A DNA stretch of 64,000 nucleotides from Patescibacteria group bacterium UBA6017 (GTDB lineage Bacteria; Patescibacteriota; Saccharimonadia; UBA4664), in NCBI GenBank assembly GCA_002429485.1, contig DIZX01000015.1, positions 21,363-85,362 of the forward strand. The letters are read 5' to 3'. Positions 1 through 64,000 of the stretch are shown here, piece by piece (the stretch's first letter is position 1; the number at the start of each line of letters is the position of its first letter). The notes below the pieces were generated by a model that was given only the letters and a program-made list of their open reading frames with translations, ran no database searches and was not told the DNA's origin. A program made the translations under genes and the position numbers.

Positions 1-38
1 CCGAAATTATACCATATACTGTACTTATGCTCTGCAGG

Positions 39-1472
39 CTATTTATGGATCCAAACGGGCGTACCGATGGTCGCCCAGTTATACACAAACTCAGCGGTAA
101 CATCGGGCAAATTCACGCACCCGTGTGACCCGCCGTAGTAGTAATCCTGACCCCCAAAATTACCGTTGCGCCAAGACGCATCGTGCAGTCCATATCCGGA
201 ATAAAACGGCATCCAATACTTCACCGGAACGTCATAATTGTACCCGTACTGATATCCCACCAGATGGGTATTGGTCGTTTTGTAATAAATGCTAAACAGC
301 CCTGTAACAGTGCCCAAACCGGCCCCGGTAGCCCCGGAAGTTATTGGCGATTCGTATATTACCGCATGATCTTGCCATACCCACAGGTGCTGCTTACTCA
401 GATTAACTTCAATGTAACGGCCCAGGTCTAAGGTGACCAAAGTCGTTGAAGTTGTGCGGAATGCCACCGGATGGGCCGTGACCGCAAGCGTCAGGGGAGT
501 CTGCTTATTCACGCTGTCGGTGATCGCGGCGGTCAGGGGATCCTGATCGATAGCCAAACCGTCCACACCAACCTGAGTCACCTTGCTGACGCCGTTCTCA
601 ATATTAACGGTTTGGTTAACCGGTGAAATATCGATCTTATTGGCCACGCTCTGTACGTAATTTTTCAACTTCGCAGTATTTACCTGCGGCACCAATTTAA
701 AGCCCGTCCCATCGGGCTGTTTATTAAATGCAATCCATTGGCCAATCTGAGAGGGGGTAGGAGTGTAGGTCTGGTCGGCGTAAGTCAACACGATCGGCAC
801 GGCCATCAGCCGCTTGGTTTCATCAATCGTTGGCGCCAACGCCGCCACCTGAATATCGGCTACTTGCTCGCGAGGCTTCAGCAAAAGCTTGGCGCCGCCC
901 GTAGTCCGCACGTCATCCTCAATCAACCGCTGCAAGCCGGCACGATCTATCGACCAGCCGCTTTTCTCGGGTATCGTCGACAAGGCACCGCCGGACACCA
1001 CCACACCGGCATCCACCGGGGGAGTGCCGATTTTGGTCGCCACGCTGGTTGCCAACGCATTCAACTGCGCCCGGTTCAGCCGGTAGGACAAATCCAGCGG
1101 CTCGTGATGCAGTGGGGGAAGCCAGCTGTCGCGGCCCGAAGCATACGCGCTGGCGAGAGTCGTTTCAACATCAAAGGTCGCGCCGACATCCGCCGCCGAC
1201 AATTCGTACTTCTCGCCGCCTACATCTAGGTGCAGGTGGTACGATGCCACGTCTTTTTGGATACTCGACCTTGCCTGCGCCAGCGTGAGACCGCCGAGAT
1301 TTTTCCCCGCCACCACCACGCCCGGAAGAATCCGATCGCCATACCAGGTCTGGACCGCCAAATGACTAGCCAGCCCGAAGAACCCCACGATGAGGCCTAG
1401 GGCTGCCACACGGGTCACCGATGTATAACCGGCGCTTCCATGAAGCTCAGGATCTAATCTCCGCCTCAGCAT
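39..1472 (-). CDS. Membrane-anchored L,D-transpeptidase (YkuD/ErfK catalytic domain) with YoaR/VanW-like N-terminal domains
   Basis: N-terminal TM helix. YoaR-like segment (ILPGVVVAGKNLGGLTLAQA). C-terminal L,D-transpeptidase motif GGSHGCVNLP with catalytic Cys. Confidence 0.7.
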   Translation of the reverse strand: MLRRRLDPELHGSAGYTSVTRVAALGLIVGFFGLASHLAVQTWYGDRILPGVVVAGKNLGGLTLAQARSSIQKDVASYHLHLDVGGEKYELSAADVGATFDVETTLASAYASGRDSWLPPLHHEPLDLSYRLNRAQLNALATSVATKIGTPPVDAGVVVSGGALSTIPEKSGWSIDRAGLQRLIEDDVRTTGGAKLLLKPREQVADIQVAALAPTIDETKRLMAVPIVLTYADQTYTPTPSQIGQWIAFNKQPDGTGFKLVPQVNTAKLKNYVQSVANKIDISPVNQTVNIENGVSKVTQVGVDGLAIDQDPLTAAITDSVNKQTPLTLAVTAHPVAFRTTSTTLVTLDLGRYIEVNLSKQHLWVWQDHAVIYESPITSGATGAGLGTVTGLFSIYYKTTNTHLVGYQYGYNYDVPVKYWMPFYSGYGLHDASWRNGNFGGQDYYYGGSHGCVNLPDVTAEFVYNWATIGTPVWIHK

Positions 1473-1524
1473 AAAAATAGTATACCGCTAATGCTCCACG
1501 AGAAACAACCCGAACCGACCAGCC

Positions 1525-4287
1525 TTAGCCCCTTACGGCAGCCCCAAGTTTGCGCCTCAATCGATTAATCACCGACTCTTCCAATGCAGCCGCCTCGGCC
1601 TCGGTCGGGGTCCGGTCGGGGAGTGTGAGCCTCAACCTTATCGTCAGGCTATTCATTCCCTGCGGCAATTCTTCCCCGTAATAATCACTCACAAACATCA
1701 CGTCCCAGTTTGCGGTTGCAGCCCGAATGTCTTCCCATGTCACGGCCAATGGCACCAGCATCGTCACGTCGCGCACCATTGTCGGAAAGGTACTCACCGG
1801 TACATACGCTCTCGTGATGCCGGCATTCATCAGGGGAGTCAGGTCCACCTCAAAATGCGCCACCTCTCCCTCGAATTTCATTGCCCGCACCAGCGCCGGA
1901 TGCAGTTGGCCGATTCCACCGATCTTGGTACCTGCCAGCCATATCTCACCGTACCGCCCAGGCGCATACTGAGCATCACTGGCCGGGCGAATCGTCAGTT
2001 CAACATTGAGTTCACGGGCAATAGCGTCAAGCATTCCCTTGGCCACGCGATAGCCCGCCTCAGGCTCAAGCACGGTCGCCCCGAGCCGCAATGGCTCATC
2101 GGGCTGATCACCCTTACCGCGTTTTACGAACACTCCCGATATCTCGTAAAACCGCATCGCCTTGGCATACATACGGTTTCGCTCCAGCGTCGCCATATGG
2201 CTCGGCAGCAAACTGCTACGCAGATATGCCTGCTCCGAAGACAGGGGGTTCTTGAGCTTCAAGTGATCCGCCGTATCCAACCCCAAACTTTTCAACTGAT
2301 CTGCCGACACAAACGAGTATGTCATCACCTCAAACGAACCGGCCGCCCACAAAATATCGCGCAAACGGCGGCGAACCGATCTGAGATGATCAAACTCTAT
2401 CCGGCGCGGACGCCACGAGGGGATAGTGGCCGGTATCTTGTCGTAACCAATCACGCGCACCACTTCTTCCGCCAAATCCTCAATCAATTTGAGGTCAGTA
2501 CGCCACCATGGCACCTCGGGAACACTTACGAAATCGCTCAAATCATTAGCAAACCGCCGCGCACCCAAAAATCCCGGATCTTCCGTAAATTTAGCCAGCT
2601 CGGCCTCAGCAACTTTGCCGGCGCTAGGGGAGGCGTGCACTACCTTACCATCACCCATATATATACCGACATGGCCGACTTTATGCGCCGGCTTAACTTC
2701 ATGACGCACATATGAACCGTCACCCGATCGCACGAAGTAATGATCTTGCACCACATCCTCGCGGTCGCCCTTGGTAAACAATGCGTCTCCGGGCTTCAGG
2801 TCGTCCAGCTCCACCGGACGGCCGATCTCGTACTGACCAAGCGCCGTAAAGCCGACCTGAAGGCCAATGAGCGAATATATGTAATCAACCAAATACGAGC
2901 AATCAAAGGCCGTCTCACGGTCAGTTTTGTACGAAGCTCCAAAGCGATATGGCCGACCAATAAGTTTGTGAGTTTCACCAACGATGTCAAACGTTGCCGC
3001 AGGAATTTCAAGTTTTGCCAACGCCGCTATGGTCTCTTTGTGCGAAATTCCAATGCCCAATAGCTTAGATAATTTGGCCACCGGCAGACCTATTCGAGTT
3101 ATCCAGGGCCATTCATTAAGCTGGTCGAAGGCTTCTACGAATTCACCCCCAGCCGCCTCCTCAAGGAGCTCAATAGCACGCGCCAGCCCGAGAGGGGGGA
3201 GTGTCACCGGCAGCCCACGCTCAAATCTTGCACTAGCTTCGGTGCGCAACCCGTGACGTTGAGCCATTTTTCGGATCGTCACCCCGTCAAATACGGCCGA
3301 TTCCAGTAGAATTTCGCGTGTTTCAGTCGACACTTCAGACGATTGGCCGCCCATCAGACCAGCTAGTGCGATAGGGCCGTGAGCGTCCGCAATGATCAGA
3401 TCAGCCTCAGTTAGAGTACGCTTAACTCCATCAAGCGTGACTAATCTTTCCCCTTTATGTGCGTGGCGAACATCTATAGGAAGCGTCACCTTGGCGGAGT
3501 CGAAAGCATGCAGCGGCTGACCAGTCTCCATCAAGACATAATTCGTAATATCCACCACCGAGCCGATCGTCCTCACCCCAGCGGCCCGCAACCTGGCCGA
3601 CATCCCGCGAGGGGAGTGGGTGGGCTGATTAACCTTTACCCGAGCCAAAGTATAGCGAGCCGCTGCTAATTTTTCTGCTAAAACGCCGGGCTTATCCAAA
3701 AACTTCACCGGCGGGGGAGCCAACGGTATCGATTTTGTCGAGGTCATAGCGGCCACTTCCCGCGCCAATCCTACAACACTCTGCACATCCCAACGATTCG
3801 CCGGGGTCTTGATATCTATTACCGTATCAGCCGGAAAAATCTCGCTCAAAGGGATTCCTAAGGGCGTATCATTTGACAATTCCATAATTCCGTTGTGATC
3901 TTGACCTAATTCAAGCTCAAATTCACTACAAAGCATTCCCTCACTCACCTCGCCCCGCAACTTCGCCTTCTCGATTCGATCTCCGCTGGGCAGGATAGCC
4001 CCAATCTGGGCGAGAGCCACTATCATACCCTCCCGCACGTTCGGCGCGCCGCACACAATCGCGTGCGAACCTTCCCCCGTCTGCACTTGCACCAATTTGA
4101 GTCTATCCGCTCCCGGATGCTGAACAACTTTTTTAACCAGTGCCGCCACGATCTTTTTATCAATCTCGTTTGACGACATTACTTGTTCAACTTCGATACC
4201 GGCTCGCTCCAGAGCCTCAACCACTTCACCATCCGTCAACATTGTGCGACGTAGGGCATCTTTGATCCAACCCGATGTGATCTTCAT
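1525..4287 (-). CDS. pheT: Phenylalanine--tRNA ligase beta subunit, carrying an inserted NlpC/P60 domain inside the B5 domain
   Basis: tRNA-binding domain (HPGADRLKLVQVQTGEG), B3/4 and B5 (VPWWRTDLKLIEDLAEEVVRVIGYDKIP), catalytic-like and C-terminal FDX-ACB regions. About 145 aa between B5 halves matches NlpC/P60 (FDCSYLVDYIY ... HVGIYMGDGKVVHASP). Immediately downstream of pheS. Confidence 0.9.
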   Translation of the reverse strand: MKITSGWIKDALRRTMLTDGEVVEALERAGIEVEQVMSSNEIDKKIVAALVKKVVQHPGADRLKLVQVQTGEGSHAIVCGAPNVREGMIVALAQIGAILPSGDRIEKAKLRGEVSEGMLCSEFELELGQDHNGIMELSNDTPLGIPLSEIFPADTVIDIKTPANRWDVQSVVGLAREVAAMTSTKSIPLAPPPVKFLDKPGVLAEKLAAARYTLARVKVNQPTHSPRGMSARLRAAGVRTIGSVVDITNYVLMETGQPLHAFDSAKVTLPIDVRHAHKGERLVTLDGVKRTLTEADLIIADAHGPIALAGLMGGQSSEVSTETREILLESAVFDGVTIRKMAQRHGLRTEASARFERGLPVTLPPLGLARAIELLEEAAGGEFVEAFDQLNEWPWITRIGLPVAKLSKLLGIGISHKETIAALAKLEIPAATFDIVGETHKLIGRPYRFGASYKTDRETAFDCSYLVDYIYSLIGLQVGFTALGQYEIGRPVELDDLKPGDALFTKGDREDVVQDHYFVRSGDGSYVRHEVKPAHKVGHVGIYMGDGKVVHASPSAGKVAEAELAKFTEDPGFLGARRFANDLSDFVSVPEVPWWRTDLKLIEDLAEEVVRVIGYDKIPATIPSWRPRRIEFDHLRSVRRRLRDILWAAGSFEVMTYSFVSADQLKSLGLDTADHLKLKNPLSSEQAYLRSSLLPSHMATLERNRMYAKAMRFYEISGVFVKRGKGDQPDEPLRLGATVLEPEAGYRVAKGMLDAIARELNVELTIRPASDAQYAPGRYGEIWLAGTKIGGIGQLHPALVRAMKFEGEVAHFEVDLTPLMNAGITRAYVPVSTFPTMVRDVTMLVPLAVTWEDIRAATANWDVMFVSDYYGEELPQGMNSLTIRLRLTLPDRTPTEAEAAALEESVINRLRRKLGAAVRG

Positions 4288-5316
4288 CTAAAACTGCTCC
4301 AGGAATTTGAAATTAGGCCGCCAAAACTCTCGCACGTCATCCACTCCGTATTTTATGGCTGCTAGTCTCTCCGGACCAAAACCAAATGCAAACCCACTAT
4401 AAATTTCCGGATCGATTCCGACGTTGCGCAAAACTTGCGGATGCACCATTCCGGCGCCGCCCAATTCAAGCCAGCCGGTGCCGCTGCACAAATGACAGAC
4501 TTTGCCGGCCAACTTACCAGAGCCCGCGCAAATCACGCATGTTGCATCCATTTCAACACTTGGTTCAGTGTAGGGGAAATAGTTGGAGCGCAAACGCACC
4601 TTGGTGTTCTCGCCCAATATCCCGCGCATCATCTGCTCGAGCGTGCCCTTGAGGTCACTGAGACTAATCCCTTGGTCAACCACCAGGCCTTCTATCTGAT
4701 AAAAGCTCCAGGAATGGCGCGCGTCCTCATCTTCATTGCGATATACCTTACCAGGCGCAACGATCCGGATAGGCAAGTCCCCTTTGTGCTCCTGCATATA
4801 GCGGATCTGGACCGCCGAAGTGTGCGTTCGGGGCAAATGCGCCTCTTCCAGATAGAAAGTGTCCTGCATATCGCGTGCCGGATGGTCCTTCCCTACCAGC
4901 AACGCCTCAAAATTGTGCCATTCCGTTTCTACCTCCGGACCCTCAGCCACCTGATAGCCCATCTGCCAAAACAGATCCACTAGCTCCTCCAACACCACGC
5001 TCACCGGATGACGGTGTCCCAGTCTCGGGGCCTCGCCTGGGGCTGTCACGTCCATTGGAGTAGACAAGGCCGATTCCACCTCTGCCCTGCTCAACTCCCC
5101 CTCTTTTGCGCTCAGCGCAGCCTCAATTTCTAACCGCAGCGCATTTGCTGCCTTGCCGGCCTCACCACGCTCAGATGGCGGCATCCCTCCAATCGCCTTC
5201 AGCGACTGAGTCACACTCCCCTTGCGTCCCAGATAAGCCACGCGCAAGTCCTCGAGCTCAGTCAGGCTCGAGGCATTCGCGATACTGGTCAACATTTCAG
5301 ATTTATCTACGGCCAC
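4288..5316 (-). CDS. pheS: Phenylalanine--tRNA ligase alpha subunit
   Basis: Class II aaRS core with FPFTEPS-like and GAGMVHPQVL motifs. Adjacent to pheT in canonical pheST order. Confidence 0.9.
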   Translation of the reverse strand: MAVDKSEMLTSIANASSLTELEDLRVAYLGRKGSVTQSLKAIGGMPPSERGEAGKAANALRLEIEAALSAKEGELSRAEVESALSTPMDVTAPGEAPRLGHRHPVSVVLEELVDLFWQMGYQVAEGPEVETEWHNFEALLVGKDHPARDMQDTFYLEEAHLPRTHTSAVQIRYMQEHKGDLPIRIVAPGKVYRNEDEDARHSWSFYQIEGLVVDQGISLSDLKGTLEQMMRGILGENTKVRLRSNYFPYTEPSVEMDATCVICAGSGKLAGKVCHLCSGTGWLELGGAGMVHPQVLRNVGIDPEIYSGFAFGFGPERLAAIKYGVDDVREFWRPNFKFLEQF

Positions 5317-5681
5317 CGTAACCTCACGTACACTTCGATAATTACCAAAAGTATTCCCAGTAGTATAGCATCAAGCACACCAAGTTGGCGCAGCGAGCTC
5401 AAACTAAGCAGCCCGACTACCCAAGTCGCCAGCAACATCCCCTGCCGCCATGAGTACCGCAGTCTGGCCGCGCCGGTGGCATGCAGATGCAAATACGTTT
5501 TTGTACCATAAAATAATAATGTAAAAAGGCTCGAAAAAGCCAAAAATAGCCCTACAAACCACATTGTCACCCCTAGCGGTCCAATCGCCAGCGGATTAGT
5601 AAAAATTAAGCTCAGCACCAATCCGGCCGCCGCCACAATCGAACCCACCGCTAGTGCAATCAACCATCCAAGAACCGTCAC
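5307..5681 (-). CDS. Small integral membrane protein (3-4 TM helices), unknown function
   Basis: Strongly hydrophobic 124-aa ORF overlapping the pheS start by 10 nt. Confidence 0.5.
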   Translation of the reverse strand: MTVLGWLIALAVGSIVAAAGLVLSLIFTNPLAIGPLGVTMWFVGLFLAFSSLFTLLFYGTKTYLHLHATGAARLRYSWRQGMLLATWVVGLLSLSSLRQLGVLDAILLGILLVIIEVYVRLRWP

Positions 5682-5750
5682 TGCGCAACACCACTCATGC
5701 TTATATCTCCCCTATTATCGCACCCCTACCGCGCTTACCGCAAACCAAAC

Positions 5751-5802
5751 AAAAAACCGCTCCAGTCGGGCGCCTCCCGGCGATGACATGAGCGGTTTTT
5801 TG
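5751..5802. terminator. Bidirectional intrinsic terminator-like hairpin (AAAAAACCGCTC...GAGCGGTTTTTT)
   Basis: 6-bp GC stem flanked by an A-run on one side and a T-run on the other. Sits at the edge of a ~740 bp ORF-free AT-rich spacer. Confidence 0.5.
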
Positions 5803-6539
5803 CAAAATAATTGCAGAGTTACGGGGCGAAATCTGAAGCATCCATTTGTGTGTAATTGACGCCAGTCGCCCCGTAAGTATTTCTACCCAAGGTGCGCATT
5901 GCGTGTATGTCCTTTTTTAAGGGATATATTGTTTTTGCGTTTTTGTTTTTGAGTAAAAATACGAGTTGTTTGGACTAGTCGACCGCAAATTTAATTGTGC
6001 TTTGCTTCGAACTGAGTCCGATTACTTCCTACCATCCCTTATGGGATAGCTGGAAGCAATCGGCTATGACAAGAATCATAACCGCTTGCTTCCAGCTTCC
6101 GTGAACTCTTAGTGTCGCCTTGGTTTGGACCCAAAGCAGGAGTTGTCGCTTTGGATAGTAGAACGAACCCTGGTTAGAAATAAGGGGGATACCTCTAACC
6201 GGGATTGGTCCTACCATCGCAGGTGCGGGAGGAAGTGAGAGAACTAAACTTTCAACGATCAACGAACTGTATATAACTTAGCACAAGCACTTTAGATTGT
6301 CAATAGTCTTATGCTACATTTAGGAAGATATGCAGTAAATACTTCTGCATAGGTATTATTCGTCATTCCCCTACTCAGATATATTGATCGAAAAATGCCC
6401 CTTGTTGCATTAAAAACAACGTTTATGCACAAATATTTTGGCCTTATTTCCGAGCAAAAAGCGCACTAGACCACATAATTATTTGCATATCAATATAAAT
6501 TTCTGGCAAAACCTACCTCGAAGCCTGTATACTAAGCCA

Positions 6540-7775
6540 ATGTTGAGCTCAACTACATCTCTATCGATCGAGAAACTCCAGCTGCTCACGCCGACGCAGG
6601 CCCACGACCTAGCCGCCGAGTATGGATCCCCCATTTTCGTTTATAGCGAGGCCGCTCTGCTCGCCAGCGCCCGCCGGGCCCTCGCCTTCCAGGCGCCCTT
6701 CGGACTCACCGTGCGTTACGCCATGAAAGCCAACCCTATCGCGCCGATATTGCGCCTATTCAATGATGCGGGCCTCCAGATTGACGCCAGCTCCGGCTAT
6801 GAAGCCCATCGCGCCATCCGCGCTGGTATTGCCGCAGATCACATTATGATCACCTCTCAGCAGCTCCCGGAAGACCTCACGGCACTCATCGACCAGGGAG
6901 TCCGCTTCAATGCCACCTCACTCCATCAGCTCACCAGCTACGGCCGCCAATTCCCCGGCAGCGAAGTGTCGGTGCGGCTCAATCCCGGCGTCGGCTCGGG
7001 CCACAGCCCCAAGACCAATACCGGCGGCCCCACCAGCAGCTTCGGCATCTGGCACGAGGACATACCCGAAGTCAAACGCCTGGCCGCCGCCCATCATCTA
7101 CGCATCACCAAAATTCACACGCACATCGGAGCCGGCACCGATCCAAAGGTGTGGCACGAAGCCGCGCGGCTCACGCTCAAATTAGTCGAACACTTTCCCG
7201 AAGTCACCACAATCAACCTCGGCGGCGGCTTCAAGGTAGCTCGAATGTCGGGCGAACAAGCTACCGATCTTCGGAGTGTCTCGGCCGTCATCGCCGAACT
7301 CCTCGCGCTGTTTGCCGCCCAAACCGGCCGCCAGCTCCATCTGGAGATCGAGCCCGGCACCTACCTGGTGGCCGGCGCCGGATCGCTCATCGGCCGAGTC
7401 ATGGATCAAACGTCCACGGGCGAAGCGGGCTTTAACTTTCTCAAGCTAAACCTCGGCCTCACCGAAATCATGCGCCCCAGTCTCTACGGGGCCCAGCATC
7501 CCATCATTGTTCTCAACGACACCCCTACAGACCCGCAGCCATACGTAGTAGTCGGCCACACCTGCGAATCCGGCGACCTCCTCACCCCCGAGCCCGGCCA
7601 GCCCGACGTACCCGCCACCAGACAGCTCCAACGAGCTTCCATCGGCGACTTGGTGGTCATCGAGGGCGTCGGCGCCTACTGTGCATCTATGAGCGCCAAA
7701 GGCTACAACTCATTCCCCGAAGCCGCTGAAGTTATACTACACGCGGACGGAAGTTCCGCCCTACAGCAGCCCTAA
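6540..7775 (+). CDS. lysA: Diaminopimelate decarboxylase-like PLP enzyme (Orn/DAP/Arg decarboxylase fold III)
   Basis: YAMKANP Lys-PLP motif, HTHIGAG, LGGGF and GHTCESGD motifs. ORF track starts at 6438 but the ATG at 6540 (MLSSTTSL) is the likely start. Confidence 0.7.
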   Translation: MLSSTTSLSIEKLQLLTPTQAHDLAAEYGSPIFVYSEAALLASARRALAFQAPFGLTVRYAMKANPIAPILRLFNDAGLQIDASSGYEAHRAIRAGIAADHIMITSQQLPEDLTALIDQGVRFNATSLHQLTSYGRQFPGSEVSVRLNPGVGSGHSPKTNTGGPTSSFGIWHEDIPEVKRLAAAHHLRITKIHTHIGAGTDPKVWHEAARLTLKLVEHFPEVTTINLGGGFKVARMSGEQATDLRSVSAVIAELLALFAAQTGRQLHLEIEPGTYLVAGAGSLIGRVMDQTSTGEAGFNFLKLNLGLTEIMRPSLYGAQHPIIVLNDTPTDPQPYVVVGHTCESGDLLTPEPGQPDVPATRQLQRASIGDLVVIEGVGAYCASMSAKGYNSFPEAAEVILHADGSSALQQP

Positions 7776-8753
7776 TACTTCTTTGACCTGTGCCAATTTG
7801 GCGTTGGCCAGTTCCGAGGCGCGCCACCAGCCATGCTCAAGAGCCTTGTCGATCTTATCGTTGCCCTCGTGCATCAATTGTTCGTGGACATGCTGCAATG
7901 GCTTTAAGCCGTGTACCACAACTTCAGCCAGTTCCTGCTTGAATCGCCCATAACCCGCCGTAGCATACTTCTCTTCTAGCTCAGTCACCGGCTTATCCGT
8001 CAGGACAGACATAATCACCAGCAGGTTCGACAGCGCCGGCTTATCGGCCCCCGAAGACACCACGCTGCCCGAATCTGTCACTGCCTTCAAAATCTTTTTC
8101 TCAATCGTTTTTTCGTCATCACTGAGCAAGATATTACCAGAATCATCAGTATCACTCTTGCTCATCTTGCGGGTAGGATCCTGCAGGTTCATGATCCTTG
8201 CTCCCACCTCCTGTACGGTAGGCTGCGGAATCTTAAAGGTTTCCCCGTGAATATTATTAAACCTCGTCGCAATATCACGCGTCAGCTCCACATGCTGCTT
8301 TTGGTCCTCGCCCGTAGGCACCTCGTCGGCGTCATACAGCAAAATATCAGCCGCCATCAATACTGGGTAGTCATAAAGACCAACCAATTGACCCTCCGCT
8401 GCCGATTTCGACGACTTATCCTTGAACTGCGTCATCCGGTTGAGCTCGCCCATAGTGACATAGTTATTCAAAATCCACATCAACTCAGCGTGCGCCGGAA
8501 CCTGCGACTGCATAAAGATGTAAGAATGATCATGGTCCACGCCCGAAGCGATCAGCCACGCCACCGCCGAGCGGCTATTGCGATGCAACGTTTCCGGGTC
8601 CGGCCGCACCGTTAGTGCGTGAAGGTTGGGCACAAAGAAAAAGTGCTCCCGATCTGGATCAGCGCTCATCTGGCCCCATCGCTTCATCGCTCCAATATAA
8701 TTGCCTAGGGTCAAATCTCCGGTGGGCTTTATGCCCGATACAACTCGCTTCAA
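7761..8753 (-). CDS. trpS: Tryptophan--tRNA ligase
   Basis: Class I aaRS with SGIKPTGDLTLGNYIG (HIGH-like) and KMSKS motifs. Length typical of TrpS. Confidence 0.9.
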   Translation of the reverse strand: MKRVVSGIKPTGDLTLGNYIGAMKRWGQMSADPDREHFFFVPNLHALTVRPDPETLHRNSRSAVAWLIASGVDHDHSYIFMQSQVPAHAELMWILNNYVTMGELNRMTQFKDKSSKSAAEGQLVGLYDYPVLMAADILLYDADEVPTGEDQKQHVELTRDIATRFNNIHGETFKIPQPTVQEVGARIMNLQDPTRKMSKSDTDDSGNILLSDDEKTIEKKILKAVTDSGSVVSSGADKPALSNLLVIMSVLTDKPVTELEEKYATAGYGRFKQELAEVVVHGLKPLQHVHEQLMHEGNDKIDKALEHGWWRASELANAKLAQVKEVLGLL

Positions 8754-8813
8754 AGTAATAACCTTTCTTTGTGTCTAACTATAACCGTTATGAGCTCGCC
8801 TAGCCACAATACG

Positions 8814-10094
8814 CTAGTCTTCCTTGTCTATAACCGCCCCAACCAACGCAGCCGGCTCCACCGGGGCACTTGCCGGCAGATCCTGGACCTTATCAAGTTT
8901 GCGCTCAATTGTCCTCGACTTGCTGGCTGCCGACTCGATCGTGTTACTCGCCTCTTGCAGCTTCTTGTGTGTCTTATCGAGCAAGTCGCCAAACTTACCA
9001 AACTCGTTCTTCACCGACCCCAGTATCTGCCACACCTCGCTCGAGCGCTTCTCGATCGCGAGCGTCCTAAAGCCCATCTGCAGGCTATTCAATAGTGCCG
9101 CCACCGTATTCGGGCCCGCCACCATCACGCGGTATTCGCGCTGCAACAACTCCTGCAACCCCGGCCGCTGCGTAATCTCGGCGTAAAGCCCTTCGGTCGG
9201 CAGATACAAAATCCCAAAATCCGTCGTCTCCGGCGGCGCAATGTATTTATCGCGAATATCTTTGGCCTCGCCCTTGATACGCATCACCAGATCTTTGCTA
9301 ACCGACTCGATCAAGGCCAAATCTCCCACCTCGCGCGCCGCCACCAGCCGCTGATAATCCTCCACCGGGAACTTAGCATCTATCGGCAGCCACAACGGCG
9401 TCTCTTCATCAGGACCATTCGGCAGCTTAATGGCAAACTCCACCCGCTCACCGCTGCGCTTCTTCACGGCTACGTTCTTCTCATACTGCGCCGGCGTCAT
9501 AATCTGATCCAGCAGACTCCCCAACTGCACCTCGCCCCAAGTCCCGCGCGTCTTCACGTTCGTCAGCACCTTTTTGAGATCACCCACGCCCGCCGCCAAC
9601 GTCTGCATCTCGCCCAGCCCCTTGTGGACCGACTCCAGCCGGTCACTCACCAGCTTAAATGATTCCCCCAGCCGCTTCTCGAGCGTGGCATGCAGCTTCT
9701 CGTCGACCGTAGCGCGCATCACTTCGAGCTTCTCATTGTTGTCCTTCTGCATCAGCTGCAGCCGGTTCTCAACCACCGCCCGCACCCGCTCCAGCTTCTC
9801 GTCATTGTTCTTCGACACCTGCTCCAGGCTCGAACGCTGCATATTGCCCAGTGCGTTCAAGCGCCGATCGAGCGAGTCCCCCACCGATTTCAACACGTCG
9901 GTCTGCTCGCGCCGGTTCATCCCCAAATCGTCCTTCAGCCGCTTCTCCACCCCGCCCAGCGCTTCACTAATATCTTTGCGCAATTGCGGATCGCCTCCCG
10001 AAGCACGCTTCACCGCCGCCAGCTGCATATATAACAGCAAAAACCCAACCGAAGTCACCGCCAACACCGCACAAAGTAGTAATAAAGTAATCAT
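8814..10094 (-). CDS. rmuC: DNA recombination protein RmuC
   Basis: N-terminal TM helix, long coiled coil, C-terminal RmuC nuclease-like region (VMVAGPNTVAALLNSLQMGF). Confidence 0.85.
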   Translation of the reverse strand: MITLLLLCAVLAVTSVGFLLLYMQLAAVKRASGGDPQLRKDISEALGGVEKRLKDDLGMNRREQTDVLKSVGDSLDRRLNALGNMQRSSLEQVSKNNDEKLERVRAVVENRLQLMQKDNNEKLEVMRATVDEKLHATLEKRLGESFKLVSDRLESVHKGLGEMQTLAAGVGDLKKVLTNVKTRGTWGEVQLGSLLDQIMTPAQYEKNVAVKKRSGERVEFAIKLPNGPDEETPLWLPIDAKFPVEDYQRLVAAREVGDLALIESVSKDLVMRIKGEAKDIRDKYIAPPETTDFGILYLPTEGLYAEITQRPGLQELLQREYRVMVAGPNTVAALLNSLQMGFRTLAIEKRSSEVWQILGSVKNEFGKFGDLLDKTHKKLQEASNTIESAASKSRTIERKLDKVQDLPASAPVEPAALVGAVIDKED

Positions 10095-10157
10095 AACTTT
10101 AGTATATCAGCGATTCATATGCCGAACAAGACCCGAACGTCATACAAGCATTCGGGT

Positions 10158-10595
10158 CTAGTCCAGCTCCTTGCTCAAAACATCCACCGCCCGCTCAAAC
10201 GCTGTCTCGTCCTTCAAACTAAGGTTCGAGAACAGCTCTTTTTGCTTGTCGGCGATCAGTTTTGAGGCGTCAACCACCGCCTGCTCCCCTTTCGGGGTCA
10301 GGGCCAATACGTTCTCTCGTTTACTCCGTGGATTCGCCCTCTGAGCGACCAGCCCGCGCACGCCCAGCACCTCGGCTTGGCGCGTCACTACGGCCGGTGT
10401 TACTCCGAGACTGCTGGCCAGTTCGCGTTGGCTCGCCTCGCCCAGCGCCAACAGACCATTCAGTACCCGGAATTGAGAAAAGGTCAGTTTAAAACTGACC
10501 TTTAGCTCATTTTCCACCTCGCGCTCGAGCCCACTAATAACTCGAGCGACTTTGTTGAAGAGAGATTTCTCGAACTGAGAATTCCTTACCTGCAC
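10158..10595 (-). CDS. MarR family transcriptional regulator
   Basis: Winged HTH of MarR type (FSQFRVLNGLLALGEASQRELASSLGVTPAVVTRQAEVL). Confidence 0.85.
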   Translation of the reverse strand: MQVRNSQFEKSLFNKVARVISGLEREVENELKVSFKLTFSQFRVLNGLLALGEASQRELASSLGVTPAVVTRQAEVLGVRGLVAQRANPRSKRENVLALTPKGEQAVVDASKLIADKQKELFSNLSLKDETAFERAVDVLSKELD

Positions 10596-10619
10596 TTGTT
10601 GAACTCCATTAACAATATA

Positions 10620-10638
10620 CCCCTAAACAATTTAGGGG
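10620..10638. promoter_or_regulatory. Perfect palindrome CCCCTAAAcaaTTTAGGGG just upstream of the marR start; candidate MarR operator
   Basis: 8-bp inverted arms with a 3-nt spacer, 25 nt upstream of the MarR start codon in an AT-rich promoter region. Confidence 0.4.
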
Positions 10639-10916
10639 TCAATAGTTTTTATGCTCCAATTAGGAGATTATGCCCAAAAATCCCCTTCTCTATCTGTTGG
10701 CACGCTCGAATATAATTCGAAATACATCGCAAAAACCATCGTTTCAGGCCCCGTAACTCCACCTACTGCGCCCAACCACACCAAACATCCGGAATGTTAT
10801 CCCCAACCTATCCACACCCCAACACCAAAAAACCGAACATAAGCATGTTCGGTCCGTTCGGTATCCGCCAATGATTTCGATTGACAGTCACACTTTACTT
10901 TGATAAAGTGCTAATC

Positions 10917-11246
10917 ATGTTAGATATTAAACCCGAAATCTGGAATACACCCGCCGCGCAACAGCTCACGCAATCTTTGACGTCGATCAACGATATCGAC
11001 AGCATGCAGCGCTTTCTGCGTGACGTGATGACTGAATCTGAAATTCTCGAAATCAGCTCACGGCTCGAAGCTGCGCGCCTGCTCGCAACCGGCGCCAAAT
11101 ATGCCCAAATCATTGAAGCCACCCGACTCTCCAGCCGCACCATCGCTCGCATCAGTGATTGGATGAAAAACGGCACCGGCGGATACGCTTCGGCCCTTAC
11201 AGTCATCAACCATCATGCCTCATCTACCCGATTGGAAGAGGCCTGA
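10917..11246 (+). CDS. YerC/YecD (TrpR-like) family DNA-binding protein
   Basis: Match to YerC/YecD family pattern: LEISSRLEAARLLATGAKYAQIIEATRLSSRTIARISDWMKNGTGGY. Confidence 0.65.
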   Translation: MLDIKPEIWNTPAAQQLTQSLTSINDIDSMQRFLRDVMTESEILEISSRLEAARLLATGAKYAQIIEATRLSSRTIARISDWMKNGTGGYASALTVINHHASSTRLEEA

Positions 11247-11344
11247 GGTTATCGTTACATCCGCATAACACCAGACCCCTCCCAATTTCGGGAGGGGTCT
11301 TAGCTTTTAGCCTAAGACCGGCTACTACCAAGGAGTTGGTAAAA

Positions 11345-12229
11345 ATGCGTTCCAACGCACTACTGGAGTACTTCGACAACCCGGATACCCGACGCACCGT
11401 CACCGGAGCCACCTGGGGAGCCGAGATAGAAACCCATTTCGTCGACAGCGTTGGGCGTCCAATCTCAATATCCACCACGCGCCGACTGCTTGCCACCACG
11501 CCACCGGGGCCATGGCGCACCACCATCGACCTCGGCAACCAACTCATAGAGTTCGTGGTCGGCCCGCAATCCTCGCCGGCGGCGCTACTAAGCTCAACCC
11601 ACGACGGCCTAAGGTGGCTCTACCGCCAGGCAGCCCGCCTCGGGGCCTCCCCGGTCTTTGCGCCAACCCTGCCACGGACCCACGCCCAGAACCTACTCTG
11701 GATCCAAGATGATCGCGACCAGGTTTGGTGCAAGCTGGATGGCCAAGCCGCTCTAGAGCACCTCTGCCGCGTAGCATCCGTGCAGATAACAATGAGCGTA
11801 CACCCATCCGAGCTGGTGCAGACCATCAACGCCCTGTGGCGAGGCAAGCTACACGCCCACGATTACGCCAAAAATGACGCCTCCTGGCGCCGTTACATTA
11901 GCGAATCTACAGCCGGCTACAGATCAGATCGCTACGCCGGACCAAGCCGCTTCGAAGACCTCAGTGACTACACTAGGTACCTCGAACTACAAATGGTTGT
12001 GATGCTACGATCGCAACCCTGCGCTCTGGACATTCGCGGCATCACCGACCTCAATTGCAGCGATCTTGATCTGTTTGTTCGCTCCATCTGGCCCCACTAC
12101 CGGGCCCGTGTGTTCGACGGGCCAGGAGGCACCCGAGTATCTGCTGTCGAGATGCGTCCATTCGCACGGCGGGACGACTCGAGCATCACCACTATGCTTG
12201 GCCTCATCGTGAAAGCCCTAGCCGTATAA
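11345..12229 (+). CDS. Putative carboxylate-amine ligase (glutamate-cysteine ligase family 2-like)
   Basis: SD AAGGAG before the ATG at 11345. N-terminal GAEIETHFVD resembles the GCS2/YbdK catalytic Glu motif. C-terminal VEMRPFARRDD resembles the GCS2 C-terminus. Assignment is tentative. Confidence 0.4.
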   Translation: MRSNALLEYFDNPDTRRTVTGATWGAEIETHFVDSVGRPISISTTRRLLATTPPGPWRTTIDLGNQLIEFVVGPQSSPAALLSSTHDGLRWLYRQAARLGASPVFAPTLPRTHAQNLLWIQDDRDQVWCKLDGQAALEHLCRVASVQITMSVHPSELVQTINALWRGKLHAHDYAKNDASWRRYISESTAGYRSDRYAGPSRFEDLSDYTRYLELQMVVMLRSQPCALDIRGITDLNCSDLDLFVRSIWPHYRARVFDGPGGTRVSAVEMRPFARRDDSSITTMLGLIVKALAV

Positions 12230-12316
12230 ATACCAACTCCGCCCAGCAAGCTGTCGGGGTCACGCCCACCCGTGATCCCGACAGCCAAAACTTCATCGCT
12301 AAATAAAGGAATCAAT

Positions 12317-12745
12317 ATGAACATCGTTGCCTATGGCTCACTTATGAACCAAGCCAGCCTCAACACCACGCTGCAGCGGCCGACCCTGCTCACCAAGTTG
12401 GTTGTTCCGGGTGTCGCGCGAATATTCAACGCTCCGTTTGGTGAGTTCAATTACCTCAACCTTGAGACCGATGTCGCTTCATCCATTGAAGCCGCCTACT
12501 TCACCATCACTCAATCGGAGCTGACCAAATTTGCCGAACGCGAATCCGGCTCCATTGTCATCGAAATCATGTCAGGATATTTCGTCTTCATCTGGCCGTC
12601 AAAGAGTCCGCGGACTTTGCCCGTGCCGCGCAGCTACATTGATCTTTGCCGGTCCGGAGCAAAAGACCTCAATATTAATTTTGATCGCGGCCTAATCATT
12701 CCACGCAACATTTTTGATGATCAACTCGAGCCCGTGTATACCTAA
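12317..12745 (+). CDS. Gamma-glutamyl cyclotransferase-like (GGCT/AIG2 fold) protein
   Basis: N-terminal VAYGSLMNQ matches the YGSL/YGSNM signature of GGCT/AIG2-like proteins. Directly follows the ligase-like gene. Confidence 0.5.
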   Translation: MNIVAYGSLMNQASLNTTLQRPTLLTKLVVPGVARIFNAPFGEFNYLNLETDVASSIEAAYFTITQSELTKFAERESGSIVIEIMSGYFVFIWPSKSPRTLPVPRSYIDLCRSGAKDLNINFDRGLIIPRNIFDDQLEPVYT

Positions 12746-12749
12746 GCGG

Positions 12750-13106
12750 TTATTTAACAAACAACAACTTGATCCCCACGCCAATCATAAATACTGCAAA
12801 CACCTTCTGAATCATTTCATTGGGTAACCGGTTGGCCATGAACGCGCCCACGAATCCGCCTATCAATATTCCGACCGCCAATATCGCCGCAGCCTTGATA
12901 TTGATGTTGCCGCTACGGTAATAAAAATATGCCGCGCCGATACCAATCGGCGGGAGCAACACCGCAATAGTCGTACCTTGGGCCATCTTCTGAGAGAAGC
13001 CAAAAATAATTACCAGGGCGGGAATCAAAAATACGCCGCCGGCAATCCCAAGGATTCCCGCCAGCACGCCCGTGATTAAACCGAGTATTGCCAAGCCCAC
13101 TATCAT
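12750..13106 (-). CDS. TSUP (TauE/SafE) family half-size membrane transporter protein
   Basis: 118 aa, 4 TM helices, Gly-rich helices (GILGIAGGVFLIPALV) typical of TauE/SafE repeats. Confidence 0.55.
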   Translation of the reverse strand: MIVGLAILGLITGVLAGILGIAGGVFLIPALVIIFGFSQKMAQGTTIAVLLPPIGIGAAYFYYRSGNINIKAAAILAVGILIGGFVGAFMANRLPNEMIQKVFAVFMIGVGIKLLFVK

Positions 13107-13515
13107 GCTACTTATGGTACCAGAGCGAATAGATTCGGTCGATGTTGTAATCGATGTATAGTACTGCTAATTTCGACAATCAAAGCCCACACAAGCAGAC
13201 ACAAAACGCTATAAGTAACTGCAATGTTTCTCATAATCTATAATTTGAACAGTGTTGAAAATATTTTCGAAATGGATAGGCTTTAGGCCTAATAAAAGGA
13301 AAATAAATATATTGCTCATGTTTTGGTTTTTGCGATTTTTCCGAATTATCCTGCATTAAGTACTAGTGTTGTACGAGCACGGGAAAAACCAATATATTCG
13401 AGGTCATTAGCGCAGGAAGCACACCAATACTTGCGCGCGCAATCATTATTATCCCACTACATATAAATGAAAAAGGGCCCATCAAAGGGCTCTTCACATC
13501 AATCGATTTCAATCA

Positions 13516-13591
13516 TGGTCGGGGTGAGAGGACTCGAACCTCCGGCCTCAGCGTCCCGAACGCTGCGCGCTACCAACTGCGCCACACCCCG
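13516..13591 (-). tRNA. tRNA-Pro (anticodon CGG), CCA encoded
   Basis: 76-nt cloverleaf on the minus strand: acceptor CGGGGTG/CACCCCG, D-arm GCGC-AGTTGGTA-GCGC, anticodon loop TTCGGGA, T-loop TTCGAGT, 3' ACCA. Confidence 0.9.
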
Positions 13592-13652
13592 ATGTATTCA
13601 CCTGTATTTGAACCTGGCTATCTTAGCTTATAACGGGTCGTTTTGCCAATGC

Positions 13653-14552
13653 TCACTCCGCCGCCTCGAGCTCAGCAGCCTCCAGCTCCATGTGCATCAG
13701 CTCCAACTGCATTGCGCCATACGCCTTGAGCCATGCCAACTCACCGTCGAATAGCTTCGAACTTGCCAGTAGCCGACCATACTCGTCGATCCGCTGCTTA
13801 TGCCCGGCCATATCTGTTGAAGCGGCAATTGTGACTTCTGCGGCATCCTCCACAAACTTATATCCCAGCAAACGCAAACCCTCCCACCGCATCATCCGAA
13901 ACCGCGACATGATCACCGACTCAATCGTACCCACAATCATATCCCTGACCAGCGTTGGCACGAGCACGGCCTGCGCCGGTTCCCTCACCGTAAACAGCCC
14001 CTGCAGCGATCGCTCCAATTTCGGGAAGTCTACCGGCTCAAACGACTTTGCGCTCACCTCCAGGTACGTCAGCAATCTCCCCAACCCAATTCCAGAATTG
14101 AAGCCCCCCACCACAAACCGCGAATCAACCTCAAAGCTAGGATGATCCGCCAGCGCAAATCCACCCGCCACCTCTTCCTCCACCACCGTGCGCGCGGCCT
14201 CGGTGTCAGTCGCCCGGTATAGGGCTAATTGCTTGCGCGCTGCGGCGTACCGCATCGGTGCACCGGTCACCAACTTGACCGACCGATCGATGTACGCCGT
14301 CGTCGACGCGGCATACCCCAAATGAAAGGTCGACGGGATAGCAATGATTGAGATCACCTGGGGGTCTTCAGGGGTATAGGCCATTGACTGCAACAGGCTG
14401 GTGGCCACGGTTGCACGTGCCTCAATAAAGCTCAGGCCGTGACGCTGAATTTCAATCCCGTCAGCTAGGCTTGAATTGTGCGCTGCAAAGCGCACTTGCG
14501 ACAGGGTTTGATCACCATGGGACGATAATAGTTCTAATCTCGATCGGGTCAT
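13653..14552 (-). CDS. Hypothetical protein with a class II aminoacyl-tRNA-synthetase-like motif 3 (GGFNSGIGLGRLL); stand-alone catalytic-core-like paralog
   Basis: 299 aa. GxGxGxxRL motif-3-like element. No anticodon-binding domain. Function not assignable from sequence alone. Confidence 0.3.
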   Translation of the reverse strand: MTRSRLELLSSHGDQTLSQVRFAAHNSSLADGIEIQRHGLSFIEARATVATSLLQSMAYTPEDPQVISIIAIPSTFHLGYAASTTAYIDRSVKLVTGAPMRYAAARKQLALYRATDTEAARTVVEEEVAGGFALADHPSFEVDSRFVVGGFNSGIGLGRLLTYLEVSAKSFEPVDFPKLERSLQGLFTVREPAQAVLVPTLVRDMIVGTIESVIMSRFRMMRWEGLRLLGYKFVEDAAEVTIAASTDMAGHKQRIDEYGRLLASSKLFDGELAWLKAYGAMQLELMHMELEAAELEAAE

Positions 14553-14553
14553 C

Positions 14554-15042
14554 TCAGTCTCCTATAAACCAAAACGGTTTTATTGCTATCGTGCGAGCAG
14601 TCTTGCGCACACCGGCGCGAGGTTTGGCCGGGAATTCCTGCGTGAGGACATCCAGCCAGTTGGCCTTTAACCATCGCTTCTGTTGTAAATATAACTCCAA
14701 TAACCCTCGCTCAGCGAACTCGCGCCGCATCACCCCGCCGGCGTGCGGATGCGCCTGAGCCTGTTCCAGCGGCGAATTAAAACCGTGCGCGTAATGCGTT
14801 AGCTCATGAAAAATCGTCGCCTCCACCACAAATTCCGGGACATCCTCCCGCCGAAACAACCCGTTCATAGTGATGACACTCGTTTTGCAATCGCTAGGGT
14901 GCAACGAGATCGACCCCAACCGCCGCTTCGTGCGCCGCCCGAAGACTATACGTACGTCGTTCACCTGCTGAACTTCAGGAAAATAGTTGTCCCAGATCTT
15001 ATCCAGAATCCCCTGCAGCCATGCCTCGTCGCGCTTACTCAT
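14554..15042 (-). CDS. YgjP/SprT-like (DUF45) zinc metallopeptidase-like protein
   Basis: IFHELTHYAHG HExxH motif in a DUF45-like context (GRRTKRRLGSISL ... ITMN). Likely start MSKRDEA, overlapping the upstream helicase gene end by 8 nt. Confidence 0.55.
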   Translation of the reverse strand: MSKRDEAWLQGILDKIWDNYFPEVQQVNDVRIVFGRRTKRRLGSISLHPSDCKTSVITMNGLFRREDVPEFVVEATIFHELTHYAHGFNSPLEQAQAHPHAGGVMRREFAERGLLELYLQQKRWLKANWLDVLTQEFPAKPRAGVRKTARTIAIKPFWFIGD

Positions 15043-17944
15043 CCCCCGACTCCCGCGAGGCCAGCAACGCCAGATCCACCTGCTCGTCGCGTTCACCCGT
15101 ACCAAAGTAGCGAATGGCCGCACACTCGTGCATTGCCGACGCGTTCGGCGCAAAGTCTCGCTGTCTGATTCGCTCTGCCATATCAATCAGCTTACCACGA
15201 TGATTGCGCAGAATCGTCGTCGAGAGCGCCGCCTCGCCCTCCACCATCGTCACTACATAATCCAGCACCACCGCGCTCGGCGCGGCACCGCGCAGCTCCT
15301 CGCACGCCAGAGCGTAAGATCGCAGCTGGAAGTTATCTTTGGCTGCCTTAGCCAGCTTTTCGGAATCAGTCTTGCCCCGGCCGGTCTTAAAGTCGCGAAT
15401 CTCAAACCCATCCTCACGAGCAAACAGGGCGTCAATCTTCCCCCGCAGACGCAGCTTAGCTTCCGGGATTTCGAACCGCACCGGCACCTCGCTCCCGATA
15501 ATCACCCGGTTCGCGCCCGTCTCCCGCTCGTAGAACCGCGCCAATGTGACTTGGGCCAACTTCAGATCTGCGTCAGCTTCAGCGGCCGAGTTATACCCGC
15601 GGCTGTTCCAGGCCTCATTCAGGGCCACGTTCAATTCTTCCAGCGACGGCGCGTCCTCCGCCATCTTTGTCTTGTAGTAAATCTCGAACATCCGGTGCAG
15701 CACACTTCCAAAGCCAAGCTGCGGTCCCATCGGCTGAGAAATTTTTAACGCATGTTGAATATAAAACTCATACGGACAAAAATCATAGCCGCCCAAAGCC
15801 GTCACACTCAAATCCAGCCACCCGTCAGAGGTCTCAAAGGGCAATAAATTCGATCCCAATTGAGCACTCATAGGATAAAATCGTTGTAATTTACTCATCA
15901 CATCTTGCTTCTTACCGTCCGCAGCAACGACAGCGGTCGCACTCGTAGTCAGCGCGGCGGGCTCAAACATCTCCCCGATAAAGGGACTCAGCAATTGCTT
16001 GGATCCGCCGGCCGTAGCCAGCGCTGCGCTCACGATCAACTCCCGTTTGGCCCTGGTAACAGCCACGTACATTAGCCGGCGGAATTCATGATCCGGCGGC
16101 AAATCCGTGGCCGCACTGAGTTCTGACGGTACCACACGTCCCATGCCCCGGCCCGCCGACCAGCTGCGCTGGGTGCACCCCATCAAGTACACCGTATCAA
16201 ACTCCAACCCCTTGGCCGCATGCACCGTGAGCAGCTGCACCCCTTCCATGTCGCCCAACGGCTCCGACACCTCAAGCCCAGGCGGTTTCGGAAACGCCGC
16301 CATATAAGCCGCCAAGCTAGGCGCCACCGCCACGGCTTCAAAATCCTGCATCTGCTCGAGCAAACGGTGCAGATCCTCGAAGACCCTGATCATCCGCGGA
16401 CTCTCATCGGCCTGCTGCTGCCACTTCTCGGCCAAACCCGTCTCAAACACCAACTTGAAGGCCAGCTGACTCACCGTGAGCTCCTTCGCCCAGCCGCGCC
16501 ACAGGTCCAGCCGTGCCCCCAGCCCCTCGGTACGCTCGAGTCCGGCCCGCCGCACCGCCTCTTCCACCGTAATGAGCTCCGTTCGGCTCAGTTCCAGAAT
16601 CTCCCGGTACTCTTCGGCCGTCCAGCCCACAAACGGCCCCATGATCACGTGCCCCACCGCCTCCTCGCCCACTTCCCACAGCAGCCACTTCAATAGGTAC
16701 CACAGCGCCAGCAGCTCCGGCTGATCAAATATACTCACCGAAGTCGAAATCGCATATGACACTCCTCGGCGTGCCATCGCTTTGGCCATCGCTTTTAGCG
16801 GTGCGTGCGTGGCGGCCAGCACGGCCATAGATCCTGCTGCCTCACCCGCCGCCACGCGTCGCTCAATATCCGCCAAAATCCCTGCCTGCTCGTCGGCACC
16901 CGACCCATAGCCCACAAACGACACCCGGCTGTCATCGTGCAGCGCCAACAACCGTTTATTAATGCCAAGGTTCTCCTCCAACCTATGCGGATTGTTGTGC
17001 TGAATGAGACGATATGCCGCGTCGAGCACCGCCTGGCCCGACCGATAGTTCCTCACCAGCACTGCCGGATCTGTCACCGCGTAATGTTTAGCGAAATCCA
17101 AAATATTATTAATCTCCGCGCCCCGAAACCCATAAATTGCCTGATCGTCATCACCAACCGCAAAGATATTTCCCTCACGCCCCACGAATGTTCTAAGCAG
17201 TGCATCCTGGACCGTATTGGTATCCTGATATTCATCCACCAGCACGTACCGATACTCATTCTGGAGCCGCTGAGCCACATTTGGCCGGGTGCGCAATATT
17301 TCCAGTGGCAGCGCCAGCTGGTCGTTGTAATCGTACGCTCCCGTCTCTACCTTGAGCTCTTCATATAATGTATACAGCCGCGCCAAATCCTCCTGCTCGA
17401 GGATATCGCTCGGGTGATTACTGCCCGGATTGAGGCGAAGATCGGCCACAAAACTGTTGTAGGCAACCGCACTCACGCCCGCATTCTGCAGCTGCCCGAT
17501 GTACGCCACGACGCCCGACATAAACTCGTAAGAATCGTCCTGAGGCCCATAATATTGGAACGAAATTCGTTCAATATGTTGCTGCAAAAGCAACGTTTTC
17601 TGGGTATCGTTAAGCAAACCGCCGCGCACCGAACGCCCGATATGGCTTGCGAACCGCCCCAGCAGTTCAGCTCCGAAGGCGTTGAAGGTCAACACGGGTA
17701 CTTGGAACGATTCCCACCCGATCAACTCGTACAATCGCTCCTGCATCTCGCGCGCGGCTTTCTCGGTGAAGGTCAGTGCCAAAATCTGGTTCGGCTTGGC
17801 CTTCCCTCCGGCAATGAGGTGCGCAATCCGCCGAGTAATAACCTGCGTCTTACCCGTACCCGCCCCGGCAATTACCAGTTGCGGGCCCGTATCGTGCTGC
17901 ACCGCGGCCAATTGCTCAGGATTTAGTCCGTCCAAAATACTCAT
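15035..17944 (-). CDS. UvrD/PcrA-family ATP-dependent DNA helicase fused to a C-terminal PD-(D/E)xK (RecB-like) nuclease domain
   Basis: Walker A AGAGTGKTQV and UvrD motifs throughout. C-terminal GKIDALF...FEIRDFKTG (D/ExK) and QLRSYALA (QxxxY) nuclease motifs, plus Cys residues. Confidence 0.85.
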   Translation of the reverse strand: MSILDGLNPEQLAAVQHDTGPQLVIAGAGTGKTQVITRRIAHLIAGGKAKPNQILALTFTEKAAREMQERLYELIGWESFQVPVLTFNAFGAELLGRFASHIGRSVRGGLLNDTQKTLLLQQHIERISFQYYGPQDDSYEFMSGVVAYIGQLQNAGVSAVAYNSFVADLRLNPGSNHPSDILEQEDLARLYTLYEELKVETGAYDYNDQLALPLEILRTRPNVAQRLQNEYRYVLVDEYQDTNTVQDALLRTFVGREGNIFAVGDDDQAIYGFRGAEINNILDFAKHYAVTDPAVLVRNYRSGQAVLDAAYRLIQHNNPHRLEENLGINKRLLALHDDSRVSFVGYGSGADEQAGILADIERRVAAGEAAGSMAVLAATHAPLKAMAKAMARRGVSYAISTSVSIFDQPELLALWYLLKWLLWEVGEEAVGHVIMGPFVGWTAEEYREILELSRTELITVEEAVRRAGLERTEGLGARLDLWRGWAKELTVSQLAFKLVFETGLAEKWQQQADESPRMIRVFEDLHRLLEQMQDFEAVAVAPSLAAYMAAFPKPPGLEVSEPLGDMEGVQLLTVHAAKGLEFDTVYLMGCTQRSWSAGRGMGRVVPSELSAATDLPPDHEFRRLMYVAVTRAKRELIVSAALATAGGSKQLLSPFIGEMFEPAALTTSATAVVAADGKKQDVMSKLQRFYPMSAQLGSNLLPFETSDGWLDLSVTALGGYDFCPYEFYIQHALKISQPMGPQLGFGSVLHRMFEIYYKTKMAEDAPSLEELNVALNEAWNSRGYNSAAEADADLKLAQVTLARFYERETGANRVIIGSEVPVRFEIPEAKLRLRGKIDALFAREDGFEIRDFKTGRGKTDSEKLAKAAKDNFQLRSYALACEELRGAAPSAVVLDYVVTMVEGEAALSTTILRNHRGKLIDMAERIRQRDFAPNASAMHECAAIRYFGTGERDEQVDLALLASRESGDE

Positions 17945-18021
17945 ATCATGATTCTAACAGTTTGATTCTTTACTTGTATGCAGCCCGCAATGATATAATA
18001 AACATAAGAGGTGAATAAAGA

Positions 18022-20067
18022 GTGTCTGACCTGATTTCTCGCACAGCCAGACTCGTCCCCTACGCTAAGCGGCCGAAGAGCATAGCCAGCTTCGTGACGG
18101 CGTACATGTATGAACCCGCCGCGGACGAAGCGGGAGCTCAGATAGGTAATCTTTATGTAGCCGTAGAAGTCCTCGTATCTGGCCGGGCCAGCGAGGAGGT
18201 CGTAGATCTGGTCATCCAGACCGTCGGCGAAAAATACTACAACGACCCCAGCGACGAGGCGGATCCCCTCGCCCGGTTCGAGGGTGCAATCAAACAAACC
18301 AATCATGAACTCTCGGAGTACGTCGGTCGCGGCAATGCGGCTTGGATCGGCAAACTCAGCGCTATCATCGCCGTCCACGCCGGCAAAGAGCTGCACGTGG
18401 CCCAAACCGGCTCCGCCGAGGCCTTCCTGTACCGCGGCAAGGCCGTATCGCGCATCAGCCTCAGCGACACGGCTCGCCCCGCGACGCCATCCAAAACCTT
18501 CGGCTCCATCGCTACCGGAGAGCTCGAGGCCGGAGACAAACTCCTGCTTGCTACCCCGGCCCTAATCCACCAGGTTCCCCTGCTCAAACTTCAGAGTGTT
18601 ATCTCCACCACCAGCCCGAATGCTGCAATAGCCGAGATTAGCCAGCTTCTCGAAGGCGCCATTACCAATCGTATCGCCGCAATCGTAGTTGAAATCACTA
18701 CACCTGAGCTTGCAGCAATCAAGGTGCGCTCCGATGAGCCCGACGAAATCGAACTCGGAAACAATGAAAACCTAGCCGAAACCGCCATCAAGGCTGCAGC
18801 CCCGCTAGCCCAGCACGCGGCTAAAAAATCCAAAGAAGCCGCCCAGGCCACCTTAGGCTTCTGGCACCGGCTTCGGCCCCTAATGCGCAGCGGCAGCCTC
18901 AAGCTTGTTGATCTGATTCGCCAAAGGCTAACCACAAAAAAAGGCCGCCAGCTCAGCGCGCTAACTCTAGTCGGAGTCGTCGCAATTTCAGGTCTGATCT
19001 TGTGGTATTCCGGAGCCAACGCCTCCGGCGCCAAACAATTCACCCAATACCAGAACCTCTTCCGGGACTACACCCGCGCTCAAACTCTGGCGACTAGCGG
19101 CAATAAAACCGGCGGGCGGGCCGCCCTGGAGGCAGTCCAAGCCAAACTGCCCGGCATCGCCGCCAACGAGTCCGGCATCAATCATCAACTGAAGAATAAC
19201 CCTCTATATGAAGGTGAGCCCACATCCGTTGCCGAATTCAAAACCTTAGTGGCCGATCAGATCGATCAACTCGATGGCCTGGTGAAGATTGCCCCCATGA
19301 CAGTCGCCCAGATTGGCGCCAGAAATTCCCACCCGACTCATCTCGAATCCGACGGAACCCACGCTTACGTCTTGGATGCAGCAAATCACAATGCCATCTC
19401 CATCATCAATCTCCAGACCGGTGATCAAAAAGATTCAACAGCCAATACAGCCATATTAGGTGATGTAGCAGCAACAACGTTATCCTCTGCCAAGGACGGC
19501 ATATTTATTTTAACTTCCAAACCATCCGTCTGGTTTTACCGCTACAACAGCGATTCACTTACGGAGCAAACTTTGGCTTATGGGCAATGGCCAAAAGCGT
19601 CAGCAATCGCTTCGTACGGCTCAAATCTCTACTTACTAGGCAGCACCACTATCTACAAGAACGTTCATAATGCCACCGGTTATTCACCTAGTACTGATTA
19701 CATTTCTACAACAGTTTCATCCAAGAATTCATCGGGCTTAGCCGTTGATGGCTGGATATACCTTTCGTCCGATTCCGGCCTTCAGCGTTTCCTCGGCCCC
19801 ATCCTCAAGCAGACTCTGCCCATCCCTGCTTCGCTCGGACACATCACCAATCTGCGCTCCGTCGCCGGCGGCGACTTCGTGATCGGTACCAGTACTGGAA
19901 GCGGGCGCATCGCCATTTGGAATGCCGGCACCGACCAAGTATCTTTCACCAAACAAGTCGCCCTATCTGACACCAAAAAACTCTATGACGCCGTATATGA
20001 GCAGAAACTCGGCAAGGTATTTGCCACCGTCGACAACCGACTCGTCAGCTTTAATCTAAAACCCTAA
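18022..20067 (+). CDS. Membrane protein with N-terminal PP2C-like phosphatase-like domain, one TM helix and a C-terminal beta-propeller-like repeat region
   Basis: N-terminus resembles degenerate PP2C (LYVAVEVLVSGRASEEVVDLVIQ; GSAEAFLYRGKAVSRISLSD). TM at about aa 305-325. C-terminus has YVTN/NHL-like repeats (YVLDAANHNAISIINLQTG). Confidence 0.45.
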   Translation: MSDLISRTARLVPYAKRPKSIASFVTAYMYEPAADEAGAQIGNLYVAVEVLVSGRASEEVVDLVIQTVGEKYYNDPSDEADPLARFEGAIKQTNHELSEYVGRGNAAWIGKLSAIIAVHAGKELHVAQTGSAEAFLYRGKAVSRISLSDTARPATPSKTFGSIATGELEAGDKLLLATPALIHQVPLLKLQSVISTTSPNAAIAEISQLLEGAITNRIAAIVVEITTPELAAIKVRSDEPDEIELGNNENLAETAIKAAAPLAQHAAKKSKEAAQATLGFWHRLRPLMRSGSLKLVDLIRQRLTTKKGRQLSALTLVGVVAISGLILWYSGANASGAKQFTQYQNLFRDYTRAQTLATSGNKTGGRAALEAVQAKLPGIAANESGINHQLKNNPLYEGEPTSVAEFKTLVADQIDQLDGLVKIAPMTVAQIGARNSHPTHLESDGTHAYVLDAANHNAISIINLQTGDQKDSTANTAILGDVAATTLSSAKDGIFILTSKPSVWFYRYNSDSLTEQTLAYGQWPKASAIASYGSNLYLLGSTTIYKNVHNATGYSPSTDYISTTVSSKNSSGLAVDGWIYLSSDSGLQRFLGPILKQTLPIPASLGHITNLRSVAGGDFVIGTSTGSGRIAIWNAGTDQVSFTKQVALSDTKKLYDAVYEQKLGKVFATVDNRLVSFNLKP

Positions 20068-20080
20068 GTGTCGCGCAATA

Positions 20081-21892
20081 TTAGAGCCGGTCGGGAGCTT
20101 CAATCCCGAGAATGCTCAGCCCTGCGCTCAGCACATCGGCGTATAACGTCACCAGCCGTAACCGCTCAGCTTCGCGTACATCACCGATCACCCGACTCCC
20201 CTCATAAAACCGATTGAATATCTGAGCCAATTCATACAAGTACGTGGCGATATAATGCGGCATCAATTCATCCACTGAGCGCTCCACCACGTCGACGTAT
20301 TCAGAAATCTTTAATGCCAGCACCCTCTCCTGTTTGTCCAGGTCATCCAGCTTCGCATCGGGAATTTTCCCAGCCTTAGCCAAAATACTTCTAGCCCTAG
20401 CGTGGGCATACTGCAGATACGGTCCGCTGTTGCCATCCAGGCTCACCGACTCCTCCGGGATAAACACCAAATCGGCGCCAATCCGCTGCTTCAAGAAGCT
20501 ATACTTCACCGCGCCCAGCACCACCCGTTCGTCGTCATGGCCGTTAGCCGCTTTATTGGCCGCACCCGCCAATTCGAGAACGTCGACCGCCCGCAAAAAG
20601 TTGCCCTTGCGCGAACTCATCTTTTCGTTGCCCGCCAGCTTCACGTTTCCATGCGTCAGGTGAACGGTGCGCGCCACCAGCTCCGGCTCGAACTGTTCCA
20701 CGCTCTTGAGCACCACCTTCATATATTCAATAATATCGTTGCCCGTGATCACCACCGAACGATCGAAATGATAATCCCGCCACTTCGTCATCAATAATCC
20801 GGTGTCTTTGGCCTCATACGTCGGCAATCCCTGAGACGTTATGAATACCCGGGTATGCAGACCGTAAGGCTCCCCCTCAAATACCACCGCTCCGGCGCTG
20901 TCCTTATACACCCCCAGCTTCTGCTGCTTACGCACGGTCGCCAGCCCCAACGGTGCCACCTCACTCTCCGGGTAGTATTTCTCGAATTTGGTACCTATCC
21001 GTGCATAGAAGGCATCGAAGTATCCGTAGCTCCATTTGCGGCACAGGCGATAAATGGCCTCAATATCGGCCACCGGCAGACCTTTATAGGTATCGACGGA
21101 TTCAGGCTCCAAGCTCCAAACTTCATAGATAATTCGGTTCAATTGCAGGATATCTAGCTTCGGCTGCGGATCGTGCCCTTCTTCGGATGCCTCCTCGTAA
21201 GCCCGCGTGCCAGCCACGTAGGCCTTGGCCATCCAATCAGACCTCTCCGCTTCCGGAATATCGTCCAAGGCTTCCGCCCCGCCCGCACCCAGCTCCGCCA
21301 AAATCGCCCACATAGTCTTGGCCACATGCAGACCCACATCTCCGCCGAAGTTCACCCGATGGACCGTTCCCCCTGCCGTTTCGATCAAGTTGGCAATCGC
21401 ATCCCCGACGACGCTCGTATATAGGTGCCCCACGTGCAGCACCTTAAACGGATTAGGATCAGAATACTCAGCAACCACCGTCTTCCCGGCATATTGTTCC
21501 GGCTTGCGTGTCGTGGCCGCCTGCGCGCTCTTGGCCACCGCCCGGTTGCTGAGCGTAATATTGATAAATCCCGGACCGGCCACTTCGACGCTCTCGATAT
21601 CAGTACTGGCGGCTTTGATTGCCCCGGCCAATTCCTCTGCCGCCTCCCGCGGTGATCGCCCCAGGTCTTTGGCGTATACCATGGCGGCATTTGTCGCGTA
21701 GTCACCATGCTTTGAGTCAGCCGTCAGGCTCACATTTAGCCGGCCTGCATCCAGCTCCGGGCCGAATGTATCGGCTACAATCTTGGCAATCAGTTTTTCG
21801 AGTTGATTGAGTGTCATATTGAGCCCGATTATATCAGCCTCACGCTTGAACTCATAACCAGTTATAATAAGGCCCATGAAAGTCTTAGCCAA
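20081..21892 (-). CDS. argS: Arginine--tRNA ligase
   Basis: Class I HVGH motif, C-terminal DALR anticodon-binding region (YIATYLYELAQIFNRFYE). Start probably the internal Met at 21817 (MTLNQLEKL) because the longest ORF overlaps smpB. Confidence 0.9.
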   Translation of the reverse strand: MAKTFMGLIITGYEFKREADIIGLNMTLNQLEKLIAKIVADTFGPELDAGRLNVSLTADSKHGDYATNAAMVYAKDLGRSPREAAEELAGAIKAASTDIESVEVAGPGFINITLSNRAVAKSAQAATTRKPEQYAGKTVVAEYSDPNPFKVLHVGHLYTSVVGDAIANLIETAGGTVHRVNFGGDVGLHVAKTMWAILAELGAGGAEALDDIPEAERSDWMAKAYVAGTRAYEEASEEGHDPQPKLDILQLNRIIYEVWSLEPESVDTYKGLPVADIEAIYRLCRKWSYGYFDAFYARIGTKFEKYYPESEVAPLGLATVRKQQKLGVYKDSAGAVVFEGEPYGLHTRVFITSQGLPTYEAKDTGLLMTKWRDYHFDRSVVITGNDIIEYMKVVLKSVEQFEPELVARTVHLTHGNVKLAGNEKMSSRKGNFLRAVDVLELAGAANKAANGHDDERVVLGAVKYSFLKQRIGADLVFIPEESVSLDGNSGPYLQYAHARARSILAKAGKIPDAKLDDLDKQERVLALKISEYVDVVERSVDELMPHYIATYLYELAQIFNRFYEGSRVIGDVREAERLRLVTLYADVLSAGLSILGIEAPDRL

Positions 21893-22316
21893 AAACCGAC
21901 GCGCCAGTTTCGACTACGAGCTCACCGAGCATCTTGTAGCCGGTTTAGTGCTGACCGGCGACGAAGTCAAAAGCCTCAAGTCCGGCTTCGGCAGTCTCAA
22001 GGGCTCGTTCATCTCGCTGCGAGATAACGAAGCCTACCTCACAGCCGCCCACATCACCCCGTACTCTCACGCTTCGGACAAAGCCGGCATCGACCCCACC
22101 CGCAATCGCAAGCTCCTGCTGCACCGACGCCAAATTGATAGCCTTATCGAACACAAGCAAGCGGGCCTCAGTGTGGTCCCCACTGCCCTGCTTTTGGGTG
22201 GCTCTTTGATCAAGATTGAAATCGGTATCGGGCGGGGCAAAAAACGCTACGATAAACGCGAAACCATGAAGCGCCGCGACACCGAAAGAGACATCGCCAG
22301 ACAGTTAAAGCGCTAA
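21876..22316 (+). CDS. smpB: SsrA-binding protein SmpB
   Basis: Full-length SmpB: FDYELTEHLVAGLVLTGDEVKSLK ... KLLLHRRQIDSLI ... GRGKKRYDKRE. Confidence 0.9.
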   Translation: MKVLAKNRRASFDYELTEHLVAGLVLTGDEVKSLKSGFGSLKGSFISLRDNEAYLTAAHITPYSHASDKAGIDPTRNRKLLLHRRQIDSLIEHKQAGLSVVPTALLLGGSLIKIEIGIGRGKKRYDKRETMKRRDTERDIARQLKR

Positions 22317-22430
22317 TGCTTAGAAATAGGTGCACAACTTGCTTGACGGGGTAAAACCTAAGCGTTAATCTATTTATAGGTACCTGCACAAAAAAAGTAC
22401 TCAAAACAAAAAACAACAAACTCTCGTCCA

Positions 22431-22457
22431 GAAACGGCTCTGCAAAGGGCCGTTTCT
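22431..22457. terminator. Bidirectional intrinsic terminator between smpB and the convergent downstream gene
   Basis: Hairpin GAAACGGCTCtgcaaaGGGCCGTTTC flanked by A/T runs. Confidence 0.5.
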
Positions 22458-23357
22458 CTATTTAGCCGGCGACTCAGTGTCAGTTATCGTTTGCGAGTCT
22501 AAACTTTTCGACAATGCGTTGTATTCATCCACCGCCACCTGGTAGCTTCCAATATTGGTGTTAATCTGATCTACTAACTTATTTTGCTGTGGCACTAGAG
22601 CGTTATATGCCTGGATTTGTCCGCCCGCTCGATAGCCGTCAAGCTCATGATTCATCAAGCTTAACCGGGCCTTCTCGGATCGGATCTTACTCAGCTCCGT
22701 TTCCAACTCTATCCGCCTGGTTTCAAAGACTGCCTTATACGCGTTGTGAGCACTCACGATCTGGCCCCGGTTCGGGAACAGTTTAGCGTAATGCGCTTCG
22801 AGTACCGGCGATAGATTGGCGTATTCGGTTCCCAAAATTGAATGAAGTTCGTTGGCCTGCTCTCCGGGCTCGGATACCGCGTAGCTGGCCATCCTGTCGC
22901 GCAGGTCAGCGTCTGCGACCAGCCCGTACACTCGTTCCAGCTCATTACTCAGCGTAGCGCGCTCAACCGCACTCAGCTTGTCCCACTGAGCGTGGAGCAG
23001 CTCATGGGCGCTCACCACGTCCATTTCGGGGGCCAAGCTGGCATTATCAATGTGCAACACATATATTCGACCGTGATAGTAGCAGCCCAACTCGAGCTCG
23101 TGAGGGCGGGTATCGCAATCAGTGTTAAAACTCGTTTTACTGTCGAATGCTGGATTCGAGCGATACAGCGTCGCCCGCGCCGATGCGCTGAGGCCGATGC
23201 GCGACTCAAAACCCATCAACTCGGCACCGGGCTTATACGTCGACAGCGCGTAGTAATCCATAAGCCCCTCGTAATTGAGGGCACCGATTGCCAACAATCC
23301 GATAAACCCAAGCGAGATTAAGGTTCCTCCCCCCAAGATGTTTGAGCGTGGTTGCAT
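22458..23357 (-). CDS. Membrane-anchored hypothetical protein with HExxH-like motif (SAHELLHAQW) and C-terminal coiled coil
   Basis: N-terminal TM helix, possible zinc-metalloprotease motif, coiled-coil tail. No confident family. Confidence 0.3.
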   Translation of the reverse strand: MQPRSNILGGGTLISLGFIGLLAIGALNYEGLMDYYALSTYKPGAELMGFESRIGLSASARATLYRSNPAFDSKTSFNTDCDTRPHELELGCYYHGRIYVLHIDNASLAPEMDVVSAHELLHAQWDKLSAVERATLSNELERVYGLVADADLRDRMASYAVSEPGEQANELHSILGTEYANLSPVLEAHYAKLFPNRGQIVSAHNAYKAVFETRRIELETELSKIRSEKARLSLMNHELDGYRAGGQIQAYNALVPQQNKLVDQINTNIGSYQVAVDEYNALSKSLDSQTITDTESPAK

Positions 23358-23482
23358 GATTGCCTCACTTTACCCTTTCGGCCGTCTCACGCACAAGCCC
23401 ACAACTCAAACCGCCCGTGCTTGCAATCTCCCCCATTACAGATAAGATAACCAATTGATTTTTTCACTTTAATGCCTCCCTA

Positions 23483-24181
23483 ATGAGGGCCCAAGCGAGC
23501 ACCATGCTTCTCATCCGCAAACCACTGTCCGCCTATCTAGTGCAGCCCAGCACCAACCCTCACTTTTTACAGTCATGGGCTGGCTTTCAAACGAAATTCA
23601 TCGACATTAGGCGGCACAATCCCAACCTGCTCAAGCGCGCTGCCGCAGCGATGCTGATTTGGTGCGTCAGTATTGGCACATTGCAGGCCGTCTACGACCT
23701 TGGGAGAGGTAAACCCATCTCTTACTGGGCTCACGCCAATTCCAGCCTCTCAGCGGCCGCCACAGCGACTACCGTGAATACCCCCTCGCTCGCAACGGCC
23801 GTACACGCCGCAATATTACCGAGCGGTCCCAGCGGCCAACTTCTTCCCCCCGGCAGCATGGCCCCAGATCGCACCTACGCAAATTCCTACGCCTCGGGCC
23901 AATGTACCTGGTACGTCGCCGGCCGCCGCCAAATTCCCCCTCATTGGGGTAATGCTGCCTCGTGGTATTACCACGCCACCTCGCTCGGCTGGAGCGTCGG
24001 CACCGTGCCGGCCGTGGCGGCCGTGGCTTGGACTTCGGCAGGATTCTATGGTCACGTCGCTCTCGTGGAGCAAGTTTCGGCCAACGGCTCCATGGTTTAC
24101 GTTTCCGAGATGAACTACCGCGGCGTTGGCGTCAAAAGCACTCGCTGGGTATCTTCCAAGCAATTCAAATACATCTACTAA
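23483..24181 (+). CDS. Secreted CHAP-domain peptidoglycan amidase/peptidase
   Basis: CHAP signature GQCTWYVAGRR ... GHVALVEQVSANGSMVYVSEMN. N-terminal hydrophobic segment. Exact start uncertain. Confidence 0.75.
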   Translation: MRAQASTMLLIRKPLSAYLVQPSTNPHFLQSWAGFQTKFIDIRRHNPNLLKRAAAAMLIWCVSIGTLQAVYDLGRGKPISYWAHANSSLSAAATATTVNTPSLATAVHAAILPSGPSGQLLPPGSMAPDRTYANSYASGQCTWYVAGRRQIPPHWGNAASWYYHATSLGWSVGTVPAVAAVAWTSAGFYGHVALVEQVSANGSMVYVSEMNYRGVGVKSTRWVSSKQFKYIY

Positions 24182-24209
24182 GCCCTTCGGCTTCTGCTAA
24201 AATACCCGC

Positions 24210-25607
24210 ATGAAACTATTATGGCGCTATCCGGAATTATTTTTGCTCACCGCTATTGCCGTCCTCACCCGATGCTGGTCATTATTCACCCCCGCCGCCG
24301 TCGTTTTCGATGAAGTCTACTTCAAGGTCTACGCGGGCGACTACTTAACCGGCTCCTACTACTTCGATCCCCACCCGCCGTTGGGCAAACTCCTGCTCGC
24401 CGCCTGGGCCTGGATAACCCATCAAGATCCCGCCACCCTCACCGGCGGCGACCCGGCCGTAGTCTTGCGCGTACTGCCGGCGATTGCCGGTGCCCTGATC
24501 ATTCCTGTCTTCTACTTGTTTCTGCGTCAACTAGGGGCCTCCCGCCGCGTCTCCACCCTCGGGGCCGCCGTGCTCCTGCTCGACAATGCCCTATTGGTAG
24601 AATCACGTTTTATTCTGATCGACAGCATGCTGATATTATTCGGCCTGGCCGCTGTCACCTGCTTTTTGGCCGCCCGGCGTCACAGTGGCCGACTAAGATT
24701 CAGCCTCATCGCCGCCAGCGCCCTCCTGGCCGGACTTGCCGCCAGCACAAAATGGACCGGACTCACCGCACTGGGCCTTATCGGACTCATCTGGCTCACC
24801 GATCAATTACGCCGCCGCCATCACATCTCCTGGCGGACTCGCATTCTGGAAGTATTTACCCTAATTCTCATCCCCATACTCACCTATCTGACCGTCTTCT
24901 GGATTCATTTCGGGCTGCTGCACCACAGCGGGCAAGGTGACGCCTTTATGTCGACCCGTTTTCAATCCACGCTCATCGGCAATGCCAGCTACGACCCGTC
25001 CGTTCATATGAGCTTCTGGGATAAATTCATTGATCTCAACCACGCCATGAGCGCCTCAGAGGAAGGCCTCAAAACCGCCACCCACCCCTACGGCTCCAAA
25101 TGGACCAGCTGGCCGCTCATGACACGCTCAGTCTACTATTGGCAGGGCGACACCGCCGCCAACGGCACTCAGGGCAATATCTACCTGCTCGGCAATCCCG
25201 TGATCTGGTGGGGAATCCTCGTCATCATCGCTGCCGGCGCTAGCGTGTCATCTAAGTCTCTGCAGCGGTTGCGGCCGTACCGTTTCGCGCTTGTCTTTCT
25301 GGCCATCGGCTACGCCATGAATTTTTTCCCCTTCAGCCGGATCGTCAGGGTCATGTTTCTGTATCACTATCTGTTCGCCTTCATCTACAGCCTGGCTTTT
25401 ACCGTCATCTTCCTCGGAGCGCTGGCAGACTGGATGGACGACTCGATGTCTTTCTGGACGTTCTCCAGCCGCACCTCGCGCAATCTCTATATCGGGGTTC
25501 TGGCGGCAACCGTAATCGGTTTTATCTACTTTGCGCCGCTCAGCTACGGTGTACCGCTCACACCAGGAGAATTGGCTGGCCACATGTGGCTGCCCACCTG
25601 GCGCTAA
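24210..25607 (+). CDS. Protein O-mannosyltransferase (PMT/GT39 family, GT-C fold)
   Basis: N-terminal loop motif FDEVYFKVYAGDY...DPHPPLGKLLLA typical of Pmt/GT39. About 10 TM helices. Confidence 0.75.
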   Translation: MKLLWRYPELFLLTAIAVLTRCWSLFTPAAVVFDEVYFKVYAGDYLTGSYYFDPHPPLGKLLLAAWAWITHQDPATLTGGDPAVVLRVLPAIAGALIIPVFYLFLRQLGASRRVSTLGAAVLLLDNALLVESRFILIDSMLILFGLAAVTCFLAARRHSGRLRFSLIAASALLAGLAASTKWTGLTALGLIGLIWLTDQLRRRHHISWRTRILEVFTLILIPILTYLTVFWIHFGLLHHSGQGDAFMSTRFQSTLIGNASYDPSVHMSFWDKFIDLNHAMSASEEGLKTATHPYGSKWTSWPLMTRSVYYWQGDTAANGTQGNIYLLGNPVIWWGILVIIAAGASVSSKSLQRLRPYRFALVFLAIGYAMNFFPFSRIVRVMFLYHYLFAFIYSLAFTVIFLGALADWMDDSMSFWTFSSRTSRNLYIGVLAATVIGFIYFAPLSYGVPLTPGELAGHMWLPTWR

Positions 25608-25617
25608 TTACGCCAAA

Positions 25618-26334
25618 TTAGCCTTCGTTTCTACGTAAATTTATCAGTTCTTTAATGGCTCGCGCGATCACGCTCGGGCGCGCGCCGGACGGAGCACCGC
25701 CCCGTCTCGCATAATGCTCCACCGCCACCTCTTCCCACTTGCACCCCGAGGCGCGAAGCTTCATGAGCAGCTCAGCCGAAATCACGGCACCCCGGGCTTG
25801 CAGCGGGCGCAATCCCCGAACCCGCTCAGTTCGAAACAGTTTAAATCCGCAATCTAGGTCACGCACATCCAAGCCCAAAATCACTCGCACCGCGCGTCCC
25901 CACGCCCACGCATTCAGGCGTCGGCCCAGATGATCATGCCTCCGGCGCCGATAACCCAGAACCGCGTCAACCCGCCCGGACGGATCGATAAACCGATCAA
26001 TGTCCCCGAGGTCAAACTGCCCATCCGCATCGGTATAACACACCCATCGATACTTCGCTGCCTCAAACCCGCTCACCAACGCCGCCCCGTACCCGAGATT
26101 GTGCGGATGATGCACCACCTTCACATGCTTGTCTAGGCGGGCGTAATCATCGGCAATTGCAGCCGTACCGTCCGTACTACCATCGTCCACCACAATTACC
26201 TCATAGCTCTCCAGATCCAGCGACTCGAGCACCGACAATGCATGCTCAATAACCCCCGGCAGCGCCTGCACCTCATCGAATACAGGGAAAAAGACACTTA
26301 AGCTTACCCAAGGTGTTTTCATATGGCTAAGCAT
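25618..26334 (-). CDS. GT2 polyprenol-phosphate sugar synthase (Ppm1/DPM1-like)
   Basis: GT-A fold with VIVVDDGSTDGT and YTDADGQFD (DxD) motifs. Length and motifs match dolichyl/polyprenyl-phosphate mannose or glucose synthases. Confidence 0.75.
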   Translation of the reverse strand: MLSHMKTPWVSLSVFFPVFDEVQALPGVIEHALSVLESLDLESYEVIVVDDGSTDGTAAIADDYARLDKHVKVVHHPHNLGYGAALVSGFEAAKYRWVCYTDADGQFDLGDIDRFIDPSGRVDAVLGYRRRRHDHLGRRLNAWAWGRAVRVILGLDVRDLDCGFKLFRTERVRGLRPLQARGAVISAELLMKLRASGCKWEEVAVEHYARRGGAPSGARPSVIARAIKELINLRRNEG

Positions 26335-26388
26335 ATCTTATTTGAGCCTCGTAACCTATAAATACTGCCTGGTGCTAAAATAAACCTC

Positions 26389-28260
26389 ATGATGAGTCTG
26401 ATTTATCTCGCCTCAGCCCTGGCCCTGGGAATTGCTATCACCCGGCGCCTCAAACTTAGCCTGTTGGCGTTCGAAATTCCTGCCCTTAGCATTGCCCTGG
26501 GGCTGCTGCTATGGACCTGGCTGTCGTTCCTCTGCGCCCTGGTGATGCCCTACTATTTGAGCCTGCCGGCCACCGTGGCTTTAGCCGGCGTAGCCAGCAT
26601 TTGGCTATGGCAGACCAGCCACCCCATCCAGATCCGCCGCCTTCCCGGCACCTCCTTGGCCTGGGCAGCCTGGGGCGCGTTTACTACTGCAACTACCGCC
26701 CTCATCGGCTGGCTTATGTGGACGCACGATCTCGTCCCGCACAACGGCGGCCTCTACTCCGCCAACTCCACCTGGGCCGATTTTGGCCTCCATGCCAGCC
26801 TCATCAGCCACTTCGCCGCCGCCAACCGTCTCCCGCTCGATTTCCCCATTGCCGCCGGCGCCCATCTCACCTTCCCCTTCATGATCGACCTGCTCTCAGC
26901 CTGGCTCTTGCGCGGCGGCTGGAGCCTGCAGCTGGCGATATTCATCCCTTCTGTGCTGCTGGTTTGGGCCTTCCTTCAGCTCATCCTCGGATTCGGCGTC
27001 AGGCTGTTTGGGCGCATCGGCGGTGCCATATTCGGACTCACGCTCGCCCTGCTGTGCGGCTCAGCCGTGGGTATCTTCACGGCCGCCGGCGACCTGCAGT
27101 CCAGCGGTCAGAGTCTTAGCGCGTTTCTCGCTCATCTGCCGCAAGACTACACCGCCCTCACCAGGCCCAATGCTCAGCTCACCAACTTCCTCGTCGACAT
27201 CCTGCTTCCCCAACGCGCCTTCCTGATGGGCCTGACTACCTTTGGGGCCGTCCTGATCCTGTTTACCGAGCTGCGCCGCCACCATCGGCGCGGCCTCGCA
27301 ATCTTCACCGGCGGGCTCATCGGGCTGCTGCCGCTGGTCCACGCCCACACCTTCGTAGTCGCAGGAAGCCTGGTAGCCGCCTTCTGGATCGAAGCCGCCT
27401 TCAAACCCAAGCAATTCAAGCCCACCGGCACCTGGCTCACCGTCGGCCTCACCGCCCTACTCGTGGCCGCCCCGCAAATAGCCTGGCAGATCCTAGCCAA
27501 CCAAACCGGCACCGGCGGCCATTTGGCTCTGGGCTGGACGCTTCTGCCCAGTGAATCAATAGTCTCGTTTTGGACGCATAATTACGGCCTCACCGGTCTA
27601 CTGATAGTCGGGGTAGCCGTTCTCGTCTTCACCCGCCACCCGCTCCGCCGCTTCGCCGTCTGGTTTGCTCCAATCTTGGCCGTATTCATCTTCGCCAACG
27701 TCTATTCTCTCCAGCCATTCGCCTACGACAACCTCAAGCTCATCCTCTACGTCTACCTGTTCACCTATATTTTTGCCGGTTATGGCGCTCTTTGGATGAT
27801 TCAGCGAAGCCGCTGGACGGCCCTGCCCATTGCTCTCGTCTGCGTATTAATTACTGCCAGCGGCACTCTCGCTGTAGCCAGGGAGTTCCAGCACCAGGAC
27901 CAATTCGCCAGCCCCGACGATATCGCCCTCGCCGGCTGGGTCACCGGGTCCACTCTGCCCGCCGATGTTTTTCTCACCACCGATCAACCCAATCAGCCGG
28001 TAGCCACGCTCGCCGGGAGGTCAATCGTAGTCGGCTACCGCGGCTGGCTCTACAATTACAATCTCAACTATCAGCCCCGGCTCGATACTGTCGCCTCCGC
28101 CCTACGCGGTGATCTCAACTCAAACAACCCCTACGGGGCCGGCTACCTCGCCGTTAGCAGCTCCGAGCCGCCCGAGTGGATAATTGACCAGTCGCGGCTA
28201 GGCTCCGTATATTCACTTGTTTATTCGAACCCCAGCTGGACAGTCTACCGCCTCCCCTAA
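26389..28260 (+). CDS. Large polytopic membrane protein, putative GT-C type glycosyltransferase
   Basis: 623 aa with about 14 predicted TM helices and a C-terminal soluble domain. Adjacent to Pmt and Ppm1-like genes. No diagnostic motif recognised. Confidence 0.35.
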   Translation: MMSLIYLASALALGIAITRRLKLSLLAFEIPALSIALGLLLWTWLSFLCALVMPYYLSLPATVALAGVASIWLWQTSHPIQIRRLPGTSLAWAAWGAFTTATTALIGWLMWTHDLVPHNGGLYSANSTWADFGLHASLISHFAAANRLPLDFPIAAGAHLTFPFMIDLLSAWLLRGGWSLQLAIFIPSVLLVWAFLQLILGFGVRLFGRIGGAIFGLTLALLCGSAVGIFTAAGDLQSSGQSLSAFLAHLPQDYTALTRPNAQLTNFLVDILLPQRAFLMGLTTFGAVLILFTELRRHHRRGLAIFTGGLIGLLPLVHAHTFVVAGSLVAAFWIEAAFKPKQFKPTGTWLTVGLTALLVAAPQIAWQILANQTGTGGHLALGWTLLPSESIVSFWTHNYGLTGLLIVGVAVLVFTRHPLRRFAVWFAPILAVFIFANVYSLQPFAYDNLKLILYVYLFTYIFAGYGALWMIQRSRWTALPIALVCVLITASGTLAVAREFQHQDQFASPDDIALAGWVTGSTLPADVFLTTDQPNQPVATLAGRSIVVGYRGWLYNYNLNYQPRLDTVASALRGDLNSNNPYGAGYLAVSSSEPPEWIIDQSRLGSVYSLVYSNPSWTVYRLP

Positions 28261-28315
28261 CTTTCAAACGCTCACCCTGTAGACGAATCGAGCAGCAAAA
28301 GTTAACATAAGAGAC

Positions 28316-29890
28316 ATGGATACTGCTCAACGCGACGATATCGAAGCTTCAACCGAAGGATTTGCCCTCCAGCTCGGATTACCCTACTTCGATACCCGTC
28401 CCAAAATTGACATCAAACCGCTCGTCGGCAAGCTCACCCTTGTCGGCATGGAGGCCTATGGCATCGTTCCCCTTCAGCTAGAGGGCAACGTATTTACAAT
28501 CGGCACCAGCGAAGAAACCGACCGCGACCAGCTCGAATCGCTGCGTCACCGCCTGGCCGGCTACCAGGTTCAATTCGCTTTTATCTCGCAATTTGGCTGG
28601 AACCGCCTATTCAACCGCTTCTCGGTCGCCAGCAACAACGACATTCTCGACAGCGGCAACTTTACCGCTATCAACCAGCAATTGCTCAATATTGAACCAA
28701 AATATATGTTCGAGCCTCTCGCCCAACTCGCCTTCCAGGTAGGTGCCTCAGACATCCACATAGAGCCTTCCGAGTACGATGCCAGGATTCGTTTCCGCAT
28801 CGACGGCACGCTCCACCCCATTACCACCCTGCCCAAGGATCGTTACGATCTCTTTGCCTCCGACCTGCAAATGCGCGCCGGCGTGAAATGGGGCGGCGAC
28901 GACCCTCAGGGCGGTCGAGTCAGCCTCAATATCATCAATGACGATGGCGATGAGGCCCAGCTCAACATGCGTCTCGAAACTATCCCCTCTCTCCATGGCG
29001 AAGATGTGGTAATCCGGTTATTTAACCTCAGTATTAAATACCTAACGTTGAAGAATTTACAACTTTCTAAGCATCATCAGGAAGTATTATTGCGCTGCGT
29101 GGCTCACCCCAGAGGCATGGTAATGGCCGTGGGGCCTACGGGATCAGGCAAAACGTCCACTCTGTATTCAATCATGAACCACCTCAACAATCCCGAGATC
29201 AAGATAGTTACCCTTGAAGATCCTATCGAATATGAGCTCGACGGCATATCCCAGGTACCCGTGCGTTCCGACGACCAAGAGCTCTTCATGAACAAACTCC
29301 GTGCCGTCTTACGCGAAGATCCCAACATCATTATGATCGGTGAAATCCGGGATGCTGACACCGCCAAAACCGCCCTCCAGGCCGCCCTCACCGGCCACCT
29401 AGTGCTCTCGACCTTCCACGCCACCAACGCCTCGGCCGCCATCTCACGCCTCATGGACATGATTGGCGAAAATGCCTTGTTGGCCTCCTCCGTTAAGCTG
29501 ATCATGGCTCAACGCCTTGTCCGCAAACTCTGCGACGTCTGCAAAAGCCACAGCCTTGCCACCAAAGCCGAGCTGCTCCAGATCAAGACGGCTCTCGATG
29601 GATTGCCCGAATCAGACTATCCATCTCTTGAGGGTCTCAAACTCTCGAAGCCGGTCGGCTGCCCCGCCTGCCATCACTTCGGATACAGCGGCCGGATCAA
29701 CATCGTCGAGCAGCTCGAAATTACTCCGAAAATGGAAGCCCTCATCGCCAAAGGCACCGCCACCACTTCAATCGCCATCGAACAGGCCGCCGTCAAAGAA
29801 GGTATGGTCACCATTCTGCAGGACGGCGTTCTCAAAGCCCTCCAAGGCATCACCACTCTCGAAGAAATCTACGTCCAAGTCGGCGAATAA
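28316..29890 (+). CDS. pilB: Type II/IV secretion system ATPase (PilB/GspE family)
   Basis: GspE N-domain, Walker A GPTGSGKTST, Asp box and His box (GEIRDADTAKTALQAALTGHLVLSTFHAT), C-terminal tetracysteine motif (CDVC...CPAC). Confidence 0.9.
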   Translation: MDTAQRDDIEASTEGFALQLGLPYFDTRPKIDIKPLVGKLTLVGMEAYGIVPLQLEGNVFTIGTSEETDRDQLESLRHRLAGYQVQFAFISQFGWNRLFNRFSVASNNDILDSGNFTAINQQLLNIEPKYMFEPLAQLAFQVGASDIHIEPSEYDARIRFRIDGTLHPITTLPKDRYDLFASDLQMRAGVKWGGDDPQGGRVSLNIINDDGDEAQLNMRLETIPSLHGEDVVIRLFNLSIKYLTLKNLQLSKHHQEVLLRCVAHPRGMVMAVGPTGSGKTSTLYSIMNHLNNPEIKIVTLEDPIEYELDGISQVPVRSDDQELFMNKLRAVLREDPNIIMIGEIRDADTAKTALQAALTGHLVLSTFHATNASAAISRLMDMIGENALLASSVKLIMAQRLVRKLCDVCKSHSLATKAELLQIKTALDGLPESDYPSLEGLKLSKPVGCPACHHFGYSGRINIVEQLEITPKMEALIAKGTATTSIAIEQAAVKEGMVTILQDGVLKALQGITTLEEIYVQVGE

Positions 29891-29906
29891 TTCCGCCGCC
29901 TCAGCT

Positions 29907-31781
29907 TTAGAATCCAGGCAGTACCTTCGTGTCCTGCAGCTCTGCCGGTACCGGATACCACTTCGGCGAACAGCCGCCGATGAGCAGACTAGGAGTCGAT
30001 AGTACTGTTGCCTGCGTGGCAGCCACACTACAAGTCGGATGTTCAAACCCCAACCACTGGCCCACCACATGGTTAATCAATTCCGTACGATAGCTGGTAG
30101 TATCTCCGGCCCAGCTCGAGGGAGCTTTCGCCCAGTTGTCGATTGCAATGGCCAGATCGTTATGAATTCTACAAGTCGATTGATGCTCACAGGCAGGATC
30201 CAGCGCCGCCATCACCGCTGTATTTGCCAGCCTCACGGTGAAATTACAGCCTGTCTTAGCTAGCGCAAAGTGCAACTTGCCGCCCAAGGTCCAGCTACCG
30301 CCAGCCCCCAGCGATGCAGCCGTAGCCGTGGCCAAAGTTGGCGCCGCGCCGGCAGTTTCATCGAGACAATAACTATAACTCGCCGCAGGACCGACCGCCG
30401 CCAGACTTCCCTGCGTCGGGCCGGCCGTTGGCTTCTTCGTTGAAGGCGAAAACGATACCCCCTGGCGCGCGTTGAGCGCCGCCACCACCGCGTTCACGGT
30501 TCCCGAACGGTCGAATGACCCCGGAATCGTTGCAACAAATACAGCAACCCCGGCAGTATCTACCGTAATGCCCTTACTCGGACCCTGGAATACCACCCAG
30601 CTCGCAATTTGAGCCGGCGTGGGTGAATATTTAGCCTTTTTTATCAATATCTGAACATTCGTTGTAATCATTGCCTGCGCTTGAGTTGCCTCATTGGCAT
30701 AATCAGCCGCTACCACGCTTGGTTCCAGCCGAACCGGATTAATACTGACCGTAGCTACATGGCCGTACGCGGCGCGAATCGCCGCTGCAGCCGCCGCTCG
30801 ATCTAGATGCACTCCGGACTTATCCGCCAATACAAATACGTCGACACCGTGAATCATTACCGCCGCGTTGCTCGGCGTACGCTCAACCGCCGCCGCCAAG
30901 ACCGCCACCGACCTGTCTACGGCATCATCGCTCAGCACAAATACCGGCGATATGGGCTTGGCAAAGAATGATCCGACTACTCCCGCCAAAGGTAGTGGCG
31001 TCAAGCGTCCGGCCTCACGTACATTGCGCTCGAGGTCAGCGTTGGTTCCGGACCCCACTTCGCCTAACGCTAGTGAATAGTGTCCCGCTCCCAACACCGC
31101 CGATAAAGCCGGCTTCGGTATGGCTTGTGGGAGCTTTTGATGCAGCTCATCAAACGTCCATCCTCCCACCGCCAGGTTATCAACGTGCACGCCCGGGTAT
31201 ACCCGATTCGCGTAAAACGTCCCGGCAGCTAGGTTGAGACCAACAAACAATCCGAGTCCGGCCAAGCCAATTGCCCAAGCCTTGGCCATGCCCTTTTCGA
31301 CCACCCTTGCGCCCGTCGACACCGTTGGCATCACGCTTGCGGCCACCCGCGCGTTTGGCGTCGGATCCGGCACGGCCTCCGGGACAGGCGCCGATGCTGA
31401 TGCAGGCACCAAAGCCGGCACCGAGATTGGCGCCGGGTGCTCTATCGGTATCGGTACCGGCATCACCAATGCTCCATTGGTCGCAACCGGCCGTGGCGGT
31501 GCCATCACTGCGCGTAACGACAAAAACGTGTGCCCTGGCTTCTTCGCCGGCTCGCCTGCAGCTACGGGCACCTCTTCCGCCGCCCCAGCCGTATCTTTAA
31601 AGACAATATCGCCGTCCGTCGCATCCAACAACGCCCGCTTTAAGAGCGGATCGGTAGTATCTTCAAATTTGAGTGCCTCGGAATTATCTGCCGACGTCAC
31701 GCGCTGCGCTTCGCCGCATTGCAAACAAAACATCTCCCCTGCTACGGGTAATAATATTGCTTGGCATACAGAACATTTCAT
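29907..31781 (-). CDS. Zinc-ribbon / TM / YoaR-VanW-like domain protein, paralogous to the N-terminal part of the 39..1472 gene
   Basis: N-terminal CxxC...CxxC ribbon, Ala/Pro-rich linker, TM helix. Segment VYPGVHVDNLAVGGWTFDE is homologous to ILPGVVVAGKNLGGLTLAQA of the first ORF. C-terminus has an HxxGxxxGxEH-like motif. Confidence 0.5.
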   Translation of the reverse strand: MKCSVCQAILLPVAGEMFCLQCGEAQRVTSADNSEALKFEDTTDPLLKRALLDATDGDIVFKDTAGAAEEVPVAAGEPAKKPGHTFLSLRAVMAPPRPVATNGALVMPVPIPIEHPAPISVPALVPASASAPVPEAVPDPTPNARVAASVMPTVSTGARVVEKGMAKAWAIGLAGLGLFVGLNLAAGTFYANRVYPGVHVDNLAVGGWTFDELHQKLPQAIPKPALSAVLGAGHYSLALGEVGSGTNADLERNVREAGRLTPLPLAGVVGSFFAKPISPVFVLSDDAVDRSVAVLAAAVERTPSNAAVMIHGVDVFVLADKSGVHLDRAAAAAAIRAAYGHVATVSINPVRLEPSVVAADYANEATQAQAMITTNVQILIKKAKYSPTPAQIASWVVFQGPSKGITVDTAGVAVFVATIPGSFDRSGTVNAVVAALNARQGVSFSPSTKKPTAGPTQGSLAAVGPAASYSYCLDETAGAAPTLATATAASLGAGGSWTLGGKLHFALAKTGCNFTVRLANTAVMAALDPACEHQSTCRIHNDLAIAIDNWAKAPSSWAGDTTSYRTELINHVVGQWLGFEHPTCSVAATQATVLSTPSLLIGGCSPKWYPVPAELQDTKVLPGF

Positions 31782-31842
31782 AAGGTTTGTTTTTGGGTAA
31801 TCTTCTTATGTCTATCCTAGCACAAACCGCATCAATTCGTAC

Positions 31843-32655
31843 CTATTTGTACCCGAGTTGCCCCAGCCACACCATCGCCCCGCGAATTCCCCCCTCATCA
31901 CCGAGCGTAGCCAGTTCCAGCCTGGGCCATTGCTCGAGCACATTCGGCAGCTCATGAAGGGCCTCTGCTACCCCCTCAACCTTGATATCGCGCATCATAC
32001 TGCCGCCAATCACCACCAATTCCGGGTTCCAATACAGAATAGTGTTGTAAATTCCGACCGCCAGTGAGCGCTCAAGTTCCCGCCAAACGGTCTCATCATG
32101 AATATCGTGCGGCAATTTGCCCGTCCGCTTCTCCAGAGCAGCTCCGCCAATTAACGGCTCAAGCGACTGCGGCTCCCCATCAACATTGCCCACAATCTGC
32201 TTACCCAGCTCATAACGCCCCACCGAACGATCCACCTCACCGTCCAGCAAGCGCACCGCGTTCACGCCCGTACTCACGGTATAATACGCCATAATGCCCT
32301 TAGTCGTTCCGGAGCCGTACTTCGCCTCACCGAGCCCGCACAGCTCAACGTCGTTAGTGATGTGCACGGGGCAATCAAATAATTCCTTCAGCTCTTTTAG
32401 CAGTAGCTGTCCGCGCCAATGAGGCAAGTTGGTTGCCACCACCAATTCACCGTCTTCGCCCTGCAATTGGCCCGGAAATCCGCCCGCCACCGCATCAATG
32501 CGCTGACCCTTGACCACTTCTTGGAGCGTCAGCAAAAATTTGCCAAATCCCGCCGCGCTGCGATCGGTCGACACGCGCAGCACCTCTCCGATCACGCCAT
32601 TTTCTGCCAAAGCTACCCGCATTTTGGTACCGCCCAAATCAAAAATCAAAATCAT
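31843..32655 (-). CDS. ROK-family sugar kinase (glucokinase-like)
   Basis: N-terminal ILIFDLGGTKMRVAL ATP-binding motif. ROK-like central region. Confidence 0.7.
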   Translation of the reverse strand: MILIFDLGGTKMRVALAENGVIGEVLRVSTDRSAAGFGKFLLTLQEVVKGQRIDAVAGGFPGQLQGEDGELVVATNLPHWRGQLLLKELKELFDCPVHITNDVELCGLGEAKYGSGTTKGIMAYYTVSTGVNAVRLLDGEVDRSVGRYELGKQIVGNVDGEPQSLEPLIGGAALEKRTGKLPHDIHDETVWRELERSLAVGIYNTILYWNPELVVIGGSMMRDIKVEGVAEALHELPNVLEQWPRLELATLGDEGGIRGAMVWLGQLGYK

Positions 32656-34292
32656 GACTTATCCCCCTGCATCAGTTCATATACTCGGCCTTCGTACGAC
32701 CCCAATTCCAGCTCTCCCGCAACGCCCGACAGGCCATCCCCTTCAACTTTATGTGTTCCGGCCACCCACTTGCCCACTTGTCCGCGCAAAGTAACGGTTG
32801 CCGGATTGAAATCAAAATTCAACATCACCAAAAATTTCTGCCTTTCGGTTTCTCTCACGTACCCATAGACATAGCCGTTACCAAGATCAACCGAACGGTA
32901 ATCGCCCTCAATCAGTGCCGGCGACTCCGCTCGTAAATGTATCAAGTGTTGATATAAATTCAACGATGACTCCGGATCACGCCGCTCACTCTCAACATTT
33001 AGGCTGGCGGAAGCCGACCCCATTGGCAGCCATGGCGTCGCATCGGTAAATCCGCCGCCATTCTCGCTATTCCAGGGCATCGGCGTACGTTCCGGATCGC
33101 GGCCATACCCCCGGCCCGTTACCCGCTGCTCCCAGGGATCGCGAACCTCAGTCGGTCCGATCGGAGTGTCCGGCAGCCCCAACTCTTCACCGTAGTAAAC
33201 CACCGCGAGACCACGCATCGTCATTTCGAGCACCGCCATCAGCCTGGCTCTTTCCGGGCCCAACCTCGAAACCAACCTATGCCGGTCATGGTTCCCCAGC
33301 ACGTAATTTGGCCAGTCTTCCGGTCCGAGTATGGCTTCATAAGAATCAATAAAATCCCGGTACGCCACTGCGCTCCAAGGCAAACCGATCAGATTGAAAT
33401 TGAAAGGCGCATGCACCGGATGACGTACGCAAGCCCCGTACATTTTATGCAGGCCCGGCACATTCAAATATGCCTCACTCAGCAGGAACTTATTCTCCTT
33501 CTCGGCCAGTACATCACAAAACGACCCGAGCACGTTGCTCAGCTCTCTCTGGCCCGAGCTGTGAATCCGGATGAATTCATCGCCCGGATCGTTCACTCCC
33601 GCCCGCCAGTTCGGATTCGGCGCATCATCGCGCAGCTGATCATCCTTCACCAAGCCCATCACCGCGTCGGTACGGAATCCATCCACCCCTTTATTCAGCC
33701 AAAACCTCAATACATCGAACATCGCATCCCGGACGTCCGCGTTGCGCCAGTTCAAGTCCGGCTGCTGGGGCAAGAAAGTATGCAAATAGTACTGGCCCGT
33801 CTTCTTATCCAAACTCCAGGCCGGCCCGCCGAAATAACTCACCCAATTATTCGGGTATCCGCCATCCTTGCCCGGATCGGCCCAAATATACCAGTCACGT
33901 TTGGGATTATCCTGACTGGCGCGGGACTGAGTAAACCATTTATGAAGCTCAGAGGTATGATTGGGCACAAAATCCAACAGCAATTTCACGCCGCGCTCAT
34001 GGGCCTTCTCCAGCAACTCATCAAAATCAGCCATCGTCCCAAACCGCGGATCAATCGCCGTATGATCGGCCACATCGTAGCCCCAATCCGCCATCGGCGA
34101 TAAATATATCGGCGACAACCACAGCGCCGTTATGCCGAGCGAGTCGGAATTACCATTATTTAGGTAGTCCAGATGATCAATAATACCGCGGATATCACCG
34201 TAGCCATCGCCATTCGAATCAGCAAAGCTTAAGGGGTACAAATGGTAGAGCGTCGCTCGGCGATACCACGGATCTTTTGGTGGTGGTTCCAT
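32652..34292 (-). CDS. GH13 alpha-glucosidase (oligo-1,6-glucosidase / trehalose-6-phosphate hydrolase-like)
   Basis: GH13 regions I-IV: DFVPNHTS, GVDGFRTDAV, EAY..., YVLGNHD. N-terminal YHLYPLSFADSNGDGYGD. Confidence 0.9.
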   Translation of the reverse strand: MEPPPKDPWYRRATLYHLYPLSFADSNGDGYGDIRGIIDHLDYLNNGNSDSLGITALWLSPIYLSPMADWGYDVADHTAIDPRFGTMADFDELLEKAHERGVKLLLDFVPNHTSELHKWFTQSRASQDNPKRDWYIWADPGKDGGYPNNWVSYFGGPAWSLDKKTGQYYLHTFLPQQPDLNWRNADVRDAMFDVLRFWLNKGVDGFRTDAVMGLVKDDQLRDDAPNPNWRAGVNDPGDEFIRIHSSGQRELSNVLGSFCDVLAEKENKFLLSEAYLNVPGLHKMYGACVRHPVHAPFNFNLIGLPWSAVAYRDFIDSYEAILGPEDWPNYVLGNHDRHRLVSRLGPERARLMAVLEMTMRGLAVVYYGEELGLPDTPIGPTEVRDPWEQRVTGRGYGRDPERTPMPWNSENGGGFTDATPWLPMGSASASLNVESERRDPESSLNLYQHLIHLRAESPALIEGDYRSVDLGNGYVYGYVRETERQKFLVMLNFDFNPATVTLRGQVGKWVAGTHKVEGDGLSGVAGELELGSYEGRVYELMQGDKS

Positions 34293-34339
34293 TGATCCAT
34301 TGTATCAAACCGTAACCACTTCACAAATTGCTGCCAAAA

Positions 34340-35695
34340 TTACAGCAATGGGCGTTTTGGTAGAGCCGTATTTAGCTTAATACCGACCTTACGCAGAGTT
34401 TTGCGCGGATTGCGAACCAACTGCGTCAGCGGCGATACCGCCACCACGCTGCTTCGGATCACCGGCAGCTCATCCGGGCCCAAATACTTCTGACAAAAGT
34501 ACGAAAATACCGCGTTCGTCCAACCAAACCCGGACTGCGACGGGTAGACACCCTCTACCGGCTCATCTTCGATCTTTACGACGTTATATTTCTCATAAAA
34601 TTCACCCGTGGCTTCAAATTGTACCAAGTTGGCGTTGATCCATTTACGGGCAATCCTCTCCGCCTGCTCGTGGTAGCCGTATCGCTCCATCGCCTGAGTG
34701 GCAATCATTTGGAGCGGCGCCCAACCATTGGGATACGCCCATTGGGTAGGTATCTCCGATCTGATGTGCGGCTTTTCGGCGCTCGTGGTCAAACCCCCGG
34801 CACTCTCGAACCGGTCCAAATGTTCCATGATCTTGGCAGCCGTTTCGGCGCTATCCATTCCGGCCCACATCGGGTAAAACGCCGCCAGAGAAAATACCGG
34901 GCTATGCTTCGATGTCATGTAGTTGTAGTCAAAGTAAAAGTTTTTGTCTTCATCCCACAGGTACTTATCCATGCTCGCTTTGCGCGACATTGCCCGCTTC
35001 GCCCACTCATGAGCTTCCTCGGTATAGCCCAATATCTTGGATGATTCCTCGAAATCCCGCTCGTATTTATACAGCAGCGCGTTCAGGTCCACCGGCAGAT
35101 ATGACAGCGCTTTGCGCTCAAACCTAGTCGTCATATCCCAGCCGCTCTCGGCCTCGGCCAGATCGTCCAACACGTTTATATCGTAAAACCTCGACAGCCC
35201 GTGAAACACTTGCCGCCAGCTTGGCTGAGTTGTGCCCATCCATACGGTCCGATACTCATTCTTGGCCACCGTGATCGCCTGCTCCAGCCAGCGCTTATCC
35301 TTTTCGATCTTGTACGCATCCATAATAAAGCTCGACAAAAACGGCGGTTGCGACCGGCCGGTCATGTAGAAGCGTCCGGAATTAGGAATTACCGCAAACC
35401 GTCTCATCATCGTAATCAAGTTATCGGCCATACCCCGTACTCGATGTTCCCTCGGTGTACCGAGCAGACCCTGAGCAATAAAGTAACTATCCCAGTAGTA
35501 CATTTCATCAAACGCAAACCCGGTATCGTTCCGTGCGCTCGGGATGAAATACGGCTCGGGCAAGCCAATGAGAGTCCCGTCGTCATGAGGATTATAGCGT
35601 TCGAGTTTCTTCCAATAAACGTCGATATACTCGAGCGACGGCCGCAATCGTTCCTGAGTAAATACCGGACCCAGTTGTGTAGTTGTCGTGCTCAT
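34340..35695 (-). CDS. Trehalase (GH37)
   Basis: GH37 signatures DEMYYWDSYF and QWAYPNGWAPLQ. Confidence 0.85.
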   Translation of the reverse strand: MSTTTTQLGPVFTQERLRPSLEYIDVYWKKLERYNPHDDGTLIGLPEPYFIPSARNDTGFAFDEMYYWDSYFIAQGLLGTPREHRVRGMADNLITMMRRFAVIPNSGRFYMTGRSQPPFLSSFIMDAYKIEKDKRWLEQAITVAKNEYRTVWMGTTQPSWRQVFHGLSRFYDINVLDDLAEAESGWDMTTRFERKALSYLPVDLNALLYKYERDFEESSKILGYTEEAHEWAKRAMSRKASMDKYLWDEDKNFYFDYNYMTSKHSPVFSLAAFYPMWAGMDSAETAAKIMEHLDRFESAGGLTTSAEKPHIRSEIPTQWAYPNGWAPLQMIATQAMERYGYHEQAERIARKWINANLVQFEATGEFYEKYNVVKIEDEPVEGVYPSQSGFGWTNAVFSYFCQKYLGPDELPVIRSSVVAVSPLTQLVRNPRKTLRKVGIKLNTALPKRPLL

Positions 35696-35887
35696 TCCAA
35701 ATAGTCGTCCCGGCGATGCTTATGTTTAATAATGTATATCTTCCCGACCCGCCTGCATAGCAATGTCTGGGATACTGTAAACAATAAGCGTCCCGGCACT
35801 CGTGCAAACGACCCTCGGGACGCATCTCTTTAACTCCAAACTACCCGCCGACAGTAGTGGTGTCAACCCGTAAAACGATATGGCTCC

Positions 35888-36991
35888 CTATTGCGTCGGG
35901 GTAGCATCCGCGGACGTAAAGATCGTCTTAATCTTGTCCGAAATCGTTGTAAAATTTCCGCCAATCGGCAGCAGATCGCTCGAACCATATGGATCGCCGC
36001 GTAGGTACCCGCCGAGCGACGTCGATAGCACCAGGTCTACTGGCTGATTGGCCGAATCCGTCCGCCAGCTATTGGCCAGTTCGAGCAGTTGGAACAACCC
36101 CAGGTCGGTCTTAATACCTTTGCTCGTTGCGTCTGCCAGACGCTTTAGTTTGGTCGGGCTCAACAGCAGTCGCGGATCCATCAGCTTCGGCCGCAGGAGC
36201 GACAACAGTTCCTGCTGTCTGGCCGCCCGGCCAAAATCATTCCCGCAGGTGCCTTTGCGGCAGCGTACATACTGCAGCGCCACGGTTCCGTTCATGTGCT
36301 GCAGGCCCGGCTCAATATCCAATCCGCAGACTTTGTACTGATTGTCGTCGCACGGGTATTCGCTGTCGACCAGCCGGTCCTTCACATTAACGTCCACCCC
36401 TCCCACCGCATCCACCAAATCCTTGAGACCGCTGAAGTTCGTCTTCACGTAGTAATTAATCGGCACATCAAATGTGTCACTCACGGTCTGTTCCGCCAGA
36501 GCCACTCCGCCGAGCGCATTGGCAGTATTGATTTTATTATAGCCAAATCCCGGTACCGACACCCGCAGGTCCCGTGGAATACTAATCTCGGCCATCCGCT
36601 TGGTTCGCCCGTCCAGGCTCAAAAGCATCATGGTATCCGATAGGTTCTCGCCCGCATGACCCGGATCCCCCACGCCCAGGACGAGCACGTTCGTCCGCCC
36701 GTTCACATCCGCCGCCAAAGCACCAAGTTGCATCGAATTCGTAGATATTTTTACAACTATAGACCCCAAGTAGGCGGCATATGCCAGCGCCGCAGCCAAC
36801 AATAATAGGACCAAAACCAGTAGCATCCGCCCCCAGCCGCGTTTGCGTCTTGGCAGCTTAGCCACCCGCCGCGGCGCTCCGAGCGGCCTATAACCATCCT
36901 CCCCTGGCCCGCCGGCCGCGGATTGAGGTGTATATGGACTCGCATCCGGATGCTTGAAACGTCCTGCTTCCTGCTCGGGATCAGTTTCCAT
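35888..36991 (-). CDS. LytR-CpsA-Psr (LCP) family cell-wall glycopolymer transferase
   Basis: TM anchor followed by LCP core (DTMMLLSLDGRTKRMAEISIPRDL ... YNKINTANALGG ... LVDAVGGVDVNV). Confidence 0.85.
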   Translation of the reverse strand: METDPEQEAGRFKHPDASPYTPQSAAGGPGEDGYRPLGAPRRVAKLPRRKRGWGRMLLVLVLLLLAAALAYAAYLGSIVVKISTNSMQLGALAADVNGRTNVLVLGVGDPGHAGENLSDTMMLLSLDGRTKRMAEISIPRDLRVSVPGFGYNKINTANALGGVALAEQTVSDTFDVPINYYVKTNFSGLKDLVDAVGGVDVNVKDRLVDSEYPCDDNQYKVCGLDIEPGLQHMNGTVALQYVRCRKGTCGNDFGRAARQQELLSLLRPKLMDPRLLLSPTKLKRLADATSKGIKTDLGLFQLLELANSWRTDSANQPVDLVLSTSLGGYLRGDPYGSSDLLPIGGNFTTISDKIKTIFTSADATPTQ

Positions 36992-37075
36992 GCACTTTTG
37001 CTCCTTGTAGTGACCTACTTAGTTATGGCCGCCCCGTACAGTTCGGAGCCTCACGCGTAATCGTAACACAATGAA

Positions 37076-37513
37076 TTAGGGCAATTGCTGTTTGGAGAAA
37101 TCAGCCATGCCTATTCCCCCGCTCGAATTACGAAAAAGCTCAAACAGCACCTTGGTATGTCCGACCGTAAACGTCACAAAATTGACCTCATTAATAGTCT
37201 CCACCACCGGCATGGTAGCCTCGTCGACCGTCACCCCATACCCATCTTTGGCCACCGCCCTGAGGATATCAACCACCAGCGTATCGTCGGGTGGCAGCGA
37301 CGGATCAAATTCCACCCGTTTCATATTTCGACTCGTGAGATTTGATATGCCGTAAAGATACTTACCCAAGTTACCGCGCACCACGTGGACTGGCGCTGGT
37401 GTAGCCGCAGGTGCTTTCGGGATAAGCTCCAGCCCGCCGGCCGCAACAAACAACCCCCCGACAACAAGCGCCGTCACTATGGCTCCCAGACAATACCGCC
37501 AACGCTCCGTCAT
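37076..37513 (-). CDS. Membrane-anchored hypothetical protein
   Basis: N-terminal TM helix. Operonic with the upstream FKBP gene (4-nt overlap). Confidence 0.4.
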   Translation of the reverse strand: MTERWRYCLGAIVTALVVGGLFVAAGGLELIPKAPAATPAPVHVVRGNLGKYLYGISNLTSRNMKRVEFDPSLPPDDTLVVDILRAVAKDGYGVTVDEATMPVVETINEVNFVTFTVGHTKVLFELFRNSSGGIGMADFSKQQLP

Positions 37514-38169
37514 TGTACCGACACCAGTTCGACATCAAACACCAATACCGAGTTTGCCGGTATCCCATTGTATACCGTCGCACCATAGCCCTTGGACGGC
37601 GGCACAATCACCCTGCGTTTCCCGCCCGCCTTCATTCCCAATAAACCCTCTTCCCAGCCCGGAATAACGTGATGATCACCTTCCTTGAAGCTAAAGCTCT
37701 GGCCACGCGAATACGATTCGTCAAACAGTTTGCCATTCGTCAGCCACCCCCGGTAATTCACGGTCACTATACTGCCCGCCGCCACCGCCGCGCCCTGACC
37801 GGCCACAAAATCTCCGTACATTGCCGTCTCGCTGCTGCTGTACTTCTCGTACTTACTCAGCTCATCGGCATTCGGGGTGGCGCTCGGGGCCGCCGTACGC
37901 GAGTCGGAACCGCTATTGGTTTTTGAGTTATCCGGCAACAGCATCTGCGTACCGCCGCCGTTGGCACCCACCGACTCTGGGCTAGCCACCCTTAAGCCCG
38001 GCTCGACGGCCGGAACAGGCGTAGGCGAGGTATCGAGCGCCACTAAGCCGGGTTTAGCCGATACCGGGACGTTATCACTTCGTTGCCAGTAGAGCACACC
38101 AACAACACCCAGCCCCACGAACACCCCCGTGACCACCGCCAAACCCCCGACTTTATACATCTTAAGCAT
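37510..38169 (-). CDS. Membrane-anchored FKBP-type peptidyl-prolyl cis-trans isomerase
   Basis: C-terminal FKBP domain (GSIVTVNYRGWLTNGKLFDSS ... VIPGWEEGLLGMKAGGKRRVIVPP ... LVFDVELV). N-terminal TM. Confidence 0.9.
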   Translation of the reverse strand: MLKMYKVGGLAVVTGVFVGLGVVGVLYWQRSDNVPVSAKPGLVALDTSPTPVPAVEPGLRVASPESVGANGGGTQMLLPDNSKTNSGSDSRTAAPSATPNADELSKYEKYSSSETAMYGDFVAGQGAAVAAGSIVTVNYRGWLTNGKLFDESYSRGQSFSFKEGDHHVIPGWEEGLLGMKAGGKRRVIVPPSKGYGATVYNGIPANSVLVFDVELVSVQ

Positions 38170-38197
38170 TATGGCGATTGTAGCAGATCACCGGCCC

Positions 38198-39562
38198 CTA
38201 CGTGCGCTCTCGCGGAGACTGTCTTATGATCTGCCGATCATCCACCATCAGATAGGATATTACTCCGGCCAAAACAGCCAAAACCGCACATAATATTGCT
38301 GCAAAACGGTAGGAATTCGCCGCCCCAAACAGCCCCAACAGCCCGATCACAAATAATCCCGCCACCCGCGACACGGCATTATTCACTCCCGAGGCAATTC
38401 CCGAATCATTAGTATCCACCGAACCCATCACCGTTGCCGTCAGCGGCGCTACCGTGAGCGCCAGCCCCAACGCGAACAACGCCAGGCCGGGAAATACGCT
38501 AATAAAGTACGGCGCCGACTTGCCCATCACCGCCAGCATAGCAATCCCCGCCCCGGCCAATAACGGACCGGCCGTCATCAGCCTCCTGGGCCCGTGAGCG
38601 CCTGCCCACGCTCCCGCGCGCGACGACACCAGAAACAGGATAATCGTGATCGGCAGCAGACTGGCTCCCGCTTGGAGCGTGGTGTAGCCGGCCGTCGTCT
38701 GCAGATAGATTGCCAACGAAAACAAGAAGCCGCCGAGCGCGCCGTACATGGAAAACGTTGTAATATTTGCTGCTAAAAAGTTTCGTGACTTAAATAAATC
38801 CAACTTTAGCATGGGGTCAGCGTGCCGCTTTTCATACCACCCAAAACCGAGGATTATGCCTATACCAAAGGTAATGGCCGTTAACTCGCCGACAGCCCAA
38901 TGCGACCCCGGGCCCTCAATCAACGCGTACGTGAGACTCCCCAAACCAACCATAGCCAGAGTCGCCCCCACCCAGTCCACCCTACGGCTGCGATCGCCGG
39001 TATGCTCCACCATACCGGCCCGCGCCATCACCAACGTCGCCAACACCAGGGGTACATTAATAAAAAATATTAATCGCCACGAGCCAACGTCCACTAAATA
39101 CCCGCCAAGCAGGGGCCCGGCCGCCGTTACAATTGCCGAAAAAGCCGTCCACCGACCGATCGCCGCCGCCCGCATGTGAGGCTCAAAGTTAGTATTAATA
39201 ATCGCCAGGCCGCTCGGCACGAGCAACGCGCCAAATATCCCCTGAACCACTCGCAAGATGATCAGAGTCTCCTGGTTCGGCGCCAGGCCGCACAATAACG
39301 ATGCCGCCCCAAACCCCGCCAGCCCCGTGAAGTACACCCGGCGCTGACCGAAGATATCGCCCAACGACCCTCCGAGCAGGATCAAGGCCGACAAGCTGAG
39401 CAGATAGCCGTCCACAATCCACTGCAGCGCCGAGAAGCTGGCATGCAAATCAAGCCCAATCCTCGGCAGGGCCAAGTTCACTACCACTCCGTCGAGGATC
39501 ACAATACCGCTCCCAAGGATGGTTGCCGCCAAGGTGAGTTGCTGCTTGCGTGTCATTAGCAA
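38198..39562 (-). CDS. MFS transporter (DHA2/EmrB-like, 14 TM)
   Basis: MFS motif GGSLGDIFGQRRV. 14 hydrophobic segments. Confidence 0.85.
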   Translation of the reverse strand: MLMTRKQQLTLAATILGSGIVILDGVVVNLALPRIGLDLHASFSALQWIVDGYLLSLSALILLGGSLGDIFGQRRVYFTGLAGFGAASLLCGLAPNQETLIILRVVQGIFGALLVPSGLAIINTNFEPHMRAAAIGRWTAFSAIVTAAGPLLGGYLVDVGSWRLIFFINVPLVLATLVMARAGMVEHTGDRSRRVDWVGATLAMVGLGSLTYALIEGPGSHWAVGELTAITFGIGIILGFGWYEKRHADPMLKLDLFKSRNFLAANITTFSMYGALGGFLFSLAIYLQTTAGYTTLQAGASLLPITIILFLVSSRAGAWAGAHGPRRLMTAGPLLAGAGIAMLAVMGKSAPYFISVFPGLALFALGLALTVAPLTATVMGSVDTNDSGIASGVNNAVSRVAGLFVIGLLGLFGAANSYRFAAILCAVLAVLAGVISYLMVDDRQIIRQSPRERT

Positions 39563-39595
39563 ATTTTAGCACGCCAATGAGGCTATAATGGAGCA

Positions 39596-40306
39596 ATGTC
39601 TCACTACGACCAATTTGCCCCCTTCTACGACACCGTCATGGGTGACCGTGGCGATGTTATCGATATAATTTCGGATGCCATCACCCACCACCATCCCGCC
39701 GCCAAATCCCTGCTCGAGCTTGGCTGCGGCACCGGCAGTATCATGGCAGGATTCGCCGACAACTTTGAACTTCACGGCATCGATCAATCCGCTAATATGT
39801 TGCAAATTGCACAACACAAGCTTCCATCCGCCACCCTTCACCAAGGCACTATTGCCGGCTCCGAATTGCACCAGCAGTATGACGTCATCATTTGCGTTTT
39901 CGACACCCTGAACCATCTCACCGATTATTCCGATTGGCAAAAACTCCTTGCTAGCACCAAAAAACATCTGTGTTCAAATGGTTTATTCATTTTCGATATG
40001 AACACTATCGGGCGCCTGCAGACCCTCTCGTCCATCCCGAGTTTCATTCAGGACTTCAAAACCGGCACCATGGAAATGATCATCGAACCAGTTGCTGCCA
40101 ATGAAGTTATCTGGCACGTCACCATCCAAGAGCCTGCCGCCGACGGCGCCATCCAGGTCTACCAGGAGCGCGTGCATGAGGCATCATTCCCCATAGACCA
40201 AGTCACCGCCGAGCTGGCAACCCGATTTGAAGTTCTCGAGCGTTTTGACTCCAACCACGAGCAGCCCACCGACAGCTCCGATCGCGTCTACTTCGTCTGC
40301 CGCTAA
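39596..40306 (+). CDS. Class I SAM-dependent methyltransferase
   Basis: Motif I LLELGCGTGS. Typical Rossmann MTase spacing. Confidence 0.8.
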   Translation: MSHYDQFAPFYDTVMGDRGDVIDIISDAITHHHPAAKSLLELGCGTGSIMAGFADNFELHGIDQSANMLQIAQHKLPSATLHQGTIAGSELHQQYDVIICVFDTLNHLTDYSDWQKLLASTKKHLCSNGLFIFDMNTIGRLQTLSSIPSFIQDFKTGTMEMIIEPVAANEVIWHVTIQEPAADGAIQVYQERVHEASFPIDQVTAELATRFEVLERFDSNHEQPTDSSDRVYFVCR

Positions 40307-40311
40307 GGTTA

Positions 40312-40590
40312 TTGGCAAAAAAGCCAATGTATAAATATTACCCAGACCCTAGGATAGTATCCAATAAGTCCGGGGAGATTGAGATGGAACGCGAAATAAC
40401 CAAGCAGGAATTAAATAAACCCAAGCAAAAAACCAAGCGAAAGTCCGCCAAACCGACGCTCGCATTTGGAGAGCGCATTGAATACAGCCGAGAAAACACT
40501 AGCGCCAACCAGGAGCTCACCGACGAGTACGGTGAGATGATCTACCGAGACCACGACGAGTTCGGGGAGTGGCTCGACCGCCACCAGTAA
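40312..40590 (+). CDS. Small charged hypothetical protein
   Basis: 92-aa Lys/Glu-rich ORF. No recognisable domain. Confidence 0.35.
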   Translation: MAKKPMYKYYPDPRIVSNKSGEIEMEREITKQELNKPKQKTKRKSAKPTLAFGERIEYSRENTSANQELTDEYGEMIYRDHDEFGEWLDRHQ

Positions 40591-40595
40591 GGTTA

Positions 40596-40754
40596 CTAGC
40601 CTCGGCGCATATACATATACCAGGCCAGAAATACCACCAGTACCACCAAGAAACCAATTCCGAAGAGCTTAATCGGCACATTCGCCAATATCGGCGCTCC
40701 GGTTGAGCTTGCCTGTGCGAGCCCCGAATCTGTCATAACTGCTAACCCCACCAT
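40596..40754 (-). CDS. Putative 52-aa single-TM small protein (not in ORF track, below length cutoff)
   Basis: ATG preceded by GGGAGA SD-like. Sequence MVGLAVMTDSGLAQASSTGAPILANVPIKLFGIGFLVVLVVFLAWYMYMRRG. Confidence 0.3.
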   Translation of the reverse strand: MVGLAVMTDSGLAQASSTGAPILANVPIKLFGIGFLVVLVVFLAWYMYMRRG

Positions 40755-40975
40755 GACCTTCTCCCATCAACCATTACCATTATCTTAACAGTAACCCCGC
40801 GTTCAGCGGGGATCTGAGTGGTCGTACACCTACGCCCTTTACATAGCCATGATATGCATCTTAAGATAAGAAGTTTGATATTTATAATGATTTGTGCTAT
40901 TATAGTATTAATTCAGCACCCCTGAATTTCCCCGCTCTTTCACTCTCCCGCACCAACGACCCTCTGGAGGTCAGT

Positions 40976-41410
40976 ATGCCCGAAATCCTGCCCCGTGTTT
41001 TCTCTGTTCTGGTACTCGACAACCCTGCCGCGTACGAGTTCGACAAATGCGCGAGCATTCTCAGCGATCACCTCGGCTACCCCGTCCAACTCCAAGTGAC
41101 GGCACCGAAGTTCGAAGACAGATTCAACTCTGCCAGAGGCTTCTACGTATCCGAATGGATCCGCGAGCATGCCAGCGACGCACAGGCATACGGCGCGATC
41201 TTCGTGGGCAACAACCTGCGCATCGGTGAAGACATCGTCGACGCGCTCCCCGTGGCTGTCCTTCCCAGGACCATGATCACCTGGAGCTCTCTCTACCCAG
41301 GCGCCGAGCGGGTGTATGCAGACCGCAAATGCAGCCACTTCGCCGAACGCGTCAATCTCGACGCGATTGTGGGCTTCCTGGAGAACATCATCACCCAGAC
41401 GGCTGCCTAG
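40976..41410 (+). CDS. Hypothetical protein (accessory cluster gene A)
   Basis: GGAGG SD 6 nt upstream of the ATG at 40976. No recognised domain. Confidence 0.4.
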   Translation: MPEILPRVFSVLVLDNPAAYEFDKCASILSDHLGYPVQLQVTAPKFEDRFNSARGFYVSEWIREHASDAQAYGAIFVGNNLRIGEDIVDALPVAVLPRTMITWSSLYPGAERVYADRKCSHFAERVNLDAIVGFLENIITQTAA

Positions 41411-41562
41411 CCGTCTACTCCGGCCCTGAAGCATCGTACGTACGTTCGACCCTTCGGGGCCGTTCGCACGTCTGGACGCAATTTGTGGTACAGTTGCGTA
41501 ACTTTTCGCAGCAATAAGCGCTGCCAATCGAGCACCCACCGACCGAAAGGCTGGTTCCAACG

Positions 41563-42114
41563 ATGAAGATCGAGATATGGCGTCACGGAGAACCGATTCC
41601 GTCCAAGTCCAAGCTCCACGGCTTCACCGATACGGACCAAGGCTCAGCGTTGATCCGCGCCGGCGGGAAGACTATGGGCATCCTCAGACTCTCTGACGAC
41701 CTTGCCCTCAAACTTCTTGGTGCCATGTGGCAGTCTTGTCCCGAAGCCGGACAGCTCCCTTTGCGTCACAGACGGCGCGAAGGCTACTTCGCCAGCGAGC
41801 TAGGCGGCAGCGTCAGACTGAAATGTCACACGTGCGGCTACAGTGAACTTGTTCACCCCAGCCATCACCTGGTCCACCCCGACAAACCGCATCTGACGCA
41901 ATCGCCTCACCGAGTTGCCATCAACCGCGCCGACTGGAGTGAGGCGGAGAGCGCACTTACGTTGCCGCAGACCGAGGGTCACCTCTGCATCTGCGTGCGG
42001 CCTCAAGACTCCCCCGTCAACACGTCAGCCGTGGCCGCCAAAGCCGCCCATCCGAACGCCCGAGTCGTTTCCAGGAGCGGACACGTGATCATTCTGAGCA
42101 ATGTCTACACCTAG
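41563..42114 (+). CDS. Hypothetical protein with CxxC-containing segment (accessory cluster gene B)
   Basis: 183-aa ORF, contains LKCHTCGY. No recognised family. Confidence 0.4.
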   Translation: MKIEIWRHGEPIPSKSKLHGFTDTDQGSALIRAGGKTMGILRLSDDLALKLLGAMWQSCPEAGQLPLRHRRREGYFASELGGSVRLKCHTCGYSELVHPSHHLVHPDKPHLTQSPHRVAINRADWSEAESALTLPQTEGHLCICVRPQDSPVNTSAVAAKAAHPNARVVSRSGHVIILSNVYT

Positions 42115-42305
42115 AGGCTCAGACCAATGCCCAACCCGCCTCCGCCCGGAGGCGACCAAATGGCCGAGAAGATACCCTCTTCCCGGCCATTATACTTTTT
42201 ATAGCGTAAATCACCATACTTCGTTGCAATAATTACATCAGATTAACGACAAAGCGCCCCCACAAGCGGGGACGCAGTGCCTGCCCGTGAGGGGCGAATG
42301 GGTCG

Positions 42306-42668
42306 TCAGACCCGGGGGAGAAGGAAGCCTTCGATTTCCACCGACGTGGTGTAGATGTCTTCGGGTGCGAGTCCGCCCTTGGCGAACTCCTCCCAAAGAT
42401 AGCGAACGTAGACCTCGGGAACATCCACGCCGTCACGGAGTGCATCGAGCAGCTGGTTGGCCTTGAGTTTGCACGCCTTCACGACGAGGTCATGGAGCTC
42501 CTCTTTCGAGGTACGGGCTGCTTTGAGCGTGAGCCCGCAGTCGTCCAACTCCTTCAGGAACAACCGGCGATAAAGGTCGTACTGCGACGTGCCGCGCCGA
42601 AGGATGGCTAGCCACTGATTGGCATTGTGCAAGCTGGGAACACCGGCGGTCATCATGCCTTCTTTCAT
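42306..42668 (-). CDS. Hypothetical 120-aa protein (accessory cluster gene C)
   Basis: Convergent with gene B. Helical, charged. No recognised family. Confidence 0.35.
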   Translation of the reverse strand: MKEGMMTAGVPSLHNANQWLAILRRGTSQYDLYRRLFLKELDDCGLTLKAARTSKEELHDLVVKACKLKANQLLDALRDGVDVPEVYVRYLWEEFAKGGLAPEDIYTTSVEIEGFLLPRV

Positions 42669-42716
42669 AGATGTGTATCGAGATATCTCGGGGTACTGCT
42701 CTGGAGCATAAAAGAT

Positions 42717-44066
42717 ATGATATATAGTTTATCTCATTATGTCAATGAAAATCCGTACCTCAAGCCAGACACACGCCTGACAACCTTCGCTCTTCCGGCC
42801 AAAAAACCGCTATACTACTACCCAATGCCTCAACAACATACCCTCAACTCCCGCCTCACCCGCCGTCTGCTGCCGCTCTACGCGGGCGCTTTTCTGCAAA
42901 GCTGCGTCTTTTGGTATAGCACCGAAAAGCTGTTCATGGGCACGATTGGCTTCACCCCTACCACCATCGGGATCATGGCCTCGGCCTTCTCGCTCGCCAT
43001 GCTCCTGATCGAAACCCCCTCCGGCATCATCGCCGACCGATGGAGCCGCAAAGGCATGCTCGTTATTGCCAGCATCATCCTGGCCCTCTCATCTCTCATC
43101 GAGGGTCTTAGCCAAAACGTCCCCGTCTATATCTTCGGCGCCATGATCTGGGGCATCTTCGCCGCCCTCTATGCCGGCACCTACGACCCCATCGTCTACG
43201 ACACGCTCATCGAGGAGGCCGGCCACACCAATGGTTTTAAGCGCTACTTTGGTTTCATCAAAGTACTCGACGGCCTCGGCCTCGCGGTAGGCTCCATCGC
43301 CGGTGCCGCCATCGCTGCCAGCCTAGGACTGCGCTCAACCTTCTTCATTACTGTCCCCATCGCCCTACTCTCCGCCGTCTTCCTGATTTCGTTCAAAGAG
43401 CCCACCCTGCACAAAGCCCTAGCCGCAGGCCCAATCGTCGCCCACCTCCGCACCATGATTCGGGCCGCTCTGCACCGCAGCTCGCTACTGGGAATCCTGC
43501 TCATCCTCGTGATCGGTGCCGTCCTCGTCGAAACTATCTTCGAATTTACCCAGCTTTGGCTTATCGCCACCGCCACGCCCGTCGTCTTGTTCGGCGTTTC
43601 CACTGCCATCGTATTGGGCACCATCAGTCTCTCGGGCCTACTGGCCCCTCATCTCCGCCTCAACGATCGCAAATTCGTTGCTTTTTTCACAACAATTCTC
43701 TTAATTTCTGGCCTCATATTAGTTTCCACTCATATCAACTGGCTGCTCGTCATCGCCCAATCCATCATCGTCATCGGTATGCTCAGCACCGGCATCGTCT
43801 ATCTGGAACGCCTCCACGACCGTCTGCCATCTAGCGTCCGTTCTGGCGCCGCTTCGGCCATCAGCTCCCTCGGCCGCCTGATATTCATCGGCGTGGCCGT
43901 CCTCTTCGGATCAGTCGCAGAACACCACTCCATCTTCACGGCCGGTTGGCTCATCACCGTACCGCTAATCGTTATTTGCGCCTTCCTCTATCTGGAAGCG
44001 CGCTCAACCTACCGCGACGACCCCGCCGACTATTCTGCCGAAGGCAGCCCAATAGTTCCCCACTAA
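42717..44066 (+). CDS. MFS transporter (12 TM)
   Basis: MFS motif GIIADRWSRKGM after TM2. 12 hydrophobic segments. Start taken at the ATG at 42717 (MIYSL). Confidence 0.75.
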   Translation: MIYSLSHYVNENPYLKPDTRLTTFALPAKKPLYYYPMPQQHTLNSRLTRRLLPLYAGAFLQSCVFWYSTEKLFMGTIGFTPTTIGIMASAFSLAMLLIETPSGIIADRWSRKGMLVIASIILALSSLIEGLSQNVPVYIFGAMIWGIFAALYAGTYDPIVYDTLIEEAGHTNGFKRYFGFIKVLDGLGLAVGSIAGAAIAASLGLRSTFFITVPIALLSAVFLISFKEPTLHKALAAGPIVAHLRTMIRAALHRSSLLGILLILVIGAVLVETIFEFTQLWLIATATPVVLFGVSTAIVLGTISLSGLLAPHLRLNDRKFVAFFTTILLISGLILVSTHINWLLVIAQSIIVIGMLSTGIVYLERLHDRLPSSVRSGAASAISSLGRLIFIGVAVLFGSVAEHHSIFTAGWLITVPLIVICAFLYLEARSTYRDDPADYSAEGSPIVPH

Positions 44067-44157
44067 TTCCCAAATAATATAAAAAAGAAGCCCCGCACGC
44101 GGAGCTCCTATGTAGGTAATGCTTCGCCATTGCGGGGTAGATAGCCGACCCTGAGGG

Positions 44158-44589
44158 TCAGCCGGTTGGATCTCTTTCGAACTTCGCGCCGTTACGGGGC
44201 CTCACTTGAGTGCACCCAATCCGGACGATCACCAGTGCCTCCGGGGGCATGAGCACCATAGCCGAAGGTATTTCGGCGGCCCGCGTCGCACTGCGCAAGA
44301 TCCGTTGATGGTCGCAAATAACGCTCAACCTCACGTCATCGGCCGCCGAGGTTCGCAGCTGAGCAAATATTGCCTCAGCCAAGAAAGCCTCGAACAGCTG
44401 AATCCGTCCCTCAGACAGATCAAGAGAGTCGAGTTTGATGTTCTCCGCCGGAGCGACTACTGTACCTTGCGCAGGTACGTCATAGTCCACTTCGGCCAAA
44501 CCAACCGTCGCTCGAAGCTGCCTGCCAACCCAGTGTGCGGCAGCAAATGCCGCCAGCCAGGCTTCGGTATGTTTCACACTCGAGGTCAT
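44158..44589 (-). CDS. Hypothetical 144-aa protein (second gene of the pair)
   Basis: Strong SD GAGGAGG 7 nt upstream of the ATG (MTSSVKH). The longer 287-aa ORF in the track has an Arg-rich, low-complexity N-extension and is probably artefactual. Confidence 0.4.
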   Translation of the reverse strand: MTSSVKHTEAWLAAFAAAHWVGRQLRATVGLAEVDYDVPAQGTVVAPAENIKLDSLDLSEGRIQLFEAFLAEAIFAQLRTSAADDVRLSVICDHQRILRSATRAAEIPSAMVLMPPEALVIVRIGCTQVRPRNGAKFERDPTG

Positions 44590-44630
44590 GCTGTGCCTCC
44601 TCATTCGAGTTGGGTTGAATCCAAATGGAT

Positions 44631-44978
44631 TCAGGAGGTGACGTAGTGCCCCGAACGCGAGGCTGAGTTGTAGGTTGCCAAGGCGACCATGGGCTTTTGC
44701 TCGTTGGGGCTGTCGGTCGAGGCACACCCCGTGGAGGTCCTCTTCAGGGTACCCGCGATCATCCAGAACGGAGCGACCGTCTTGAACCTGACGGCATGGA
44801 AGAGGGTCAGGCGACCCTCGCTGTACTGCGTCGGTATAGCCTCGCCGGCTTCTCCGTGCTCGTCCAGGAGCCGAACCTTGATCGTAGGCTTCATGCCCAG
44901 ACGGACCATGAGTGCCAGCAACAAGATGAAGAACCCGGACGGACCCTCGAGCCTCGAGGTAACACTTTCTTCGGACAT
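44631..44978 (-). CDS. Hypothetical 115-aa protein (first gene of a two-gene minus-strand pair)
   Basis: Compact ORF whose stop is followed by the SD of the next gene. Confidence 0.35.
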   Translation of the reverse strand: MSEESVTSRLEGPSGFFILLLALMVRLGMKPTIKVRLLDEHGEAGEAIPTQYSEGRLTLFHAVRFKTVAPFWMIAGTLKRTSTGCASTDSPNEQKPMVALATYNSASRSGHYVTS

Positions 44979-45172
44979 TCGCCTTGCCTTTCGTCGAGTG
45001 GGTCAAGCGTTTCGCAACCATACCACCATATAAGACAAAAGTAAATCATCCAAATCTCGAACCAACCCCCGCATCAATAATGTCGTCAACCCGATTTTTG
45101 AGTACGATTCCAGACCGAATTCTCGCATCCGGCCTTCAAAAAGTTATTCGCGGCCATTTTTCTATATAATCC

Positions 45173-45442
45173 CTATTGGTCAGGATCGAGAATAGACGGT
45201 TGACCGGTCACCTTTCGATATGCAGCAAAATATTTGAGCCAGCGAACTTCGCCGGCGCTCACTTCCAACAAGTCATGATCAATACCCGAGACCCGGTCCT
45301 CGGCATATATTCCCTCTTCAACATTAAGCTTCTCAAGCTGCTCTTGAGACAGCTTTTCAATTTCGTCTTCAAACAATTGAAGCTCCGGGCCTTTGTTGTC
45401 CTCAACGATTTCGGTTGGGTCTATCATCTCGTACCCTTTCAA
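45173..45442 (-). CDS. Small highly acidic protein, candidate immunity/antitoxin-like partner
   Basis: 89 aa, about 30 percent Asp/Glu. Lies 100 nt downstream of the 343-aa coiled-coil protein on the same strand. Confidence 0.35.
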   Translation of the reverse strand: MKGYEMIDPTEIVEDNKGPELQLFEDEIEKLSQEQLEKLNVEEGIYAEDRVSGIDHDLLEVSAGEVRWLKYFAAYRKVTGQPSILDPDQ

Positions 45443-45541
45443 GCAGTTCTATCGATAAATATAATTATAATGCAGTGATGGATGGTCTGCGGCTTGTGAG
45501 CCGCAGACCATCTCGTCTGACACTCCTGATGAAAAACCCAA

Positions 45542-46573
45542 TTACTCCTGGGTCTGCCTCACCGGGACGTCAACGCTGTCTTGGCCGTAGCCAGGACTCT
45601 GGGGCTGATGATGCATACTCTTGTCTCGTACCTGCTTTCCGTCAACGCGCTTGTTCGCGTCAACATGAGGGAACGGCTGGTCGCCAGTGTGCACTCCTGA
45701 GAAACGAATGCGCGTCGTGCCGTGGTCCACGTGATCAGTGAAGTTCTCCGCTCCATGCGGATCGAATGGATCACGGCGGTAGGTCACATTACCACTAGAG
45801 TTCATGGTGTAGTGACCGTGACCTGGTCCGTTAGGCTCGCCGATACCCCCGAAGTAGATGTTGACCGTGCCGTCAGGCCCGGTAGACATCCGCAAATCAT
45901 CAAGATACTCGGTAGGCACTCCGGCGCGTTGCGCAATTGCTCGCCTGTCATTCTTGCTCTGCTCGTTCTCAGCCCGAACAATCGTGAGTCGGTCCGCAAA
46001 GGAAGTTTTGGCACGATCGAAATCGTCCTTGGCCTGCCTGAACACCTCACTTGCACTTTCGTGCTGAGACTTGGCACCGTCGTACTCACCTTTTGCCCGA
46101 TCGAAGTCCGCTTTAGCCTGCTGGAATGCAGGCTTCGTGGCATCGTAGTAGTCGCGAGCCTCGCGAAGCTCGTTGACAAGCCGCCGCCGCTGAACGACCG
46201 CTGCTTGGGCCTCAGCCTTGTAGCTGTGGCCTTCATCAGCAAGCCTTCTTGCCGACTCTCTGTCGCCGGAGTTATAGGCCGCAGATGCGCTATCGAACGC
46301 GCTCTTCATGCTCTCGTAAGCAGCTTGCTGCTGCGAGTTCAACGTTTCGATTCGAGGGCGGTTCTGGTCCCGCAGCCTCTGCAGAGCCCGGCACGCATCA
46401 ACCTGCGTTTCGTAGTCCCGCAGCTTTGAGGCGTACGCACGGTCCATTACTTCCCATGTGGCTTGACGTCGGTTCCAGGCATTATTCTGTGCCTGCCACG
46501 CGTCCTGCTTACGCTGAAACACCCGGTCTTGTTCTGACTTCAAGCGGTCGAGCTCGACATCTTGCAGCGCCAT
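45542..46573 (-). CDS. Coiled-coil repeat protein with distinct Gly/His-rich C-terminal domain, candidate toxin/effector
   Basis: N-terminal 220 aa of repeated AKxDFDRAK-type helical repeats. C-terminal about 110 aa (GPDGTVNIYFGGIGEPNGPGHGHYTMNSSGN ... FDPHG ... HVDHG) is unrelated and His-rich. No signal peptide. Confidence 0.35.
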   Translation of the reverse strand: MALQDVELDRLKSEQDRVFQRKQDAWQAQNNAWNRRQATWEVMDRAYASKLRDYETQVDACRALQRLRDQNRPRIETLNSQQQAAYESMKSAFDSASAAYNSGDRESARRLADEGHSYKAEAQAAVVQRRRLVNELREARDYYDATKPAFQQAKADFDRAKGEYDGAKSQHESASEVFRQAKDDFDRAKTSFADRLTIVRAENEQSKNDRRAIAQRAGVPTEYLDDLRMSTGPDGTVNIYFGGIGEPNGPGHGHYTMNSSGNVTYRRDPFDPHGAENFTDHVDHGTTRIRFSGVHTGDQPFPHVDANKRVDGKQVRDKSMHHQPQSPGYGQDSVDVPVRQTQE

Positions 46574-46706
46574 TCGGAGTCACCCACTCGTGTGAAGGAT
46601 CGGATTCCACGTTAAGTTACGTGAATCGAGACTATACCATTAATAGAGCCTTAATTACGATAGTAAAGATGTAAAATCACCATTGCGCTCATGCTACAAT
46701 TCACGC

Positions 46707-47483
46707 ATGAACGACACTACCCCCTCACCAACCCCAACCAACAAGCCCGCCCTGCAGCTCAGCCTCAGCTGGCGCACGCTCACGATCCTCTTGCTCGCCG
46801 TTATCGCCGCCATGACCTTCGCCTGGAAGCCCTGGACCAAGCCCACTGCCGCCCGCACCATCACTGTTCAGGGCGAAGCTACCATCACCGCCGTTCCAGA
46901 TAAATACGATTTCCAGCCCACCTTTGCAGGTGCCGACCTCAAAGCCGTCACCGCCACCGGCAACGAAGCCGTCGCTCGGCTCAAAAAATTAGGCGTCAAA
47001 GACACCGATATCAAAACCGCAATATCCTCAGCCGGTACCATGAATCCCGATCCGGCGTATGAGTCCCCCCTCATGTACCCGCGCCCCACATCAAACACCT
47101 CCACCTATACCATCACCTTGACCGTCCGGGACAAAACCCTCGCCCAAAAAGTCAGCGATTATCTCGCTACCACGCCGGCCACCGGCCAAGTCACACCGTC
47201 CGCCTCGTTCAACAAAGACACCGCGGCCAAGCTCGACCTCGATGCCCGCAGCAAAGCCAGTGATAATGCAAAATCCAAGGCCACTGTCACAGCCAAACAG
47301 CTTGGTGCCCACCTTGGCAAAGTCATCACGATCAGCGACGTCAGCAATGGCGGCATCTACCCCATGACCGGCACCGAAGGCACCATGCCGCCCCAACCAG
47401 CCAAAGCCGCAGCCGGCCCGACCGTCCAGCCCGGCACCAACGAAGTAAACTACTCCTTCACGGTCGAATTCGAACTAAAGTAA
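46707..47483 (+). CDS. SIMPL-domain (DUF541/BP26-like) periplasmic/anchored protein
   Basis: N-terminal TM. ITVQGEATITAVPD start and overall pattern typical of SIMPL/DUF541. Confidence 0.7.
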   Translation: MNDTTPSPTPTNKPALQLSLSWRTLTILLLAVIAAMTFAWKPWTKPTAARTITVQGEATITAVPDKYDFQPTFAGADLKAVTATGNEAVARLKKLGVKDTDIKTAISSAGTMNPDPAYESPLMYPRPTSNTSTYTITLTVRDKTLAQKVSDYLATTPATGQVTPSASFNKDTAAKLDLDARSKASDNAKSKATVTAKQLGAHLGKVITISDVSNGGIYPMTGTEGTMPPQPAKAAAGPTVQPGTNEVNYSFTVEFELK

Positions 47484-47550
47484 CTCTCCAGAATTCGGAT
47501 TTCGTAGTAATTATATCTACGAAATAGCTCAAACACCTTTATCCCACGTA

Positions 47551-47985
47551 TCAGCCAGGATTGCTGGCGTGATTCTCGTGGCGCGGCAGCTTCATCTGCT
47601 GCTTACCGGCGAGCTTGATCCCCGCCTTGCCTACCCATAGCGCCATCCCCAACACACCCATCGCTGCCAACATCACCTTGCTCTTATCCACGATCGGCAC
47701 AAACTCCGACCCGTCCGGCGCAACGTTAATGTAGCCCACGGGGGTTGCCGTTATGTTCAAACCCAGCCCCATGCCGGTACCCTGCCCGAGCTTACCCGAC
47801 TCATCGCCCTTCACCGGCGCCTAACCGGTACCACCGCCCCCGCCGCCACGCACAGACACGCGGGCTACGGGCACAATTAGGTTCTCGCCGTTATGTACGG
47901 GCTCGCCAAACACCGCCTGCGCACTGGCTGTCTTTGAAATCCGATCCGAGAGCTCCGCCATTAAACCTTTTGCATCCATATTCAT
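47551..47985 (-). pseudogene. YtfJ/GerW-family protein interrupted by a frameshift in a poly-G/C tract
   Basis: N-terminal ORF (MNMDAKGLMAEL...IVPVARVSVRGGGGGGTG) and C-terminal ORF (...ATPVGYINVAPDGSEFVPIV...) together match one YtfJ/GerW-like protein. Frames switch inside the run ccgcccccgccgcc near 47815-47835. Confidence 0.5.
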
Positions 47986-48118
47986 TCCCCTTTTACATAC
48001 AAAAAATATCCCATACGCCGTCGATGATCGATATATCACAATCACCAAATTAGCGGTCGCACCTATGAATATTCTTATGAGACCAACGAATCCGCCGCCG
48101 CCATGACGCTACGAAACG

Positions 48119-49414
48119 TTAACGGAAGTAAAACTGCAGATCCTCGTGGCTGTAGAGGTACAGGTCTGTCCACGTTGACCCGTTTGTCGTGAACTGCCCG
48201 GTACCATCGGGAAAGACGTAGGAGAGGAAGCCCTTGTCCGTTCCGGCGCGAACAGGAAAAGCGGTGTATGTTGTACCGGCCGCGGTTGATACCCTCAGGT
48301 TATAGCTGGCCCCGTTGGTAAGCACGTGTGACGAAGCAAAGTTAGCCGCCACCCACACTGCCCCGCCGGTGTCGCCACCGGGAGCAGACACCGGAATACT
48401 TGCGGCGGTAACACTCACCGATTCAATGGCCGAGCCCCCCGAAGTTTCCAGGGTTAAGATCAAAGGATCTGTTCCACCCGATCGTCTCAGTCTGATTCCG
48501 ACGCTAGTCACCGTCCTGTTCCCGCCCGAGACGGTGAACCGTTCACGGGCCATGTTGCTCGCACCCGAAATGGTGGCGTATTTGTCTATCATGGCCTCGT
48601 AATACGATTGACCATCGTGAGTTCCGTTGGCATATGCCAGGTCAACAACCGGCGTGTATCCAGGCTGTATCGCGCCCCATGATCCGGTCGTATACATCAG
48701 CCCGTAGTCAGAATCCGAAAGCCTCGGCTGACGTGGTGTTGTAGAATTGTATACAAAGACGCTATTCACCGAGATATTATTGTTCACGTCCGGGTTCGTA
48801 AATACCACGTAATATATACGCCCAGCGGTCAGTGTGGGCGGGCTGGAGAAGGTCACCGGTGTATACGTCTCCCAGTTGCCACCCGGGTTACCGGTAGTAA
48901 TAGACCCAGCTGCAAGGCTCGTGCCCGATGGATGGCCGCTGCCGTCATCGGCTTGGAGGCTAAGGGTTGTCGTCCCGCCGTTTCCGTTCGAATACACGGG
49001 CCCGCCGCGCTGGACCCAGCGCACGCTGTTCAGCGCTGAAGTCGTGGAGGCCTTGAACCTGATCGCCACTTTCTGACCGGCAGGGCCCACATTAATGTTC
49101 GCCTTCGTGTCGTAGCCTATCCCCGGACCATAGATCACTCCTGCCGTAGGCGGGGTCGGGGTCGCGGTCGGAGCAGGCGTCGGAGTCGGAGCCACACCAT
49201 TGCCAAATGCCACCAATTTTCCGCCGGATGCGCCAGCGTCAGTTTTGGCCGCGGCCTGACCGCTGAGACCTGCCGACTCCAGCTCAAATTGCGCAAATGA
49301 TCCAGCCGCCAGCACCCTGCCCACGACGTAGCCAGCGATCACCGTTAACACCACCAGTACGACTGACTTCAAGTTCAGGCGGAGCTGAGGACGGGGTGGT
49401 TGTAGCAGCGGCAT
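48119..49414 (-). CDS. Membrane-anchored secreted protein with Pro/Thr linker and large beta-rich ectodomain
   Basis: N-terminal TM/signal anchor, PTPTPAPTATPTPP linker, Gly/Thr/Ser-rich domain. Confidence 0.4.
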   Translation of the reverse strand: MPLLQPPRPQLRLNLKSVVLVVLTVIAGYVVGRVLAAGSFAQFELESAGLSGQAAAKTDAGASGGKLVAFGNGVAPTPTPAPTATPTPPTAGVIYGPGIGYDTKANINVGPAGQKVAIRFKASTTSALNSVRWVQRGGPVYSNGNGGTTTLSLQADDGSGHPSGTSLAAGSITTGNPGGNWETYTPVTFSSPPTLTAGRIYYVVFTNPDVNNNISVNSVFVYNSTTPRQPRLSDSDYGLMYTTGSWGAIQPGYTPVVDLAYANGTHDGQSYYEAMIDKYATISGASNMARERFTVSGGNRTVTSVGIRLRRSGGTDPLILTLETSGGSAIESVSVTAASIPVSAPGGDTGGAVWVAANFASSHVLTNGASYNLRVSTAAGTTYTAFPVRAGTDKGFLSYVFPDGTGQFTTNGSTWTDLYLYSHEDLQFYFR

Positions 49415-49426
49415 CCTTACTTCCTT

Positions 49427-50437
49427 CTATACATTATTTGGCGGGGTGTCACCGGAAGACTCCGGCGGATCAGTCGGCAAAATGAGCTCGGCCTCGCTCG
49501 GCCCACTGGATCCAACCGTAGATCGCAAGGCGCGATGAGTCATCGCATACAAGATACCTCCGCCGACCAAAATCAGCAGCAAAACGATGCCCGAGATGAT
49601 CTGCCAGTGGCCCTGGACTCCGCGAACCAGTTGATACTGCCAGCCATTCTCCACCTTGATAGTCTGCTTGGCCAAAGTCGGCTGACCGTGGCTATCCGTT
49701 GTAACCTGCTCAACTACATGCTCACCGTCGCTCAATTTAGTCGTATCCAGATTGTCGCTGCCCACCGGCTGACCATCGATCATATACGCCACCTTATCGG
49801 TCGTCGGAAGCAGAGGAGTGAGCGTAATCTTACCCGAAACTACAACGGGCGTGGTCGAATTACCCGGCTTTATCACCACCGGCGCAGTATTTGCGGTCGG
49901 TTTGGGGGTAGCTGTGGCGGTAGGGCTAGATATCGGAGTCACGCTGGGCGTAGGAGTCGTCCCGCCGCCGGGAACTGGTGTCGCCGTCGGTGCAGGACCG
50001 CAATTGGTTCCAAAGCCAGTCGGAATACACGTGGTATCGGTCAAGAACATCACCTTATCCACCCCCACTCCCGGATCTACTCCGGCCACGATGACATTAT
50101 GGGTACCGGCGGCAAGGCTCACATTTATCTTACTTGTGGTCGAAGCACCGTAATCCACCCACGTAAACTGGTTTGCCGGAAGAGCGCCGTTCTGGCCAAT
50201 CAAGATATTGCAGTAGCTTTGATCAACCTGCATCTGCACCTTGCCGCTGCCGACCGACACAGGATGCAGCCTAGTCCACACGCGGTACACCCCGGCCGTA
50301 GGGGCCGAAACCGAAAACGCCGCCTGGCCCTTGTCCGCCGGTAACGAGGCACAGGCAGCTTGCGCTGGTGCTGGCGAAATAAATACTAGGGCTCCCCCCA
50401 GAATCAGCCCAATACAGACAATAGAACTAGCTCGCAA
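49427..50437 (-). CDS. Cell-surface protein with signal peptide, Pro/Thr linker and C-terminal TM anchor
   Basis: Signal peptide (ISPAPAQAA), PTATPVPGGGTTPTPSVTPISSPTATATPKPT linker, C-terminal hydrophobic anchor. Confidence 0.4.
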   Translation of the reverse strand: MRASSIVCIGLILGGALVFISPAPAQAACASLPADKGQAAFSVSAPTAGVYRVWTRLHPVSVGSGKVQMQVDQSYCNILIGQNGALPANQFTWVDYGASTTSKINVSLAAGTHNVIVAGVDPGVGVDKVMFLTDTTCIPTGFGTNCGPAPTATPVPGGGTTPTPSVTPISSPTATATPKPTANTAPVVIKPGNSTTPVVVSGKITLTPLLPTTDKVAYMIDGQPVGSDNLDTTKLSDGEHVVEQVTTDSHGQPTLAKQTIKVENGWQYQLVRGVQGHWQIISGIVLLLILVGGGILYAMTHRALRSTVGSSGPSEAELILPTDPPESSGDTPPNNV

Positions 50438-50489
50438 AATATATAACCATAAGTAATTAACCCCAGTTTATCGCTCCTCATGCAATTTG

Positions 50490-50741
50490 TCATATATAAG
50501 TCGGTTCCTCAAACACCGTCTCCCCCACGGCGTTAATCATCGAGTACCCCACACTCGCACTCTTCGCCCACTGCGGAATCAGCCTCCATTTCATCATCTC
50601 CAGCCCGTCAGAAGTCTCCACCGGCGCATACTGCGACGGCGCAACGTTGTAATTAGGACCACGATAACCATCCAACTCAAGCTGAGAATAGTAATCCATG
50701 ATCACTTTTCCATCTACAACTAAGGTAAATCTTCCGCACAC
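50490..50741 (-). pseudogene. SRAP/YedK-family (abasic-site DNA-protein crosslink, MCGRF) gene, N-terminal 83-aa fragment only
   Basis: Begins MCGRFTLV with the catalytic Cys2, RLIPQWAK, AETVFEEPTY. Terminates after about one third of normal length, exactly where visibly AT-rich foreign DNA begins. Confidence 0.6.
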
Positions 50742-50760
50742 GCTTTCGATCCTAAATTAA

Positions 50761-51903
50761 CTAGACTTCTTCAGGTGTTTCTTTTACGACGCGCTCTTGG
50801 GTTTTTGATTTATAGCTCCAACCTGCGCCTAATTCGGCAAAGATTGCCTCATTAATTAATTTTTGATTTATCGGCTTCAAAAATAAATCGCGGTGAAAAT
50901 TGAACCGGCTCAAAATCGTAATAGTATTTTCAGATATTTCAACGTTATACATTCCCATCAAAGCTCCCAGAGAATTATTAGACAGTCTCACACGCTTAAT
51001 AATTCTATTCCATGCAAGGTTATCTTGAATTTGAGGAGCTGCACTTGCTAATGCAGCTTTAGAATTCTTGCGGTTTAGCAATCTGATGGAGGCGTGAAGA
51101 GTAGCAAGGTAGAAATAAAACATCCAGTTCAGCCATATGTCTTGGTCGTATTCACGCAGCTGTTTTTGGTCGTAATGCCTTATCGCAAACTTATTGGCGA
51201 TTGTGAAAATTGCATCTTCGTCCTTGCTATTTAATACCTTCGCGACATCACCCTTTATGCTTTCGAACGCATCAGCCAAATCGTGTACAGCATCTCGTTT
51301 GTCGCTTACAGATGATCGTTGCTGGCGAAATTTCCGTATCGCACGCTCGGCAATTTCATTTACATCGCCAGTTTTATATTTAGGTAATGAGCTAACAAAT
51401 AATTGCGTGAACCCTTTATCTCCAAGAGCTAATATTTCGCCTTGTTCATCAAGCGTATAACCATCCTCATAGCCACCAAGTATTTCATTAATATCCTCAC
51501 GATAGCTCTTTCGACCCTCATCAACATCAAATTCATAATAATGCATGCCACAATCATTATCCGAATCAAAACTACCTTTAGTAGGTTTTGATACATGGTC
51601 ATACAGAAACTCGATCATATCGAAAATGTCATCTTCAGAGTATTTTTCGTAGTGTTCTTCTATCGGCCATATCGCCCTTTTTCTCAGCTTACGAAATATG
51701 TATTGAGCAATCTCTCCACCAACTAGACCGTTGATTTGCCCGCCACCGCTTATACATTCAAATCCGAAGTTCTGGTCAAAGAACGATTTTGCATTTAGCT
51801 CCCGATAAACAATCAAGAAAAGTTCGGCAAGCATTGTAAAGTTATAGCCATTAGCGTCTGGGTTAGTTCCTGTTCGAGATGAATAGTATCGTCTAGTTGG
51901 CAT
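50761..51903 (-). CDS. AT-rich foreign hypothetical protein (380 aa), candidate abortive-infection/defence gene
   Basis: Visibly lower GC and AAA/AAT/TTA-rich codons versus flanking host genes. Cytoplasmic, no TM. Lies between the truncated SRAP gene and the duplicated tmRNA 3' end. Confidence 0.45.
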   Translation of the reverse strand: MPTRRYYSSRTGTNPDANGYNFTMLAELFLIVYRELNAKSFFDQNFGFECISGGGQINGLVGGEIAQYIFRKLRKRAIWPIEEHYEKYSEDDIFDMIEFLYDHVSKPTKGSFDSDNDCGMHYYEFDVDEGRKSYREDINEILGGYEDGYTLDEQGEILALGDKGFTQLFVSSLPKYKTGDVNEIAERAIRKFRQQRSSVSDKRDAVHDLADAFESIKGDVAKVLNSKDEDAIFTIANKFAIRHYDQKQLREYDQDIWLNWMFYFYLATLHASIRLLNRKNSKAALASAAPQIQDNLAWNRIIKRVRLSNNSLGALMGMYNVEISENTITILSRFNFHRDLFLKPINQKLINEAIFAELGAGWSYKSKTQERVVKETPEEV

Positions 51904-51926
51904 AATTAGATATTTTACTCCATAAA

Positions 51927-51949
51927 AACAAAAAAGGCCCCGGAGGGCC
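51927..51949 (-). terminator. Intrinsic terminator (GGCCC-cgga-GGGCC + T-run) within repeat copy 1
   Basis: 5-bp GC stem, 4-nt loop, followed on the minus strand by TTTTTTGTTTTT. Confidence 0.5.
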
Positions 51950-52028
51950 TTAATTATTGCATTGGTGGAGCTGCGGAGAATCGCACCCCGGTCCGTCAGG
52001 TTACTCGCTAGTGCACTACAGGCTTAGT
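51927..52028 (-). repeat. Direct repeat copy 1: duplicated tmRNA 3' end (66 nt) plus downstream terminator hairpin
   Basis: Near-identical to 52717..52819. Differences are confined to the terminator loop (CGGA vs TCTC) and one T-arm position (AGAA vs GGGA). Confidence 0.85.
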
Positions 52029-52077
52029 TTAGTTGTTTCGTCGTAACCATAACTACGATTATTATAGTTGTCAGTGA

Positions 52078-52188
52078 TTATGAATTGGTTTCTGCTGAGG
52101 GGACAAACGTTCGCTCGCCACACTTAGGGCACACATTTGGACCAGGATGCATTGTATATTCTACTTTGCAGCTAGAACACGGCTTCAT
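52078..52188 (-). CDS. 36-aa zinc-ribbon protein (MKPCSSCKVEYTMHPGPNVCPKCGERTFVPSAETNS), not in ORF track
   Basis: ATG preceded by GGAGG SD (aagcGGAGGaatatatATG). CxxC...CxxC spacing. Begins 20 nt after the stop of the 166-aa membrane protein on the same strand. Confidence 0.45.
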   Translation of the reverse strand: MKPCSSCKVEYTMHPGPNVCPKCGERTFVPSAETNS

Positions 52189-52207
52189 ATATATTCCTCC
52201 GCTTAAC

Positions 52208-52705
52208 TTAATGAACCGTAATAATCCTAAGGTCAAAGAGTACGGCAATCACCAAAATAAAGTATGCGAATAAGGCGAGAAATAGAAAAATTACTTGAAG
52301 TCTGAGCCATACAACAGATGACTGCTGCTTAAGTGAACTAAGTATTTCATTTACCCTGGACACTGCAATAACGACATCAGTATCCTTTGCTTTGCCCAGA
52401 AGATTAACAACATCGTTATATCCTTTAGCCCAATCAATATGAAAGCTAATGAGGTCGAAATAGTTCTTGATGCCTGAGCCAATAGAGACTATGAGAAGGC
52501 TAAACCCAACAACAATTAGCACCTTCTGGTTTGCTGCCATGGATTGAAGGCGAGCAAAATCTGAATAGACGACAAGGTTTGCTGAAATGAGAACAGATGT
52601 GATCAGCATGAGCTGGCCACATAGAGCTCTTTCGCTTGCATTCAACTCAGCAAGTGAGATATTCCTCGAGTCGACATATTGGTCGCGCTGTTTTAACCTG
52701 TCCAT
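52208..52705 (-). CDS. AT-rich 166-aa membrane protein (3 TM), island cargo
   Basis: Start at the Met after the tmRNA terminator. Hydrophobic segments LMLITSVLISANLVVY, VLIVVGFSLLIVSIG, VIFLFLALFAYFILVIAVLF. AT-rich codon usage. Not in the ORF track as such: the track entry 52208..52777 is a 189-aa ORF whose N-extension overlaps the tmRNA 3' end. Confidence 0.5.
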   Translation of the reverse strand: MDRLKQRDQYVDSRNISLAELNASERALCGQLMLITSVLISANLVVYSDFARLQSMAANQKVLIVVGFSLLIVSIGSGIKNYFDLISFHIDWAKGYNDVVNLLGKAKDTDVVIAVSRVNEILSSLKQQSSVVWLRLQVIFLFLALFAYFILVIAVLFDLRIITVH

Positions 52706-52716
52706 ACTGTAAGTAT

Positions 52717-52819
52717 AACAAAAAAGGCCCTCTCGGGCCTTAATTATTGCATTGGTGGAGCTGCGGGGGAATCGCACCCCGGTCCGTCAGGTTACTCGCT
52801 AGTGCACTACAGGCTTAGT
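52717..52819 (-). repeat. Direct repeat copy 2 (the copy contiguous with the tmRNA body)
   Basis: Same roughly 103 bp as 51927..52028. Includes the tmRNA 3' 66 nt and the terminator hairpin GGCCC-tctc-GGGCC. Confidence 0.85.
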
Positions 52820-53131
52820 CTGCTTACATGTCTTAGCCCATCACCTGTGAGCAAACCAAACGGTGACGAGAGCATCCTCAGATCTTAGCTTAGGGGCAGA
52901 GGCCCAACCCTAAGAGCGTCCCGATGATTTGATACCGACGAACCCCTACCGGGAATCAGGTGTCGATAGCTTACGTTATTAGGCGTAAGCGGGTGCGAAT
53001 GAAGGTACCGTAAAGGCAGCCTTCACCCGCGAAATGAAGTTGGCAGTTAAGCTAACTAATGGAATCTAACGTTTGCCTCCGACCTGCGCACATAGCTTGT
53101 AAAAGTCCCAACGTCGAGCCTGATCAGCCCC
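52753..53131 (-). ncRNA. ssrA: tmRNA (ssrA), 379 nt with encoded CCA
   Basis: 5' GGGGCTGATCAGGCTCGACGTTGGGAC and 3' GGACCGGGGTGCGATTCCCCCGCAGCTCCACCA form a tRNA-Ala-like acceptor with a G3-U70 wobble. Internal tag ORF ends ...TTCGCACCCGCTTACGCC TAA TAA inside a hairpin (GCTTACG...CGTAAGC). Confidence 0.85.
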
Positions 53132-53146
53132 ACGATTTACCCTCGG

Positions 53147-53175
53147 ATTATAGCAAATTACGGGTGTTTAGGCAA
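53147..53175 (-). promoter_or_regulatory. Sigma70-like promoter for ssrA (-35 TTGCCT, 17-nt spacer, -10 TATAAT)
   Basis: Read on the minus strand: TTGCCTaaacacccgtaatttgcTATAATccgagggtaaatcgtgGGGG. Confidence 0.55.
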
Positions 53176-53350
53176 GATTTGGTAGGTTTTTGGGTGCCGC
53201 AGATGTTGTAATTTAAGCATAAGTATTGTTGTAGAAATAGCGACACTATGTCCAAAAACTCTTACCATATCGCTCCCCTTTTTGGGGGCCGCTCCAATGC
53301 CAAACCGCTAGGCTAAGCGTAGTATTCAAAACGTAATGTGGAGGTGCGAG

Positions 53351-53665
53351 ATGGACCGAGAAGAGTTCACCGATTACGAAGGCATGGATCCGGGTCTGAA
53401 AGAGAGCATTTACGACGGAGCGGAATATGAGCTCGACGAGTTCGGTGAGCGTATCGGATCCGAAGATACCGCCGAAGAGGCCGTGTCTGAAGATGAAGGT
53501 ATGTCCGAGGAGGAAATGCAGCCGCTGATTGTCGTTGAGGATGGATTTGGCGAGGCTATCACGCCCGCCAGCAATCCCCACCTCGAAGACCAGCTCGACG
53601 ACACCAAACTTCACGACGAAGCCGAGGCTGAAAATCCCTCGCCAGACAAGCCCGCCGAGCCTTAA
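53351..53665 (+). CDS. Highly acidic 104-aa hypothetical protein
   Basis: GGAGG SD then ATG at 53351. Asp/Glu-rich (EEAVSEDEGMSEEEMQ). The overlapping minus-strand ORF 53246..53614 is probably spurious. Confidence 0.4.
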   Translation: MDREEFTDYEGMDPGLKESIYDGAEYELDEFGERIGSEDTAEEAVSEDEGMSEEEMQPLIVVEDGFGEAITPASNPHLEDQLDDTKLHDEAEAENPSPDKPAEP

Positions 53666-53782
53666 GCACCCCTAGCGGCTCGTATTGCAGCTTTATAGCA
53701 TCACCTCGGTCCCCCACTTAGTCAGATGGGAGTCCGGGGTGTTTGCGTGGGCTTTGGTAAGCCAGGTGATATAATTTAAGGC

Positions 53783-54664
53783 GTGGAACTCACCAAAAAA
53801 ACCGTTAATGTTGTAAATGTCGACGGGCTCGCCACCAGTTACCGGGAATCCAATCCTACGGCCAGCCAGACGATCCTAATGCTCCGCGGCTTTCGTACCA
53901 GTGATCGCGGGCTCCTGGTTCTTGCACGCAAGTTCTCCGGCTATCATCTGATCATTCCCGACCTGCCTGGATACGGCCAGACCCAAGAATTGCCCGGCGG
54001 CAACACTATTCCTGCCTATGCTGAGTTTGTGGCACGTTTTTGCGACTTACTGGATCTGCATGATGTTACTATTCTGGGCCACAGCCTGGGAGCGCACGTG
54101 GGGCTGGCCTATGCGGCCAAGCACCCCCAGCGAGTCAAAAATTTAGTCTTAATCTCCCCCATTCCCCGCCCCAATTTGATGTCCCGGGCCGTCAGCCTGT
54201 ACTACCAAATCGGCCGGGCCTTGCCCGCGCCCCTCGAGCACGGCTGGCTCACCAACCGCAAAGTCCACCAGACTATTCGCAAGTTCGTGGTCCGCACCAA
54301 CGACCCCGTGCTGCGCGAGCAGATCATGCGCGAAGGCGAACGTGAGCTCAAAGAACTCCGCCCCAACGTCAACGTAGAGAACTTTCTCAGCCTGGTTTCT
54401 ACCGATCCGGAATACTACATCCCGCACCTGAGCGTGCCTACCTTGGTGTTGGCGGGCGATCTGGACCGTCTCACTCGCCTGTCCGATGTAGTGAATGCCT
54501 ATCAACATCCACTAATAGAACTTCGGGTGATCAAGGGCATGGGGCACTATGGTCCGTCGGAGATTCCGGGGGAAATAAGTGCCATAGTGATGAGTTGGTT
54601 ACAACGAGATTCAGCATTGCTAGCCTCGCCGAATACTGAATTACCCTTGGCGGTGGCAATATGA
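53783..54664 (+). CDS. Alpha/beta hydrolase fold protein
   Basis: Nucleophile elbow GHSLGAHV. Typical length. Confidence 0.75.
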   Translation: MELTKKTVNVVNVDGLATSYRESNPTASQTILMLRGFRTSDRGLLVLARKFSGYHLIIPDLPGYGQTQELPGGNTIPAYAEFVARFCDLLDLHDVTILGHSLGAHVGLAYAAKHPQRVKNLVLISPIPRPNLMSRAVSLYYQIGRALPAPLEHGWLTNRKVHQTIRKFVVRTNDPVLREQIMREGERELKELRPNVNVENFLSLVSTDPEYYIPHLSVPTLVLAGDLDRLTRLSDVVNAYQHPLIELRVIKGMGHYGPSEIPGEISAIVMSWLQRDSALLASPNTELPLAVAI

Positions 54665-55512
54665 AACTTTTTGAACCCGAGGCGCAGAACCTCACCATCT
54701 TCGGCAGTCATACGAAGTATTGGGTCTACAATCCCACCCAGACGCAGACTATTCTTATGGTTCATGGCTTTCGCGGCAACCATCTTGGACTTCAGTACAT
54801 CATTGCCGGCCTCAGCGCCTACCGCGTGATCGTGCCCGACCTGCCCGGTTTTGGTGAATCACTGCCCATGACCGAGCGCGCTCACGACATCGATGGTTAC
54901 AGCGATTTTACTCGAGAGTTTATGAAGCTCACCGGTCTTCGCCAGCCCGTTCTGCTCGGACACTCCTTCGGGACCATCGTGGCCGCGCATCTAACCGCGC
55001 GTGAAGCGGAGCTGTTCTCGAAGCTGATCCTGATCAATCCAATCATCGTTTCGCCGCGCGTGGGACTGAGCGGCCCCGTCACCAAACTAGTAGAAGCGTA
55101 TTACTGGTTGGGTACTGCCATGCCCGGCAGATTCAGCCAACGCGTACTGACCAGTCGGCTCTTCAACCGCGGCATGAGCCTGTCGCTCAGCCGGACCAAA
55201 GACCCCGATCTGCGCCGCTTAGTATATAAGCACCATCTCAGCGATCTGGACCAGGCCCAGCACCGACGCGTGATCGCCGAATCGTTCGCCGCCTCCATCA
55301 CCAAAACCGCCCTCGACGATGCCGCCCACATTCATTTGGACACCCTGCTCATCGCCGGCAACCAGGACCCCATCGCCTCGGCCAAGTCGCAGCACCGGCT
55401 TCACGCCGCCATCACGCGTTCACGACTAATCCTCATTCCCAAGGTCGGTCATCTGGTTCACCTGGAGACACCTGCCGCCGCCTCAGATGCCATTTCGGAT
55501 TTTCTCGGCTAG
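54661..55512 (+). CDS. Alpha/beta hydrolase fold protein (tandem paralog)
   Basis: GHSFGTIV nucleophile elbow. 4-nt overlap with the upstream paralog. Confidence 0.75.
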   Translation: MKLFEPEAQNLTIFGSHTKYWVYNPTQTQTILMVHGFRGNHLGLQYIIAGLSAYRVIVPDLPGFGESLPMTERAHDIDGYSDFTREFMKLTGLRQPVLLGHSFGTIVAAHLTAREAELFSKLILINPIIVSPRVGLSGPVTKLVEAYYWLGTAMPGRFSQRVLTSRLFNRGMSLSLSRTKDPDLRRLVYKHHLSDLDQAQHRRVIAESFAASITKTALDDAAHIHLDTLLIAGNQDPIASAKSQHRLHAAITRSRLILIPKVGHLVHLETPAAASDAISDFLG

Positions 55513-56708
55513 AGTACTTCCGACAATTCGGGCTTCACAGGCGAGCGCATCGCAATCACCTCGGCATACAACTCTTCGAACTTATCCAACGTCACGCTCA
55601 AATCATGCTTAGACACAATCTCGAGGCTGCGCGCACTCATGGTTTTAACCAGCTCAGGATCAGCCAATAGCTCGCCGATGCCTTGGCTCATCACTTCGTA
55701 ATCATCAATTTCAAATAAGAACCCGTTCTCACCATTCTTGCACAGCTCGTACAATGCGCCCGCATTCACCGCCACTACCGGCATCCCGCTCGCCATGGCT
55801 TCCATAGTTGAAATACTCTGCAACTCCGCCGGCGATGGCATGGCGAAGATCGTTCCGGTGCGCAATATCATCGGCTTATCGGCTTCATCGATTCTCCCGA
55901 CGAATGTCACCCGCTCCTCAAGTCCCAAATCAGTCGCTACCTCTACGAGATGCGACAGGTCATTGCCGTCACCAACGACGACCGCGTGATACCGCAGTTT
56001 TGGATCCAGATGTTGTAATGCTCGCAACAAAATCGATACATGCTTCTCGGAGTCCAGCCGTCCTAGATACATCACAATCGGAACATTCATTGGAATGTTG
56101 TATCGCTCGTAAAATTCCGGGGTTGGTTGGCCGGTATGGAATCGCTTCAAATCAATCCCGTTGGAAATCGCCACGTACGGCTTCGCGAATGAGTCTGGTT
56201 TGAGCATACGAATAGCCGCCACTGTTGGCAACGTCACGTAATCAGCGTTGCCGTAGAAGCGGCTGCCGTACTCCCGTAGAATGTAATCAATCTGCCGCGC
56301 GAATGGTGCCAACAGCTTGAGGTTATCTATCAAATTCTCGGACATCGAGTGGTTTGTAGCCACCAGCGGTACGTGATACTTCTTGGCCGCACCAATGGCC
56401 CCGAGCCCGATACCCAGCGGCGTCTGCAGATGAATAATGTCGGGCTTAAACTGCTTAGTAATCTCGTTGATCTCGCGGTTAGGCGACAGCGATACCCGCA
56501 AGTTCTGATAGAACGGAAATATCACCGAAGCAGTTCGCACTACCCGATGATTCTTATCCTGCTCTTCGTATTTTTTGCCCGTCTGAGAGGGCGCAACCAC
56601 CACTACCTCATGCCCGCGCTCGGCCAAGCCTTGCGCTAAGTTCCGCCCAAATGTGGCAATACCGTTCATCGTGGGCCAGTGAAGATCGGAGGCAATAAGT
56701 ATCCGCAT
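55509..56708 (-). CDS. GT4 family glycosyltransferase
   Basis: GT-B fold, C-terminal EAMASGMPVVA motif. Start taken at MRILIASD; the ORF track extends to 56756. Confidence 0.8.
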   Translation of the reverse strand: MRILIASDLHWPTMNGIATFGRNLAQGLAERGHEVVVVAPSQTGKKYEEQDKNHRVVRTASVIFPFYQNLRVSLSPNREINEITKQFKPDIIHLQTPLGIGLGAIGAAKKYHVPLVATNHSMSENLIDNLKLLAPFARQIDYILREYGSRFYGNADYVTLPTVAAIRMLKPDSFAKPYVAISNGIDLKRFHTGQPTPEFYERYNIPMNVPIVMYLGRLDSEKHVSILLRALQHLDPKLRYHAVVVGDGNDLSHLVEVATDLGLEERVTFVGRIDEADKPMILRTGTIFAMPSPAELQSISTMEAMASGMPVVAVNAGALYELCKNGENGFLFEIDDYEVMSQGIGELLADPELVKTMSARSLEIVSKHDLSVTLDKFEELYAEVIAMRSPVKPELSEVL

Positions 56709-56757
56709 GTTTTTATTATACCAACCCATAACCGAGATATGATAGAGTAATGACACT

Positions 56758-57894
56758 ATGAACGTAGTTTTTGACTCCCGCTGGACAAAAATTGGTCATC
56801 ACGATGGCATTAGCCGATTTGGCGCCAATCTTCTCGACTCGCTCCTCAAGATCACCCCGGTGACCGTACTTATATATGACCTCCGCCAGCTCGAAATGCT
56901 GCCAAAAAACGTTCCCTATCTCCTAGTAAACAATCCCGTGTCGCCACGCGAGCTATTGCTGCCCTTGAAGCTCAATAAGCTTGGCGTCGACGTGGTCTAT
57001 AGCCCGATGCAGATCATGGGCAGCTTCGGCCGCAACTATAAACTCATCTTCACCCTGCACGATCTGGTGCTCTACACCCTCAAGCACGTCAGTGAATTCA
57101 AGCACCCGTCCCTGGGCGGATATCTGGGCATCTCACCAAGCTTCTTTATTTGGCTCATGCACCGCGCCTACTGGCCGCAGAGGCTAGTACTCAATCAGGC
57201 GGACCTCATTGTGACCGTGAGTGAAACCACCAAGCAAGACATCTTGCGCCACCACCTCACCGACCGACCCGTAGAAGTGGTATATAACGCTACGCCCGAT
57301 CTCGGACCCGGCAAAGCTCATGGTGACATCAAACGTGAACTCGTCTTCATGGGAACACTATTGCCCTATAAGAACGCCGAGCTGCTCATCAAGGCGCTCG
57401 AGCTCCTGCCCGATTACCATCTCCACCTGCCCGGCCGCGGCACACCCGACCGGCTGTCGGCCCTCAAGGCTCTGGCCGCCCCATACGCCAACCGCGTAAC
57501 TTTCTGGAATGGTGCCAGCGACCAGGAATACGCCAAGATGCTAGATAGCGCCACCGCCATGGTGAGCGCCTCACGCTTCGAAGGCTTTGGCCTGCCGATC
57601 GTCGAAGCCATGGCCCGCGACGTGCCGGTGGTTTGTACCGATATGCCAATCTTCCACGAGGTTGCCGGCCAGGCGGCCCTCTATTTCGATCCCGATTCCC
57701 CCGCCGACTTTGCCGCCAAGATCCACGAGGTCGAAAATCCTGCCCGCCGCACCGAATTGATCAAGCTCGGCCGCGCCCAAGCCGCTACCTTCAGCTGGGA
57801 AAAATCAGCCGGCACCCTGCTCAAGATAATGACCTCCCTCAAAAACGCCGACGCCGTCCCGCTGAGCGCCGACACCACCCCCACCAAGTCTTAA
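56758..57894 (+). CDS. GT4 family glycosyltransferase
   Basis: FEGFGLPIVEAMARDVPVVCTD motif. Confidence 0.8.
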   Translation: MNVVFDSRWTKIGHHDGISRFGANLLDSLLKITPVTVLIYDLRQLEMLPKNVPYLLVNNPVSPRELLLPLKLNKLGVDVVYSPMQIMGSFGRNYKLIFTLHDLVLYTLKHVSEFKHPSLGGYLGISPSFFIWLMHRAYWPQRLVLNQADLIVTVSETTKQDILRHHLTDRPVEVVYNATPDLGPGKAHGDIKRELVFMGTLLPYKNAELLIKALELLPDYHLHLPGRGTPDRLSALKALAAPYANRVTFWNGASDQEYAKMLDSATAMVSASRFEGFGLPIVEAMARDVPVVCTDMPIFHEVAGQAALYFDPDSPADFAAKIHEVENPARRTELIKLGRAQAATFSWEKSAGTLLKIMTSLKNADAVPLSADTTPTKS

Positions 57895-57918
57895 ACTAAT
57901 ATCTGGTAAGATACACAG

Positions 57919-59058
57919 GTGACCACACCATCTCATCTATCGAATAAAAAACGTGTACTCATGCTTATGGCGACCGCCGGCGGCGGGCACAAGAGTGCCG
58001 CCGAAAGTATCGCCGAGGCCCTCACTCATCAGTACGGCGATCAAGTCATCATCGACACCGTCGACGTGCTCAAGGAGTATGCCCCGCATCCCTTCGGCTA
58101 TTCGCCCGAGGCCTACCAGCTCATGATCAAAGCTCCGGCGGCCTGGAAGGGTTTCTACGATCTCGGCGATGGCGTGCGCCGTTCCAAGATGATCAATACC
58201 AGCATCTCGCGTTACGCCCGCCGTCACAGCGCCCGCCTCCTCGACAATCACGAAGCTGACATTATTATCTCCACCTACCATTTCGCCAACTCCCCAATCC
58301 TGGAAACTCTCAGCCGCCGGCATCTGACCACCCCCTTTGTGACCGTGGTCACCGATCTGGTTACCGCCCCGCCCATCTGGTTCGATACCCGCACCAGCCT
58401 CTGTATCACCCCTACCCCCGAAACCGCCGAGCTCGCCCTCAGGAGTGGGCTCGATCCCGACGTTATCAAAGTCATTGGCATGCCGGTATCCTCCCGGTTT
58501 ACCCCGCCGACCCGCCCCAAATCAGACCTTAAAACGGCCCTCGGCTGGCCCGCCGATAAACCCGTCATTATTGCCATGGCCGGCGGCGAAGGCGTGGGTG
58601 CGCTCGATCAAATCGCTGAAGAATTAACAACACTTGATGCAACAATTGTCATAATTACGGGTAAAAACGCCCACCTACTAGAAAAACTCAGCACCGAAAA
58701 TGCCCCCGAAAATCTTAAAGTTTACGGTTTTGTAAACAACATGAATGAGCTAATGCAGGCCGCCGATCTAATCGTAACCAAGGCTGGGCCTGGCACCATC
58801 ATGGAAGCGCTAAACTCCCACCTCCCCCTCATCCTCTACGCACGCCTATCCGGCCAGGAAGACGGCAATGTGAGCTTCGTCACCAATCACGGCGCCGGCC
58901 TGTGGCAGCCCAAAATCCACGAAATGGCCGCTACCATCCAAACGATCTTCGATGACCCGCTGGCAATCGCCAACATGACCGCCGCTGCGGCCACCATCGC
59001 GCAAAACGGCGCCAGCACCAAAATCGCCACCGCCATCGGCGACCTCCTGGCGCTGTAG
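57919..59058 (+). CDS. GT28 diacylglycerol glycosyltransferase (MGDG synthase / UgtP-like)
   Basis: N-terminal RVLMLMATAGGGHKSAAESI typical of MGDG synthase/UgtP. GT-B C-terminal half. Confidence 0.7.
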   Translation: MTTPSHLSNKKRVLMLMATAGGGHKSAAESIAEALTHQYGDQVIIDTVDVLKEYAPHPFGYSPEAYQLMIKAPAAWKGFYDLGDGVRRSKMINTSISRYARRHSARLLDNHEADIIISTYHFANSPILETLSRRHLTTPFVTVVTDLVTAPPIWFDTRTSLCITPTPETAELALRSGLDPDVIKVIGMPVSSRFTPPTRPKSDLKTALGWPADKPVIIAMAGGEGVGALDQIAEELTTLDATIVIITGKNAHLLEKLSTENAPENLKVYGFVNNMNELMQAADLIVTKAGPGTIMEALNSHLPLILYARLSGQEDGNVSFVTNHGAGLWQPKIHEMAATIQTIFDDPLAIANMTAAAATIAQNGASTKIATAIGDLLAL

Positions 59059-59121
59059 CGCCTCCCGCAGGTGCTTTTTCCTAGGCTTTTGGCGACAAAG
59101 TTGTTACGCTTACAATAGTAA

Positions 59122-60108
59122 TTGCGAGAATCAACGGTGGCACGACCCGCCAAAACCAATCCCCCGGCCAACGCCGCCGAGCTCAGGAAACACTACTTCC
59201 TCGATAGCTACGTGATCATCGCTCCCGGCCGCAACCTTCGCCCCGATCTGTTCTCGCACGCCGCCGAGCCGCACAAGGTTCCCAGCGATCACTGTCCGTT
59301 CGACCACAACACCGAGCCGGAAATCTGGCAGCACCCCCGCGGCGCCAACTGGCAGGTCAAAGTAGTCCGCAATGCCTTTCCGGCCCTGTCCACCGATAAT
59401 CCAAAAGCTTTCGGCTCTCAGGAAGTCATCATCAATACCCCCGACCATAATCTTGAATTTTCCGAGCTCAGCGTCGAGCACATCACCGAAATCTTCACCG
59501 CCTACCGCCTGCGCATTACCGAGCTATCAAAGCTCGAAGGTATCCGTTATGTCCTCGTCTTCAAAAATGACGGCCCAATCGCCGGTGCCAGCATTGCTCA
59601 CGCCCATTGCCAAATCTTTGCCTTACCCATAGTGCCGCCCAAAATCGCCCGCGAAAGCGACGCCCTAAATCATTACTGGGACCAGAAGAATACTTGCGCC
59701 TACTGCGACATAATCGAATGGGAAACCAGCCAAAAAGTTCGCATTATCGCCGAAGACAAGAGCTTCATTGCCGTTGCACCCTACGCCTCCAGCCACGCCC
59801 TCGAGGCTTGGCTAATCCCGCGCCGACATGTCACCAAATTTGCGCAATTCAACGCCACCGAACTGCATTCACTTGCAACAATGCTGAAAAAAATTACCGC
59901 TCGTCTCGATACATCGATGATAAGTTTCAACTATTTCCTGCAAGAATCCCTCGACAATCAAGACCATCATTTTGTTCTGAAAGTTGAGCCCCGCACTACC
60001 AAATATGCCGGTGCCGAAATCGGTACAGGTGTCGAAATCAACCCGGTGACTCCGGAATATACTACTCTCTGGTATCAGGGTAAAATCCCCACTACCTCTC
60101 CGCACTAG
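59122..60108 (+). CDS. Galactose-1-phosphate uridylyltransferase-like (GalT/HIT branch) nucleotidyltransferase
   Basis: N-terminal CPFDH zinc knuckle. HAHCQ resembles the GalT HPHGQ active-site motif. Confidence 0.65.
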   Translation: MRESTVARPAKTNPPANAAELRKHYFLDSYVIIAPGRNLRPDLFSHAAEPHKVPSDHCPFDHNTEPEIWQHPRGANWQVKVVRNAFPALSTDNPKAFGSQEVIINTPDHNLEFSELSVEHITEIFTAYRLRITELSKLEGIRYVLVFKNDGPIAGASIAHAHCQIFALPIVPPKIARESDALNHYWDQKNTCAYCDIIEWETSQKVRIIAEDKSFIAVAPYASSHALEAWLIPRRHVTKFAQFNATELHSLATMLKKITARLDTSMISFNYFLQESLDNQDHHFVLKVEPRTTKYAGAEIGTGVEINPVTPEYTTLWYQGKIPTTSPH

Positions 60109-60283
60109 GTTTACTAAAACTCGCCGTATAATCCCACGTCATTTCGAAAATCGCCGACATCGCCTGCCCCATTTCTGCGTTTCGAATTTTCACGCATTAT
60201 TACAAAAAATATCTCCAGCAAATCGAATCAGTTTGCCTTTTCGGTTTGTGTTCGGTATTCTTGCATCATTGAAGGAGACTGCC

Positions 60284-61837
60284 ATGCTATCAACCACCTA
60301 CGCCCCGGCAATCGTCGGCATCGAAAGCCACCTTATATCGATCCAGTGCGATATGACCAACGGCTTACCCGGCTTCGTCATGGTCGGACTGGGCGACAAG
60401 GCCGTGGACGAATCCAAGGAGCGAGTGCGCAGCGCCATTAAAAATAGCGGCCTCATGCTGCCGCCCAAACGCTTCACCGTCAACCTCGCGCCCGCCGACT
60501 TGCCCAAGGACGGCTCGGGTTATGATCTCGGCATTGCCGTAGCCGTGCTGGCGGCCAGCGGCCAGATTGATGCCTCGATGATCGAAGGCAGCCTGTTTGT
60601 CGGCGAACTCGCCCTCGACGGTACCATCCGCCCCGTCCGCGGGGCCATCATTGCCGCAGAGCTCACTCGCACCAGCAATTTTGAACGCCTGTTCGTGCCC
60701 GCCGCCAACGCGGCCGAAGCTACCCTGTCGGGCGAGGCCAAAGTCTTTGCCGTCTCTAGTCTGCTCGAGCTCTATCAGCATCTCACCGGTCACGAACTCC
60801 TCTCGAGGTATGTCGCGCCGGCTACGATCGAAGCTGCCGCTGCCGAACCTACTGTAGATTTCAGCCTGATCTACGGCCAGGCTGCCGCCAAACGCGCCGT
60901 CGAGATTGCCGCGGCAGGCGGGCACAACATTCTCCTCTCGGGGCCGCCCGGCACCGGCAAAACTCTCCTCGCCAAAGCCATCATGGGCATCCTGCCCAAA
61001 CCCACCTTCGAGGAGTCGCTCGAAATATCTAAGCTCCACAATCTGGCCGGCCAAAACGTCTCGGGCATCATCCGCACCCGGCCATTCAGATCCCCGCACC
61101 ATACCGCCTCTAGCGTGGCCCTTATCGGCGGAGGTACCAAGCCGCGGCCCGGCGAAATCAGCCTCAGCCACGGGGGCGTCTTGTTTCTGGACGAGCTGCC
61201 GGAATTTCCGCGCAGCGTACTGGAGGTACTCCGACAACCCCTCGAAGACGGCTGCATTACCATCGCCCGTGCCGCCGGTGTCATCACCTTCCCCGCCCGG
61301 TTTATGCTCGTAGCTACGCGAAACCCCTGTCCGTGTGGTTATGCGGGCGACCAATCCGGCCGGTGCCAATGCGAGCAAGCTAGCATCAGCCGTTACCGCA
61401 ACAAAATATCCGGACCATTACTGGACCGGATAGACATTGTCACCGAGGTTGCCCGCATCGACCAAAGCGATATCATCAAGGCAACCGCCGCCGAGCCGAG
61501 CTCGATCATATCGGGAAGAATCCAGCAAGCCAGAATCATCCAGCAGCGGCGGCGTTACGACTCAGGTGGATCGTGCAATGCCCATCTGAGCACGAAAGAT
61601 ATTCAAAAATATTGTAGAATAAACAACGAAACGGCTCGAATTGCCTCCGATGCCATGCGCAATCTCGACCTATCGGCCCGAGCTTATAGCCGCATCCTCA
61701 AAGTCGCCCGGACCATCGCTGATCTAGACTCATCCCCCACCGTTGAAACCGCCCACTTCACCGAGGCTCTGCAATACCGGCCCCGTGGCAGCCATGCCAA
61801 GACCAACCACCTTGCAAACGCTTCAGTAGCGACCTAA
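60284..61837 (+). CDS. comM: YifB/ComM family Mg-chelatase-like AAA+ ATPase
   Basis: N-terminal Lon-like/ChlI domain (ESHLISIQCDMTNGLPGFVMVGL), Walker A GPPGTGKT, sensor motifs. SD GAAGGAG before the ATG at 60284. Confidence 0.9.
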   Translation: MLSTTYAPAIVGIESHLISIQCDMTNGLPGFVMVGLGDKAVDESKERVRSAIKNSGLMLPPKRFTVNLAPADLPKDGSGYDLGIAVAVLAASGQIDASMIEGSLFVGELALDGTIRPVRGAIIAAELTRTSNFERLFVPAANAAEATLSGEAKVFAVSSLLELYQHLTGHELLSRYVAPATIEAAAAEPTVDFSLIYGQAAAKRAVEIAAAGGHNILLSGPPGTGKTLLAKAIMGILPKPTFEESLEISKLHNLAGQNVSGIIRTRPFRSPHHTASSVALIGGGTKPRPGEISLSHGGVLFLDELPEFPRSVLEVLRQPLEDGCITIARAAGVITFPARFMLVATRNPCPCGYAGDQSGRCQCEQASISRYRNKISGPLLDRIDIVTEVARIDQSDIIKATAAEPSSIISGRIQQARIIQQRRRYDSGGSCNAHLSTKDIQKYCRINNETARIASDAMRNLDLSARAYSRILKVARTIADLDSSPTVETAHFTEALQYRPRGSHAKTNHLANASVAT

Positions 61838-62136
61838 ACCCGAACTAGGCTGTATATGGCCGCACCGGCCGGAGTGTAAACCAACACATAGTAGAGCGCG
61901 ATCTCTAGCGCAACCAACGATACTGCCATCACGCCAATCCGACGCAAATCAGTCCCAACGTAGCTAAAATCGCGCGTTGATGCGCTAGCCGCGGTCGCGT
62001 TCGGGGCCTTCGACTTCGCAACCGATGAAATACTCGCCGAGGCAGCCCCTTGAGCCGTTGCTTCGGGTGCTCGAGCACCGACACCGGTCTCGACGTGCTT
62101 AAACTTGTGCTTCTTCGCTGTGTTCTTCTTTCCCAT
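61834..62136 (-). CDS. Small membrane protein, Lys-rich N-terminus
   Basis: MGKKNTAKKHKFKH N-terminus and one C-terminal TM (VMAVSLVALEIALYYVLVY). Confidence 0.35.
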   Translation of the reverse strand: MGKKNTAKKHKFKHVETGVGARAPEATAQGAASASISSVAKSKAPNATAASASTRDFSYVGTDLRRIGVMAVSLVALEIALYYVLVYTPAGAAIYSLVRV

Positions 62137-62234
62137 AGCTCGAATTGTAGCATATCGAGAGTTGCCCGCCACAGCCATAATTTGCGAGACATCCCCCTAT
62201 CTCATATACTGATGACTACAAAGGGAGTTAGTCA

Positions 62235-62708
62235 GTGATTGTTGCGCTCGTCGTGTTGAGTTTGATCGGCATCGCCCTTGCCGTCGTGGCGCTCGTGCAG
62301 TTTCGCCGTCTATCGGAGCGCTTCACGTCATCGCTGGGCGGCGACCAGTCCGCCGATTCGCTGGAGGCCACTCTTACAAGACATATGGCCCGCGTCGAAG
62401 AAGTAAATCACCGCCTCTCAGAACTCGAAAATGAGTACGAGCGCCTATCGATCACCGGCGCTCTGGCCTCCCAAAAGATATCCGTAGTGCGGTTCAATCC
62501 TTTCGGCGACACCGGCGGCGATCAAAGCTTTAGCCTCGCCGTCCTCGATGCTCACGACTCTGGCTATGTCCTTTCCAGTATCCACGGCCGCCAGGGCACC
62601 CGAGTTTACGTCAAGCCGATCGACTTCGGCAAAAGCAAGTACCAGCTATCTACCGAGGAAGACCAAGCCCTCAGCCAAGCTGTCAAACGAGTACCCAAGA
62701 TTAACTAG
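62235..62708 (+). CDS. N-terminally anchored hypothetical protein upstream of bactofilin
   Basis: TM helix then coiled-coil/beta region. 6 nt from the bactofilin gene. Confidence 0.45.
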   Translation: MIVALVVLSLIGIALAVVALVQFRRLSERFTSSLGGDQSADSLEATLTRHMARVEEVNHRLSELENEYERLSITGALASQKISVVRFNPFGDTGGDQSFSLAVLDAHDSGYVLSSIHGRQGTRVYVKPIDFGKSKYQLSTEEDQALSQAVKRVPKIN

Positions 62709-62720
62709 GAGGATTTGAGA

Positions 62721-63149
62721 ATGGCACGAAAAACTCACGATGATGCGTTTGGAGCAGCCGGAGCTGAAACTATGATTGGCGCGGGCGTCACCGTTCACGG
62801 CAACTTAGTTAGTGAATCCGATGTCACAATCGACGGTCAGCTTGAAGGTGACGTCACAGCCACCGGCGACGTTACAGTCGGCGTGAGCGCCCGCGTTAAG
62901 GGCAATGTTCACGGCACCAACGTCACGGTACTGGGCCACCTCAAGGGCAATATTGTCGCCAGAGGCGAAGCTTCTATCCGCGAAACCGGTCAGGTAGAGG
63001 GCGATATCACTTCCGCCGGCATTGCGATCAACTCCGGCGGCATCTTCGTCGGCCGCAGCAAAATGCAAACCATCCCTTCGCTCGATATCCCGGCTGACGC
63101 TCCCATCGTCGAGGTCAAGACCAAGCCCGCAGCCAAGTCAAAATCTTAA
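62721..63149 (+). CDS. Bactofilin (DUF583) cytoskeletal protein
   Basis: AGGAGG SD. Beta-helical repeat pattern (GDVTVGVSARVKGNVHGTNVTVLGHLKGNIVARGEASI). Confidence 0.85.
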   Translation: MARKTHDDAFGAAGAETMIGAGVTVHGNLVSESDVTIDGQLEGDVTATGDVTVGVSARVKGNVHGTNVTVLGHLKGNIVARGEASIRETGQVEGDITSAGIAINSGGIFVGRSKMQTIPSLDIPADAPIVEVKTKPAAKSKS

Positions 63150-63168
63150 CCCAGCAAGCCGTAACTCT

Positions 63169-64000
63169 ATGTATTACTACATCGTTAACCCAGCCGCCGG
63201 GCGCGGACAGATCAAAAACCTCCAGGATCAGCTGCGCGGCCGCCTCGACAAACTCGGCATCCGCGGCGAATGGGTCAAAACCACCGGTCCCGGCGATGCC
63301 ACGCGTCTCGCCAAAGCCGCCGTCGCCTCCGGCCACACCACCATCGTCGCCGTCGGTGGCGATGACACCGTCAATGAAGTCATCAACGGTATCGACCACG
63401 ACAACGTTGCCGTCGGCATTATCCCCATCGGCACAGCCAACCACGTAGCCACCCAGCTCGGCATCATCACTTGGCCTCAAGCCTGCGAAGCCCTGGCCGC
63501 GCGCCGGCTCACCTCCTACTCCCTAATTGCGGCCGGCCAAAAATTCTTCCTCTCGACCCTTACCCTCGGCTTCGAAACTGACCTCGACAAAACCGTCGAC
63601 ACCACCACGGCGGGATTGCGCGCCCGTGCCAAGCAATTTGCCCAAAGCCTCGGTCACGCCCGCCATTTCAACAGTCTCAAGTGCCGCATCGAAGTCGACG
63701 GGCAATTCACCCTCACCTGTGACCTCTTCACCCTCTCGGTCGCCAACCAGAAGTTCCTCAATCCCCTGGCCGACAACCGCCTCATCGTGGCGCTCAGCGA
63801 CCGCCCCAAGGCCCGCCTCAAGCTCGGCAGCGTCGTCTGGAAGACCCTGCGCAGCGGCGGTCAGGGCACGCTCGACGACACCGCCACCACCCGTTTCCTC
63901 GCCGATCGCGTGGTCATCGAGACCGAACCCCCCACCGGCATCATGGTCGACGGCAAAGTGGCCGGCCGCACCCCCATCGCCATCCGCCTCACCGACCGCC
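63169..64000 (+). CDS. Diacylglycerol kinase catalytic-domain lipid kinase (YegS/BmrU-like), 3'-truncated by window end
   Basis: MYYYIVNPAAGRGQ ... VAVGGDDTVNEVINGI ... IGIIPIGTANHVA (DAGK_cat motifs). Runs off the window. Confidence 0.75.
   Translation, partial: MYYYIVNPAAGRGQIKNLQDQLRGRLDKLGIRGEWVKTTGPGDATRLAKAAVASGHTTIVAVGGDDTVNEVINGIDHDNVAVGIIPIGTANHVATQLGIITWPQACEALAARRLTSYSLIAAGQKFFLSTLTLGFETDLDKTVDTTTAGLRARAKQFAQSLGHARHFNSLKCRIEVDGQFTLTCDLFTLSVANQKFLNPLADNRLIVALSDRPKARLKLGSVVWKTLRSGGQGTLDDTATTRFLADRVVIETEPPTGIMVDGKVAGRTPIAIRLTDR

Follow-up and report, generated by a model that had tools for sequence, protein, structure and literature searches.

The window analysed is a 64,000-nt stretch of contig DIZX01000015.1 from Patescibacteria group bacterium UBA6017, with a mean GC content of 0.549. 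An uninterrupted 1143-nt reading frame on the reverse strand (50,761..51,903, −) encodes 380 aa plus a stop codon, exactly where the preliminary description had placed an AT-rich gene of this length. Its GC content is 0.395 and its GC3 0.36, compared with GC3 values of 0.61–0.70 in five flanking host genes, so that the codon usage previously called foreign relative to GC-rich flanks is compositionally atypical. The sliding GC profile falls to 0.39–0.42 over ~50,600–52,600, a patch of reduced GC, ~2.3 kb long, that lies downstream of the tmRNA gene, ssrA. Both neighbours named earlier are present: 20 nt downstream lies a truncated SRAP gene (50,490..50,741, −; GC 0.50), retaining only the N-terminal 83 aa (Pfam SRAP, E 1.7e-16, model positions 1–90 of 214) and marking the distal edge of the foreign patch, while 23 nt upstream of the ATG is a displaced pseudo-copy of the tmRNA 3′ end (51,927..52,028, −; 66 nt, one nucleotide being deleted, together with a terminator hairpin at 51,934–51,951).

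The intact ssrA gene (52,753..53,131, −) overlaps the proximal copy of the same 103-nt duplicate (tmRNA 3′ end plus terminator; 51,927–52,028 versus 52,717–52,819, 94% match). The two copies, the only ones present, bracket a separate low-GC mini-module (52,029..52,716, −) containing orfs for a 165-aa membrane protein (52,208–52,705) and a 36-aa zinc-ribbon protein (52,078–52,188). An island at the tmRNA integration site had been proposed for the 380-aa gene, and the gene is indeed near ssrA, but it lies beyond the distal copy and is not part of the mini-module unit; because the two ssrA 3′ repeats enclose 52,029–52,716 and not this gene, it does not belong to a repeat-bounded, tmRNA-targeting island. 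A third tmRNA 3′ copy bounding an older island was searched for and not found, and no integrase or recombinase Pfam match is on record for genes within 10 kb on either side, as expected from the reported lack of an integrase. A metagenome scan for an empty site with the neighbouring 293-aa hydrolase gave no relative. The gene is read as horizontally acquired cargo situated directly behind the original ssrA terminator.

The first ATG of the frame is the true start, since residues 4–11 (RRYYSSRTG) align to the conserved N-terminus of the protein family described below, where Y6, S8 and R10 are near-invariant; the public annotation (P0001) begins at M24 and gives a protein of 357 aa. The ATG lacks a good Shine-Dalgarno sequence and follows the terminator by 23 nt, making expression uncertain. 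All 13 invariant family residues are kept and the structure model is confident for aa 1–290, suggesting that the gene is likely intact. Departures from near-invariant residues are H113D (H in 112 of 114 members), R207H and H244Y. The same protein, identical in sequence, was identified in several independent metagenome assemblies.

Residues 1–283 are assigned by homology to a very large family of stand-alone proteins of ~280 aa, with 2010 representatives (50% identity clusters) at E ≤ 1e-3, 624 of them at E ≤ 1e-30, and a presence in at least 318 species genomes, archaea included. The protein had previously been described as not placeable in any family; it is now placed through AbiJ_NTD4, PDC-S32 and phrog_20667, the last, a PHROG family labelled ‘unknown function’, matching the full length of the core (aa 4–276 to profile positions 3–272 of 274, E 4e-60) with a profile that lacks the C-terminal extension seen here. 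Relatives with 40–48% identity are found in Chloroflexota, Cyanobacteria, Firmicutes, Proteobacteria, Bacteroidota, Acidobacteriota, CPR bacteria and methanogens, and the family as a whole is distributed patchily across nearly all bacterial phyla and some archaea. Patchy presence at ssrA-adjacent sites had been anticipated: the patchiness is confirmed, but family copies do not characteristically adjoin ssrA, with no tmRNA gene beside them at any of 60 loci and a tRNA gene within 2.5 kb at about four of the 60. Family copies are carried by 45 plasmids, 29 of them from Streptomyces, and are rare in viruses (four loci in IMG/VR, none in cultured-phage genomes). In 62 of 74 loci the GC content of the family gene is below that of its flanks (mean difference −8.4 points). 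Together, the atypical composition, the patchy spread of the family at 40–48% identity and the low GC of family genes relative to their flanks identify the 380-aa gene, by sequence criteria, as foreign and horizontally acquired.

No neighbour family recurs in more than 7 of 80 loci, so that there is no conserved partner gene; the family is organised as a single-gene unit, consistent with the earlier view of single-gene cargo, and among these loci no replication, partition or transfer genes were consistently linked to the family genes. Many chromosomal copies stand among ordinary genes. Immediate neighbours in some loci are restriction-modification (RM) methylases or S subunits, AbiEii, or UvrD/GajB-like proteins; type I S subunits and methylases make up a few of 148 immediate neighbours in a raw tally, in which most are ordinary genes. 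An Abi_C gene is located 6 nt upstream of the family copy on a Methylobacterium plasmid, with BrnT/BrnA downstream, and 1 kb upstream of a Paenibacillus copy, while the copy on a Leptospira plasmid is adjoined by an MNT/HepT pair.

The N-terminal alpha+beta domain (aa 1–175; 51,379..51,903, −), modelled with pLDDT >90, appears from its sequence to be a divergent AbiJ_NTD4 domain. Pfam PF18863 (AbiJ_NTD4) matches aa 27–167 under its gathering score (E 5e-4), but is matched by 90 of 114 family members (best E 8e-9), and 18 of the 120 hits listed have a precomputed PF18863 assignment. Across the 114 members C50, D95, E98 and H121 are invariant, and C118 and N139 near-invariant. The conserved Cys/His cluster is probably a structural zinc site; the domain also has an acidic EDDxFDxxE patch.

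This is followed by a four-helix domain (aa 176–283; 51,055..51,378, −), defined by conserved columns and the structure model, that is the putative effector. Invariant residues here are E214, D228, H243, Q248, Y252 and W257, with R242 and H270 near-invariant. The motif ANKFAIRHYDQKQ (R242, 51,178–51,180; H243, 51,175–51,177) occupies the loop before the last helix, where the adjacent R242 and H243 and the invariant Q248 at +6 form part of an R-H...Q...Y...W set. A tail-anchored membrane protein was considered from the hydrophobic helix WMFYFYLATIH and rejected, as this helix packs within a confidently modelled bundle and, in several members, is followed by soluble domains.

The preliminary description missed the most unusual feature of the gene, a C-terminal domain of ~97 aa that is absent from almost all family members. 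This extension (aa 284–380; 50,764..51,054, −; GC 0.374), ending in a ~15-aa tail, resembles the C-terminal domain of DnaX (tau). The NCBIfam DnaX model PRK14950 matches with E 5e-5 when the whole protein is used and 1.5e-5 with the extension alone. Two other extension-bearing members match six (P0247, best E 5.6e-9) and five (P0230, best E 6.8e-7) NCBIfam DnaX models, and Pfam DnaX_C (PF20964) matches both of their tails at about 1e-3. The three independent extensions thus align to the final ~75 aa of a number of DnaX models, all scoring under the curated cut-offs for whole proteins, as a single domain would be expected to. A profile built from the three had DnaA domain I (4tps_B, E 0.045) as its top PDB match, and a word-indexed homology search for the 102-aa tail by itself gave no hits. 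The extension is modelled with low confidence (pLDDT 64) in the alpha-alpha-beta-beta-alpha-beta topology of the DnaX C-terminal domain, with non-significant Foldseek hits to 2e0g (DnaA-N) and to 5fku_E and 2aya (tau domain V) at E 0.7–2.5. Residues 284–380 are therefore best described as a predicted homolog of the DnaX (tau) C-terminal domain, lacking, unlike DnaX, the AAA+ clamp-loader part.

Other family members carry different domains at the same position, namely a DnaG CHC2 zinc ribbon (E 2e-25) or a PcrA/UvrD Tudor domain (E 1e-8). A recent fusion with a neighbouring gene through stop-codon loss is unlikely, as no separate DnaX_C-like orf was identified beside family genes in 80 loci, and capture from the host’s own dnaX is also unlikely, as the AT content of the tail exceeds even that of the core. 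The deviations of the 380-aa protein at H244 and at N245 (to D) are shared with P0247 and P0230, suggesting a subfamily signature rather than decay.

Among known systems, AbiJ (Lactococcus Abi-859) and Abi_C proteins such as S. aureus SadR are likewise stand-alone single genes of ~280 aa, carried on mobile DNA, in which an N-terminal domain of ‘AbiJ-NTD’ type precedes a helical C-terminal domain of ~110 aa. Unlike AbiJ, the present family has neither Abi_C (PF14355) nor Rx4-6H, and the 380-aa protein adds the DnaX_C-like tail. AbiJ-like proteins served to define the NTD4 domain family, and a role as sensors, in fusion to toxin domains, has been proposed for AbiJ NTDs (PMC3710099). The PADLOC candidate PDC-S32 (model PDLC04995), also a single gene and nominated by ‘guilt-by-embedding’, was retrieved when the PADLOC check proposed earlier was carried out: all 114 members match (best E 1e-16; 380-aa protein, E 6e-12). 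The match covers only model positions 84–221 of 301 (aa 77–218), which is weak for a protein of this size, and judged by this alignment PDC-S32 would be related to the present family as a sister rather than identical with it. The presence of type I RM or methylase genes next to some family copies agrees with how PDC candidates were identified; no mention of PDC-S32 by name was found in the literature.

On balance, we consider the gene more likely than not to be a mobile, single-gene candidate for defence, with a tail that would dock the protein to the replication machinery. Proteins of ~280 aa would move as single genes among bacteria, archaea and plasmids, and each may constitute a one-protein, abortive-infection-type defence of AbiJ-like build, in which the AbiJ_NTD4-like domain acts as sensor or regulator and the helical domain, with its invariant R-H...Q...Y...W set, as an effector of HEPN-like layout that is not demonstrably HEPN. 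In the 380-aa protein the DnaX/tau-like add-on may dock at the replisome or at replication intermediates, where the protein could detect the replication of invading DNA or, alternatively, bring its effector into action. Domain V of E. coli tau binds the Pol III alpha subunit (PMC1888804, PMC1888800); this binding is known for E. coli tau only and is extrapolated to the present tail. The DnaG zinc ribbon and PcrA/UvrD Tudor domains found at the same place fit a swappable ‘docking’ module. Of the original proposal of a phage-defence gene, the homology links to AbiJ_NTD4 and PDC-S32 thus hold while a canonical AbiJ/HEPN identity does not; from those links we infer a defence function.

A true AbiJ-type RNase, with a cryptic HEPN fold and a dyad drifted to R-H...Q, killing infected cells by RNA cleavage, is quite unlikely. 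In its favour are the AbiJ-like build and size (Lactococcus AbiJ, 282 aa) and the placement of the conserved Arg/His in a loop just ahead of the last of four helices, as for Rx4-6H in HEPN domains, and in similar local context (‘NFGIRH’ in the family versus ‘LNPIRN’ in Abi_C). Additionally, AbiJ-NTD4 was originally described as fused to AbiJ HEPN domains (PMC3710099), and Lactococcus AbiJ is itself weakly HEPN by HHpred (PMC13064643). However, at +6 from the Arg the family has an invariant Gln in place of His, and Rx4-6H, already reported as absent, is indeed not present in the 380-aa protein and is conserved nowhere in the family alignment. Abi_C at E ≤ 0.1 and the remaining HEPN Pfam models were matched by none of the 114 members, comparison of A1 and A3 by hhalign with an alignment of 38 Abi_C sequences gave a probability <1%, and NTD4 occurs together with Abi_C in only 3 of 2815 Abi_C proteins. 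These HEPN sequence negatives are weak, since in a control search a genuine Abi_C profile likewise found no HEPN structures; a PDB profile search with the helical domain, which found nothing, is by the same control powerless for HEPN. Foldseek of the full predicted structure, another check that had been suggested, returned only generic helical-bundle noise, with no significant match in PDB or BFVD and no HEPN structure among the best 50 of 134 PDB hits. As far as its sequences indicate, the family is not true or canonical AbiJ/HEPN.

A non-immune accessory factor of mobile elements, with a role in replication, repair or maintenance (e.g. as an addiction module, anti-defence protein or replisome modulator), is also unlikely, if slightly less so. 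The origin of all add-ons (DnaX_C, DnaG zinc ribbon, UvrD Tudor) in replication or repair proteins is consistent with such a role, as are the plasmid-borne copies, the many chromosomal copies amid ordinary genes and the lack of an enzymatic toxin fold in the Foldseek searches of PDB and BFVD, but replication, partition and transfer genes are not conserved neighbours, both the N-terminal domain family and PDC-S32 are defence-associated, family copies repeatedly adjoin Abi_C, HepT/MNT, BrnTA or RM genes, and occurrence in viruses is rare. Decaying, non-functional cargo from an island that has lost its integrase and distal end is the least probable of these alternatives and very unlikely: no integrase was found nearby (within 10 kb), the SRAP neighbour is truncated, the adjoining tmRNA 3′ copy is degenerate, three near-invariant positions are substituted and translation signals are poor, yet the 1143-nt frame is unbroken, none of the 13 invariant residues is lost, the deviations at H244 and N245 are shared with P0247 and P0230 as a subfamily signature, and the identical protein recurs across independent assemblies.

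The reading as a mobile single-gene defence candidate can be taken further, to a new single-protein immune module with an effector that is neither HEPN nor a known toxin fold and with add-ons that plug into the replisome or RNA polymerase. The 380-aa copy would then either recognise that a phage has taken over Pol III or poison replication as a competitor of tau for alpha; this extended version is rather improbable.

In Patescibacteria group bacterium UBA6017 the gene appears to be ordinary accessory cargo. Among uncharacterised stand-alone families linked to defence-type domains, the core family is one of the larger, labelled in databases only as ‘hypothetical’, as phrog_20667, or by a distant match to a PADLOC candidate. 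Two aspects appear to be new: AbiJ_NTD4 is for the most part accompanied by a conserved helical domain (R-H...Q) that is not Abi_C, and not by its namesake HEPN domain, and rare members, including the 380-aa protein, have gained domains borrowed from tau, primase or UvrD. In phages that escape Lactococcus AbiJ, the mutations fall in ssDNA-annealing and recombination proteins (PMC13064643). The two aspects together provide testable hypotheses on the site of action of the family, at the replication or transcription machines, and these hypotheses parallel the AbiJ escape result for ssDNA-annealing proteins.

The 380-aa ORF occupies 50761..51903 on the minus strand, where the preliminary description placed it, and is as AT-rich as described there (GC 0.395 vs 0.549 for the window; GC3 0.36 vs 0.61-0.70 in the five flanking genes), lying within a low-GC patch that runs from ~50600 to 52600 in the sliding GC profile. 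The genuine start of the gene is the first ATG; residues 4-11 (RRYYSSRTG) line up with its family's conserved N-terminus. Public annotation of the identical protein (P0001) instead begins at M24 (357 aa). The only GGAG nearby is 15 nt 5′ of the ATG, a poor spacing, and a TAAAAT box stops 8 nt short of it. The mRNA may be leaderless or derive from read-through.

The neighbouring tmRNA gene (ssrA; 52753-53131, minus strand) specifies an unusually long tag peptide, ANFISRVKAAFTVPSFAPAYA, in a host that belongs to an uncultured lineage and whose proteins form only very small clusters. Its last 66 nt and downstream terminator are duplicated as a 103-nt direct repeat (51927-52028, 94% match to 52717-52819), with a 1-nt deletion in the distal copy; a search for a third tmRNA 3′ copy found only these two. 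The terminator copies (51934-51951 and 52724-52741) have identical stems (AAGGCCC/GGGCCTT) and wholly different 4-nt loops (TCCG and GAGA, respectively), where most differences between the repeats cluster. The repeats bound a ~0.7-kb mini-module (52029-52716; GC 0.41) containing only genes for a 165-aa multi-pass membrane protein (52208-52705, minus strand) and a 36-aa CxxC...CxxC zinc-ribbon protein (52078-52188, minus strand; GGAGG Shine-Dalgarno present). No integrase or PADLOC match was found in this module, which resembles a relic of a small ssrA-targeting element. The 380-aa gene begins 23 nt beyond the T-run of the distal terminator (51903-51926) and is thus outside the repeat-bounded segment. 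Its described location between a SRAP fragment and the tmRNA 3′ duplicate, with no integrase on record up to 10 kb away in either direction, therefore holds, except that it is not part of the segment that the repeats enclose. The SRAP (YedK-like) fragment (50490-50741), 20 nt downstream of the 380-aa gene, encodes the N-terminal 83 aa (positions 1-90 of 214 in the Pfam model), and the next host gene begins only ~50 nt beyond its stop, indicating deletion of the remainder. Its GC (0.50) and GC3 (0.58) are intermediate between island and host values.

The preliminary description could assign the protein to no family, but it has many relatives. Over residues 4-276 it matches phrog_20667, which has no functional annotation (E 4e-60), and a word-indexed search returned 170 homologues, nearly all of 275-295 aa, spanning approximately residues 1-283 (the core) at 40-48% identity. 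From 1.84 billion cluster representatives, a profile search retrieved 2010 at E<=1e-3 (624 at E<=1e-30), and one-genome-per-species contigs contain at least 318 loci with a relative. Bacterial members come from Chloroflexota, Cyanobacteria, Firmicutes, Acidobacteriota, Proteobacteria, Bacteroidota, Actinomycetota and Parcubacteria, and archaeal members from Methanoculleus and Methanothrix. Members from Methanoculleus sediminis (L059) and Methanothrix/Methanosaeta (L065, L084) have 43-45% identity; at the latter two loci family-gene GC is 18-19 points below that of the flanks, indicating inter-domain transfer. Family genes occur on 45 plasmids (Streptomyces accounts for 29), where they are always annotated as ‘hypothetical protein’. 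They are rare in viruses, with four loci in IMG/VR and no match in cultured-phage genomes.

Family-gene GC is below that of the flanks in 62/74 loci, by 8.4 points on average over all loci. In a set of 80 loci, seven is the most in which any one family of neighbouring genes was seen, and some copies stand alone amid housekeeping genes. The window's own genome does not appear among the 80 best loci from the scan of species-representative genomes. Together with the wide spread, these features identify the family as a mobile single-gene unit, in agreement with the foreign single-gene character first proposed for the window copy; composition and distribution rule out a host core gene. The expectation that relatives would also occupy ssrA-adjacent sites was not borne out: a tmRNA gene lies beside none of 60 family loci, a tRNA within 2.5 kb of only ~4 of them, and ssrA adjacency is a peculiarity of the window copy.

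PADLOC and Foldseek searches, both suggested in the preliminary description, were carried out. The query and all 114 family members tested match the PADLOC candidate PDC-S32, at E values down to 1e-16, but the match is confined to positions 84-221 of the 301-position model; PDC systems are candidates found embedded in RM, BREX or DISARM loci (bioRxiv 10.1101/2024.01.29.577857). The N-terminal half of the query is a divergent AbiJ_NTD4 domain (E 5e-4, under the gathering score), matched by 90/114 members (best E 8e-9) and assigned in precomputed Pfam data to 18 of the 120 homologues listed. The AlphaFold model, confident over residues 1-290 (pLDDT mostly above 90), places four helices after an N-terminal domain of alpha+beta type. 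Invariant family residues are C50, G59, D95, E98, H121, G155, L209, E214, D228, H243, Q248, Y252 and W257; near-invariant residues include H113, C118, N139, R242 and H270, and the loop preceding the last helix has the consensus ANNFGIRHHNxxQK. C50/H113/C118/H121 form a putative structural zinc site. In a divergent member, P0247 (356 aa), C50 is missing along with the entire H113...C118...H121 hairpin, a joint loss that fits a dispensable structural zinc site within the NTD4-like domain. At the N-terminus, about 16 of the 150 best representatives are extended by 60-260 aa without a Pfam match.

Residues 284-380 (the tail) have no counterpart in nearly all relatives, only six of the 150 best representatives being extended at the C-terminus. 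The tail matches an NCBIfam DnaX model in that model's C-terminal region, at E 5e-5 when the full-length protein is searched and 1.5e-5 when the extension is searched by itself. In two of the six, P0247 and P0230, the tails match Pfam DnaX_C at about 1e-3 and, always over the last ~75 residues, six (best 5.6e-9) and five (best 6.8e-7) NCBIfam DnaX models, respectively. Against the PDB, a three-tail profile had DnaA domain I (4tps_B) as its top match, at full length (E 0.045). The modelled tail has alpha-alpha-beta-beta-alpha-beta topology at a pLDDT of only 64, and its fold search, in which nothing was significant, listed DnaA-N (2e0g) and E. coli tau domain V (5fku_E, 2aya). The tail is more AT-rich (GC 0.374) than the core, on which ground recent capture from the window's host was rejected, and no separate DnaX_C-like ORF was found beside family genes elsewhere; these two observations point to an established fusion. 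The BLASTP alignment of the query with P0247 continues into the tail, and the nearest relative of P0230 is tail-less, which places the fusion in more than one lineage. Other domains are found at this position in two relatives, a DnaG CHC2 zinc ribbon in P0129 (E 2e-25) and a PcrA/UvrD Tudor domain in P0192 (E 1e-8).

Of the 148 immediate neighbours of family genes, a small number encode DNA methylases, type I S subunits, AbiEii proteins, UvrD/GajB-like helicases or EVE proteins. On Methylobacterium indicum plasmid pVL1_5 (L095, 4222-5819) an Abi_C gene (‘abortive infection family protein’) ends 6 nt before the family gene, which is followed by BrnT/BrnA, and in Paenibacillus polymyxa (L008, 6165-8840) an Abi_C gene lies 1 kb upstream. 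These Abi_C genes belong to the same subfamily in unrelated hosts, and their adjacency could reflect functional pairing or merely a shared defence island. A Leptospira plasmid has the family gene between an MNT/HepT pair and a ParB gene. These neighbourhoods, taken as raw counts, are suggestive of defence.

AbiJ-NTD4 was originally defined as the N-terminal domain of AbiJ-family HEPN proteins (PMC3710099), and the family shares this domain type with AbiJ/Abi_C proteins. However, it differs from them in lacking both the Abi_C domain and Rx4-6H, and an AbiJ/HEPN classification is not supported. None of the 114 members matches Abi_C or any HEPN Pfam model, and profile-profile comparison with a 38-sequence Abi_C alignment was negative (probability below 1%). 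The family alignment upholds the reported absence of Rx4-6H, with the invariant His immediately after Arg and Gln, likewise invariant, at +6. Foldseek of the query model gave no significant PDB match and no HEPN structure among the 50 matches listed, and a survey found NTD4 on only 3/2815 Abi_C proteins (PMC13590631). A cryptic HEPN RNase, i.e. a true AbiJ, is thus unlikely. Decaying cargo, to which the changes at 244 and 245 might point, is very unlikely: RH[Y/R/L]D replaces RHHN in all three tail-bearing proteins (query, P0247 and P0230), so that these changes look like a subfamily signature.

We consider it moderately probable that the gene is a horizontally acquired, single-gene Abi-type defence candidate of AbiJ-NTD4/PDC-S32-like type. 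PDC-S32 and AbiJ_NTD4 homology and single-gene organisation favour the Abi/defence cargo originally proposed. Membership of the family, domain homologies, foreign origin and single-gene organisation are demonstrated, whereas the defence role, the effector's chemistry, the zinc site and replisome docking are what we infer. The N-terminal domain would act as sensor or regulator and the helical domain as putative effector, with the tau-like tail docking the protein at the replisome or on replication intermediates. In E. coli, tau binds the Pol III alpha subunit via its domain V (PMC1888804, PMC1888800). Such docking would parallel the escape mutations of phages against Lactococcus AbiJ, AbiA and AbiK, which map to ssDNA-annealing proteins (PMC13064643). 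We allow a modest chance that the protein is instead a non-immune accessory factor of a mobile element, acting in replication or repair.

Databases already list the family, as a PHROG without a name, within a Pfam domain family and as a distant relative of a PADLOC candidate, so the 380-aa gene does not represent a categorically new type. Its novelty lies in the architecture, a DnaX_C-like tail on an AbiJ-NTD4/PDC-S32-like core; also new is the recognition that NTD4 travels mostly with a conserved non-Abi_C domain.

Follow-up and report, generated by a model that had tools for sequence, protein, structure and literature searches.

A probable CIME-like mini-island without an integrase at the 3' end of the tmRNA gene in a Saccharibacterium

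A 790-bp unit at the 3' end of the tmRNA gene (ssrA) of an uncultured Candidatus Saccharibacteria (TM7) bacterium is probably a non-autonomous, CIME-like mini-island. It lies in a 64-kb stretch of DNA, referred to here as the window, and is made up of 688 bp of cargo with two ORFs and one 102-bp repeat of the tmRNA 3' end. The original prediction recognised the classical signature of insertion at ssrA in this region, and the components of that signature were found: a regenerated target gene, foreign cargo, and a displaced, directly repeated 3' fragment. The unit belongs to a well-known class of genomic islands, among which it is very small, and integration at the tmRNA gene has reportedly been worked on by Williams. 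Little is understood about gene flow in Saccharibacteria, which are ultra-small episymbionts.

The tmRNA gene was called by ARAGORN on the minus strand, and Rfam model RF00023 matches it over its full length with 94.6 bits, against a gathering score of 47. Within the window, blastn pairs its 3' end with a second copy in direct orientation (E = 8e-39), as expected from the original prediction of near-identical repeats of the tmRNA end plus terminator. The copies are 102 and 103 nt long, and are identical at 97 of 102 aligned positions. The distal copy lies 790 bp downstream of the proximal one. In RNA sense each copy starts at ACUAAGCCUGUAG and takes in the T-arm, the acceptor 3' strand and CCA; past CCA come an 11-nt spacer, a G+C-rich hairpin of 7 bp and a run of U. 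The two hairpins were called terminator-like, with folding energies of -18.7 and -16.7 kcal/mol. No third copy of the repeat was found in the whole 64-kb window with blastn-short at word size 7. ARAGORN and Rfam agree with the original reading that the right copy is continuous with the tmRNA body and the left copy is detached. The coordinates of all features are collected in the table.

Features of the ssrA region. Positions are those of the window.
Feature	Position	Strand	Remarks
Functional tmRNA (ssrA) gene	52753..53131	-	Last 66-67 nt are part of the proximal repeat
Putative tmRNA promoter, TTGCCT-17-TATAAT	53175-53147		Upstream of tmRNA
Proximal repeat (attL-like): tmRNA 3' end, 11-nt spacer, terminator	52717..52819	-	T-arm base canonical G (+ strand); loop GAGA (RNA sense)
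Proximal terminator hairpin	52724..52741	-	7-bp stem, GAGA (GNRA-type) loop, then U-run; now ends the tmRNA transcript
Inferred crossover interval, 32 nt	52735..52766	.	T-arm marker to terminator loop; RNA sense CCGCAGCUCCACCAAUGCAAUAAUUAAGGCCC; holds only if L001 is truly empty
Cargo ORF B	52208..52705	-	165 aa, three long helices, predicted membrane protein; ATG 12 nt past the repeat
Cargo ORF C	52078..52188	-	36 aa, CxxC...CxxC zinc-ribbon ORF; GGAGG 8 nt upstream of ATG
Distal repeat (attR-like): displaced tmRNA 3' fragment (51963-52028), spacer, native-type terminator	51927..52028	-	T-arm marker A at 51977; loop UCCG (RNA sense)
Distal-copy equivalent of the crossover interval	51945-51976
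Distal terminator hairpin	51934..51951	-	UCCG (UNCG-type) loop; placed to end the cargo transcript; precedes ORF A
AT-rich ORF A	50761..51903	-	380 aa, 39% GC; AbiJ_NTD4-like (Pfam E = 5e-4), PDC-S32-like candidate defence gene (PADLOC PDC-S32 E = 6e-12)
SRAP gene fragment	50490..50741	-	N-terminal 83 aa of a ~214-position domain; Pfam PF02586, E = 1.7e-16, profile positions 1-90 of 214

The distal copy is a detached, non-functional tmRNA fragment. It holds the last 66 nt of tmRNA and gives a partial Rfam match of 17.4 bits, and no 5' acceptor-strand sequence was found inside the island. A reading of the fragment as a permuted, two-piece or mini-tmRNA was rejected: RF04321 gives 23.2 bits against a gathering score of 47 (E = 0.1), a sub-threshold match driven by the T-arm and acceptor, and the absence of a 5' acceptor strand nearby also opposes it.

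The two copies differ in two places. The terminator loops differ at all four bases (CGGA on the left and TCTC on the right, plus strand), just as originally described. The other difference, in the T-arm, had been described as a single position, but in the window it amounts to one substitution and one extra base, as can be read from the T-stem 3' strands, GCGGAGAATCG on the left and GCGGGGGAATCG on the right (plus strand). The extra base is a G near 52765 which is absent from every other assembly covering the site (five with the island and one without), and which is the sole difference between the window and two 20.5-kb contigs. A homopolymer error or a rare variant probably accounts for it. 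The functional T-arm with four G's has the canonical form that all 77 related genomes found also show.

The base composition of the cargo is foreign, with 40.7% GC compared to 54.9% for the window. An open frame as long as its larger gene, ORF B, appeared in one of 2000 shuffles. ORF B belongs to an uncharacterised family with the motif N-x-(T/S)-E-R-x-L-C-x-Q-L-M-L, of which 91 cluster representatives were found and aligned, and AlphaFold2 predicts its structure with a pLDDT of 92.9 using this alignment versus 61 from the single sequence. The predicted fold has no PDB matches at E <= 0.001, and Pfam, PHROGs and PADLOC return nothing convincing, with scattered weak matches to 8xMP, 2TM effector and PycTM. 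Homologues in other Saccharimonadales have an overlapping small gene upstream in every context examined, with the motif KG(T/S)xF(Y)TPM, and are usually ~20-35 residues longer at the N-terminus. ORF B has neither the extension nor the partner gene, and the missing partner suggests that the cargo may be a leftover fragment, not a designed cassette. Naturally short N-termini exist in some family members. Two homologues (in L089 and L090) sit between two large serine recombinase genes (PF00239), one of which abuts a tRNA-Gly gene in L089. By our own reading, the ORF B transcript may have a leaderless start from TGTTATACT, 6 nt upstream of the ATG. The smaller gene, ORF C, gives zinc-ribbon matches in Pfam, all sub-threshold, and was left uncalled by metagenome gene callers. 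These are the sole ORFs in the 688-bp cargo, and neither holds a recombinase domain. Since the island encodes no recombinase, it would be unable to move alone.

The two-copy structure and its cargo recur in five other independent assemblies (JGI, ENA), which answers the concern, raised with the original prediction, that the repeat might be an assembly duplication. It had also been proposed that related genomes be searched for an empty ssrA site. One short-read MAG contig, L001, lacks exactly the 790-bp unit, with both flanks at least 99.95% identical to the island-bearing genome and four other differences in 17 kb. Judged by its sequence, L001 is an apparent empty site, but a collapse misassembly would look identical. 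Its single copy is a mosaic: the proximal repeat carries G in the T-arm and a GAGA loop, the distal repeat carries A and UCCG, and L001 carries the proximal G with the distal UCCG. Such a copy would result from reciprocal recombination within the 32-nt interval between these markers, which takes in the acceptor 3' strand and CCA as well as the spacer and 5' terminator stem. A repeat-collapse misassembly of L001, skipping the loop A-R-U-R-B, would yield the same G + UCCG junction. A second contig, L004, comes from a k=31 assembly, and its G possibly arose from bubble popping; since bubble popping in the k=31 graph could produce L004, this contig was downgraded as support for an empty site. In the Logan assemblies the ORF B cluster has no members, while ORF A and the upstream 104-aa protein do. 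If L001 is correctly assembled, the island was gained or lost very recently, which does not fit the decayed relic of the original prediction. If the presence/absence polymorphism is real, co-occurring strains that are nearly identical would have gained or lost genes relative to one another.

The proposed origin of the probable mini-island is as follows. Incoming DNA would have borne a near-identical tmRNA 3' end and terminator, and would have entered the chromosomal site by one reciprocal recombination. The tmRNA body now ends in the 3' segment and GAGA-loop terminator supplied by the element, and the native 3' end with its UCCG-loop terminator is displaced 790 bp downstream, where the terminator closes the cargo. 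Comparison with the apparent empty site would place the crossover in the 32-nt stretch. Most likely the island began as, or within, a site-specifically integrating element. Its present gain or loss would most likely proceed by recombination between or around the 102-bp repeats, either RecA-type or by a recombinase acting in trans.

Searches for such an enzyme or for a donor were negative. Precomputed Pfam hits on identical contigs, covering window positions ~1-62700, include no integrase or recombinase and no hit to PF00239 serine recombinases, in line with the original statement that the window holds no integrase. Among relatives, no integrase was found near ssrA in 30 ORFs scanned out of 116 candidates (the two nearest ORFs per locus, 77 loci). 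IMG/VR pattern scans and INPHARED blastn gave no match to a donor phage or element with the att sequence, and IMG/VR scans guided by the proteins of ORF B and its family gave no donor either. Scans of viruses, phages and metagenomes thus yielded neither a circular or attP form nor a donor element. In metagenomes, pattern scans for attB, attP, attL and attR variants returned zero matches. The pattern does match the JGI-derived locus L082, so the collection evidently lacks samples holding this organism and the zero is uninformative. An identity as an insertion sequence or MITE was rejected, as the unit has no terminal inverted repeats and is bounded by direct repeats, 102 nt long, that derive from its target gene.

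Insertions behind ssrA were also found in related species. In L026, a 1.1-kb island with a Fic gene lies between tmRNA and a displaced fragment. The fragment has the native-type spacer and terminator also found here, and the core that matches perfectly measures 16 nt. L007 and L023 carry units of 150-175 nt that finish with a repeated tmRNA 3' end, which begins within the T-loop or directly behind it and measures 19 nt in L007 (ATTCCCCGCAGCTCCACCA) and 23 nt in L023 (CGATTCCCCGCAGCTCCACCAAA). The identity blocks of these insertions are only 16-23 nt, and RecA does not recombine efficiently over such short lengths; site-specific enzymes that target ssrA therefore seem to be active in the phylum. 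The region downstream of ssrA appears to be a variable spot in the clade. Defence- or toxin-like genes lie there: the AbiJ-like gene in the window and the Fic gene of L026, while L039 has an AAA_21/DUF4435 ATPase and L046 a zeta-toxin-like kinase. A duplicated tmRNA end in L040 flanks a run of N and was therefore rejected as a scaffolding artefact.

Several other histories of the unit were weighed. It may be that homology alone is at work, an alternative to which we give somewhat less than an even chance. Transformation with a double crossover in the flanks would spread the island between conspecific strains and RecA would remove it between the 102-bp repeats, so that no site-specific recombinase would ever be needed in this lineage and only the very first formation would be left unexplained. 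The 97 shared positions of 102 are well above the minimal length for RecA recombination, and no recombinase is annotated in the covered part of the window or among the ssrA-adjacent ORFs scanned in relatives. The crossover interval takes up 32 of ~97 shared nt and would be hit about one time in three by uniform placement. Shared sequence flanks the inferred crossover on both sides, 51 nt upstream and beyond the gene end, which speaks against the origin proposed above: a classical integrase element needs no such two-sided homology, and simple homologous recombination fits it better. Homology does not account for the first joining of a tmRNA 3' copy to foreign 41%-GC cargo, however, nor would it act efficiently on the 16-23-nt identity blocks of related species. 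It is also possible, if doubtful, that the unit is the remnant of a larger, integrase-bearing ssrA island, which was reduced to two small ORFs flanked by intact att sites, either by a deletion inside it or when a tandem neighbour was excised. This would suit the missing partner gene and N-terminal residues of ORF B, the recombinase genes around its homologues in L089 and L090, and the definition of CIMEs as elements that have lost integration and transfer genes (PMC6323972). Yet the cargo is compact and filled by two intact ORFs, tblastn with the neighbours of ORF B homologues found no pseudogene debris, a deletion would need an endpoint within 12 nt of the terminator, and the short N-terminus is natural in some members of the family.

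The original prediction held that the two copies had diverged in place under selection for hairpin function. Such an old, fixed duplication, with terminators drifting under stem selection, would be consistent with the intact stems and with loops that both fall in stable tetraloop classes (GNRA and UNCG), but it is very unlikely. All four loop bases differ, against one difference among the other 98 repeat positions, and four adjacent substitutions in place would be very unlikely where strains with and without the island differ at only four other positions in 17 kb. The L001 copy is a mosaic, and a native terminator that already has a GAGA loop is present in a related species (L026). Most simply, the GAGA and UCCG loops come from two parental att sites that were already different. 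The A in the distal T-arm is probably not later decay either; at the observed divergence, we estimate that ~0.02 new mutations would be expected in the 66-nt fragment. An assembly artefact is scarcely credible. The window's repeat does contain one probable homopolymer error, but the same diverged copies and cargo occur in the five other assemblies, and the copies differ at fixed marker positions. Short-read assemblers collapse repeats and do not create them.

Islander maps islands by an intact target gene and a directly repeated, displaced 3' fragment, and ssrA is the most enriched island target of the tRNA/tmRNA kind (PMC4383910). The probable mini-island resembles Islander islands in that it regenerates its target gene, its far end is marked by a displaced direct 3' fragment, its cargo is foreign in composition, and, if L001 is correctly assembled, a close relative has an empty site. 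The adjacent target gene is intact, given the full-length tmRNA found by ARAGORN and Rfam and the canonical T-arm in the other assemblies. No tyrosine integrase lies inside the island, and Islander, which requires an integrase gene, would not report it. It also differs in its length of 0.79 kb, compared to Islander length peaks of 13.6 and 39.9 kb, and in its 102-nt identity block, which continues beyond the gene end through the terminator, with the inferred crossover inside it. Searches for islands in tRNA and tmRNA genes usually set out from the integrase and miss a 0.8-kb island that has none, so insertions of such a length may be more numerous than present counts. The mini-island leaves the current understanding of island formation unchanged.

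CIMEs keep their att sites while their integration and transfer genes are gone (PMC6323972), and the mini-island likewise keeps attL- and attR-like repeats without integration or transfer genes. It has no known partner ICE or IME, is very small, and sits in an ultra-small-genome episymbiont phylum; the likeness is one of structure, read from 64 kb of genome. Integrase-less units between ssrA repeats in Dehalococcoides have been discussed as possible CIMEs (PMC3146451). The ssrA islands of Dehalococcoides, which involve the DsiB serine recombinase, share with the mini-island a streamlined genome, insertion downstream of a single-copy ssrA and direct repeats of its 3' end, and some of those units also have no integration module. 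Dehalococcoides islands have 20-bp repeats, T-loop insertion, and a six-gene integration module in the 16 islands having one, whereas the mini-island has a 102-nt repeat, an inferred crossover 3' of the T-loop, and no DsiB/DsiA module. The L007 and L023 units are closer to the Dehalococcoides geometry.

Like integron cassettes, the mini-island is smaller than 1 kb, has one or two ORFs, would depend on a recombinase in trans and lies directly downstream of a strongly expressed gene. Unlike them, it has no attC-type imperfect palindrome, its only inverted repeats being the two terminators, and no IntI/attI platform was found in the window, for which no integrase is annotated at ~1-62700; its site is a copy of the target gene's end. 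A broader reading, which we consider unlikely, is that the extreme 3' end of ssrA is a cassette-acceptor site in Saccharibacteria, where small integrase-less units would be moved, integron-like, by a recombinase encoded elsewhere. The kinds of unit seen are the 0.79-kb two-gene unit here, the 1.1-kb single-gene Fic unit and the non-coding units of 150-175 nt. If this reading were true, defence- and toxin-like genes would accumulate behind a strongly transcribed gene.

To the left of the island, the AT-rich ORF A and the SRAP gene fragment had been taken to suggest tandem or sequential insertions. This is conjecture: the window holds no third tmRNA fragment, and ORF A is found both with and without the mini-island, being present in L001. 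Over 170 homologues of ORF A share 40-49% identity with it, and Chloroflexota, Paenibacillus, Desulfomonilaceae and Pacebacteria are among their sources.

The 3' end of ssrA, the tmRNA gene, is present twice in the window. ARAGORN found a single tmRNA gene, and Rfam RF00023 covers it end to end with 94.6 bits against a gathering score of 47. The original prediction described a duplication of the 3' end of this gene together with its terminator, and this was borne out by a repeat finder and a pairwise alignment, which place direct repeats of 102 and 103 nt (E = 8e-39 by blastn within the window) on either side of 688 bp of cargo. The blastn comparison gave no third copy in the whole 64 kb. In RNA sense, each copy holds the last 66 nt of the tmRNA, from ACUAAGCCUGUAG via the T-arm and the acceptor 3' strand to CCA, followed by an 11-nt spacer, a 7-bp G+C-rich hairpin and a U-run. 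Both hairpins are terminator-like and stable on folding, and all four loop bases differ between the copy joined to the tmRNA body (proximal) and the displaced copy (distal). The second difference is in the 3' strand of the T-stem. No 5' acceptor strand was found in the island, so the distal copy is unable to form the tRNA-like domain. SmpB, the protein that works with tmRNA, is encoded about 30 kb from ssrA; the coordinates of its gene were converted from the Pfam annotation of L086.

The proximal T-stem has five G's (+ strand, 52765-52769) in the window and four in all other assemblies covering the site, and the extra G is the sole difference of the window from two 20.5-kb contigs, L082 and L083. 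A homopolymer mistake of the source assembly, or a rare variant, is the probable cause. The four-G version gives a canonical T-arm; were the five G's real, the T-loop would have 8 nt or the stem a bulge.

Features of the ssrA locus in the window and in the apparent empty site (marker bases on the + strand, loops in RNA sense)
Feature	Coordinates	Strand	Details
tmRNA gene	52753-53131	-	
Proximal copy	52717-52819		103 nt; in island genomes, T-arm marker G, loop GAGA
Distal copy	51927-52028		102 nt; in island genomes, T-arm marker A at 51977, loop UCCG
Single copy in L001			T-arm marker G, loop UCCG
Interval between markers, proximal	52735-52766		32 nt, RNA sense CCGCAGCUCCACCAAUGCAAUAAUUAAGGCCC
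Interval between markers, distal	51945-51976		32 nt, same sequence
ORF A	50761-51903	-	39% GC; sub-threshold AbiJ_NTD4 match; PADLOC PDC-S32, E = 6e-12
ORF B	52208-52705	-	165 aa
ORF C	52078-52188	-	36 aa, CxxC...CxxC zinc-ribbon ORF
SmpB gene	~21876-22316	+	

Exact-protein look-ups recovered the locus, its cargo and the two diverged copies included, from five further assemblies (JGI 3300011992, 3300013758 and 3300011996; ENA ERZ27248656 and ERZ27248637), so the duplication is not an artefact of a single assembly. A JGI scaffold, L084, shows a dense cluster of substitutions and indels relative to the window at 55411-55460, the 3' end of the second alpha/beta-hydrolase gene, and almost none elsewhere; the patch may vary between strains or reflect a local fault of assembly.

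The cargo is foreign in composition, at 40.7% GC against 54.9% for the window, and both of its genes lie on the tmRNA strand. An open frame as long as ORF B appeared in one of 2000 shuffles of the cargo segment. A word-indexed search with ORF B matched nothing beyond ORF B itself, and an exhaustive HMMER search returned 91 representatives of related clusters, of which the best reach 40-42% identity. The family shares the motif N-x-(T/S)-E-R-x-L-C-x-Q-L-M-L and three long hydrophobic helices, and has members in Saccharimonadales genomes. The AlphaFold2 model of ORF B, made with an alignment, is all-helical and confident (pLDDT 92.9); no PDB fold matches it, and Pfam, PHROGs and PADLOC gave scattered weak matches only. 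In every context examined, a small overlapping gene with a KG(T/S)xF(Y)TPM motif precedes the ORF B homologue. This partner is absent from the island and ORF B starts about 20-35 residues later than most relatives, 12 nt past the repeat, so the cargo looks like part of a larger module; the missing partner suggests reduction from a larger element. ORF C has GGAGG 8 nt before its ATG, and its Pfam matches are all below threshold.

The ATG of ORF B lies 12 nt beyond the terminator U-run (window 52706-52723) and has no Shine-Dalgarno sequence. Ending 6 nt upstream of it is TGTTATACT, which resembles an extended -10 element; this was read by eye from the sequence, and the promoter scan did not report it. 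Expression of ORF B might be leaderless or depend on read-through from ssrA. In two Saccharimonadales assemblies (L089, 275-9852; L090, 32-9609), two genes for large serine recombinases (PF00239; 519 and 544 aa) flank a distantly related homologue of ORF B with its small partner gene, and in L089 one of the two abuts a tRNA-Gly gene. This arrangement looks like a serine-recombinase mobile element of the phylum.

Related genomes were searched for an empty ssrA site, and an apparent one was found in a single MAG contig, L001 (DHWZ01000012.1 of GCA_002413465.1). It aligns to window positions 42992-52028 and 52717-60339 at 99.9% identity or more, and its two alignments overlap by exactly one repeat, so L001 is short of precisely one 790-bp unit (cargo plus one repeat). 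Taken together, the markers of the proximal, distal and single copies show the reciprocal outcome expected of recombination between attB (G...UCCG) and attP (A...GAGA), and the same pattern is equally expected from deletion by recombination between both copies. Whether the island was gained or lost, the crossover would fall in the 32 nt between the markers, and one reciprocal crossover there would have made or removed the 790-bp unit. These markers could also arise if the crossover took place at the repeat's 5' edge and the displaced fragment later mutated from G to A. This is unlikely: outside the repeat, L001 and the window have four differences over 17 kb, and at such divergence an estimated 0.02 or so mutations would be expected in the displaced 66 nt.

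The G + UCCG junction would also come out, with no empty allele behind it, if an assembler skipped the loop of an A-R-U-R-B graph. A second apparent empty contig, L004, comes from a Logan k=31 assembly and stops precisely at the boundary of the repeat; bubble popping could account for its G, and the contig carries little weight as an empty site. Counting for a real absence, L001 is a slightly different strain from the window, its empty site lies within a contiguous 45.8-kb contig, and ORF B's cluster at 90% identity contains one NCBI member only and none from Logan, unlike ORF A and the upstream 104-aa protein, which have Logan members. On balance, the empty allele is quite probably real.

The two loops were originally thought to have diverged in place under selection, a view at odds with four neighbouring substitutions in sequence that is otherwise near-identical. 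In this sub-clade the spacer and terminator belong natively to the chromosome: at a related locus, L046, the tmRNA is followed by CCA-AUGCAAUUAAUGAGAGGCCC-AUCU-GGGC, and the displaced fragment of another, L026, reads CCA-AUGCAAUAAUUAAGCCCC-GAGA-GGGGC, so the GAGA loop pre-exists in a relative. The simplest reading of these sequences is that the incoming DNA brought the ssrA end of a closely related lineage, and the loops would be inherited markers of two parents. They belong to the GNRA and UNCG classes of stable tetraloops, consistent with long-term selection in separate lineages.

In precomputed Pfam annotations of contigs whose sequence is identical to that of the window, there is no integrase, resolvase or transposase over about 1-62700, nearly the whole window (the last 1.3 kb lies outside), in agreement with the expected absence of an integrase. 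In related species the identity blocks are short, which speaks for site-specific recombinases acting on the ssrA end in this phylum and makes a site-specific origin of the island likely. The 102-nt homology lies on both sides of the crossover and extends past the gene end, which is what RecA-type recombination needs and is beyond the requirement of an integrase; homology alone could drive the loss of the unit today and its transfer between strains of one species. Island insertion as a whole is partly supported, and the observation behind it is confirmed.

Outside the repeats, the AT-rich neighbour ORF A has more than 170 homologues at 40-49% identity from sources including several phyla, and was probably acquired horizontally. 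Its C-terminus extends about 100 residues beyond that of most homologues (~280 aa; AbiJ_NTD4 / PDC-S32 family), its start differs among gene callers (357 or 380 aa), and it is present in genomes with and without the mini-island. Tandem or sequential insertion had been proposed here, partly from a truncated SRAP gene, which Pfam shows to be truly an N-terminal fragment. ORF A is bounded by no third tmRNA fragment in the window, and none of the related genomes compared shares the downstream genes; such insertion is therefore possible, not demonstrated.

The locus fits the structural definition of islands at tRNA and tmRNA genes except for the integrase (PMC4383910), and corresponds to the working definition of a cis-mobilizable element (CIME), with att sites kept and integration and transfer genes lost (PMC6323972). 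Units without an integrase between ssrA repeats have been considered possible CIMEs in Dehalococcoides, whose ssrA islands have a 20-bp repeat geometry (PMC3146451). A DsiB-type island was rejected (no recombinase annotated in ~1-62700; 102-nt repeat), as were an integron cassette (no integrase annotated in ~1-62700), an insertion sequence or MITE (the ends are direct repeats of the tmRNA 3' end) and a permuted tmRNA (no 5' acceptor strand in the island). Full-text searches of a literature library found no description of ssrA islands in Saccharibacteria; the island belongs to a known class, is unusually small for it, and lies in a phylum for which none was found described.

A T-arm and acceptor-end pattern run on species-representative genomes gave 77 loci, all with the canonical 32-nt version; the record titles name Candidatus Saccharibacteria or Saccharimonadales in the overwhelming majority and Patescibacteria, Chloroflexi or just bacterium in a few. 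L026 (JBBRSS010000017.1, 1544-2840; Saccharimonadia), whose tmRNA is 98% identical to the window's, holds an independent island of about 1.1 kb without integrase, with a 360-aa HTH-Fic gene between the tmRNA and a displaced fragment. The fragment (~50 nt) keeps the native-type spacer and GAGA-loop terminator, and the element gives the tmRNA its own, unrelated terminator. Perfect identity between the copies is limited to 16 nt (CCCGCAGCTCCACCAA), which share 15 nt with the window's 32-nt interval, namely the acceptor 3' strand, CCA and one more base.

Immediately downstream of the tmRNA gene, L007 (2780-3140, -) and L023 (7300-7560) carry tandem non-coding units of 150-175 nt, each ending in a tmRNA 3'-end copy (19 nt, ATTCCCCGCAGCTCCACCA, in L007; 23 nt, CGATTCCCCGCAGCTCCACCAAA, in L023) and then its own terminator hairpin, and each also holding an inverted copy of the T-arm 5' half (GAATCGCACCC). 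The copies start in or just after the T-loop, recalling the Dehalococcoides geometry (PMC3146451), and the units might be what T-loop-type integrations left behind, or a very small mobile unit. At L040 (7773-7871), the tmRNA end is apparently duplicated over 55 nt on either side of a stretch of N, which was set aside as a scaffolding artefact.

None of 30 ORFs adjoining ssrA in related loci is a recombinase. In close relatives, defence-like or toxin-like genes adjoin it instead: Fic (L026), an AAA_21/DUF4435 ATPase (L039), a zeta-toxin-like kinase (L046) and an HTH protein with DUF6941 (L059). Most Saccharibacteria have a conserved same-strand ORF pair (~128 and 137 aa) 1.2-1.7 kb downstream of ssrA, seen at about 40 related loci besides L013 (4644-5484), where it had no Pfam hit with E <= 0.001; the clade containing the window lacks this arrangement. 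TCGTAAC begins 12 nt from the displaced fragment's inner edge in both islands (window 52041-52058; L026 1642-1684), which may be meaningless at a chance expectation of ~0.3 shared 7-mers per two 50-nt stretches. In L026 it occurs twice direct and once inverted, forming the palindrome ATCGTAAC-ATTTT-GTTACGAT, and in the window it is paired with an imperfect inverted copy.
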